From assembly GCF_023169545.1 (NCBI RefSeq), contig NZ_AP019769.1, forward strand, positions 120,001-152,000: a stretch of DNA of 32,000 bases. The letters are read 5' to 3'. The position numbers and the translations under genes are program-made. The notes below the pieces were generated by a model. It worked only from the letters and a program-made list of their open reading frames with translations, did no database searches and was not told the DNA's origin. This DNA comes from Nanobdella aerobiophila. GTDB taxonomy: Archaea; Nanobdellota; Nanobdellia; Nanobdellales; Nanobdellaceae. Shown here in pieces: positions 1 to 32,000 of this stretch (positions are counted from its first letter, which is position 1; the number at the start of each line of letters is the position of its first letter).

Positions 1-26
1 ATATTACTAAAATATATATCTATATT

Positions 27-1640
27 ATGAGATCTATATCACCTATTATAGCTACTATATTAATTATTGTTATTACTGTAGCTATTGCAGGATTAACTTA
101 TGCATTCTTATCCGGATTATTTTCTGGATTAACTTCTTCTACTAGTAATCAGGTAAGTAGACAATCACAATATATATCTTTCTCTATTACTAATTCTTAT
201 TGTTCAAATAATATATTATATATATCTATATATAATAATGGTAATATACCAATAATAATAAATAATAATACTGTACTAACTATTAATAATGGAAATAATA
301 ATATTGTTAGTATAAATGGTAATAATATTATATGTAATAATAACAATACTATATTACAAGGTAGTACAGATACATGTTATATAAATAATTCTTTATGTAT
401 ATATAATCCTTCAAATAATAATAATCCACAAATTACCTTAGATTATCAAGGAGTGGGAAATAATAATAATCTAGGTAATGGATATCTTGTAGGATACTTT
501 ACTAACCCTTTACCTATAATAATATACAATACTCAAAATATAAGTACTCCAACACCTTTCCAACAAGATATTGCTATATGTAATGGTAATCCTAATGTAG
601 GTAATAATTTTGCTTATGTAGATAATGTTACTTTATATAATGAAATAAATTCTAATGGATCCAATATATTATTTTATTCTAATAACGGATTATTATATTC
701 ATGGTATGAAGGTCAAGAAAATATAAGTACTGCTTCTTGTGATGTCTGGTGGGCAAATTTACCAAATGGAATTCCTGCAAATAATAATATAACTATTTAT
801 ATGGAAATAAATAATAATACAAATTATTATTCTCAATATTACCCTTACACAGGTATTTCTGCATATTGGTATTGTTATTCGGAAGGATATACAAATATGA
901 GTACATGTCCAAACTATGGATTATATGATAATGGACAATATGTATTTAATTTTTATGACAATTTTGCAGGAACGAGCTTAAACGTAAATAAATGGATAGA
1001 TGGTAACAGTATTCCATCAGGTGCTTCGGGTTATATTTCAGTAGATAATGGAATAACACTTGAATATTCAGGTTCTACATCAGGCGCAGGTGGGATTTGG
1101 ATTTATACAAAATCAACCTATACGCAATCAAATCCTTTTATATGGGAAACTCTTGAGAATATGTATGGTTCTAATAGTAGCGATATAAGATTAAGGCAGT
1201 ATATTCGGTTAAGTAGTGCAAATACCTCCTCAGATATAGCAGATAAGGAGGCATATTCTTGGCTTCATTTAGCTGGTGGTATTGATTATGGATATTTCTC
1301 TAATTCAAATTATGTGAACCAGGCACCTGTAAATTTTCAAACTTCAACCACAAATTTAGGTTTTGAATCATTTGTGGTTCCTGCTGCTAGTTCTTTATAT
1401 GATTATACATTTATAGATGAACAGATTCTAAACAGCTCAGGATTTTATTGGTATCAGCTTTCTCCATCTGGAGTAGTATTAAATTCAAATTCATATACTG
1501 GTAGCAATAACAATACTTTTGTTCTGCTTATACAAGCTTCTCAAGACCCCTACACGGGAACAACACAAGTTAATATAGGCTGGACTCTTGTCCGTGCATA
1601 TCCACCAAATGGAGTTATGCCTGAAATTTTTATACAATAA
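27..1640 (+). CDS. Secreted/surface protein with an archaeal class III (type IV prepilin-like) signal peptide, an Asn-rich linker, a DUF2341-like region and a C-terminal ConA-like lectin/LamG-like region
   Basis: The N-terminus 'MRS/ISPIIATILIIVITVAIAGLTYAFL' fits the archaeal prepilin consensus (basic residue, small residue, then a hydrophobic helix). 'NILFYSNNGLLYSWYEGQ..CDVWWANLPNGIPANNNITIYM' resembles DUF2341. 'FYDNFAGTSLNVNKWIDG...GYISVDNGITLEY' resembles the opening of ConA-like lectin/glucanase folds. The protein has very few charged residues. Confidence 0.7.
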   Translation: MRSISPIIATILIIVITVAIAGLTYAFLSGLFSGLTSSTSNQVSRQSQYISFSITNSYCSNNILYISIYNNGNIPIIINNNTVLTINNGNNNIVSINGNNIICNNNNTILQGSTDTCYINNSLCIYNPSNNNNPQITLDYQGVGNNNNLGNGYLVGYFTNPLPIIIYNTQNISTPTPFQQDIAICNGNPNVGNNFAYVDNVTLYNEINSNGSNILFYSNNGLLYSWYEGQENISTASCDVWWANLPNGIPANNNITIYMEINNNTNYYSQYYPYTGISAYWYCYSEGYTNMSTCPNYGLYDNGQYVFNFYDNFAGTSLNVNKWIDGNSIPSGASGYISVDNGITLEYSGSTSGAGGIWIYTKSTYTQSNPFIWETLENMYGSNSSDIRLRQYIRLSSANTSSDIADKEAYSWLHLAGGIDYGYFSNSNYVNQAPVNFQTSTTNLGFESFVVPAASSLYDYTFIDEQILNSSGFYWYQLSPSGVVLNSNSYTGSNNNTFVLLIQASQDPYTGTTQVNIGWTLVRAYPPNGVMPEIFIQ

Positions 1641-1681
1641 TTTTTGATAAAATATAAAAGATTATATGTTGAAAAAATTTT

Positions 1682-2443
1682 ATGTATAATTATTTATTAA
1701 GAATAAAGTATAATGGAGAGAATTATCATGGTATTGCATATCAAAAAGAGTTTAGAACAATATCTGGAGAAATAATAAAAAATCTTAAAATAAATGAATT
1801 TAAGTTATCTATATTATCAAGGACAGATAAGGGTGTAAGTGCAGAAGAGAATTATATATCAATATCTACTAATACTGAAATAAAATCTTTTAATATAAAT
1901 TTAGATAATATAAAAATATTAAATGCATATAAATTGACAGATTTCATAAATATTAGAAAATTTTCTTTGGGAAAATTATATCAATATAATTTACCAAAAG
2001 GATTGTTTAACAAGATATATAAACCAAAGTATTTAACTAACTTAGAAAAGATATCAATTGATTCTAATCAAAATGATTTTGATATAAATAAATATATGGA
2101 AGGATCAAAATATTTTATAGGTAATAAAGATTTTCATAATTTTGCAAAAGGAAAAATAGAAAATCCATATTGTATTATATATAAATTTAATATAGAAGAT
2201 TCGGATAATTATTATATAAATTATGTGGAAGGAAATAGATTTTTGTATGAAATGATAAGGAGAATAATTACATTTTTAATATCTGTGGGTTATAATTTAT
2301 TTCCTTTAGAATTAATTGATAAAGTATTTACGTATAATCTAGATCCAAAACCATTTCCTGCAGATCCAAAATTCTTAATATTAAAAAAAGTATATCTAAA
2401 CTGGAGAGAATTATATAAATATATAGAGGATATAATAATATAG
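1682..2443 (+). CDS. truA: tRNA pseudouridine synthase A (TruA/Pus1 family)
   Basis: The N-terminus 'LLRIKYNGENYHGIAYQ' and the catalytic-Asp motif 'SRTDKGVSA' (canonical RTDKGVHA) match the family. The length of about 250 aa is typical of archaeal TruA. Confidence 0.85.
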   Translation: MYNYLLRIKYNGENYHGIAYQKEFRTISGEIIKNLKINEFKLSILSRTDKGVSAEENYISISTNTEIKSFNINLDNIKILNAYKLTDFINIRKFSLGKLYQYNLPKGLFNKIYKPKYLTNLEKISIDSNQNDFDINKYMEGSKYFIGNKDFHNFAKGKIENPYCIIYKFNIEDSDNYYINYVEGNRFLYEMIRRIITFLISVGYNLFPLELIDKVFTYNLDPKPFPADPKFLILKKVYLNWRELYKYIEDIII

Positions 2444-2473
2444 ATATTTTAATTTTTTCATAATATTATATCT

Positions 2474-2797
2474 ATGATATTAGTTATATCTTTTGTTCCA
2501 TCAGGAAAAGGTAAAGAAATTTCTAGAAAAATATTAGAAAAAAGATTGGCATTAAATATATCTATAAAGAGCGTAAGTACGATAAAAATTGAGGAAGAAA
2601 ATATTAAGGAAGAAGAACAAGATCTATTAATAATAAGTACAAGAAAAGAATTATTTGATATATTAAAAGATTTTATGAAAAGTATGAATATATGTAAAGT
2701 ACCAGAAATAATTGAAATAAAAGTAGATGATGTTAATAAAGAATATCTAGATATTCTAGAGCTTGAAACTTCTATTAAAAAAGTTAAAAATGCTTGA
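2474..2797 (+). CDS. cutA: CutA1-like small protein (divergent)
   Basis: It is collinear with archaeal CutA: 'CKVPEIIEIKVDDVNKEYLDIL' against the remembered Pyrococcus 'HPYDVPAIIRIDVDDVNEDYLKWL'. The length is similar at about 105 aa. The conserved aromatic 'YWWEG' and 'HPY' positions are not retained. Confidence 0.7.
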   Translation: MILVISFVPSGKGKEISRKILEKRLALNISIKSVSTIKIEEENIKEEEQDLLIISTRKELFDILKDFMKSMNICKVPEIIEIKVDDVNKEYLDILELETSIKKVKNA

Positions 2798-3671
2798 AGA
2801 TCTAAAAAAAGCAGCAAGTATAGCGAAGAAGATTAGAAATGATGCAGAAAAATTATTAAAACCCGGAGAAAGTTTATATAATATAGCAGAAACTATAGAA
2901 ACAAAAATAATAGATTTGGGAGGTTTTCCTGGTTTTCCTGTCAATATATCAATAAATAATATAGCAGCACATTATACCCCAAAAGTTAATGATGATAAGA
3001 AGATAAAAGATGGAGATGTAGTAAAATTTGATTATGGTGTGCATGTGAATGGATATATAATCGATACGGCTTTTACTGTAGAGATAAATGATAATAAATA
3101 TAAAGATTTAATAGATGCTAGTAAAGAAGCTTTGGATAATGTACGAAAAATAATAAAAAAGGATCTAGAAGTATCTAAAATTGGAGAGATAATAGATAAT
3201 ACAATAAAATCTAAAGGATTTAAACCGATATATAATTTGTCAGGCCATAGAATTGAAAGATACATTTTACACGCAGGAGTCTCGATACCTAATTATAATA
3301 ATAATTCTAAAATAAGATTAAGTGAAGGAACATATGCTGTAGAGCCTTTTGCTACAAATGGGGCAGGATTTGCAGAGGATTACACATTATCTGGAATATA
3401 CTCTATAATATCTGATAAACCCATAAGAGATCCAAATATTAGAAGATTTTTTATGGAACTATATAAAGATTATAATACTATTCCTTTTGCTTATAGATGG
3501 TTATATAATAAATATAATGGGAAAATTAATCTAAATATAGCTATAGAATATTTAAAGAAGAATGGAAATCTTTATGAGTACCCAGTTCTAATAGAACAGG
3601 GAGATGGGATCGTAACTCAATTTGAAACAACATTTTATATAAATAATGAAATTTTTGATATGATGAGTTAA
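2790..3671 (+). CDS. map: Methionine aminopeptidase, type 2 (archaeal MetAP)
   Basis: Motifs 'NNIAAHYTP', 'VKFDYGVHVNGYIIDTAFT' and 'SGHRIERYILHAG' match the family. The N-terminus 'MLEDLKKAASIAKKIRN' aligns with archaeal MetAP starts, so ATG 2790 is preferred over the track start at 2763. The ATG overlaps the cutA-like stop by 8 nt (ATGCTTGA). Confidence 0.92.
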   Translation: MLEDLKKAASIAKKIRNDAEKLLKPGESLYNIAETIETKIIDLGGFPGFPVNISINNIAAHYTPKVNDDKKIKDGDVVKFDYGVHVNGYIIDTAFTVEINDNKYKDLIDASKEALDNVRKIIKKDLEVSKIGEIIDNTIKSKGFKPIYNLSGHRIERYILHAGVSIPNYNNNSKIRLSEGTYAVEPFATNGAGFAEDYTLSGIYSIISDKPIRDPNIRRFFMELYKDYNTIPFAYRWLYNKYNGKINLNIAIEYLKKNGNLYEYPVLIEQGDGIVTQFETTFYINNEIFDMMS

Positions 3672-3735
3672 AATTATAGGGACATGAATTTAAGATCATG
3701 TTAAATTTCTTTCATTTTTTGTTATAACCAAAAGA

Positions 3736-3746
3736 TTTTTATATAT
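3736..3746 (+). promoter_or_regulatory. Candidate TATA box for the histone gene (leaderless-type spacing)
   Basis: 'tttttatatat', preceded by 'aaaga', is centred about 25 nt upstream of ATG 3766. The evidence is weak because the whole genome is AT-rich. Confidence 0.3.
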
Positions 3747-3765
3747 CCTCGAAGATTATAATTAT

Positions 3766-3993
3766 ATGGCAAAGAGAACAACACCAATTCCAGTAGCACC
3801 ATTGTATAGAGTTCTAAGAAAGTCAGGAGCATCCAGAATAGGTCAAGATGCAAAGTTGGCCATGGTAGAAGCAGTACTACAGGTAGCTGAAGGTATAGCA
3901 GAAAGGGCAGTAGAACTATCAAAACACGCAGGAAGGAAGACAATACACGAAGATGATATAAGATTGGCAATAAGAGAATTAAGAGGAATGTAA
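3766..3993 (+). CDS. Archaeal histone (HMf family histone fold)
   Basis: 'PIPVAPLYRVLRKSGASRIGQDAKLAMVEAVLQVAEGIAERAVELSKHAGRKTIHEDDIRLAI' is collinear with HMfA/B ('LPIAPIGRIIK..', 'ARHAGRKTIKAEDIELA'). It has a short basic N-terminal extension 'MAKRTT'. The gene is visibly more GC-rich than its surroundings. Confidence 0.93.
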   Translation: MAKRTTPIPVAPLYRVLRKSGASRIGQDAKLAMVEAVLQVAEGIAERAVELSKHAGRKTIHEDDIRLAIRELRGM

Positions 3994-4080
3994 AAAAGGC
4001 ATTTTAATCAATTTATTTAATTTTTAATGATTTTATATCTTTTTCATTAAATTTTAAAAATTATTATATATATATTTATA

Positions 4081-4698
4081 ATGGTGTTTGTTGAGAGGAA
4101 ACCTATTGACTTTAAAAAAGAGAGACCAACATTGCTAGAAATGAAAGGAATATCCGCAAAGACTGTAGAAGAGCATTTGAAGATATATGAAGGTTATGTG
4201 AAGAAATTTAATGAGATTAGTCAGAAATTAGAGTCTTTGACAGAAGAGGATTATAGCTCTGCAAACGTAACATACTCTACATTGAGAGAATTAAAAGTGG
4301 AATGGACAAGAGCATTTGGTGGTATGATAAATCATGAGATATACTTTGGTCATCTAGGTGGAAATGGTGGAAAACCAGGATCAGAATTAGGTTCACAGAT
4401 AGATAAAGATTTTGGATCATTCGAAAAATTAGTAAAAGAAATAAAATCTACAGCGATGGCAGCGAGGGGATGGGCTTGGTTATTATGGTCTGAAGATTTG
4501 AATAGATTGGTAGTAAGTATATCTGATGAACAAAATACATTTGTAGTACAAAATTCAAAATTATTATTAGGATTAGATGTATTTGAACATGCATATTACT
4601 TAGATTACGGATCTAATAGAAAAGGATATGTAGATATATTTTTCGATAATGTAGACTGGCCGGTTGTTGAAAGGAAATTTAGCAAGCTAAGATTATAA
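4081..4698 (+). CDS. sod: Fe/Mn-family superoxide dismutase (divergent N-terminal domain)
   Basis: The C-terminal signature 'DVFEHAYYLDY' carries the Asp and His metal ligands, and 'GGMINHEIYFGHL' carries the His ligand. The N-terminal 'EEHLKIYEGYV' replaces the canonical 'H-x-x-K-H-H-x-x-Y'. Confidence 0.85.
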   Translation: MVFVERKPIDFKKERPTLLEMKGISAKTVEEHLKIYEGYVKKFNEISQKLESLTEEDYSSANVTYSTLRELKVEWTRAFGGMINHEIYFGHLGGNGGKPGSELGSQIDKDFGSFEKLVKEIKSTAMAARGWAWLLWSEDLNRLVVSISDEQNTFVVQNSKLLLGLDVFEHAYYLDYGSNRKGYVDIFFDNVDWPVVERKFSKLRL

Positions 4699-4704
4699 TT
4701 TTTT

Positions 4705-5079
4705 ATGAAAAATATTTTTTCTTCTAAGAACACTATTATAAATAAAGAAGATGAAGGTAAGTATATAATCTATATAAAAAGTTTTGATTGTACTGGAGAT
4801 GAAGAATCAGAAAGTAAAAAAGATCTTTATAGTGGTTTAGAAAGATTATTAAATGGCATAAGAGAAGAAAATTTTTCAATTAGAGTTAATAAATTCGAAA
4901 ATGAAAGATACTCTCCTTTATTAGATATATTTATAGAAAGAAAAGGGGGTAATTATTCTATAAATCTAATATCCTCCAAAATATTTAAAAAGCCATTAAG
5001 TTATATATCCTTCGAGCCGGAAATATTAAAAAATATATATGGGAATATATATAAGTCTATTTGTGAAAATCCTTATTAA
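4705..5079 (+). CDS. Hypothetical protein
   Basis: This is a 124-codon ORF in tight tandem with sod (6-nt gap). No recognisable motif was found. Confidence 0.5.
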   Translation: MKNIFSSKNTIINKEDEGKYIIYIKSFDCTGDEESESKKDLYSGLERLLNGIREENFSIRVNKFENERYSPLLDIFIERKGGNYSINLISSKIFKKPLSYISFEPEILKNIYGNIYKSICENPY

Positions 5080-5100
5080 ATTCTTCTATATATAATCTTT

Positions 5101-5751
5101 ATGAAAAAGAAAAAACATTCTTTAGATTATTCTTTATGTGAACCTTTTAAATCATTTTATGGTCGTGATCTTGATCAAATTTTAAAGGATTCTAAATACT
5201 ATGGTGAGGCAAATGTAATAGACTTAGATAGGGAAAATTTAATAATTTGTAATAATTATATGCAATGCTATAAATTAGATCATAATGGAGAAATGGAAGA
5301 ATATGGAGTTAGTGGGCGGTATGATATCAGAGTAAATATAGATTCTTTATTTAAATACGAGGATACTTTTATTGTAGTAGAGAAAAAATCATATTCTATA
5401 TTAAAGAACTATAATAAATTCTATTTATCTAATATACAATTATTAAGAGAGTTATTATCTATAGCTTTATTTACATCCATGAATGTTAAAGGTGTTTTAC
5501 ATCTAGAAGATGGAGCCAATGGGATCTTTTCTTTATCTTTTCTATATTTTGATCATAAAATATATAATATAAGTCTAAATCCTGATATTAATTCTTCATA
5601 TATAAAAATTAAAGATGAAGAAGCCATAACATTGTTTGGTAAAATCCTAAAGAATACTAGGAGAAATTTAGAAAATGGTGTATTAATAAAATATTTAGAC
5701 GAAAAGATAGTATTTAATAATTATTCATATTTAAAAAATAGTATTATATGA
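5101..5751 (+). CDS. Hypothetical protein, possibly a PD-(D/E)xK nuclease-like fold
   Basis: This is a 216-codon ORF. 'GRYDIRVNIDSLFKYEDTFIVVEKKSY' has D...E-x-K spacing reminiscent of the restriction-endonuclease-like core, and it is followed by 'NIQLLRELL'. The family assignment is speculative. Confidence 0.5.
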   Translation: MKKKKHSLDYSLCEPFKSFYGRDLDQILKDSKYYGEANVIDLDRENLIICNNYMQCYKLDHNGEMEEYGVSGRYDIRVNIDSLFKYEDTFIVVEKKSYSILKNYNKFYLSNIQLLRELLSIALFTSMNVKGVLHLEDGANGIFSLSFLYFDHKIYNISLNPDINSSYIKIKDEEAITLFGKILKNTRRNLENGVLIKYLDEKIVFNNYSYLKNSII

Positions 5752-5755
5752 TATA

Positions 5756-6388
5756 CTATTTTTTCTTATAATATTCGTATACCTTTCCAACTAGATTTTC
5801 TCCAGGTTTTAGTACTATATTATTATCTTTTCCCCATTTTGCTGGGCATACCTCTCCTGGATGCGATCTTACATATTTAAATGCTCTTATTTTCCTTAAT
5901 AATTCATCAGCATCTCTACCTACATCATTTGAATTTACTTCTATACCTACAATTTTTCCATCAGGATCTATAATTATTGTAGCTCTATATGATACTCCAG
6001 ATGAGTATTCATAAACATTTAACATCTTAGCAATATTACCATTATGATCTTCACCCATTGGATATTTTATGTTCTCTAATAATTTTTCTGTTGCATGCCA
6101 CGCTAAGTGTGTATATACTGTATCTGTGGACATTGATATAACCTCTGCATTTTCTTTCTTTATTTCTTCATATTTATTGGCTAAATCTTCTAGTTCTGTC
6201 GGGCAAACGAATGTAAAGTCTGCCGGATAGTAAAATAAAACTAAAAATTTTCCTTTGTTAAGTATTTCTTTGTATATATCTATGTTTTTAAACTTTTTAT
6301 CTACTGGATCATATACATTTATTTTTAGCTCTGGTATTTTATCTCCTATCCCTATTATTTTTATTTGTTGTTCAAAATTCGCTTCCAT
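5756..6388 (-). CDS. Typical 2-Cys peroxiredoxin (AhpC/Prx1 subfamily)
   Basis: The peroxidatic motif is 'YYPADFTFVCPTE' and the resolving-Cys motif is 'GEVCPAKW' near the C-terminus. Confidence 0.92.
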   Translation of the reverse strand: MEANFEQQIKIIGIGDKIPELKINVYDPVDKKFKNIDIYKEILNKGKFLVLFYYPADFTFVCPTELEDLANKYEEIKKENAEVISMSTDTVYTHLAWHATEKLLENIKYPMGEDHNGNIAKMLNVYEYSSGVSYRATIIIDPDGKIVGIEVNSNDVGRDADELLRKIRAFKYVRSHPGEVCPAKWGKDNNIVLKPGENLVGKVYEYYKKK

Positions 6389-6456
6389 TTTAAATATATA
6401 TAATTAAATTTAATAAATATAATTTTGGTACGGAGTTCGTTCTATTTATTATAAAA

Positions 6457-6888
6457 TTAGTATACTTTTTCTATATTTATAGCAGGCCAAATCTCTTTTA
6501 TATCTTCAATCTTTTTTATCTCTTTTATATAATTTTCTAGTTCTTTTTTATCTCTGTAAATATATTCTATAATTATATCATGATCTCCGTAAGTTAGATA
6601 TATACCTTTTATATTATCATCCTTTGGTATCTCATCTATAATATTTATTATCTTATTTTTTTCTACATTTAATCCAATCCAAGAAACATTATATCCTAGT
6701 ATACTGTAGTCTAGAATTACACAAAAACCTTTTATTATATTATTTTTTTTTAATTTATTTATTCTCTTCCTTATAGCACCTTCAGATAATCCTATTCTTC
6801 TGGAAATTTCCATATTTGAAATTCTTGAATTTTTTTCTAATAATTTTAATATTTTTATATCTATATCATCAATTTTTTGTTTTTTCAT
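6457..6888 (-). CDS. Lrp/AsnC family transcriptional regulator
   Basis: The N-terminal HTH 'IDDIDIKILKLLEKNSRISNMEISRRIGLSEGAIRKRINKLKKNNIIKGF' is followed by a C-terminal RAM-like domain. The length is about 143 aa. Confidence 0.88.
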   Translation of the reverse strand: MKKQKIDDIDIKILKLLEKNSRISNMEISRRIGLSEGAIRKRINKLKKNNIIKGFCVILDYSILGYNVSWIGLNVEKNKIINIIDEIPKDDNIKGIYLTYGDHDIIIEYIYRDKKELENYIKEIKKIEDIKEIWPAINIEKVY

Positions 6889-6931
6889 AATAAGAAATAT
6901 ATTAGAAATTTTTTAAAAATTTACAATTTTC

Positions 6932-6956
6932 GAACTATAAATTTAAAAAATAGTTC
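6932..6956. promoter_or_regulatory. Inverted repeat GAACTAT-N11-ATAGTTC in the divergent lrp/bcp intergenic region (candidate operator)
   Basis: Perfect 7-bp arms were read directly from the sequence. The repeat lies 15-40 nt upstream of the bcp ATG (6971) and 44-68 nt upstream of the lrp start (6888). Confidence 0.3.
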
Positions 6957-6970
6957 TATATTATATAGTT

Positions 6971-7414
6971 ATGGATAAGGTAAAAGATTTTGAGGCTGAC
7001 ACAACAAAAGGTAAAATGAAATTATCAGATATATTAAAGCAAAGAGATTTTGTGGTAGTATATTTCTATCCAAAGGCCTTTACTTCTGGCTGTACACAAG
7101 AATTAAAAAGATTTGTAGAGTTATATGAAGAATTTAAGAAATTAAATACAGAAATATTGGGAGTAAGTAATGACAGTCTTGATACTCAGAAAAAATTTGC
7201 AGAAAAATATGGGGCGGAATTTCCATTAGTAGCAGATAAAGAATTAAAAATAATAAATACGCTAGGTGCAAAGAGTGAGAGGGGCCAGGGTGCTTCAAGG
7301 ATAACATATATAGTAAATAAAAATATGGAAATAATAGAGACATTAAAATCTTTACCAAATGCAAAGGAACATGCAGATAAGTCTCTAGAAATTATAAAAA
7401 GCCACAAAAAGTAG
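6971..7414 (+). CDS. bcp: Bcp-type peroxiredoxin (thiol peroxidase, apparently 1-Cys)
   Basis: Motifs 'VVVYFYPKAFTSGCTQE', 'GVSNDSLDTQKKFAEKY' and 'FPLVADK' match the family. No second Cys lies 5 residues after the peroxidatic Cys. Confidence 0.88.
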   Translation: MDKVKDFEADTTKGKMKLSDILKQRDFVVVYFYPKAFTSGCTQELKRFVELYEEFKKLNTEILGVSNDSLDTQKKFAEKYGAEFPLVADKELKIINTLGAKSERGQGASRITYIVNKNMEIIETLKSLPNAKEHADKSLEIIKSHKK

Positions 7415-7423
7415 TTTTTTATT

Positions 7424-7894
7424 ATGATTAGTATTTTAGGATATGATCTTTATGCAGGATATATTATAAGAGACAAGAAAATATTAGGATATTCATTAAA
7501 TTATAATCAAGATTCTTTAATTAAGACATTAAAGAATATAGCAAGATACCATAATTTAGATGGAGATATAATATTCGATGAAAATTTGGATAGATTTTTT
7601 CAAAATAAAATAAATGAGTATTTTAATGGTAAAAAGATTTTATTTGATCTAGAAATTTATAAAAATAATATTGTTTATACTAGATTATTGGACTTAAATA
7701 GAATGATTACATATAAAGATCTATCTACGCAATTAAATATAGATATTCATTCTCTAATTTATTCACTAAAAAATAATCCATTTATAATATTAATTCCATG
7801 TCATTTGGTTATTGGTAAAAAAGATATAGGAGATTACACGCCTCTAGGTAAGAAATTCAAGTTGGAACTATTAAAAAAGTTGAATTTAATTTGA
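7424..7894 (+). CDS. ogt: Methylated-DNA--protein-cysteine methyltransferase-like protein (Ogt/MGMT family, divergent)
   Basis: 'LKNNPFIILIPCHLVIGKKDIGDY...GKKFKLELLKK' is collinear with archaeal Ogt 'LKRNPLPLIIPCHRVV..GGY..KKKFILE'. The active-site P-C-H is present, but the following Arg is Leu. Confidence 0.7.
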   Translation: MISILGYDLYAGYIIRDKKILGYSLNYNQDSLIKTLKNIARYHNLDGDIIFDENLDRFFQNKINEYFNGKKILFDLEIYKNNIVYTRLLDLNRMITYKDLSTQLNIDIHSLIYSLKNNPFIILIPCHLVIGKKDIGDYTPLGKKFKLELLKKLNLI

Positions 7895-8602
7895 ACTTTT
7901 ATATTGATTATATAAATAATATGAAAATATATTTATTATAGGGATTATAAAGTATACTGAAATAATTATAGATATAAATCTAATGATTAATTCTGGAAAT
8001 AATAAAGATATTACAGATATAGAATATAGTATAAACTTTATTAAAAATATTTTAGTTGCATTATTGTAGTTTATTGTTTTTATTGAAGTATATATAGATT
8101 CTTTAATGTACTTATTTTCAAATATATATAATTGAGATGATATAAAGAATTTATTAGTATAAATATATGATAATATAGATAGAATTATGAATGATACCAT
8201 AAATACATCTATAATCAATTGTACTTTATATGTAAAAAAGAAAATTAGGCTAATAGACAATGATATAAGTGCAGAGAGGAGTATAAGACTAAACATAACT
8301 CCAGATATAATAAAATATATAATTATTACACCTTTATAATATTCTAGAGATTTTCTAATTGATTTTATTAGATTTTTATATTCCATAAATATATATAATG
8401 ATATTTTTGATAGAGGATAAAAAAGTAGATTAATAATTAACAAAAATATCAAATAGAAATAACTAGAATTATAGAATATAGATAGAATTATATTTGGTAT
8501 TATTAAGAATAAATATATTATATAAATATATAATACATTATTTTTGTAAAAAATTATACTATCCTTAAATGCCTTTGATATATTAAATTTCGATTGAATC
8601 AC
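7886..8602 (-). CDS. Polytopic membrane protein, same family as 14142..14747 and 14771..15454
   Basis: It has multiple hydrophobic segments. The N-terminus 'NISKAFKDSIIFYKNNVL' resembles 'NIQESFNLYKNNIM' and 'NLKASFLLYKRNIL' of the two tandem paralogs. Confidence 0.55.
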   Translation of the reverse strand: MIQSKFNISKAFKDSIIFYKNNVLYIYIIYLFLIIPNIILSIFYNSSYFYLIFLLIINLLFYPLSKISLYIFMEYKNLIKSIRKSLEYYKGVIIIYFIISGVMFSLILLSALISLSISLIFFFTYKVQLIIDVFMVSFIILSILSYIYTNKFFISSQLYIFENKYIKESIYTSIKTINYNNATKIFLIKFILYSISVISLLFPELIIRFISIIISVYFIIPIINIFSYYLYNQYKSSN

Positions 8603-9269
8603 CAGGTTTTAAAATGATTAGTTCAGAATTTATTTTATCTTTTAGTCTTTCTGGATCTGCTTTTATAGGATCAAATGTATTATAGTGCATTGGTATTATC
8701 TTCTTTGGCTTTAGATACTCAGAAGCTATTATAGCCTGTTCTATGTCCATTGTATAAAAGCCACCAACTGGCAATAATGCAAGATCTATATTTTTTAATA
8801 TCTTATTTATTATTTTCATATCCTCAAAGACCATTGTATCGCCGGCATGATATATCACTCTATCATCTATTATAATACCAAAAGATCCTGGATTGCCTAG
8901 ATATAGAATATTATCCTGGTCATCAATTATACTAGAAGAGTGTACTGCAGGGAAATAATATATATCTATACCTGAATATTTATATCTTCCACCAAAGTTC
9001 ATACCTATTGTCTTTACACCAAATTTTTCTATATATTTTGATATTTCATAATTAGATATAATAGTGGAGTCATTTTTCTCTGATAATTCTACTGCATCTC
9101 CTAAATGATCTGCATGACCATGTGTTATTAATATAATATCTATATCCTCTAAATCCTCTTTATTATATCTTGCCCTTGGATTTTTATATATATAAGGATC
9201 TATTAATATATTGGCATTACTACCTTTTAATAAAAAAGCTGCATGTCCTATCCATTTTATATAAACCAT
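8583..9269 (-). CDS. Metallo-beta-lactamase-fold metal-dependent hydrolase (UPF0173-like)
   Basis: 'IKWIGHAAFLLKG..ILIDPYI' and the zinc motif 'ILITHGHADHLGD' match the family. The length is about 228 aa. Confidence 0.85.
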   Translation of the reverse strand: MVYIKWIGHAAFLLKGSNANILIDPYIYKNPRARYNKEDLEDIDIILITHGHADHLGDAVELSEKNDSTIISNYEISKYIEKFGVKTIGMNFGGRYKYSGIDIYYFPAVHSSSIIDDQDNILYLGNPGSFGIIIDDRVIYHAGDTMVFEDMKIINKILKNIDLALLPVGGFYTMDIEQAIIASEYLKPKKIIPMHYNTFDPIKADPERLKDKINSELIILKPGDSIEI

Positions 9270-9308
9270 GATATAATTTTATATTTAAAATTTTAATATA
9301 TTTTAAAG

Positions 9309-10604
9309 ATGATAAATATAATATCATTTATAATATTAATAATTATATGTATAGAGTTATTAATATCATTTTATACGCTAATATTTCTATTTAATTATCA
9401 TCAAGATAATATAGATACTAATATAAAAGATTATCCTACGGTTTCTATAATTGTACCAGCATATAATGAAGAAAAAAATATAAAAAATACATTGGATAGA
9501 CTAATAAATCTAGATTATCCAAAAGATAAATTAAATATAATAGTAGTAGATGATGGATCAATTGATAATACATATAATATAGCAAAAGAATACGAAAAAT
9601 ATCACATTGTAAAGGTATATAGAAAAGAAAATAGTGGAAAATCTTCTGCAATAAACTTTGGAATAAAAAATTCAAATAGTGAATATATAGTGGTTTTAGA
9701 TGCAGATTCCATACCTGGGAAAGATTCACTAAAGAAAATGATAAAATATTTTTATTTTTATGATGTAGATATAGTCATACCATCTGTACAAGTAAATAAA
9801 ACAGATAATATAATTCAAAAATATCAATATATAGATTATGTAGTATATAATTTTTCTAGAATATCTTTAGATTCTATGGAATCTTTATTTATTGCTCCAG
9901 GACCATTTTCTGTATTTAAAAAAGAAGTATTTGATAAAATAGGATTATTTGATGAAAAGAATATTACAGAAGATATGGAGATTGCTTTAAGGGCACAGAA
10001 AAATGGTTTTAAGATAAAATACTGTCCGGAAAGTATAATATATACAGAGCCACCAGATACATTTATCAAATTATTAAGACAAAGATCTAGATGGTACCTT
10101 GGTTTTATAGAGAATTTTAATAAATATAGAGATATAGAAAATGAATATCTAAGAGAAATTGGTTTTGGTATATCAATTACATTACAATTCATAATACCAG
10201 TTGCATTTTTTATTATACTATACACATATTTATATCAATTATATAATTTTTTTATATACCTAAGTTTAATAAATTATAATATATTCTACATATTTCAAAA
10301 TTACAGCTTCAATATTAATACATATATTTTTGAATTATTTTCCACTAATTTGATAATTTTATATTTATTTTCTTTATTATTATTGATTAATTTTCTATTA
10401 TTTTTATCTTTTTATCACAAGATCGATAAATCTAGAAGCTTTAGGTCTTTAATATTTTATTCAATAATATACCTATTTTTATCATTGTATTTTAATGCAA
10501 TATTTATTATTGTTTCTTTCTATTATAAATTGTTTGGTAGGAAATTAAAGTGGGGGGGCTTAGAATGGAACAATAGCTTAATAAATAGGTTAATTAATAG
10601 ATAG
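9309..10604 (+). CDS. Membrane-integrated family 2 glycosyltransferase, processive type (cellulose/chitin-synthase-like)
   Basis: Motifs are 'VSIIVPAYNEEKNI', 'VVDDGSIDNT', DxD 'VLDADS', 'TEDME' and 'QRSRW' (Q-x-x-R-W). There is one N-terminal TM segment and several C-terminal ones. Confidence 0.88.
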   Translation: MINIISFIILIIICIELLISFYTLIFLFNYHQDNIDTNIKDYPTVSIIVPAYNEEKNIKNTLDRLINLDYPKDKLNIIVVDDGSIDNTYNIAKEYEKYHIVKVYRKENSGKSSAINFGIKNSNSEYIVVLDADSIPGKDSLKKMIKYFYFYDVDIVIPSVQVNKTDNIIQKYQYIDYVVYNFSRISLDSMESLFIAPGPFSVFKKEVFDKIGLFDEKNITEDMEIALRAQKNGFKIKYCPESIIYTEPPDTFIKLLRQRSRWYLGFIENFNKYRDIENEYLREIGFGISITLQFIIPVAFFIILYTYLYQLYNFFIYLSLINYNIFYIFQNYSFNINTYIFELFSTNLIILYLFSLLLLINFLLFLSFYHKIDKSRSFRSLIFYSIIYLFLSLYFNAIFIIVSFYYKLFGRKLKWGGLEWNNSLINRLINR

Positions 10605-10607
10605 AAA

Positions 10608-11258
10608 ATGGATAACAAAAATATGCTAATTTATTCAATAGTATTATCTTTATTAACATTTTTTTTAGGTATTATATTAGGATATATATTATATCAATTT
10701 TCATTTCAACAAAGTATACTACAAGTAAATCAAATTAATTCTTTAGTTATTTCTGCGCAATATTTAGCAGAATCGAGACAATTAGAATGTACAAATAATT
10801 ATTTCTCATTTTTACAATATTTAAAGTCAGAAATCGCTCAAGTAGGTACAGAATTAACTTATTTGCAATCTAAGGAAAATCTTTACTACAATAAAGGTGA
10901 AGTACAGTATTTAAAATCTCAATATTTTAATCTAGAATATTTGCAATTTCTATTAACTAAGAAATATATAGATACTTGTAATTATAATAATTTTACATTA
11001 ATATTATATTTCTATAATAATAATTACTGTTCTACAGAGTGTGATCAGGAAGGGGAGATATTATCATATTTGTATGCAAATAATGAAAAATCTCTATATA
11101 TATACTCTTTTGATTCTTCATATTCAAATTACTTTATCCAATATTATGATGTAGAGTATAATATAACTTCATGGCCGTATATAGTTATAATAAAAAATAA
11201 TAATACTTATGTATTTAATAAATTCGTTAATTTAACAACATTAGAAAATTATGTATAA
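10608..11258 (+). CDS. N-terminally anchored protein with a possible thioredoxin-like C-terminal domain (CxxxC)
   Basis: It has a single TM segment, 'LIYSIVLSLLTFFLGIILGYILY'. The C-terminal 'TLILYFYNNNYCSTECDQEG...ITSWPYIVIIKNN' resembles a thioredoxin strand-Cys motif plus a cis-Pro loop. The gene starts 4 nt after the GT2 stop. Confidence 0.45.
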   Translation: MDNKNMLIYSIVLSLLTFFLGIILGYILYQFSFQQSILQVNQINSLVISAQYLAESRQLECTNNYFSFLQYLKSEIAQVGTELTYLQSKENLYYNKGEVQYLKSQYFNLEYLQFLLTKKYIDTCNYNNFTLILYFYNNNYCSTECDQEGEILSYLYANNEKSLYIYSFDSSYSNYFIQYYDVEYNITSWPYIVIIKNNNTYVFNKFVNLTTLENYV

Positions 11259-12550
11259 CCATTAACTTTATAAATATATACAGAACATGAAGAAGGATCT
11301 ATATAATAATATATTAATGATAAATTATAATTTTCTGGATTGAAAGGATAATCTAATCCACAATTTGGTGTATAGATTATATATTGTGGATATACTCTAT
11401 TAAGTAAATATGTTGTATTATACATTATATAAACTTGAGAATCTGTGTAATAAGCAACCATGGGCCATAAATAATTTGTTAATATTACTTTTGGTTTATA
11501 TTGATCTAAAAATATTGATGCCCTATAAATATAATTAAGACTTGTATTGCTTAGATTTGTATTGTAATTTAATAAATATATAAATCCATAATAAAAAGAT
11601 ATTATTCCAGATATAGTAAATAATATAAAATATGGCATTTTGAATCCCTTTAATTTATCTATGAATAATTTAGTTAATATAATAAAGGTAGGTAGTACCA
11701 TTAATAAATATCTGGGATCTTTAGATTTTACAAGAAATGTTATATAAATTAAAGATATTATTGTGTAAAAATATACTACTTTATACTTATCTTCCTTTAT
11801 TCTTTGTATTAATGATAATAAATATATTCCAGAAAATATTAATAGATAATAAATCAATACTAACGGAGATTGATATATACTATACTCGTATACAACTCTT
11901 GCCTGCTGTATAAAAATATATATAGGATTATGATAGAATATTATATTATATAAGAAATATGGAATAGCAAATATTAAAGAATATATTATTATTTTTATTC
12001 TTTCCTTGTTCTTTGAGAATATTAAATATGGTATATATATTAATCCATATTCATATTTCGCTAGAACAGATAAGACAGCAAATAAAGAAGATAATAATGT
12101 ATTTCTTTCTTTATTATTTTTTATATAGAAATATAATGATATAATTAAAAAAGATGTTGCTAATATATCTGGATATATTCTACTACCCCAAATTAATATT
12201 AATCCATTAATAGAATAGAATATTATTAATATATAATTTATTATATAATTTTTATCTTCAATTATCTTATATAGAAATATTGTAGATATAGAAAATATTG
12301 ATATTAATAATAATTTCATGATAAAAATATTAAAACTTGTTATATATGCAATAGGTGTCAGAATCCACCACAATAATGGAAATCTGTAATATTCAAAATA
12401 TGGTGTATTAAATAATACATGTTTTATATTATCTAAATATGCGTATTCGTCCCAAAATAATATTTTAGGTGAAGTAATTAATACGATTAATTGTGGTAAG
12501 AATGATATAATAAATACAAATATAATATTTTTTAGCTTTTCTTTGTTCAT
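11249..12550 (-). CDS. Polytopic membrane protein, putative GT-C fold glycosyltransferase (ArnT/PMT-like)
   Basis: It has more than 10 hydrophobic segments. The acidic motif 'FWDEYAYLDN' sits after the first TM segment, as in GT-C enzymes. The length is 433 aa. The assignment rests on architecture only. Confidence 0.5.
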   Translation of the reverse strand: MNKEKLKNIIFVFIISFLPQLIVLITSPKILFWDEYAYLDNIKHVLFNTPYFEYYRFPLLWWILTPIAYITSFNIFIMKLLLISIFSISTIFLYKIIEDKNYIINYILIIFYSINGLILIWGSRIYPDILATSFLIISLYFYIKNNKERNTLLSSLFAVLSVLAKYEYGLIYIPYLIFSKNKERIKIIIYSLIFAIPYFLYNIIFYHNPIYIFIQQARVVYEYSIYQSPLVLIYYLLIFSGIYLLSLIQRIKEDKYKVVYFYTIISLIYITFLVKSKDPRYLLMVLPTFIILTKLFIDKLKGFKMPYFILFTISGIISFYYGFIYLLNYNTNLSNTSLNYIYRASIFLDQYKPKVILTNYLWPMVAYYTDSQVYIMYNTTYLLNRVYPQYIIYTPNCGLDYPFNPENYNLSLIYYYIDPSSCSVYIYKVNGYT

Positions 12551-12586
12551 AAAATAATTTATAAGATAAATCTTAAAATATTTATT

Positions 12587-14110
12587 ATGAAATTAGAAAA
12601 GCCTGAAATACACTATAATGCCCTTGATGTTATGGTAAATCAGATTGTTGGAATGACTTTAGAATATAATGATGTAGATATAGATCTTGTATGGAATACA
12701 ATAAAAAGGTCTTATCTATATAAAGATTTAAAATATGAAGATCTTATTGATGTATTAAATTTCTTAGATTCTATAAGGATTATAAAATATGATAAAGAAA
12801 ATAAAAAAATATTAAAAGCGGGTAAGGGACTATTTTATTATATTGAAAATCTATCTATGATACCGGATGAAAAATCTTATGACGTTATAGATATTACAAC
12901 AGGACAGAAGATAGGTATATTGCATCAAGAATTTGTTGCAAAACATGGGTCTTTAAATACGATATTTATTCTTAGAGGTTTACCATGGAAAATAGAAAAA
13001 ATAGATAAGAAAAGAATATTAGTATCATTACAAAATGATTTTGAATCTGCGATACCGTCTTGGGAAGGAGAAGAATTACCAGTACCATTTGAAATAGCTA
13101 GAGAAGGGCAAGAAATAAAAAAGGAATTATTAACAATGGATGAATTAAAAAATCAGGAATTATATTTTTATCCAGATAAAAATAATATATATATAGAACA
13201 ATATAAAGATTGGTTTATCATACATTCTCCATTTGGAAATAAAGTAAATGATTCTATATCTAGATTATTATCAGAAATTATATCAGAAAAATATGGTATT
13301 GTTGTAGGTATAAAAGTAGATCCATATAGAATATTATTGAAGGCTGGTTACTTAAAGAAAAAAGATATAAAGAATATATTTGAGAATGTGAATCCTCAAG
13401 AAATAGATAAAATATTAGAGAAAGCTATTGTAAATACAGATTTATTTTTATATAAATTTGCGCAAGTTGCTAAAAGATTTGGTGTTATACGGAAAGATGC
13501 AGATTATTCTAGGTCAACATTAAGAAGAATATCAGAACATGTATTAGATACACCTGTATATAGAGAAACAATAAATGATATATTTATAGAAAAATTAGAT
13601 GTAAAAAATACAAGATTAGTTTTTGAAAAAATATCTAAAGGAGAGATAAAGGTAAATGTTGTTGATAAGAAAACCTTATCTCCTTTAGGTATAACAGGTT
13701 TAGAAGAATATGTTTCGGATGTACTAATATCAGATAAATGGAAGGAAATAATGAGATTAGTTAAAGAGAGGATATTAGATGCAGAATTAACTTTAGTATG
13801 TATGGCATGTAAATCACAGTATAAAGTTAAGGTTAAGGATTATAAAGAATTTAAATGTAAAAAATGTAAAGGGACGTATTTCGGTGTTGCCAAAAATGAT
13901 AGAGATATAAAAGACGAAAAGAAATTGAATATAACTGCAGAATTGTTAAAGAATTATGGTAAAAAGTTTTTATTTATATATGGGGCCAGAGGAATAAGTT
14001 ATTTATCAGCGAAATTCTTAGTGAAGAAAGAGTTTAAAGATGAAGATCAATTACTTATGGAAATAATAGAATTTGAAAAGAGGGGAATGAAGTTTGCCAA
14101 AAGGAGATAA
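12587..14110 (+). CDS. Stand-alone C-terminal module of an Lhr-type (large helicase-related) protein: winged-helix plus DEAD/H-associated domain plus C-terminal zinc ribbon
   Basis: 'ALDVMVNQIVGM' matches the 'PLDVLAQ..VAM' block that follows the RecA2 domain in Lhr. The rest is collinear with the DEAD_assoc region. The C-terminus carries 'CMACKS-x17-CKKCKG'. No helicase motifs (Walker A, DEAH) occur in this ORF or in adjacent ORFs. Confidence 0.72.
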   Translation: MKLEKPEIHYNALDVMVNQIVGMTLEYNDVDIDLVWNTIKRSYLYKDLKYEDLIDVLNFLDSIRIIKYDKENKKILKAGKGLFYYIENLSMIPDEKSYDVIDITTGQKIGILHQEFVAKHGSLNTIFILRGLPWKIEKIDKKRILVSLQNDFESAIPSWEGEELPVPFEIAREGQEIKKELLTMDELKNQELYFYPDKNNIYIEQYKDWFIIHSPFGNKVNDSISRLLSEIISEKYGIVVGIKVDPYRILLKAGYLKKKDIKNIFENVNPQEIDKILEKAIVNTDLFLYKFAQVAKRFGVIRKDADYSRSTLRRISEHVLDTPVYRETINDIFIEKLDVKNTRLVFEKISKGEIKVNVVDKKTLSPLGITGLEEYVSDVLISDKWKEIMRLVKERILDAELTLVCMACKSQYKVKVKDYKEFKCKKCKGTYFGVAKNDRDIKDEKKLNITAELLKNYGKKFLFIYGARGISYLSAKFLVKKEFKDEDQLLMEIIEFEKRGMKFAKRR

Positions 14111-14141
14111 TATTTATAAAATATTCTAAATACCCTTTATT

Positions 14142-14747
14142 ATGAATATATCAAAAAACATTCAAGAGTCTTTTAATTTATATAAGAATAATATAATGAC
14201 GAGCATTGCTTTAGGATTCCTTCTTTTCTTAATAAACTTATTAAATTCTATACCAATAATAGGTACATTTATATATTCATATTTATATCCAAGAATATTA
14301 AAATATTATTATGAGAAATTAACTAAAGAAAAATTAGATTCAAAACTAAATATATCCTTTATATCCATATTTATTCCAAATTTATTAATAGGTATAGAGG
14401 TAATATTTTCTTTATTATTTATAATTTTCAAAAATTATGTATTTTTATATATAGCATTTTTATTAATTGTTGCAGGTATCATATTATATGTACTATCTTT
14501 ATATACAATTTTTGGTTCTATATTAGGAAAGGTTGATAAATATAAATTTTATATTAAAAATTCATTTTCTATCTTTGTAAATCTTTTGGTTATAGGTATA
14601 ATATTGTTTTCAATATATATCTTAATAGCAATTTTATCATATTTTATATCATTACTATTGGCAATTATATTGGATATAGGATTTTCTATATTAATCTTAT
14701 TACCTTTATTAAATGTAGTTTTGATTACAAGTACTAAAAATTTATAA
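14142..14747 (+). CDS. Polytopic membrane protein (paralog A)
   Basis: This is a 201-codon hydrophobic ORF. It shares an identical 43-residue block, 'IPIIGTFIYSYLYPRILKYYYEKLTKEKLDSKLNISFISIFIP', with the next gene. Confidence 0.6.
   Translation: MNISKNIQESFNLYKNNIMTSIALGFLLFLINLLNSIPIIGTFIYSYLYPRILKYYYEKLTKEKLDSKLNISFISIFIPNLLIGIEVIFSLLFIIFKNYVFLYIAFLLIVAGIILYVLSLYTIFGSILGKVDKYKFYIKNSFSIFVNLLVIGIILFSIYILIAILSYFISLLLAIILDIGFSILILLPLLNVVLITSTKNL
14246..14378 (+). repeat. 133-nt near-identical segment, copy A (partner at 14875..15007)
   Basis: Direct comparison by eye found only 3 mismatches (gag/gaa, tta/cta, tcc/tct), all synonymous. The flanking coding sequence is strongly diverged. Confidence 0.85.
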
Positions 14748-14770
14748 TAAATTAAATAGATATATTTTTT

Positions 14771-15454
14771 ATGAACTTTGTAAATAATTTAAAGGCATCT
14801 TTTTTGTTATATAAAAGAAATATATTATTTGGATTCTTATATGGTATAATTAAATCTTTATTATATATTATATTTTCTATACCAATAATAGGTACATTTA
14901 TATATTCATATTTATATCCAAGAATATTAAAATATTATTATGAAAAATTAACTAAAGAAAAACTAGATTCAAAACTAAATATATCCTTTATATCTATATT
15001 TATTCCATCAATAATACAAAATATATTGATATTTAGTTCTATATTTATATCTTCATATTTCTATTTATCTATATTATCTCTTGACTATTTAAATAATAAG
15101 TTAGTATATATAAACAGTCCATTAAATTTATCCTTTTATAACTTTATATTACCTGTAGTAGTATCCTTTATAATATTTTATGGAATTACATATATAATGT
15201 ATATATTTTCTATGAATTCTTTCTATGGTTCAATATTGGGGAAAGTGAATAAATATAATTTAGAAATAAATAATTCTTCTAAAATATTTTTTAATATACT
15301 TACATTATTTTTGATATCTATGTTTATATTATTTTTCTTATCTTCAATAATAATTCTTAATAAATATCTAATATTAATACCAATATTAATATTTATATTG
15401 TTAATAGTGCCTTTATTGGATATTATTGGTTTAGTATCTTTTGATAGTAAATAA
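14771..15454 (+). CDS. Polytopic membrane protein (paralog B)
   Basis: This is a 227-codon hydrophobic ORF. It shares the identical 43-residue block and a second conserved patch ('GSILGKVNKYN' against 'GSILGKVDKYK') with paralog A. Confidence 0.6.
   Translation: MNFVNNLKASFLLYKRNILFGFLYGIIKSLLYIIFSIPIIGTFIYSYLYPRILKYYYEKLTKEKLDSKLNISFISIFIPSIIQNILIFSSIFISSYFYLSILSLDYLNNKLVYINSPLNLSFYNFILPVVVSFIIFYGITYIMYIFSMNSFYGSILGKVNKYNLEINNSSKIFFNILTLFLISMFILFFLSSIIILNKYLILIPILIFILLIVPLLDIIGLVSFDSK
14875..15007 (+). repeat. 133-nt near-identical segment, copy B (partner at 14246..14378)
   Basis: The offset of 629 nt is constant across the block. See copy A. Confidence 0.85.
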
Positions 15455-15527
15455 TTATCTATTAGTGGTAATCAATTTTAATCAATATAACAAAATTTTA
15501 TAAATATTGTTGATATATCATTATTTC

Positions 15528-18500
15528 ATGGAAAAGCATTCGAAAGGTAAGAATAGATATAAGTCTTTTATGATGAGAGGTAAGACAATATCAGCTATAG
15601 GAGCAATGGCAGCATTAGGACTGGCAATATATTCGCAATCTGGACAACCAACAATAGGTCAATTAGCACAAGCAATGAAAGCACAACCATCTGCATGGAC
15701 AGTAGTAGTAGGAGCAAATGCAAAGGCATCTGATGTTGTAGGAGCTTCTAATATAGTTGCAGCATTAGAGACCTTCACATCTGTACCAACAAATATGACA
15801 ACAAATCAATCTAATTTACAAGTACAAATACAAGGAACAATTCCTGTAATACAAAATTCATATCCATTATATTATCCATCAGAACCATTATACTTGGGAT
15901 ATAATTTAAATAGTGTAGTAAATGTATTATCTGTAGGTTCAGGTACATTCCAAACAAATTACAATGGACAACAAACTACATATCAATATAATGCATATGT
16001 ATATCCATCAAATCAATATTCTATACAATATATAGAACCAACACCAGGACAAAGTCAACCAGTTGTATCATTAGCAGCAACTGGTCCAACAGCAAGTCCA
16101 ATTTCATTAAACTTAACATTCTCACCATCCTTAAACTTAACTCAATTAACACAATCTCCACAAGCAATTAATATATTTAATACAACATATTATATGGTCC
16201 CAGCATCCAATGGTCAATATATTAACTTTGTTCCAGCTGCAGATGTAGTAACATTAAATGTAAATCAATCAACAACCTTTAATGGTGTACAGATAACATT
16301 ACAAGGTGTAACAGCACAATACTCTGCAGGTTCTACAACTTCAACTGGTGTACCATCAGCAGTATTAAATATAAATGGTCGAACTGTAACTGTACAAGTA
16401 GGTTCACAAGAATATGTAGATGGAATTAATGTATTAGTTGTAAATGTATATGGTCCATTATCAAATGAAGTTACTACAACACAACAAGGTTATGTAGAGT
16501 TAGTATTGGGTAATTCTGGATATCAATTACCAATAACTTCAACACCAGCAAATGTACAAACATCAAGTGGACAAGTATTAAATAATGTACAAGTACAGAT
16601 GACATATACAACATCTGGAAATGGTTATTTGATATCAGATATAGCATTCTTATTCCCACAATTGCCAGAGATTGGAACTTCAGGATATTATGGATTAACA
16701 AACGGAGCAGTATATCAATTACCATTATTTAATTATGAATTAACATTCCCATCTGTTACATTACCAGCAAAGAATTCTGATTTAATACAAGTGCAATCTT
16801 CATTAGTAACTCAAGGCAGTAATAGCTATGCAAATCAATTTACATTATCATATCCAGATGCATTATCAGGTAAGACATATACATTAAGTATATATAATAA
16901 TGATCCTTCATCACCATCTAACGGTGTGTTACAAGCATTCCAGCAAGGATATGTACAGAGTTTAAAAGAATATACTAATTCATTGACAACAAGTACTACA
17001 TCTACATATCAATCTGCTGCATTAACACCAACAGTAGGAACAGTTATATCCATTACTAATACTAGTTCTGTTACATCTTATTATTATATTGCAAATGTAT
17101 CATCAAGTAATGTTATTTTAGTAGGTTTACAAACAGGACAAGTTTATAATGTAAATTCTGGGGGTGCAACATTAAGTGATGGTGTAAGTGTAAAATATAG
17201 TGGCGGTACATTAACATTTAATTCACCAAATGGTCAATACTTTACTAGTCAAACATTTACTGCAGGTACTAATTATAATTATCCATATTATGCAGGTCAA
17301 TTAACACCAGGAAGTCAAACAAGTGCATTTGTATTATATCCAGGACAATACTTCGCAGTATATAATCCAACAACACAAACGTCAGAAATATTCTATTTAC
17401 AAGATGTGACTACAGGAACAAATAATGTACCACAAGCTACAATAGAAGATGTAATAACAGGACAAACATATACAGTAAGTCAAGGAAATCCAATAGTTGT
17501 AGATAATGGTATATCTTTAGATCCAATAATAATAAATACACAAGTACCATATGTTATATTGCAGGGAAGTGGAACTATATCAATGAATAGGTTAGTATTA
17601 ACATCAATGGGTACAAGTCCACAATCAACACCAATGATAAGTATAACAGGTTTGGGTACACCAACGGTAAATATAGGAGTTCAAGATACGTACCCCGGAT
17701 ATACATTAGTAAATGGATCAACACTAGGTACATCTGTTAGCCTAACATTAGGTGTAACTGGAGGTTTAGCAAATCCAACATTTGACTATACAAACCCAAC
17801 TTCAACATCTGTAACATCCGGATCTACAACAACAACATATTATTTAGATAAAGCAGGAACATATAGCGTATATACATCATCAACAGGAGCACAAACATTA
17901 TCACTATATGTACCAATGGTACCTGTATCATATGCAGTATCTATAGCTCCAGTAGGCTCACAGTCGCAACAAGAATCTGTAAATGTAGGTATAGGACAAA
18001 TAATACCAGGAACATCATTAACAGTTGAAGGAGTAACAGGAGCGTCATCAACAACAACAACTTACTCAGCACCACAAGCATTAATAGGAAATGTAATATT
18101 AACAAGTCAGGTAAATGCAAATAATATGAATAATATGGTATTAGTAGGCGGTCCAGCAGTAAATACATTAACAGCACAAGCAGTTATAAATTGGGTATCA
18201 TCTGAAAATTCAACATTAGGATCAGAATTGCAATCATTGGCATCTTCACAAGGTGGATTAATATATGGTTCACAATTAGCACCAGTATTACAACAATTAG
18301 GAATAACATTTGAACCAGGAACAGCATTAGTATTCACATCAACATTAGCACCAAATTCATTGGTAATATTTGGATGGTATGGTAATGATACAACAGAAGC
18401 AACACAAGTATTTGCAAACTATCTAGTTAGTGGTGTAGATTCATCAGTATTTAATAATGCAACATTAGTATGGATAAATGATCAGCAAACATCTGTATCC

Positions 18501-18530
18501 GGTCAACCAACAGTACAAGCAATACAATAA
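15528..18530 (+). CDS. S-layer / major surface glycoprotein candidate
   Basis: It has a signal-peptide-like 'MMRGKTISAIGAMAALGLAIYS'. The N-terminal 'WTVVVGANAKASDVVGASNIVAAL' and C-terminal 'NMVLVGGPAVNTLTAQ' resemble the conserved ends of euryarchaeal S-layer proteins (S_layer_N/S_layer_C type). The protein is about 1000 aa, T/S/Q/N/G/V-rich, has no Cys and very few K/R/E, and carries many N-x-S/T sequons. ATG 15528 is preferred to the track's TTG at 15507; ATG 15570 is also possible. Confidence 0.8.
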   Translation: MEKHSKGKNRYKSFMMRGKTISAIGAMAALGLAIYSQSGQPTIGQLAQAMKAQPSAWTVVVGANAKASDVVGASNIVAALETFTSVPTNMTTNQSNLQVQIQGTIPVIQNSYPLYYPSEPLYLGYNLNSVVNVLSVGSGTFQTNYNGQQTTYQYNAYVYPSNQYSIQYIEPTPGQSQPVVSLAATGPTASPISLNLTFSPSLNLTQLTQSPQAINIFNTTYYMVPASNGQYINFVPAADVVTLNVNQSTTFNGVQITLQGVTAQYSAGSTTSTGVPSAVLNINGRTVTVQVGSQEYVDGINVLVVNVYGPLSNEVTTTQQGYVELVLGNSGYQLPITSTPANVQTSSGQVLNNVQVQMTYTTSGNGYLISDIAFLFPQLPEIGTSGYYGLTNGAVYQLPLFNYELTFPSVTLPAKNSDLIQVQSSLVTQGSNSYANQFTLSYPDALSGKTYTLSIYNNDPSSPSNGVLQAFQQGYVQSLKEYTNSLTTSTTSTYQSAALTPTVGTVISITNTSSVTSYYYIANVSSSNVILVGLQTGQVYNVNSGGATLSDGVSVKYSGGTLTFNSPNGQYFTSQTFTAGTNYNYPYYAGQLTPGSQTSAFVLYPGQYFAVYNPTTQTSEIFYLQDVTTGTNNVPQATIEDVITGQTYTVSQGNPIVVDNGISLDPIIINTQVPYVILQGSGTISMNRLVLTSMGTSPQSTPMISITGLGTPTVNIGVQDTYPGYTLVNGSTLGTSVSLTLGVTGGLANPTFDYTNPTSTSVTSGSTTTTYYLDKAGTYSVYTSSTGAQTLSLYVPMVPVSYAVSIAPVGSQSQQESVNVGIGQIIPGTSLTVEGVTGASSTTTTYSAPQALIGNVILTSQVNANNMNNMVLVGGPAVNTLTAQAVINWVSSENSTLGSELQSLASSQGGLIYGSQLAPVLQQLGITFEPGTALVFTSTLAPNSLVIFGWYGNDTTEATQVFANYLVSGVDSSVFNNATLVWINDQQTSVSGQPTVQAIQ

Positions 18531-18534
18531 AAGC

Positions 18535-18555
18535 TTTTTTCTTTTATGATTTTTT
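18535..18555 (+). terminator. Oligo-T tracts downstream of the S-layer gene (candidate archaeal terminator)
   Basis: 'tttttt c tttt atgat ttttt' begins 5 nt after the stop codon. Oligo-T is the usual archaeal termination signal, but it is weakly discriminating in this AT-rich genome. Confidence 0.25.
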
Positions 18556-18681
18556 ATGGATGATGATGTAAAAGAGATTGTTTTTGATTTTTTATTATTA
18601 GTATTTTCATTATTTATCTTAATTTTTGGATATTGGTTATCTTTATTATAAATATATAAAGATTTTAGATAAAAATTATTG

Positions 18682-19461
18682 ATGGATATTAATATAGATA
18701 ATCTGGATTTTTTAAGGAAAATTTTAAAACAGGATTTAAGATTAGATAATAGGAATTTATTGGAATATAGAAAAATAAATAAAATAGATAATTATACAAT
18801 AAATGCTGAAGGATCTTGTTATCTAGAATTAGGAAATACAAAAGTTTTATCCGGAGTAAAATTAGAGATATCTGAACCATATGAAGATAAGGAAGGTATT
18901 TTTATAAATAATGTAGAATTTTCTCAAGTTTCTGATTCAAATGTAGATCCGGCTTCAGAAGAAGTTATAGAATTTTCTAGAGTTGTAGATAGAGTAATTA
19001 GAGAATCTGGGTTTATAGATACAAAAAAATTAGTAATAGATGATAAAAATGTTTGGACTATATATTTAGATACTTATGTATTGAATAATGATGGCAATAT
19101 AATAGATGCAGCAGTATTATCATCAATATTAGCATTAAGAAATACAAGATTTCCAAAATTAGAAAAAGAAAATGACAAATACATTATAAATTATAAAGAA
19201 AAAACAGATAAAAGATTACCATTAAATGAAAATAAAATTCCAATTATGGTAACATTCGCTAAGATAGATAATAAGTTTATATTAGATCCAAATAAATATG
19301 AAGAGGAGGCTGCAGATTTTATAATACATATAGGATTAACAGATAATATAAATGCGCTACAAACTAGGAAATCCGGCTCTATATCTTTAGAAGAATTTGA
19401 TTATTTATTGAATAAGGCTAAAGATTTTAAAGAATATTTAATAAGAAAATACTATGAGTAA
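18682..19461 (+). CDS. rrp42: Exosome complex component Rrp42 (RNase PH-like, non-catalytic subunit)
   Basis: It is collinear with Sulfolobus Rrp42: 'LRLDNRNLLEYRKI' (R-x-D-G-R..YR), 'LGNTKVLSGVKLEISEPYEDKEG', 'VWTIYLDTYVLNNDGNIIDAAVLSSILAL' and 'RKSGSISLEEF'. ATG 18682 is preferred to TTG 18679. Confidence 0.9.
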   Translation: MDINIDNLDFLRKILKQDLRLDNRNLLEYRKINKIDNYTINAEGSCYLELGNTKVLSGVKLEISEPYEDKEGIFINNVEFSQVSDSNVDPASEEVIEFSRVVDRVIRESGFIDTKKLVIDDKNVWTIYLDTYVLNNDGNIIDAAVLSSILALRNTRFPKLEKENDKYIINYKEKTDKRLPLNENKIPIMVTFAKIDNKFILDPNKYEEEAADFIIHIGLTDNINALQTRKSGSISLEEFDYLLNKAKDFKEYLIRKYYE

Positions 19462-19651
19462 TAATTCAAGATTCGCGATAGCTAGGTTAATAGGTGCAAG
19501 GGCATTACAAATATCTATGGGGGCTCCGATAATGGTTAAATTATCTAAAGAAGATTTAGAAAGAATAAATTATAATCCTGTAAAAATTGCAATGATAGAA
19601 TATGAAAAAGGAGTATTACCATTAAGAGCATCTTTTAAAGAAAAATTATAG
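19454..19651 (+). CDS. rpoK: DNA-directed RNA polymerase subunit K (Rpo6/RpoK)
   Basis: 'RFAIARLIGARALQISMGAPIMV' and 'NPVKIAMIEYEKGVLPL' match the family. The start overlaps the rrp42 stop by 8 nt (ATGAGTAA). Confidence 0.9.
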   Translation: MSNNSRFAIARLIGARALQISMGAPIMVKLSKEDLERINYNPVKIAMIEYEKGVLPLRASFKEKL

Positions 19652-20194
19652 TTTAAATAAAAAATACTTTTCAGGTAAATTAACACCTTTTTTATTAAAT
19701 TTTTTTAATGTACTATATTTTTTTTTAATTTTCTTTAAAGTATCTTTTTCTTGTTTATCTTCTTTTGATAATTTATGATATATTTTATTTAGATTATTTA
19801 TATATACTTTTTCTTTTTTATCTTCCGGATCATTATACTGGTTTAATTGCTTTAATAACATTTTTAAATATTTTATCATATTTTCTATATCTTTTTCTTC
19901 ATATTCGATATTTTTCTCAGATTGAATAATGTCTCTTTCCAATATATTTAGTTCATTTATCATTCTTGGATCTTGTTTCTTTAATTCTACATTATATCTT
20001 TTCATTTCTGATTTTATTCTATCTTTATATTTTTTTATCATTTCAAATTGCTGCCTTATTTGTCTAAATCTATTAGATAGTTGTAGATTAAGTTTCTTGT
20101 AATATTGTATTTTTTTAGGATTGATTTTTATATTCCTGCTTCCCTTTTTAAAAATCTTTGGTATATTTATTCTCATATTTAGTTCTAACCCCAT
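19646..20194 (-). CDS. Lys/Glu-rich coiled-coil hypothetical protein
   Basis: The track ORF (to 20242) runs into the tRNA-Val gene. Its first 10-16 codons are the reverse translation of the tRNA, so an internal Met (20194 or 20176) is the more plausible start. No recognisable family was found. Confidence 0.45.
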   Translation of the reverse strand: MGLELNMRINIPKIFKKGSRNIKINPKKIQYYKKLNLQLSNRFRQIRQQFEMIKKYKDRIKSEMKRYNVELKKQDPRMINELNILERDIIQSEKNIEYEEKDIENMIKYLKMLLKQLNQYNDPEDKKEKVYINNLNKIYHKLSKEDKQEKDTLKKIKKKYSTLKKFNKKGVNLPEKYFLFKL

Positions 20195-20211
20195 TTTTAA
20201 ATATAAATTTT

Positions 20212-20284
20212 TGGGACCGCGGGGATTCGAACCCCGGACCACTGCCTAGTCAGGGCAGCATCATAGCCACTAGACTACGGTCCC
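20212..20284 (-). tRNA. tRNA-Val (anticodon GAC), intron-less, no encoded CCA
   Basis: Folded by hand. The acceptor is GGGACCG/CGGTCCC (7 bp) and the D-arm is GTCT-AGTGGCTA-TGAT. The anticodon stem is CTGCC/GGCAG with loop CT-GAC-TA. The variable loop is TGGTC, and the T-arm is CGGGG-TTCGAAT-CCCCG. The discriminator is A and is followed by A, A. Confidence 0.93.
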
Positions 20285-20297
20285 TATCAAAAATAAT

Positions 20298-20564
20298 TTA
20301 ATATATTATTTTAAAATCTTTATATTTCTGATCTTTTATTTCTATTTCATCTATTTTGTCCACTCTAGCTCTTTCAGGCCCCCTCTTACACAATTCAATT
20401 ATATTATATATATCCATTTGATTTCCTTCAAATACAGCTTCTACAGTTCCATCTGGATTATTTTTTACATATCCTTTTATATTATATCTTAATGCATTTC
20501 TATATATAAAATTTCTAAATCCAACTCCCTGTACTTTTCCATATATTATAACCTTCTTTGCCAT
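20298..20564 (-). CDS. acyP: Acylphosphatase
   Basis: The signature is 'IIYGKVQGVGFRNF', followed by 'GYVKNNPDGTVEAVFEG'. The length is 88 aa. Confidence 0.9.
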   Translation of the reverse strand: MAKKVIIYGKVQGVGFRNFIYRNALRYNIKGYVKNNPDGTVEAVFEGNQMDIYNIIELCKRGPERARVDKIDEIEIKDQKYKDFKIIY

Positions 20565-20705
20565 AAATTTTATTTATAGAAAAGTTTTAATTCGATAATT
20601 TTTGTTTAAACTTTTTTTATTATTTAAAAATTACTTTAAGATTGATTTTATTATATAATATTTAAAAGTTTTACTTTATAATAATAGAAATCATGGAAAG
20701 TCGGA

Positions 20706-22058
20706 ATGTATAATTTTATGATGAAAGAAACATATATAAAAGATATTTTAAAAGAAGATTTAGTTGGAAAGGAAGTTTCTATAAAAGGTTGGGTTTATAG
20801 AATGAGAGATATGAAGGATAAGGTATTTTTCGTAATAAGAGATCCTACAGGCATAATACAAGCAGTTGTAAAAAAAGATAATGTTAATGAGAATATATGG
20901 AATGATGCCCTAAAGTTTCAAATTGAGGGATCTCTAGAATTGAAAGGAATATTAAAAAAAGATGAGAGGGCACCTACTGGGTACGAAATAGAAGTAAAGG
21001 ATATAAAAGTATATGATTATGGGCAACCATTTCCATTAAAGGGAGATGAAGAGATAGATACTATACAAAAATATAGACATTTATGGATAAGAACAAAGTG
21101 GTTTGTAGATATATTAAAAGTAAAACACAGTTTGTTAAAAAATTTAAGAGAGTGGTATATAAATGATGGATGGTATGAGGTGCAACCACCAATCTTAGTT
21201 GGTAATGCGGCAGAAAATACGACAGAATTATTTGAAGTAAAATACTTTGATCAAAAAGCTTATTTATCGCAATCTGCACAATTATATTTAGAAGCATTGA
21301 TATTTTCTCTGGGGAAAGTATATTCTTTAACACCATCGTTTAGAGCAGAATTTTCTAGAACGAAAAGACATTTACATGAATATTGGCATTTTGAAATTGA
21401 GGCTGCTTGGTATCATTTAGAAGATCTAATAAAAGCAGTAGAAGAATCATTAAAATATTCTATAGAAAAGACAATAGAAGAGAGAAAATCAGAATTTGAA
21501 GATTTAAAAAGTATAACTGGTAGAGATATTAAAGAATTAAAAGATTTTGTGGAAAAACCATGGAAAATATTAAAATATGAAGATGGAATTAAAAAATTAA
21601 AAGATTTAGGCATAAATATAAGATACGGAGACGATCTGGGATCTGATGAGGAAAGAATATTAACTCAGCAATTTGATGTACCAATATTCTTGACATATTA
21701 TCCAAGAGAAGTAAAAGCATTTTATATGTATGAGAATGGTGATGGAACAGTAAAAAATTTTGATCTATTAGCACCGGAAGGATATGGAGAAATTATTGGT
21801 GGATCTGAAAGAGAATGGAGATATAATATTTTGGATCAAAAAATAAAAGAGTGGAAATTAGATTCATTAAAGATAGAAGTTGGCAATGAAGAAATTGATG
21901 CATATGAATGGTATAAAGATTTAAGAAGATATGGTTCAGTACCACATTCAGGGATGGGACTCGGTCTAGAAAGATTTACAAGATGGATATGCAAAATGGA
22001 TCATATAAGAGATACCTTGGCATTCCCAAGATTAAGAGGAGGCTGGCTATATCCATAA
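20706..22058 (+). CDS. asnS: Asparaginyl-tRNA synthetase (class IIb)
   Basis: It is collinear with archaeal AsnRS: 'AYLSQSAQLYLEALIF', motif 2 'SLTPSFRAEFSRTKRHLHEYWHFEIEAAW', 'LAPEGYGEIIGGSERE', 'YEWYKDLRRYGSVPHSGMGLGLER' and 'FPR..LYP'. The start may be Met5/Met6 (20718/20721). Confidence 0.93.
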   Translation: MYNFMMKETYIKDILKEDLVGKEVSIKGWVYRMRDMKDKVFFVIRDPTGIIQAVVKKDNVNENIWNDALKFQIEGSLELKGILKKDERAPTGYEIEVKDIKVYDYGQPFPLKGDEEIDTIQKYRHLWIRTKWFVDILKVKHSLLKNLREWYINDGWYEVQPPILVGNAAENTTELFEVKYFDQKAYLSQSAQLYLEALIFSLGKVYSLTPSFRAEFSRTKRHLHEYWHFEIEAAWYHLEDLIKAVEESLKYSIEKTIEERKSEFEDLKSITGRDIKELKDFVEKPWKILKYEDGIKKLKDLGINIRYGDDLGSDEERILTQQFDVPIFLTYYPREVKAFYMYENGDGTVKNFDLLAPEGYGEIIGGSEREWRYNILDQKIKEWKLDSLKIEVGNEEIDAYEWYKDLRRYGSVPHSGMGLGLERFTRWICKMDHIRDTLAFPRLRGGWLYP

Positions 22059-22090
22059 GTTTTTAAATATTCTTTATATTTTTATTATAT

Positions 22091-22474
22091 ATGGGTAGCT
22101 ATTCAAAAGATGAACTGAAGATATATATTGATATAGATGTTGTAAAAGGAAAGGAATTAAATGAACTTTTAGAATATATACTTAATAGTTATAAACCATT
22201 AGATGAAGTAAATAAAAGTTTATTTAATCAGTTTAATAAATATAAAGGTTCTGTAGATTATATCGTAGAGAATATTAATAGGCTAGAGGTAACTGCAGGT
22301 ATCTATAAATTAGAGTGTAGTAAGCTTTTTAGAGATCATTCATTAGACTATTATAAGTGCTATTTTAAAGTTAGTGGAGGGAAAACTCTCGATTCAAAAT
22401 GGATAAAAGCAGGTTCTTTATCTTCGCTGTTAGAAACATATATTAAGGAACTGAAATCTATTTATAACCAGTAA
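22091..22474 (+). CDS. Hypothetical protein
   Basis: This is a 127-codon ORF with a convergent 17-nt overlap with the next gene. No recognisable motif was found. Confidence 0.45.
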   Translation: MGSYSKDELKIYIDIDVVKGKELNELLEYILNSYKPLDEVNKSLFNQFNKYKGSVDYIVENINRLEVTAGIYKLECSKLFRDHSLDYYKCYFKVSGGKTLDSKWIKAGSLSSLLETYIKELKSIYNQ

Positions 22475-23111
22475 ATATCTCTATAAATATATTTTTTATA
22501 TTATTTTCTTTCAACATCCTAAGCATAGATATAGAAAAGTTGGTGGATCCACATATATAGAAATCATAAGAATCTAGATTATTAATATATTTTTTTAATA
22601 ATTCCATGTTTATATGGCTGTTTTCATAGTTATCTACCTTTTCTCTTGTTATAGTTAATATCAGATCTATCTTTGATTTTTTTAGTTCATCTAAATATAC
22701 TGCATCTTTAAAATATTTTACAGAATAGAATAATTTTATATTATAATCTAAATTGTTTTTTACAATATATCTTATATCTGATAAAAATGGTGCAATACCT
22801 ATCCCGCCTGCAATCATTACTATATTTTTATTCTTTTTTAATGATAGATTACCGCCATATGGACCTTCAATATATACAAGATCTCCTTCTTTTAAATTTC
22901 TCATATTTTTCTTGTAATCACTCTCAGATAAAGTAGAAATTATAGATATACAATTATCAGTAGGTATGGAAATTATAGAAAATTCCCTAAGTTCATTATT
23001 TATATATAACCTTATGAACTGTCCCGGTATAAAGTCTATTACCTTTTCGAATCCCAATTCTATAATATTATCATTTAGTAATTTTTTGTATATTACTTTA
23101 GCCTCTTTCAT
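22458..23111 (-). CDS. FNR-like FAD/NAD(P)-binding oxidoreductase (ferredoxin reductase-type; no Fe-S cysteine cluster seen)
   Basis: The FAD-binding region 'PGQFIRLYI...REFSIIS' contains the R-x-[YF]-S motif, and the NAD(P)-binding region is 'IVMIAGGIGIAPFLS'. The internal Met at 23111 ('MKEAKVIYKK..') fits family N-termini better than the track start at 23171. Confidence 0.7.
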   Translation of the reverse strand: MKEAKVIYKKLLNDNIIELGFEKVIDFIPGQFIRLYINNELREFSIISIPTDNCISIISTLSESDYKKNMRNLKEGDLVYIEGPYGGNLSLKKNKNIVMIAGGIGIAPFLSDIRYIVKNNLDYNIKLFYSVKYFKDAVYLDELKKSKIDLILTITREKVDNYENSHINMELLKKYINNLDSYDFYICGSTNFSISMLRMLKENNIKNIFIEIFTGYK

Positions 23112-23373
23112 AAAAATTCTATATTTTATAAAAGCTTTATATTTTTTATAGAAGGATTGGAATATATGCAAAGACTTTTGAGAATTACATTAGTATAGAC
23201 ACCTTTTCAGCATTTTCTAGAGTAATATTAAATTTAACATTTATATAGAGAACTTTACTACTGTTTTAAATGTAAATAATTTTTTATTATATAATTTTTA
23301 TTGATATTTTAGTTTATATCTTTATATAGTGATTATTAAATATATAGAAATTTATAAAAAATGTTTACTGTGA

Positions 23374-23399
23374 TGTACAAAAATTAATATTTTTGTACA
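23374..23399. promoter_or_regulatory. Perfect palindrome TGTACAAAAAT-TAAT-ATTTTTGTACA just upstream of the first ATPase remnant
   Basis: The 11-bp arms and 4-nt centre were read directly from the sequence. The palindrome ends 9 nt before GTG 23409. It is a candidate operator or hairpin. Confidence 0.35.
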
Positions 23400-23408
23400 C
23401 TATATTAT

Positions 23409-23666
23409 GTGAACATAACTGAAATACTGATACTGATAAGACAAAAGAATGAATTAAATTATATTTATTCACAAGAATTATTAGATAGAGAATATCATAT
23501 TGATATAAATACAGATATTATAAAAGTAATAACTGGCATTAGAAGATCTGGTAAAAGTACTTTAGCATTATTATCATTAAAAGATAAAAATTTTGGATAT
23601 ATAAATTTTGATGAAAGAGAGCTATTAAATTTTAATTTAACAGATATAGAAAATCTTATTTTTTGA
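23409..23666 (+). pseudogene. N-terminal remnant (85 codons) of a Walker-A ATPase of the AAA_14/DUF4143 (COG1373-like) family
   Basis: It has a GTG start and the Walker A motif 'GIRRSGKST'. It is collinear with residues 1-90 of the intact copy at 25601. It stops before the expected Walker B (DEIQ), and downstream sequence does not continue the protein in any frame I could read. Confidence 0.7.
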
Positions 23667-24130
23667 TGGAATACATATCCTAGATGCCCCGGGGTTCTGC
23701 TTTGGAGGTTGAAAAGGTATGTGGTAATAATATAGATGATGGAAACAATTTATATCCTGTTTTTTAAGATTATATAATTATTTGAAAGATTTTCCTGCTA
23801 TTAAAATAAACTATAGATCAGAAAGTGTATTTAATAAATATAATATCAGGTTATTGTTCGGTTTTAAATATAATGGTTCTAATATTTATTAACTTTAATT
23901 ATATCATATAAATATTTTAATTATATATTTTTTTTAGGATCGATAAATATCAATGTGCTAATTTTTATATCCATTGTTTCTACATAGTATTATTAGAATA
24001 AATCCTTTTTTCAATGCCAAATTAAATAATATCTTTGGATTAAACTCTTTAATAGTAAAATTCCTTATAAAATTATAATTTATAAATATCTTTGGATTAT
24101 AAATCCAGATCATTTATAAATAGTTATTGA

Positions 24131-25303
24131 ATACAATTCTATATAGGTATACTAAAAGATATAACTTATGATTATGTAAATTCATCAAAATATATAAAAG
24201 AAATAAAAAGGAATATAGAAATAAAAGAATCCTTAGATATAATCGCATTAATAGGACCTAGAAGAGTAGGAAAGACAACAATTATGCTAAAAAAAAAAGA
24301 ATTATTAGAAAATGATGAACAGGCTATTTATGTTTCTTTCGATAATCTATATTTATTCAATTTAGATATAAGGAAATTTGCCTAGATGATAAGATCTGAA
24401 TATCCAGAAGGAAAAGTATATTTATTTTTAGATGAGATTCAAGAGTGGAAGAATTGGGATTATAATATAAGGTGGTTGCATGATGTAAAGGACTTTTTCC
24501 TATATATATCCGGGTCTTCTTCTACTCTTCAGTCTTCTGAAATTCCAACAAAATTAAGGGGAAGATATATTTCAAAAATTATTTTTCCAATATCCTTTAA
24601 AGAACTTATAAATTTTGAAGTAGAAGATTTTAGGCATATTGGAAAGATATACAATTTATTAGAAGAATATATAAGATGGGGAGGATTTCCGGAACTAATA
24701 TTATATAAAGATATTGAGAAATTAAATTCTTTATTAGAAACAGTATTTTATAGAGATATAATTGAAAGAAATAAAATAAGAAATATTGATGTATTCAGGA
24801 TAATATCTAGATTTATTTTATCTAATTATTCAAATACTTTTACATATAATTCATTAAAAAATTATTTGAGGTCTTTTAATATAAATATAGATGTAAAAAC
24901 AATAATAAAGTACATTGAGGCTATGAGAAAATATTTTTTATTATTTACTTTAGAGAGGTTTTCATACTCAGAAAAGAAAAAGTTGATTTCTCCCAAAAAA
25001 ATATATTTAATTGATACTTCTTTTACAAGTATATTTAATCAAGGAGAAGATATCGGAAGAAAAATGGAAAATATTGTTTTTATTGAGCTATTAAGAAGAG
25101 AAAATTATTTACCAGAAGAAAATATTTTAATAGAAGTAACTTATAGTATAGATAAAGAACATGAGAAAAAAGTATTGAGTGCTATGTATGAATTAAAATG
25201 TAAAAATAGTATAATAATTACTTGGGATTATGAGGATAATAAAACAATAAACAATTTAAATATTAAATTTATTCCTTTATGGAAATGGCTACTAAATTTA
25301 TGA
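24131..25303 (+). pseudogene. Disrupted AAA_14/DUF4143-type ATPase copy (no usable start, in-frame TAG, internal deletion)
   Basis: One frame reads '..IALIGPRRVGKTTIMLKKKELLENDEQAIYVSFDNLYLFNLDIRKFA-TAG-MIRSEYPEGKVYLFLDEIQEWKNW..'. There is no ATG/GTG/TTG between the upstream stop (24128-24130) and codon 24284. The TAG lies at 24383-24385. The C-terminal domain lacks the block corresponding to 'IDNIYYFHTNEGYEIDFLIKEGNN' of the intact copy. Confidence 0.75.
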
Positions 25304-25600
25304 GTATATTTAAGCTATGAAAATAATAAAAATAACCAGATAGGCAATAAAATTTATTTTTAGTTATAGTGAATTTTATTCCATCAAAATCCTTTAATAT
25401 ACTTATAATTCATTTCTAAAATTTCCAGGCTGTTCATTATAATTATTTTACTCTTATATATAATACAAAACTATAATATAATTAATTTGATCCGTATATG
25501 GAAGGGAGATTCATTAAATTAATCCTATTGGGATTAAAAAATTCATAAAAATTGTTCCTTTAAGACACAATTTATATAACTTTTAATTAAATAATATATT

Positions 25601-26842
25601 ATGATCGAAGATTATCTAATAGGTGTAAAAAGAGAAATTAATGAATTAAATATATATCCTAGAGAATTAGAAATAGATGTTGAATACCCTATTGCAATTA
25701 TAGGTCCAAGAAGATCTGGTAAAAGTTTTTATTTATACTATTTAATAAAAAAATTAAATTTAAAAGAAGATGATTATTTATTTGTAAATTTCGAAGAATA
25801 CGAAATAAAAAATGTAAATTTTTTAGATATAATAAATAAACATATAGAAATATATAAGAAAGAACCTAAATACATTTTTTTAGATGAAATACAAAATTTA
25901 AATAATTGGCAGGATTTTTTATATTCATTAGTAGAGAGGAAAAAATATAAAATAATTATAACAGGTTCTTCATCAAAATTATTATCGAAAGAAGTTGCAA
26001 CAAATTTAAGGGGTAGATTCATTAGTAAAATATTATTACCATTATCATTTAGAGAATATTTATCATTCAAAAAAGTAAATATAATAAGACCTTTATACGA
26101 TAAAGAAATATCAAAAATTAAAGGATATTTATATGATTATTTAAAAAATGGGGGATTTCCCGATATTATATTAGAGAAAGTTAATAAAAAAGAATTTATA
26201 AAGGAATATATAGATATATTATTATATAAAGATTTTATTGAAAGATATAAAATTGAAAATATTGAAGTTGCAAGATTTTTGTTATACGCATTAATCCAAT
26301 CTAATAGTAAAATTTTATCAGTAAATAAAATTTATAATCAATTAAAGCAAATAACTAGAGTCAGTAATAAAACAGTAAGGAAATATATTTATTTATTTCC
26401 TGAAACTTTATCCATATTTTTATTAAAAAAATTTTCTTATTCTATTAAGAAAACATACTTGTCGCAACCAAAGATATATTTATCAGATATATCTTTAGAT
26501 CAAGAAGAGAATGGTATTGGTAGAAAAATGGAAAATATAGTATTCTTAGAGTTTATTAGACAAAATTTAATTGATAATATTTATTACTTTCATACAAATG
26601 AGGGATATGAAATAGACTTTTTAATTAAAGAAGGAAATAATATAAAACAATTAATACAAGTATCATATATTAATAATTATGATGAAATAGATAAAAGAGA
26701 AATAAGATCATTATTAAAAGGATATAATTTATTTAATAAACCAGAATTATTAATTATAACTTGGGATTATGAGGACACAAAAATTATAGATAATGTAAAT
26801 ATTAAATTTATACCTTTATATAAGTGGTTATTAAATATATAA
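25601..26842 (+). CDS. AAA_14/DUF4143-type ATPase (COG1373-like), apparently intact
   Basis: Walker A is 'GPRRSGKSF' and Walker B is 'YIFLDEIQ'. 'ITGSSSKLLSKEVATNLRGR' also matches the family. The C-terminal restriction-endonuclease-like region is 'GYEIDFLIKEG..IKQLIQVSY', ending 'IITWDYEDTKIIDNVNIKFIPLYKWLLNI'. Confidence 0.88.
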   Translation: MIEDYLIGVKREINELNIYPRELEIDVEYPIAIIGPRRSGKSFYLYYLIKKLNLKEDDYLFVNFEEYEIKNVNFLDIINKHIEIYKKEPKYIFLDEIQNLNNWQDFLYSLVERKKYKIIITGSSSKLLSKEVATNLRGRFISKILLPLSFREYLSFKKVNIIRPLYDKEISKIKGYLYDYLKNGGFPDIILEKVNKKEFIKEYIDILLYKDFIERYKIENIEVARFLLYALIQSNSKILSVNKIYNQLKQITRVSNKTVRKYIYLFPETLSIFLLKKFSYSIKKTYLSQPKIYLSDISLDQEENGIGRKMENIVFLEFIRQNLIDNIYYFHTNEGYEIDFLIKEGNNIKQLIQVSYINNYDEIDKREIRSLLKGYNLFNKPELLIITWDYEDTKIIDNVNIKFIPLYKWLLNI

Positions 26843-27116
26843 TAATTTTGATAAATTTAATATCTCTAAAGCTCATATTGAAATAAAAAATTATGAGAAT
26901 TGAATCAAAAAACTTTTTTGAACAAGCTATGACTTGAAAAAATTCACCAAAAGTTATCGCTATATTAGGTATATAATAAAGAAGCAATAGAGTTAAAAGA
27001 ATGGATAAAAGAGTAATTGAGATAAAAGATAAAATTAAAGAAAAACTAGAAGATTTCTAATCATGTATGTTTATAAATGAAAGGTTTCTTATGCTGTAAA
27101 AGAAGATATAGAGATA

Positions 27117-28091
27117 TTATAAATTCTCTTTAAACTCTTTTGCAGTTTCTTCAGGAATTGAAGATATTATATATTCTAGGTGTCCGATTTCCATATATCC
27201 TATATCAAATAAAGGCCTTTGTAATAATCTAATTATAGGGAAGGTTCTAGAGTCTTTTAGATATGTAGTATCAAATATAACCATATTAAAGTTTTCATAT
27301 AATCTTTCATAAGTTACTAAAATATTATATAATTCTTCAATAAACTTTTCTAGATTATTTTCTGATAAGAAGTATATACCAAATGATTCTAAGTAGCCTA
27401 ATAATTCATTATTTCTAAATGGTGCAAAAGAAGCCCATAATTTTATTATATCATCCATAATTATTCTTTGATTTAGTTTTTTTTCAAAATTAAAATAATC
27501 CTCTATAAAAAATTTTTTATATTTTTCAAAATATTTCTGAGATTTATTTAGATAGGTTTTAAAATAATTTGTTGGTTCCTTTTCCAATAATATTTGTAGA
27601 TGTAAATGTTCTTGTGATGCACCTGCTGAAAATCCTTTATTCATATTTATAAATATATATTTATATTCCTTTTCCGGTACTTTTTCATAAAATTCTTTTA
27701 TTAATAGAAAAGAATTATATAGATCTAGTTTATTCAATTTTGCTATATTTTTTATATGTTTTTTGTAATTTGGTACCAGTACAGCATGATATCTACCATA
27801 TGGATATTTATTAGAAAATAATATTGAATCTCCTAAACTAATTTTTTCCATAAATTCAAAATCCGGGGTATTCTTATATGGATCGCAAAAATAACAGATA
27901 TTATTTTTTTTACTTATATTTTTATAATTTCTAGGTTTATATTTTATAGATTTATTTATTCTAATTTTATAATTTGTAATAGGATCATATCTTTCTTCTA
28001 TTATATATCTTTCAATATTGTTATTAAAAAAATTTCTTGATTCATATTCATAGCTTATTAATTTTAAATCCTCGTTAAATACTTCTTCCAT
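27117..28091 (-). CDS. GalT-like nucleotidyltransferase/phosphorylase (galactose-1-phosphate uridylyltransferase family, HIT superfamily)
   Basis: 'RYDPITNYKIRINKSIKYKP' and the zinc-site-like 'CYFCDP' match the family, as do 'ILFSNKYPYGRYHAVLVPNYKKH' and 'FINMNKGFSAGASQEHLHLQIL' (H-x-H-x-Q active site). Confidence 0.8.
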   Translation of the reverse strand: MEEVFNEDLKLISYEYESRNFFNNNIERYIIEERYDPITNYKIRINKSIKYKPRNYKNISKKNNICYFCDPYKNTPDFEFMEKISLGDSILFSNKYPYGRYHAVLVPNYKKHIKNIAKLNKLDLYNSFLLIKEFYEKVPEKEYKYIFINMNKGFSAGASQEHLHLQILLEKEPTNYFKTYLNKSQKYFEKYKKFFIEDYFNFEKKLNQRIIMDDIIKLWASFAPFRNNELLGYLESFGIYFLSENNLEKFIEELYNILVTYERLYENFNMVIFDTTYLKDSRTFPIIRLLQRPLFDIGYMEIGHLEYIISSIPEETAKEFKENL

Positions 28092-28492
28092 ATATTGCTA
28101 ATACATTTAAATATTTATAATTTCTTTTATTTTATTATCTAGATTTTTATTATTTAAATCATCATATAAATATATTTCAAAATTTTATATTATCTTTCTG
28201 ATATATTTCTATAGTATATTTTCCATCTGAACAAAGAGGTATTTTAAGTTCTGATATATAAATAGGTAATTTAAAATATTCTATAGGCTTTGTTAAATAC
28301 TCTTTATCATTAGATGCTTATTTTATGTATTTAAAATTATTTTTTTACACATAGATAAGTATAATTATTTTAAAATATATGTATCTACTTTATCTAATTT
28401 TTTAGCAAAATTTAATCTTATATGATATTTTTTAATAAAATGATCTAATACTACTCATTATCAAGTACTAAAAAAGTATCTATTAATTTTAT

Positions 28493-28948
28493 TTATATAA
28501 TCTTTAATTCTTTTAGATGATCTTTATGCCTTTTTAATGTTGTATTTATTAAATTTAATCTTTCATGTATTCCCCTTAGATCTTTATTATTTCTTATATC
28601 TATATTTCCAGATTTTGCTCTTTGAACAAAATCTTGTAGTATATATAAACTTTCATTTAGATATTTGTCGAATATTTCAACATCTTGTTTTAATCTAGGA
28701 TCATCAATTCTTCTTAATAATTCAAAATATTCTCTTAATATTTTTAAATCTTCTTCCTCTAATTTTTTATCCTTCATTATTAACTTTACAATTATTGCAG
28801 GTTCTCTCTTTGAATTATCTTTCTTCATCTCTTTATTTATCTGCTCATAAATTTCATCTATCCTTTTTATTGAGTTTTCTATTTTTTTATATTCTTCTTT
28901 TATCTTTAAACTTGTAGCATCTCTCTTCTTATTAAAGAATGATACCAT
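28493..28948 (-). CDS. Coiled-coil hypothetical protein
   Basis: This is a 151-codon K/E/R-rich ORF with heptad-like composition. No recognisable catalytic motif was found. Confidence 0.45.
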   Translation of the reverse strand: MVSFFNKKRDATSLKIKEEYKKIENSIKRIDEIYEQINKEMKKDNSKREPAIIVKLIMKDKKLEEEDLKILREYFELLRRIDDPRLKQDVEIFDKYLNESLYILQDFVQRAKSGNIDIRNNKDLRGIHERLNLINTTLKRHKDHLKELKII

Positions 28949-29814
28949 ATATTTCTATAAGTTCTTTGTTATATATAAATTAAATCTTGATCTATAGTAT
29001 TAATGGTTATTTAATAATCTAGTATTGTTGAGATCATATCCTATAATGCTGTTTATATCTACCGATAAATAGTTTATAAACTTTGAGGTTTGAGCTAAAT
29101 AGAGTATTAGATAATATAAGTCCTTCAATAAATATCATCCATTTTTTATTTTTAGGTAAAAATTTATATTTAGTTGCATTATTAATAATTTTATCTAAAG
29201 ATTTTATTATTTTAAAATGTATTATTTTAACTTTATAAATAATATTAAACGAATCTTAATTTATTTTTTATTTCTTTTTTATTTAAAATGAACTATTAAA
29301 TTTTATATTTTTTGTATTATTTACAGGAAGGATTATATTCTTAAAGATATTGGAAAATATTATATTTGCAATCATTATGATCTCAATATATACAATTATG
29401 CTAGTTATGAATAGGCTATAACCATGGAACTTTCAAGATAGATCATTTTATCTCCAGAAAATAATTTAATACTATCAAAACCAAAGAATATACTTCAATA
29501 ATAAATATATATCTAAATATTGTTTCTTCTTTACTGCCTGTAGATATTTTACCTTTTAAATGAAATATATCCTATAATTAGAAAAGTATCAGAAAAGTAA
29601 GACAAGAGAATCATCGTCCAAAAAATATTGTTCTGCGAAGAGAATATGTTTTAAATGATTTATACAAAACTTTTTTTACTATCGAATTTCTTTTAAATAT
29701 AATTTTATCTAGAATCCAGATGGATAATTAATCGTTATTTAATTCCTTTTAATGAAATTTTTTAGAATATTTTAAATTATATAATTTAAAAATTTCAAAA
29801 TTTATTAATTATTT

Positions 29815-30057
29815 ATGATTACTACAATTACAATATCAAAAGAAATAAAAGAAGAAGTAGAAAAGGTTAAAGGAAATAAAAAATGGGACGAATTTTTAAT
29901 GGAGTTGATTAACATTTATAAAGAATATAAAAAAGAGAAAATAAAAAATTTATTAAATGAAGTTAAAAAAGATATAAATAATGAAGAACTAGATAAAATA
30001 GAACAAGAAATATTACAGTTAAGAAGAAATAATAATTTTAGGGATTATAAAATATGA
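29815..30057 (+). CDS. vapB: VapB-like antitoxin candidate
   Basis: The N-terminus 'MITTITISKEIKEEVEKVKGNKKWDEFLMELI' resembles small archaeal antitoxins ('TITISDEVYEKL..KG..SFSEVI'). There is a 4-nt ATGA overlap with the downstream PIN gene. Confidence 0.6.
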   Translation: MITTITISKEIKEEVEKVKGNKKWDEFLMELINIYKEYKKEKIKNLLNEVKKDINNEELDKIEQEILQLRRNNNFRDYKI

Positions 30058-30419
30058 ATATACTTGATACATCTTTTCTAATTGAATTAATAAGAAATAA
30101 TAATTTGCAAGATTATATTGATAATTATATATCTATAATAACATTGGAGGAGATTTTAAGAGCATTAGATAAAAATAAAAGACAAAAGATTAAAGAATTA
30201 TTAACAAATGCATTAAGTATAATTAATATAGATCAGGAAATAGTTGAAATTTATTCAGATATATTTTATACATTAAAAAATAATGGAAAAATTAAAAATG
30301 ATGCAGATATTATCATTTCTGCTACTGCAATTAAATATAATACAGAAATATTGACAAAAGATAAAGATTTTATAGATATAAAAGAATATTATCCAGAATT
30401 AAAAGTTAAAATTATTTAA
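30054..30419 (+). CDS. vapC: PIN-domain ribonuclease toxin (VapC)
   Basis: 'MNILDTSFLIEL' carries the first acidic residue, 'TLEEIL' follows, and 'NDADIIISATAIKYNTEILTKDKDF' carries the third and fourth. The length is 121 aa. Confidence 0.85.
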   Translation: MNILDTSFLIELIRNNNLQDYIDNYISIITLEEILRALDKNKRQKIKELLTNALSIINIDQEIVEIYSDIFYTLKNNGKIKNDADIIISATAIKYNTEILTKDKDFIDIKEYYPELKVKII

Positions 30420-30624
30420 TAACATTTCTATATTTGTGAATAAAATGATTTTAAAAAATTAGGGAATTTTTTATTTTCATGTAAAAATTATATTGGTAAT
30501 TTTTTATATATTCTAAAAGAGAATAAATATATGTAAATCTTATATATTATATTGGAGACTTTAATACAGTAAAAAAGTTAGAAGGAAAAGAAAGAAATAT
30601 AATATCAAAATAATTTAAAAATAG

Positions 30625-31857
30625 TTATATTTTTACTAAATTTATTATATCATTTACATCTAATACTTCAATATTTTCTGGATAATATTCTAGATTATTT
30701 TTATTAGGTAATATTAATATCTTTCTACAATTAAATTTATTTAATTTATTTTCTATTTCTTTTATCTCATTTTTATCAATATAATCTTTCCATTTTACTT
30801 CTCCCACAATTTTTAATTCTTTAAATTTAAATAATGAAATATCTATTTCATAATTTTTTTCAACTATCTTATAATAATTTAATCCATAAATCTTTGATAA
30901 TAAGGAATTAAAGAAATATTCAACATGGAATGGTATTTTATCATTTACTACTTCTTTTATTATTTCATAGACTATATCATTTTCCGATATTCCATATTTA
31001 CCTTCTAAATAAAAATATATATCTAATAATGGAGAAGAAATTATATAATAATCAAATTTTTTATTAAATACATTTATTTTATTTATTAAACCAATATTTT
31101 GTAATATTTTTAGATAACTTTGTATTATACTTGGATCATCTTTTTCAATTATTTTCTTAGAAAATAAATATGAAGATATTTCAGTAGATTTATTTTTTCC
31201 AGATGCAATTGATGTTAAAATATTGATATATGTTTTATTTAATTCTCTTTCTTCTTCATTAAATATTTCTCCTATTAAACTTTCAAATGTATACTTATTT
31301 TCTTTAAATATTCTTGCTAATTCTTCTCTTATATTTCCTTTTACAAAATCTATTATCCATGGTTCTCTAAAATATATTGCTTTTTCTATTAATTCTTTTC
31401 CATTTTCTTTATCTATTAAATATTTTATTATATCTCTTTCATCAATTAAATCTATTCTAAATTCTTCAAACAATCCTAATAGTGGTGAATGCTTTTCTAA
31501 AATTTTTTTAGATAAAAATAATGTAGAAGTAATTAATATAAGATTTATTTTTTCATAATTCGCATGTATAAAATCTAACAAATCTTCTTGTAATCTTTGA
31601 AATTCATCTATAACAACTTTTTTTCTAGATAATAAAATATCTTTTAAATAATCATATGATATATCCTTATTATTTATTATATCTATTATTCCTCCATCTC
31701 TTTTTATAAAGAAATAATAATCATAATTTGTAAAGTTTTTAATAAAAAAAGATTTACCAGTTTTTCTTCTTCCATAAACGAAAACTCTATTACCAATTTT
31801 TTCCCATCTTTTTAGATCTTCATATCTAATAACTATATTCATCATATGTATAATCAT
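30625..31857 (-). CDS. Archaeal ATPase (Arch_ATPase/ATPase_2 type, COG1672-like) with a C-terminal DUF234-type nuclease-like domain
   Basis: Walker A is 'VYGRRKTGKSFF' and Walker B is 'VVIDEFQRL'. The C-terminal 'YEIDISLFKFKELKIVGEVKWKD' has the canonical D...E-x-K arrangement. The start may be Met5/Met6. Confidence 0.85.
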   Translation of the reverse strand: MIIHMMNIVIRYEDLKRWEKIGNRVFVYGRRKTGKSFFIKNFTNYDYYFFIKRDGGIIDIINNKDISYDYLKDILLSRKKVVIDEFQRLQEDLLDFIHANYEKINLILITSTLFLSKKILEKHSPLLGLFEEFRIDLIDERDIIKYLIDKENGKELIEKAIYFREPWIIDFVKGNIREELARIFKENKYTFESLIGEIFNEEERELNKTYINILTSIASGKNKSTEISSYLFSKKIIEKDDPSIIQSYLKILQNIGLINKINVFNKKFDYYIISSPLLDIYFYLEGKYGISENDIVYEIIKEVVNDKIPFHVEYFFNSLLSKIYGLNYYKIVEKNYEIDISLFKFKELKIVGEVKWKDYIDKNEIKEIENKLNKFNCRKILILPNKNNLEYYPENIEVLDVNDIINLVKI

Positions 31858-32000
31858 GGTTATACATTTTATAAATATAATTCATTATTATGGAATTATA
31901 AAAGATAAATTATACTAGATTTTTATAAAATAAGTATAGCTCTTCTGTTAGATGATTTATTAATAATTTTAAATAGATTAGAATTATTAGTTTTTAATAA

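Follow-up and report, generated by a model that had tools for sequence, protein, structure and literature searches.

The downstream part of a 32,000-nt stretch of the Nanobdella aerobiophila chromosome (NZ_AP019769.1:120001–152000; hereafter the window, with positions counted from its first letter) is a variable accessory region under erosion, made up of familiar types of genes, and not a new multi-gene system. The proteins of the window match those of strain MJ1 at 100%. From position 22059 to about 1.2 kb past the end of the window, we read it as a flexible, gene-turnover part of the 0.67-Mb chromosome, in which a core HIT gene is ringed by single-gene accessory units that were repeatedly gained and lost. 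We give this reading a probability of roughly 0.65.

Borders and packing of the variable region

The region was compared with ~70 related Nanopusillaceae loci, over 10-kb neighbourhoods. Across these loci the conserved backbone ends at AspRS and gene content varies beyond it. The first genes at this border are:

20706–22058, plus strand: AspRS, last gene of the syntenic backbone and anchor of the variable slot (Pfam tRNA-synt_2, E=2e-67)
22091–22474, plus strand: hyp127, an ORF specific to the lineage and matching no family
22458–23171, minus strand: FNR-like FAD/NAD(P)-binding oxidoreductase (Pfam NAD_binding_1, E=1e-11)

The gene order S-layer, Rrp41/42, RpoK, AcylP, AspRS is kept in relatives, and AspRS is 82–84% identical in Nanopusillus, Nanobsidianus and YN1. 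An initial annotation of the window had expected a variable region with conserved flanks, which the syntenic block up to AspRS and the differing content after it confirm; its proposed start at 23172, however, has to be moved to 22059, directly after AspRS. The FNR-like oxidoreductase is common at this position only to YN1 (65% identity). No Pfam or NCBIfam match was found for hyp127, nor a counterpart in any related locus; the ~210-aa slot paralogues of Nanopusillus were considered as relatives and proved unrelated on comparison. None of the 61 metagenomic HIT loci contains the COG1373, VapB, ATPase410, CC151 or hyp127 genes. COG1373 genes fill the slot downstream of AspRS in three lineages (Nanobdella, YN1 and KM4331-16), with a mutual identity of only 29–51%. 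A CRISPR array or repeat family is absent from the window, and Pfam found neither a methylase nor R-M domains. Island genes have GC3 values within the range of core genes, giving no compositional sign of recent transfer.

Genes are loosely packed from 23172 on, as had been noted before. According to the gene list of the window, ORF-free DNA amounts to 986 nt (4.3%) in 1–23171 versus 2999 nt (34.5%) in 23172–31857. The 21 upstream gaps measure 3–148 nt (median 32) and the seven gaps of the flagged region 205–866 nt (median 297), with no overlap between the two sets (Mann–Whitney p = 8e-7). The loose packing goes on past the window end, where a further ORF-free gap of 1181 nt is found (locus L111), and relatives show the same trend more weakly, with 16–22% ORF-free DNA downstream of AspRS versus 6–11% upstream. 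Six intervals had been singled out as holding nearly all ORF-free DNA of the window (23667–24130 and the five spacers below). Indeed, no ORF of at least 60 aa occurs in any of them and the DNA is concentrated there, but ‘nearly all’ is somewhat overstated: within the flagged region their 2507 nt make up 84% of the ORF-free DNA, but within the whole window only 61%. Two further gaps lie at 23172–23408 and 24131–24385, the latter being the 5′ part of COG1373 pseudogene B.

23658–23746: unexplained GC-rich patch, peaking at 48% GC amid ORF-free DNA of 16% GC
25304–25600: spacer without ORFs that separates COG1373 copies B and C
26843–27116: DNA without ORFs where copy C and the GalT-like gene converge, 21.9% GC
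28092–28492: spacer upstream of the GalT-like gene, 15% GC
28949–29814: the longest interval without ORFs (866 nt, 18.5% GC), flanked by the divergent CC151 and vapB
30420–30624: spacer between the convergent vapC and ATPase410, 15% GC

The DNA at 26843–27116 has a coding-like composition. The composition of 28092–28492 looks like that of a genuine intergenic or promoter region. The largest interval, higher in GC than true upstream spacers (13.6%), gave no match in Rfam, in blastx against the ORFs of relatives or in six-frame Pfam searches. Apart from the GC-rich patch, no 60-nt window beyond 22 kb reaches 42% GC. The patch has no Rfam match, its folding z-scores range from −1.2 to +0.4, and a DNA search confined to the window and the related genome loci L001–L021 (not the metagenome loci L050–L110) brought up nothing similar. 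In blastx against relatives' ORFs and six-frame Pfam searches, most ORF-free DNA of the window showed no recognisable gene remnant, and gene debris is therefore demonstrated for only ~300 nt.

The COG1373 array and ATPase410

Downstream of the oxidoreductase gene lies a series of COG1373 sequences:

23308–23359, plus strand: probable 3′-end scrap of a further COG1373 copy (...KWLLNI-stop, TGG -> TGA)
23409–23666, plus strand: COG1373 fragment A, a stub of the N-terminal 85 codons only, including Walker A (GIRRSGKS)
24131–25303, plus strand: COG1373 pseudogene B; 24242–25300 corresponds, in a single frame, to residues 31–413 of copy C
25601–26842, plus strand: COG1373 gene C (AAA_14 ATPase + DUF4143), intact, PADLOC candidate PDC-S01

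The initial annotation described three COG1373-like ATPase/DUF4143 copies. The family assignment is correct, but only one of the three, copy C, is intact. It exceeds the Pfam gathering scores for AAA_14 (123.1 bits; cut-off 27) and DUF4143 (66.1 bits; cut-off 28.1), matches the PDC-S01 model PDLC04787 over its full length (E=3e-85, residues 29–412 of 413), contains the Walker A and B motifs GPRRSGKS and FLDEIQ, and is 51% identical to the copy adjoining HIT in YN1. In an alignment of 38 sequences, E337, D339 and Q353 of its C-terminal domain are invariant. The position of the canonical E-x-K is taken by an invariant Q-V-(S/T) in this subfamily, which renders nuclease activity uncertain.

PDC-S01 has been catalogued as an archaea-enriched, so far unvalidated defence candidate; across prokaryotes it ranks fourth in frequency among candidate systems, and such single-gene candidates are enriched in DPANN archaea (PMC12988326). 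Describing the COG1373 genes as uncharacterised modules thus overstated their novelty. Copy C resembles PDC-S01 in its full-length model match, in both Pfam domains and Walker motifs, in being an archaea-enriched single-gene unit, and in its homologues being frequent on plasmids (319 plasmid records; the COG1373 family counts 8383 representatives). In contrast to PDC-S01, it stands here in tandem with other, divergent paralogues, the majority of which are decayed, and its nuclease motif, E-x-D...Q-V-(S/T), lacks the canonical lysine.

An intact reading frame with Walker A is absent from both A and B. Fragment A covers Pfam AAA_14 positions 4–52 and matches residues 11–79 of copy C at 42%; its best relatives are other than those of B and C. 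In pseudogene B, Walker A (GPRRVGKTT) lies upstream of any ATG, GTG or TTG codon, leaving no start codon; an in-frame TAG interrupts it at 24383–24385, and a deletion has removed the invariant E-x-D-F segment. Pseudogene B is most similar to P0161 (41%, 259 bits), ahead of copy C (38%, 180 bits). All three copies are nearer to relatives elsewhere than to one another, and judged by these alignments the array is composed of copies drawn from different sublineages. The 23308–23359 segment forms a 54-column local alignment with the 3′ end of copy C (26802–26856), whose score was reached in two of 300 shuffles, pointing weakly to what is probably a scrap of another COG1373 copy. With a stub, a pseudogene and this probable scrap, the erosion proposed earlier is borne out in the array.

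A second type of ATPase–nuclease gene closes the window:

30625–31857, minus strand: ATPase410, an AAA+/STAND-Orc-like ATPase with helical domain, winged helix and C-terminal PD-(D/E)xK domain

The AF2 model of ATPase410 (pLDDT 91) matches Orc1/Cdc6 and NB-ARC proteins in fold. An alpha-beta-beta-beta-alpha-beta unit carries D339, present in at least 90% of sequences and so nearly invariant, and the conserved E353-V-K355. Pfam matches, conserved motifs and the AF2 model agree with the earlier view that the region encodes P-loop NTPases fused to PD-(D/E)xK-type domains. ATPase410 is built like COG1672 (PF01637 + PF03008) and PDC-S27 proteins, with a P-loop ATPase followed by a helical/winged-helix part and, at the C-terminus, a PD-(D/E)xK domain with D...ExK. 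Its alignment over 271 aa to a true COG1672 protein (ATPase_2 + DUF234) of a Nanopusillus MAG (L003 19699–21033) gives 27% identity (E=4e-6). Unlike COG1672 and PDC-S27, ATPase410 has no PF01637 or PF03008 match in Pfam and no PADLOC match at 1e-3. Among 36 family members, seven match Mrr_cat, five DUF234 and only one ATPase_2, the latter two weakly. It belongs to a separate family of ~410-aa proteins with >500 homologues in Thermoproteota, Methanomethylicia, Marsarchaeota, Pyrococcus and others. ATPase410 is distantly related to COG1672, PDC-S01 and PDC-S27; its earlier labelling as a COG1672-like ATPase/DUF234 holds for homology but not for membership.

Elsewhere, ATPase410 homologues are solitary genes wedged among housekeeping genes, often a few kb from PIN or HEPN/MNT modules. 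The closest homologue outside Nanobdella (64% identity) is located in a 1.9-Mb archaeal contig (L046), flanked by a ~520-nt direct repeat (93–100% identical), a duplication of the 3′ portion of a His_Phos_1 gene. This copy looks like a cassette integrated by recombination.

The HIT enzyme and its neighbours

Between copy C and ATPase410 lie four genes:

27117–28091, minus strand: core GalT-branch HIT enzyme (nucleotidyltransferase/phosphorylase)
28493–28948, minus strand: CC151 (MJ1_0175), an orphan, highly charged protein
29815–30057, plus strand: VapB-type antitoxin (Pfam VAPB_antitox, 27.8 bits vs cut-off 27.9)
30054–30419, plus strand: VapC PIN-domain toxin, apparently intact (Pfam PIN, E=5.5e-14, 53.3 bits vs 23.6)

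The HIT enzyme is intact and syntenic in all ~70 related loci, at 72–79% identity and always 1.1–3.7 kb from AspRS. This conservation is on par with that of the core genes LhrC (72–78%) and AspRS (82–84%). By its synteny, the HIT gene is core rather than accessory, embedded in the variable region without belonging to it. The initial annotation had counted it as part of the island while itself taking conserved, intact gene order among relatives as evidence against such a view.

Its identification as a GalT/HIT-like protein is confirmed by fold and motifs. CxxC and SQxHxHxQ are invariant in the alignment (C66, C69, H162, H164, Q166), and Foldseek aligned the AF2 model, with a pLDDT of only 68, to ADP-glucose phosphorylase (1z84/2h39; TM 0.64–0.68) and GalT structures (TM 0.57–0.63). 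NCBI names it ‘galactose-1-phosphate uridylyltransferase-like protein’. An assignment as GalT proper was rejected on the equivalog scores (NF008724, 38 bits vs 448; TIGR00209, 31.9 vs 102.1). With the GalT/ADP-glucose phosphorylase branch (E. coli GalT 1hxp; Arabidopsis At5g18200) it has in common the two-lobed fold, the HxHxQ nucleotidyl-histidine motif, the N-terminal CxxC and a length of ~325 aa, whereas its identity to these proteins is only 13–21% and its scores lie far below the GalT equivalog cut-offs. The family is confined to Nanopusillaceae-like archaea (~10 clusters), and the role of the enzyme probably lies in sugar-nucleotide metabolism.

CC151, the putative coiled-coil protein of the initial annotation, matches only itself among 5.8 billion clusters and has no family match in Pfam, PADLOC or NCBIfam. 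It consists of 43% K/R/E/D, and its GC1>GC2>GC3 order is a coding-like pattern. The ORF that lies upstream of the HIT gene of N. acidilobi was considered as a homologue and rejected. CC151 is absent beside HIT in every relative and separated from it here by a 401-nt spacer of 15% GC, so the suggested pairing of the HIT enzyme and the putative coiled-coil protein as a module does not hold.

The VapBC pair, by contrast, was correctly recognised, with a PIN match, a borderline VAPB_antitox match and a 4-nt gene overlap. The acidic tetrad of VapC, read off the sequence, is complete (D5, E32/33, D85, D103/105). A small putative antitoxin gene upstream of and overlapping a PIN toxin gene with four acidic residues is typical of type II VapBC systems; in contrast to these, VapB falls just under its Pfam cut-off and VapC (NCBIfam VapC, E=2e-10) under its equivalog cut-off.

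Probable gene turnover and competing explanations

In the reading that we favour, single-gene accessory units would have inserted repeatedly around the core HIT gene and then been lost again. They would comprise the COG1373/PDC-S01 array (one copy alive, one freshly dead, one or two scraps), the intact VapBC, ATPase410 and two orphan genes. Gene debris can be demonstrated for part of the excess in ORF-free DNA; the remainder may be AT-rich spacer accompanying singly transcribed, acquired or decaying genes. Each ATPase–nuclease would work alone, with NTP binding or hydrolysis and a DNA-binding helical or winged-helix part licensing the C-terminal nuclease to attack DNA that is foreign or damaged, while VapC would act as a PIN RNase restrained by VapB.

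The region resembles archaeal and bacterial defence islands in combining toxin–antitoxin and ATPase–nuclease genes with pseudogenes beside conserved genes, and in its presence/absence variation between related genomes with conserved flanks. It differs from them in containing no experimentally validated system, CRISPR-Cas, R-M, integrase or other mobile-element hallmark, and in enclosing a conserved metabolic gene. As had been anticipated, PADLOC detected no known multi-gene defence system; its sole report is the candidate PDC-S01. From this candidate status at the family level, we infer that the region may serve in defence. Of the island proposed initially, as being both maintained and eroded, the variability, erosion and NTPase–nuclease fusions stand, but not the membership of the HIT gene, its module with the putative coiled-coil protein, or the start at 23172.

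The accessory genes might instead be selfish or addictive elements (mobile single-gene cassettes and a toxin–antitoxin addiction module), and the region a graveyard that the cell tolerates without profiting from it. Of the four COG1373 copies, two or three are dead, their origin in different sublineages implies repeated insertion, COG1373 homologues are common on plasmids, and the repeat-flanked ATPase410 homologue resembles a recombination-integrated cassette. Nevertheless, we find this unlikely: no integrase, transposase or flanking repeats occur in the window, and the intact copy C and ATPase410 have kept all motifs in a strongly reduced genome, an indication of selection. Moreover, a selfish element can at the same time serve in defence. 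Housekeeping would be another role for the ATPase–nucleases, as DNA-transaction factors in repair, replication restart or chromatin handling, with loose packing reflecting individually regulated genes. ATPase410 has an Orc1/Cdc6-like AAA+ plus winged-helix architecture and a base composition indistinguishable from core genes, and its homologues adjoin DNA glycosylases (UDG, Fapy) in two other archaea. The patchy distribution, with the genes missing from about 60 related Nanopusillaceae loci, the multiple divergent paralogues and pseudogenes, and the plasmid-borne COG1373 family make such a role quite improbable, and the decay of a housekeeping gene would not be tolerated in a 0.67-Mb genome.

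Some defence systems include HIT-fold proteins, and the HIT-like enzyme, the putative coiled-coil protein and the ATPase–nucleases are physically close. That they form a novel multi-gene defence system is nonetheless extremely improbable. The only HIT–defence link here is a weak, non-significant PADLOC match to ThsC (E=0.0065), and synteny contradicts the idea, since HIT is conserved without any such partner in ~70 loci. CC151 is an orphan, the genes lie on different strands with spacers of 274–866 nt between them, and fold and motifs of the HIT enzyme are of the GalT/ADP-glucose phosphorylase type.

Going beyond gene turnover around a core HIT gene, one may speculate, with rather low expectation, that the slot downstream of AspRS is a family-wide capture site of the Nanopusillaceae, serially taking in divergent single-gene ATPase–nuclease immunity cassettes without an integrase. 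ATPase410 would then represent an uncatalogued, archaea-wide defence family of STAND/Orc-like NTPases with a PD-(D/E)xK domain, able to move by homologous recombination in cassettes of ~2 kb, a mobility suggested by the repeat-flanked copy in L046. Were all this true, even an ectosymbiont with a 0.67-Mb genome would keep an actively renewed innate-immunity locus.

Gene packing and synteny downstream of AspRS

The window has a GC content of ~22% and encodes archaeal proteins that include a histone, an S-layer protein, RpoK, an exosome subunit and pilin-like proteins. ORF-free DNA makes up 4.3% of positions 1–23171 versus 34.5% of 23172–31857. Each of the seven gaps in the latter region (205–866 nt) is longer than every one of the 21 upstream gaps (3–148 nt; Mann-Whitney p = 8e-7). 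The six ORF-free intervals named in the initial annotation were borne out by the ORF listing; they hold 84% of the ORF-free DNA of the flagged region and 61% of that of the window, so that the stated "nearly all" is somewhat too strong. Past the window end, the chromosome (locus L111) continues with an ORF-free gap of 1181 nt and a gene for a 418-aa pilin-like protein, beyond which housekeeping genes are tightly packed. The loosely packed region spans ~10 kb, or ~1.5% of the genome. Archaeal class III (pilin-like) signal peptides occur in large proteins encoded at window positions 27–1640 and at L111 7551–8807, just beyond the variable region (window-equivalent about 33–34 kb).

The genes discussed are the following:
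20706–22058 (+), AspRS
22091–22474 (+), hyp127
22458–23171 (-), FNR, an FNR-like FAD/NAD(P)-binding oxidoreductase
23409–23666 (+), COG1373 copy A
24131–25303 (+), COG1373 copy B
25601–26842 (+), COG1373 copy C
27117–28091 (-), HIT-like (GalT-like) gene
28493–28948 (-), CC151 (MJ1_0175)
29815–30057 (+), vapB
30054–30419 (+), vapC
30625–31857 (-), ATPase410

Related loci were collected from species-representative genomes with AspRS as the query, and 61 metagenomic loci with the HIT-like protein. In tblastn maps, the backbone order S-layer, Rrp41/42, RpoK, variable slot, AcylP, AspRS is kept across related loci. A further variable slot lies 3' of AspRS, measuring 1.1–3.7 kb in relatives and 5.06 kb in Nanobdella, and the HIT-like gene comes next, on the opposite strand in every case and at 72–79% identity throughout (AspRS 82–84%, LhrC 72–78%). 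Past HIT, gene content again differs between relatives. Their ORF-free DNA amounts to 16–22% downstream of AspRS versus 6–11% upstream, with Nanobdella as the extreme. The variable zone begins at 22059, and not at 23172 as first proposed.

Relatives of hyp127, FNR, the COG1373 genes, CC151, VapB and ATPase410 are absent from all 61 metagenomic loci, in which VapC-like genes occur twice. In YN1, FNR likewise lies next to AspRS, and a single COG1373 gene (51% identity) lies beside HIT in the opposite orientation. Immediately 3' of AspRS, a Nanopusillaceae MAG (L008) carries a COG1373 gene of 29–32% identity. A Nanopusillus MAG (L003) encodes VapC and a genuine ATPase_2+DUF234 protein, both within 10 kb of AspRS. 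In Nanopusillus and Nanobsidianus, the AspRS–HIT interval holds a DUF7337-like 143-aa gene and, in tandem, one to four members of an uncharacterised ~210-aa family, with an N-terminal region of roughly MSD...L..L...YSFxLGxWG (L003 11869–12531; L006 11865–14823; equivalents in L009, L004 and L002). Here the same slot is filled by other genes. The window's hyp127 matches neither any family nor any related locus, and kinship with the Nanopusillus slot paralogues was rejected on comparison.

Between RpoK and AcylP lies a second variable slot (window 19652–20297), whose length in relatives ranges from about 1.0 to 3.6 kb; that of the window contains hyp198 and tRNA-Val(GAC), and the listed hyp198 ORF overlaps the tRNA by 31 nt. 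The S-layer gene (15507–18530) has 33% GC (GC1/GC2 43–45%) against a 22% background and shows widely varying identity among relatives (41–74%), being unalignable in part. Just 5' of it, at 14142–15454, lie tandem paralogues of 201 and 227 aa that match no family. Relatives carry two or three copies (L003/L006/L009/L010, about 2.1–4.8 kb) at 27–46% identity to those of the window, which marks a small, rapidly diverging family. Further upstream, 12587–14110 encodes a 507-aa protein that has only the C-terminal domains of Lhr helicase, winged helix and DEAD_assoc, with no helicase core in the same ORF. Since all relatives keep it at equal length (72–78% identity), the likely reading is a split gene or a free-standing Lhr C-terminal protein.

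The COG1373 array and the ORF-free DNA

Copy C is intact, with matches to AAA_14 (123 bits) and DUF4143 (66 bits) and both Walker motifs, and it matches the PADLOC defence candidate PDC-S01 (E=3e-85). Copy B is broken: positions 24242–25300 align in one frame to C residues 31–413, the Walker A motif (GPRRVGKTT) has no start codon 5' of it in this frame, an in-frame TAG lies at 24383–24385, and a deletion removes the segment with the family-invariant E-x-D-F. Copy A is an N-terminal stub of 85 codons. A 54-column match to the 3' end of C at 23308–23359, with TGG changed to TGA and a score reached in 2 of 300 shuffles, suggests a fourth remnant. The copies are not recent duplicates: an unrelated representative is nearer to B (41%, 259 bits) than C is (38%, about 180 bits), and the best matches of A differ again from those of B and C.

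The COG1373 family comprises 8383 representatives at 50% identity. It occurs on 319 plasmid records and in only 19 of 50,697 phage records, the latter mostly tiny unannotated contigs. DUF4143 has been assigned to the PD-(D/E)xK superfamily (PMC3424549); in the window's subfamily, however, an invariant Q-V-(S/T) takes the place of E-x-K. According to a 2026 survey, PDC-S01 ranks fourth in frequency among candidate systems and is archaea-enriched and unvalidated; the survey also reports that single-gene candidates are enriched in DPANN archaea (PMC12988326).

Within the ORF-free DNA, about 255 nt (24131–24385) are demonstrable pseudogene and a further ~50 nt probably so. Searches of the gaps with all island proteins (tblastn), and of the gaps against 2033 ORFs from ~70 related loci (blastn/tblastx and blastx), returned COG1373 pieces and no other remnants. 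Pfam gave no signal on the four biggest gaps translated in six frames. At gathering scores, Rfam found only tRNA-Val (20212–20284) in the window, and a permissive scan of 23100–32000 gave one chance miRNA match. Several ORF-free intervals, at 18.5–22% GC, are closer in composition to coding DNA than to true spacers upstream (13.6%), which is compatible with old gene debris but not proof of it; 28092–28492, 30420–30624 and 31858–32000 have 14–15%, like ordinary spacers. An 89-nt patch peaking at 48% GC (23658–23746) lies in 16% GC ORF-free DNA just 3' of the COG1373 stub and is the sole place after 22 kb where a 60-nt window reaches at least 42% GC. It has no Rfam match, folds no better than shuffled sequence and resembles no other sequence of the window or of related genome loci L001–L021. 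It may represent a small RNA or what is left of a conserved coding segment.

The HIT-like enzyme, VapBC and ATPase410

The HIT-like protein has sub-threshold Pfam and NCBIfam matches to HIT, GalT and Ap4A phosphorylase, and a sequence search against solved structures retrieved yeast Apa2 and the Arabidopsis GalT-like ADP-glucose phosphorylase. Its AlphaFold model (pLDDT 68, pTM 0.72) matches full-length ADP-glucose phosphorylase (TM 0.64–0.68) and also bacterial and human GalT (TM 0.57–0.63); the protein fails the equivalog tests for GalT proper. An alignment of the ~10 known clusters of the family revealed invariant C66-x-x-C69, H102, H112 and S159-Q-x-H-x-H-x-Q166. Since the gene is universally conserved and fixed in position, it is a core GalT-branch nucleotidyltransferase/phosphorylase, for which we infer a role in sugar-nucleotide metabolism. 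Its earlier placement in the accessory island was wrong, as was its pairing with CC151, the presumed coiled-coil protein. The latter, with 43% charged residues, has no homologue among 5.8 billion clusters and no family match, and is not a conserved partner of HIT; neither the ORF 5' of HIT in N. acidilobi nor the DUF7337-like slot protein is related to it.

The vapB and vapC genes overlap by 4 nt, and VapC retains all four PIN acidic residues. Directly 5' of the vapB start codon, 29750–29811 form an AT-rich imperfect palindrome with a perfect 14-nt core (AAATTATATAATTT), which may be an operator or promoter for toxin–antitoxin autoregulation, although chance alone would yield palindromes of this kind at 8% GC.

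ATPase410 has only a weak AAA_14 match in Pfam, and more than 500 homologues (41–66% identity) in Nanopusillaceae, Marsarchaeota, Thermoproteales, Methanomethylicia and Pyrococcus. Among the motifs that these proteins share are GRRxxGK, DE and, near the C-terminus, D339...E353-V-K355-W. In a confident AlphaFold model (pLDDT 91), residues 1–290 resemble Orc1/Cdc6 and NB-ARC STAND NTPases, with an AAA+ domain preceding a helical part and then a winged helix. Residues 297–382 are modelled as an alpha-beta-beta-beta-alpha-beta unit with D and ExK sited as in the PD-(D/E)xK fold. No solved structure was found for ATPase410 or copy C. Among 36 family members, weak matches were obtained to Mrr_cat (7), DUF234 (5), PDC-S01 (25) and PDC-S27, another PADLOC candidate (17); the window protein itself matches none of the four. 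Together with its 27% identity over 271 aa to the true COG1672 member in L003, these matches make ATPase410 a relative of COG1672, PDC-S01 and PDC-S27 and a member of none. The label "COG1672-like" holds as kinship, not as membership.

Probable gene turnover and its meaning

Elsewhere, ATPase410 homologues are solitary, lying between housekeeping genes, in many cases with PIN or HEPN/MNT modules a few kb away. The closest one outside Nanobdella (64% identity; 5445–8146 of L046, a 1.9-Mb archaeal metagenome scaffold of 41% GC) is bracketed by a ~520-nt direct repeat, 93–100% identical, which is a duplicated 3' part of a His_Phos_1 (histidine-phosphatase) gene. It has the appearance of a single-gene cassette of ~2.2 kb that recombination has integrated. 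Flanking direct repeats were looked for around the Nanobdella gene and none were found. The window likewise holds no integrase, no CRISPR and no repeat families beyond paralogue similarity. A viral origin of the ATPases was rejected, neither having a relative in the viral contigs searched, and ATPase410 is absent from the plasmid and phage records searched. Composition gave no evidence of recent transfer, the GC and GC3 of the island genes lying inside the core-gene range.

The initial annotation was right in describing a variable, eroding accessory region with NTPase–nuclease fusions and a toxin–antitoxin pair. The best description of this region is a hotspot of gene turnover 3' of AspRS, assembled from single-gene units of known kinds. 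We infer a defence role for its genes solely from candidate-family membership, and location alone gives no ground to annotate the conserved GalT-like enzyme as a defence gene. The biological surprise is modest: none of the gene families is of a new kind, and both the genome and its annotation had been published before. Nonetheless, a cultivated, extremely reduced DPANN ectosymbiont carries candidate immunity and addiction genes, variously decayed, in agreement with the reported DPANN enrichment in compact single-gene candidates (PMC12988326). The co-culture of N. aerobiophila with Metallosphaera is a tractable system for PDC-S01 and the related ATPase410 family.

Follow-up and report, generated by a model that had tools for sequence, protein, structure and literature searches.

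The ATPase family pieces of the locus

In a 32,000-nt stretch of the Nanobdella aerobiophila genome (contig NZ_AP019769.1, positions 120,001 to 152,000; hereafter the window, with all coordinates counted from its first nucleotide), three pieces of one ATPase family lie side by side on the plus strand, which raises the question of whether a single gene was duplicated in place and its copies then decayed, as a sequence-only reading had proposed, or whether family members of different descent came together at one spot. That the pieces, which we call c1, c2 and c3 in their order along the DNA, are homologous members of one family is confirmed by Pfam AAA_14, which all three match above its cut-off; c3 and c2 also exceed the cut-off of DUF4143, and c1 matches AAA_14 alone.

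As had been stated, c3 (25601-26842; BBL45346.1) is intact: its 413-codon ORF encodes an AAA+ ATPase with Walker A GPRRSGKS at 25703-25726 and Walker B IFLDEIQ at 25874-25894, and contains both Pfam domains, AAA_14 at E 9.8e-36 (123.1 bits, cut-off 27) and DUF4143 at E 4e-18 (66.1 bits, cut-off 28.1). It also matches the PADLOC model for PDC-S01, PDLC04787 (3e-85), over model positions 28-408 of 412. Its nearest relative is a protein of Nanobdellota archaeon YN1, P0002, which is 80% identical overall and 83% identical in the N-terminal part; dN/dS between these orthologues is 0.17, a rough value with dS near saturation. Judging from these comparisons, c3 is an intact gene under purifying selection.

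Upstream of it, c2 (24131-25303) is a near-full-length pseudogene belonging to a different subfamily, of the 'IEVTY' type. Its closest intact relative is P0122 of YN1, with 60% identity overall and 66% in the N-terminal part, followed by proteins of Thermoproteota, Archaeoglobus and Thermococcus at 42-58%. The frame is open except for a single TAG at 24383-24385, and includes Walker A GPRRVGKT (24254-24277) and Walker B LFLDEIQ (24422-24442), with no in-frame ATG, GTG or TTG before 24284. In comparison with P0122, ATA at 24149-24151 replaces the start ATG, the TAG replaces a conserved Glu, and 4 residues stand against 19 just after 25105, a net in-frame loss of 15 codons (45 nt) that takes out the KEIDF beta-strand with its conserved Asp. 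Both Walker motifs, the missing start, the in-frame stop and the deletion of the 'YEIDF' block had thus been read correctly. The AAA_14 match is divided into two parts (34.9 and 60.3 bits, cut-off 27), with E 1.8e-8 before the TAG and E 2.6e-16 after it, where DUF4143 also matches at E 2.9e-13 (50.3 bits, cut-off 28.1), covering only profile positions 2-124 of 160; the match of the c2 ORF to PDLC04787 has a value of 1.3e-74.

Despite its lesions, c2 retains 72 of the 81 columns in which 78 relatives show at least 95% conservation, and four of the nine losses stem from the deletion. Its dN/dS against P0122 is 0.26, again a rough value with dS near saturation. These figures suggest that c2 was constrained until recently and that it was inactivated fairly recently. 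A relative-rate test gave 57-65 unique changes in c2 and 29-36 in P0122 (p 0.001-0.02), but was rejected as a sign of pseudogene relaxation, since a similar asymmetry separates the faster c3 from P0002 when two of the three outgroups are used. Recoding of TAG was likewise discarded: TAG ends 5 of the 32 ORFs in the window, and the one in c2 aligns with a conserved Glu.

Sequencing or assembly error, which the sequence-only reading had itself named as what would undo the stop and the deletion, might be invoked for these, for the missing start and for the truncation of c1, as a repetitive family such as this one is prone to misassembly. We regard such an origin as extremely improbable. An independently built Logan contig of 3065 bp, L004 (from run DRR287719), matches window positions 23571-26635 at 100% identity, and all three c2 lesions recur in it; they are therefore not an artefact of a single assembly. 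Moreover, each lesion is of a different type, the deletion preserves the reading frame, and c2 is devoid of the repeat module shared by other family members.

The remaining piece, c1 (23409-23666; BBL45343.1, MJ1_0170), is an 85-codon ORF with a GTG start, representing the 5′ fragment of an AAA_14/DUF4143 family gene. In line with the earlier description, it comprises only the first 85 codons, and GIRRSGKST at 23535-23561 is its sole Walker motif; it matches AAA_14 at E 3.4e-8 (34.0 bits, cut-off 27) and has no DUF4143 part. Over 81 aa it is 90.1% identical to the N-terminus (residues 1-79) of BBL45721.1 (P0240), a 412-aa paralogue at a different locus of the same genome, with which it forms one 90%-identity cluster. 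The homology reaches 23651, and none of the frames of 23667-24130 yielded a C-terminal remainder. Around the c1 stop, frame +1 reads KILFFDGIHILD (23650-23685), which is similar to ILFLDEIQNYD of BBL45721.1; a Walker B continuation via a frameshifting deletion of about 32 nt is nevertheless not claimed, as this DNA aligned with the Walker B regions of c2 and c3 no better than the shuffled background. The fragment may be either a partial duplicate of BBL45721.1 or a remnant of its source gene.

Both broken pieces are annotated as CDS, that of c2 (BBL45345.1) being a 305-codon ORF at 24386-25303, on the plus strand, which opens with an ATG right after the TAG. It could be argued that one or both are still used as shortened proteins that modulate the intact paralogues, for instance by joining their oligomers, the more so as c2 keeps most conserved residues and stand-alone short C-terminal ORFs of the family are known in other genomes. 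However, the 305-aa product has neither the P-loop of Walker A nor the strand with the Asp that is kept in 231 of 232 relatives, c1 stops at its breakpoint without the elements that would complete the fold, and conservation does not speak for short forms of this kind as a class, so that we consider this use unlikely.

Upstream of c1 we found a relic that was absent from the first list of family pieces. At 23304-23358, on the plus strand, 55 nt correspond to the last 14 or so codons, the stop and about 13 nt beyond it, from the 3′ end of a further AAA_14/DUF4143 member, here called copy 0; it is damaged by two 1-nt indels and a TGG-to-TGA change. Aligned locally with c3 26799-26855, it reaches a score of 61, whereas shuffled sequences gave a mean of 31.7 (sd 4.2, maximum 48), and it was also detected as direct repeat D8. 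Neither the c2-c3 spacer nor the DNA downstream of c3 yielded remnants of family genes. The c1-c2 spacer contains a G+C-rich patch near 23683-23730, which among the loci compared occurs elsewhere only in L004, a contig that copies the same region of the window; the spacer gave no Rfam match even at E ≤ 1, and its fold was not better than that of shuffles (z = 0.15).

The nuclease-like domain of c3

In c3 the ATPase core is followed by a winged-helix region and then by a C-terminal PD-(D/E)xK-like domain. The AlphaFold model (pLDDT 90.7) places the C-terminal elements at H306-320, E327-331, E337-344, E347-354, H365-377 and E382-387, a predicted order that agrees with the alpha-beta-beta-beta-alpha-beta core of PD-(D/E)xK nucleases. 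The top Foldseek matches of the model were Orc1/Cdc6 bound to DNA (2qby, E 3e-8), clamp-loader subunits and Avs4/Avs5, and no solved structure related to c3 by sequence was found.

The sequence-only reading had pointed out that c3 has 'LIQVSY' (26651-26668) in place of the E-x-K motif ('IEVK') usual in the family, and had suggested that catalysis by this copy may be altered. The observation itself stands, as strand 3 of the domain reads Q353-V-S355 in c3 and E-V-T in c2, but it is no peculiarity of c3. In a set of 232 full-length homologues, T, S, C, A or V stands in place of the lysine, which is found in none, and the acidic position is occupied by Q in 156 cases, by E in 72 and by N in 4. 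The 'IEVK' consensus is inapplicable to this clade, and since no homologue carries the lysine, 'LIQVSY' is best read as the clade norm and not as a defect. The Asp of strand 2 is present in c3 (D339), and, in the ATPase part, the Walker residues G35, G40, K41, D95 and E96 are invariant in the 232 homologues. By its residues, then, c3 would lack the combination of Asp and (D/E)-x-K expected of a catalytically competent PD-(D/E)xK nuclease; E311, E337 and E391 are nearly invariant acidic residues, and an unconventional active site in the domain is possible.

Probable separate origins of the pieces

If one gene had been duplicated twice in place, with its copies now at successive stages of decay, the closest relative of each piece should be found in the array. 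Adjacency, common strand, family membership and the likeness of the extreme C-termini of c2 and c3 would all suit such a series. However, c2 and c3 are only 36% identical (BLASTP), with the same 36% before YEIDF, and their third codon positions agree at a mean of about 0.5, which is approximately the level of unrelated paralogues in the AT-rich DNA of this genome. In its N-terminal part c3 is 41-48% identical to other N. aerobiophila paralogues. Far closer relatives of every piece lie elsewhere: P0002 for c3 (80%), P0122 for c2 (60%) and P0240 for c1 (90%). Furthermore, about 60% amino acid divergence reached by neutral decay would be expected to leave tens of stops in 390 codons of 22%-GC DNA, and c2 has one stop and no frameshifts. 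A local series of duplication and decay can hardly be upheld on this evidence. Because the closest relative of each piece sits at another locus or in another genome, the pieces probably represent three old, separate lineages of the family that accreted at one spot.

The tails of c2 and c3 are indeed alike, as had been noted: their last 30 residues agree at 23 positions, and a 99-nt stretch is 79% identical at the DNA level, with exact runs such as ACTTGGGATTATGAGGA. Family-wide conservation accounts for most of this likeness, T387, W388, P405, L406 and W409 being invariant in the family C-terminus. Conversion over a short tract may contribute as well, but such a tract in c2 is uncertain, the c2 tail being only modestly closer to the N. 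aerobiophila module described below (23 of 30 residues) than to that of its orthologue (18 of 30, counted from the sequences).

The spot itself appears to be variable between conserved neighbours. It is bordered by the genes for AsnRS and an NAD-binding oxidoreductase and, at its other edge, by a HIT-like gene. Acylphosphatase and the AsnRS (84%), NAD-binding (65%) and HIT-like (75%) genes are retained at the corresponding locus of YN1, but the DNA that they enclose there contains different genes and one family member in opposite orientation. The best YN1 relatives of c3 and c2 are found at two other loci. We infer the following order of events. Members of the multi-copy AAA_14/DUF4143 family would have accumulated at this spot; c2 would have been inactivated by two G-to-A/T point mutations (loss of the start and Glu to TAG) and one 45-nt deletion; and 23304-23358 would be all that is left of a further copy. 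Homologous recombination among paralogues may have produced both the fragments and the alike tails as by-products.

Concerted evolution of the C-terminal module

The last 78 codons of c3, from YEIDF to the end (26606-26842, plus strand), form a tract of concerted evolution. At the protein level this module is 95-97% identical to those of P0010, P0067 and P0240 from the same genome and 76-77% identical to those of YN1 proteins; overall, its identity is 95-97% within N. aerobiophila and 89-99% within YN1, but 73-80% between the two genomes. In the N-terminal part, by comparison, paralogues share 35-53% and the orthologue pair 83%. Inside the module, paralogues therefore outrank orthologues in likeness, and outside it the reverse holds, the pattern expected of a gene-conversion tract.

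Two YN1 paralogues, Ya and Yb, show this in their DNA. They are 97-98% identical over the last 95 or so codons, with 90-93% identity at third positions and dS of 0.10, and 55-70% identical upstream of the module, where dS is 0.67. The boundary is sharp and coincides with the YEIDF codons, and beyond the stop codon the tract extends for about 80 nt more, into a HEPN gene that is convergent. In YN1, synonymous sites of the module have thus been homogenised. For N. aerobiophila itself, we infer conversion at the DNA level from protein identity together with the breakpoints of L004: its 3′ end at 26635 (26606 + 29) lies 30 nt into the c3 module, and its other end lies 30 nt from the first difference between c1 and P0240. 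Such positions are expected if c1/P0240 and the c3 module are exact repeats at read level that cause branching in a k=31 graph. When the 78-aa module was used as a query, the matches listed were short proteins of 70-129 aa only, the known full-length carriers not being among them.

Together with accretion of separate lineages, exchange of the family tail ends by gene conversion is the explanation that we favour with good, though not full, confidence, and it would mean that homologous recombination is active even in a minimal symbiont. Gene conversion would keep the last 80-95 codons of dispersed paralogues near-identical, with the rest staying at 35-50% identity. It is tempting to go further and view the homogenised tail and the fragments (copy 0, c1 and c2) as parts of a cassette-like recombination system, in which a constant nuclease-like effector tail would be held identical across paralogues, and diverse ATPase or sensor heads would be shuffled or replaced via recombination at the common tail, with the fragments as donors. 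We consider such a system very unlikely; if it did exist, the 0.67-Mb symbiont would gain a cheap means to vary a defence protein.

Relation to known systems

Duplicated tuf genes and rRNA operons are known to undergo concerted evolution by gene conversion, and the present case shares with them the greater likeness of paralogues than orthologues, homogenised synonymous sites and a sharp tract boundary. It differs in that only the 3′ 240-290 nt or so are homogenised, in dispersed genes that are otherwise 35-50% identical.

As to the family itself, c3 matches PDC-S01/COG1373 (AAA_14 PF13173 plus DUF4143 PF13635) over its full length. PDC-S01 is an ATPase fused to a PD-(D/E)xK domain, is enriched in archaea and awaits experimental validation (PMC12988326), and DUF4143 was included in a survey of the PD-(D/E)xK superfamily (PMC3424549); c3 has the same order of an ATPase followed by a domain of this superfamily (PMC12988326, PMC3424549). 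In contrast to the (D/E)xK consensus, its archaeal clade is altogether without the Lys and in most cases shows Gln in place of the acidic residue; in addition, two of the three copies described here are broken. The family is suspected to be a candidate single-gene antiviral defence protein. A viral origin is unlikely, with one relative in 2.9 million viral contigs.

The archaeal ATPases with DUF234 (COG1672) likewise combine an AAA+ ATPase with a C-terminal PD-(D/E)xK-like domain. The window also contains a distant fourth relative that had not been listed before, BBL45351.1 (30625-31857, minus strand), a 410-aa 'archaeal ATPase' that is 25.5% identical to c3 over 388 aa (tblastn, E 4e-11) and has the same layout of ATPase and nuclease-like domain. 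Among Pfam profiles it matches only AAA_14 (2.5e-6), and it gave no match to DUF4143 or to PADLOC PDC-S01. Unlike the c3 family, it keeps the canonical D...E-V-K residues (EID...GEVKW, i.e. D...ExK) and lacks the shared C-terminal module. Orc1/Cdc6 and the STAND/Avs NTPases share the AAA+ core, lid and winged helix with the predicted structure of c3, but with TM-scores of only 0.26-0.39, and Orc1/Cdc6 has nothing equivalent to the nuclease-like domain at the C-terminus.

Significance

The GenBank annotation can be improved at this locus, as the CDS BBL45343.1 and BBL45345.1 are better regarded as gene remnants, and the motif of c3 should be annotated as a clade trait rather than damage. The 0.67-Mb genome holds at least four full-length copies of a defence candidate, plus several relics. 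The known picture of family function is unchanged by the present results, although the conserved acidic residues without a catalytic lysine pose a concrete question for the biochemistry of PDC-S01. The family is an ordinary, known one, and what its members in N. aerobiophila add is gene conversion at the level of a module in a 0.67-Mb genome.

Family members at a variable locus

The stretch from 23.3 to 26.9 kb of the window (G+C about 22%), on the 668,961-bp N. aerobiophila contig, carries three members of the AAA_14/DUF4143 family, all on the plus strand. The 5′ fragment c1 (23409-23666) starts with GTG, runs for 85 codons and includes the Walker A motif GIRRSGKST; Pfam AAA_14 matches it (E = 3.4e-8). 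The pseudogene c2 (24131-25303) has a frame open save for a TAG at 24383-24385, carries both Walker motifs (A, GPRRVGKT; B, LFLDEIQ), offers an in-frame start only from 24284 on, and yields a truncated Pfam DUF4143 match. The third, c3 (25601-26842), is an intact 413-codon gene identical to BBL45346.1 of the same contig (AAA_14, 1e-35; DUF4143, 4e-18; PADLOC PDC-S01, 3e-85). These ORFs, motifs and Pfam and PADLOC scores bear out, far beyond chance, the three pieces noticed in the sequence-only reading, which was also right in regarding c1 and c2 as decayed. A Logan contig assembled independently from DRR287719 reads shows 100% identity over 23571-26635 and has all three c2 lesions, which are therefore not an artefact of the RefSeq assembly. 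In GenBank, both remnants, 23409-23666 (BBL45343.1, hypothetical protein MJ1_0170) and 24386-25303 (BBL45345.1, AAA+ superfamily ATPase), are annotated as ordinary protein-coding genes, not as pseudogenes.

The flanks of the cluster (20301-23171 and 27117-28091) are syntenic with locus L007 of the cultivated relative Nanobdellota archaeon YN1, which keeps acylphosphatase, AsnRS (84%), an NAD-binding oxidoreductase (65%) and a HIT-like gene (75%), but the content between them is entirely different: L007 has other genes and a single family member in the opposite orientation. Conserved flanks around different content mark the position of the cluster as a variable spot. In YN1, the proteins closest to c3 and c2 are encoded not at L007 but at two other loci, one of them crowded with HEPN/nucleotidyltransferase pairs and two further family genes.

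Relationships and decay of the copies

The three pieces had been interpreted as a local duplication and decay series, a reading that proved wrong. Identity between c2 and c3 is 36% (BLASTP) and averages about 50% at third codon positions, close to what unrelated paralogues show in DNA this AT-rich. The closest relative of c3 is the YN1 protein P0002 (80% overall, 83% before the YEIDF motif), and that of c2 is another YN1 protein, P0122 (60% overall, 66% in the part preceding YEIDF), followed by proteins of Thermoproteota, Archaeoglobus, Thermococcus and Sulfolobales (42-58%). The c1 fragment shares a 90%-identity cluster with P0240 (BBL45721.1; 412 aa), encoded at another locus of the N. aerobiophila genome, the two being 90% identical over 81 residues up to 23651, where homology ends. 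As each piece has closer relatives outside the cluster, c1, c2 and c3 represent three old lineages of the family. They are ordinary relics, at a variable locus, of a multi-copy family that is already known.

When c2 is aligned with 78 intact relatives, P0122 among them, exactly three disabling changes emerge: ATA at the position of the start Met (24149-24151, plus strand), TAG at that of a conserved Glu (24383-24385, plus strand), and a deletion reducing 19 residues of P0122 to 4, in which the lost strand bears an Asp that 231 of 232 relatives have. TAG serves as a normal stop codon in the window, terminating 5 of 32 ORFs. There are no frameshifts, and 72 of the 81 columns at least 95% conserved are retained, with four of the nine losses due to the deletion. 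Since base composition predicts roughly one stop per eleven codons in random sequence of 22% G+C, such a nearly stop-free, unshifted frame indicates that c2 was under selection until recently. The dN/dS values (0.26 for c2 versus P0122, 0.17 for c3 versus its YN1 orthologue) are rough, with synonymous sites near saturation. Lineage-specific changes are in excess in c2 over P0122 (p = 0.001-0.02); however, c3 similarly exceeds P0002 with two of three outgroups, and we do not take the excess as proof of relaxation in c2.

The nuclease-like domain

DUF4143/COG1373 has been catalogued as a PD-(D/E)xK family without known function (PMC3424549), and PDC-S01 is a very common, archaea-enriched "guilt-by-embedding" defence candidate that has not been validated; DPANN archaea are reportedly enriched in such single-gene candidates (PMC12988326). 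By every sequence test the genes described here belong to the PDC-S01/COG1373 family, except that they, and their whole clade, lack the canonical PD-(D/E)xK catalytic motif. Of 232 full-length homologues, 156 have Q, 72 have E and 4 have N at the "E" position, and the "K" position is occupied by T, S, C, A or V, but never by K; E311, E337 and D339 hardly vary, and conservation is also strong at E391 (218/232). Thus, LIQVSY was correctly read as replacing E-x-K, but it is the clade norm rather than a peculiarity of the intact copy, and represents a conserved, non-canonical putative site, not decay of c3. The confident AlphaFold model of c3 (pLDDT 90.7, pTM 0.90) predicts an AAA+ core, a helical lid, a winged-helix region and a C-terminal alpha-beta-beta-beta-alpha-beta unit, with D339 in strand 2 of the latter and Q353-V-S355 in strand 3. 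Whole-chain Foldseek matches are to Orc1/Cdc6, clamp-loader subunits and Avs4/Avs5, with low TM-scores, and no solved structure is related to c3 by sequence.

Further relatives and neighbouring sequences

About 50 nt before c1, a 55-nt segment (23304-23358, plus strand) that had escaped earlier notice aligns to the last ~14 codons of c3 and the first nucleotides past its stop, scoring 61 against 31.7 ± 4.2 (maximum 48) for shuffled sequences. Its frame is broken by two 1-nt indels, with a TGG-to-TGA change, and it is all that survives of another family gene. Tail-only relics of the AAA_14/DUF4143 family occur in other archaeal genomes as well. On metagenome contig Ga0209739_100239 (L008, 5001-5300), a stand-alone 99-aa ORF immediately after a MazE-PIN pair comprises nothing but the C-terminal module, with 73% identity to that of c3. 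In YN1, a decayed member at L003 (6001-7137) is covered by tblastn over query residues 32-411, its ORF spanning only 250 aa (6385-7137), and bears the YN1-type module.

Also previously overlooked, the "archaeal ATPase" BBL45351.1 (30625-31857, minus strand; 410 aa) shows 25% identity to c3 (E = 4e-11); its motif is canonical, EID...GEVKW (D...E-V-K), and it gives no DUF4143 or PADLOC match. It is adjoined by a VapBC-like toxin-antitoxin pair (29815-30419, plus strand), in which an 80-aa ORF and a 121-aa PIN-domain gene (Pfam PIN, 5.5e-14) overlap by 4 nt. The ~0.87 kb at 28949-29814 has no ORF of at least 60 aa on either strand, which is unusual for so dense a genome. A G+C-rich patch (23683-23730, plus strand; ATGCCCCGGGGTTCTGCTTTGGAGGTTG...) sits amid spacer of ~20% G+C, exactly at the end of c1 homology; Rfam yields no match to it, and shuffled versions are predicted to fold just as well. 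The most G+C-rich region of the window holds an ORF with an S-layer-like domain (15507-18530, plus strand; 1007 aa, TTG start; Pfam S_layer_C, 2.7e-10).

Gene conversion of the C-terminal module

The C-termini of c2 and c3 are indeed alike, as the sequence-only reading had remarked, but this is not a sign of local duplication. Part of the likeness is plain conservation, as ITWDYE and PLWKWLL are conserved family-wide; the larger effect is concerted evolution. The c3 module, 78 residues from YEIDF to the end, is 95-97% identical to those of the N. aerobiophila paralogues P0010, P0067 and P0240, with 41-48% identity upstream, and only 76-77% identical to YN1 proteins; YN1 paralogues exhibit the same pattern with their own version of the module. 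In two YN1 genes, Ya and Yb (L001 6039-7355 and 10001-11257), the first ~340 codons are 55-70% identical and the last ~95 are 97-98% identical (third positions 90-93%), with dS of 0.67 upstream and 0.10 in the module. Identity changes abruptly at the YEIDF codons, and the tract extends ~80 nt past the stops (L001 7341-7440 and 11243-11340), into the 3′ ends of overlapping convergent HEPN genes.

Indirect evidence suggests that the N. aerobiophila module is homogenised at the DNA level too. The Logan contig starts (23571) 30 nt before the first codon differing between c1 and P0240 (23601, Ile versus Val) and ends (26635) 30 nt into the c3 module (26606 being the first base of Y336). Logan assembly uses k=31, and these ends are as expected of a k=31 assembly graph at exact repeats. 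Of 30 residues in the c2 tail, 23 agree with the N. aerobiophila module and 18 with the orthologue of c2, which may be the trace of a short conversion tract of some age. The one modestly new point to emerge is that, in two very small archaeal genomes, dispersed paralogues undergo gene conversion at the level of the module.
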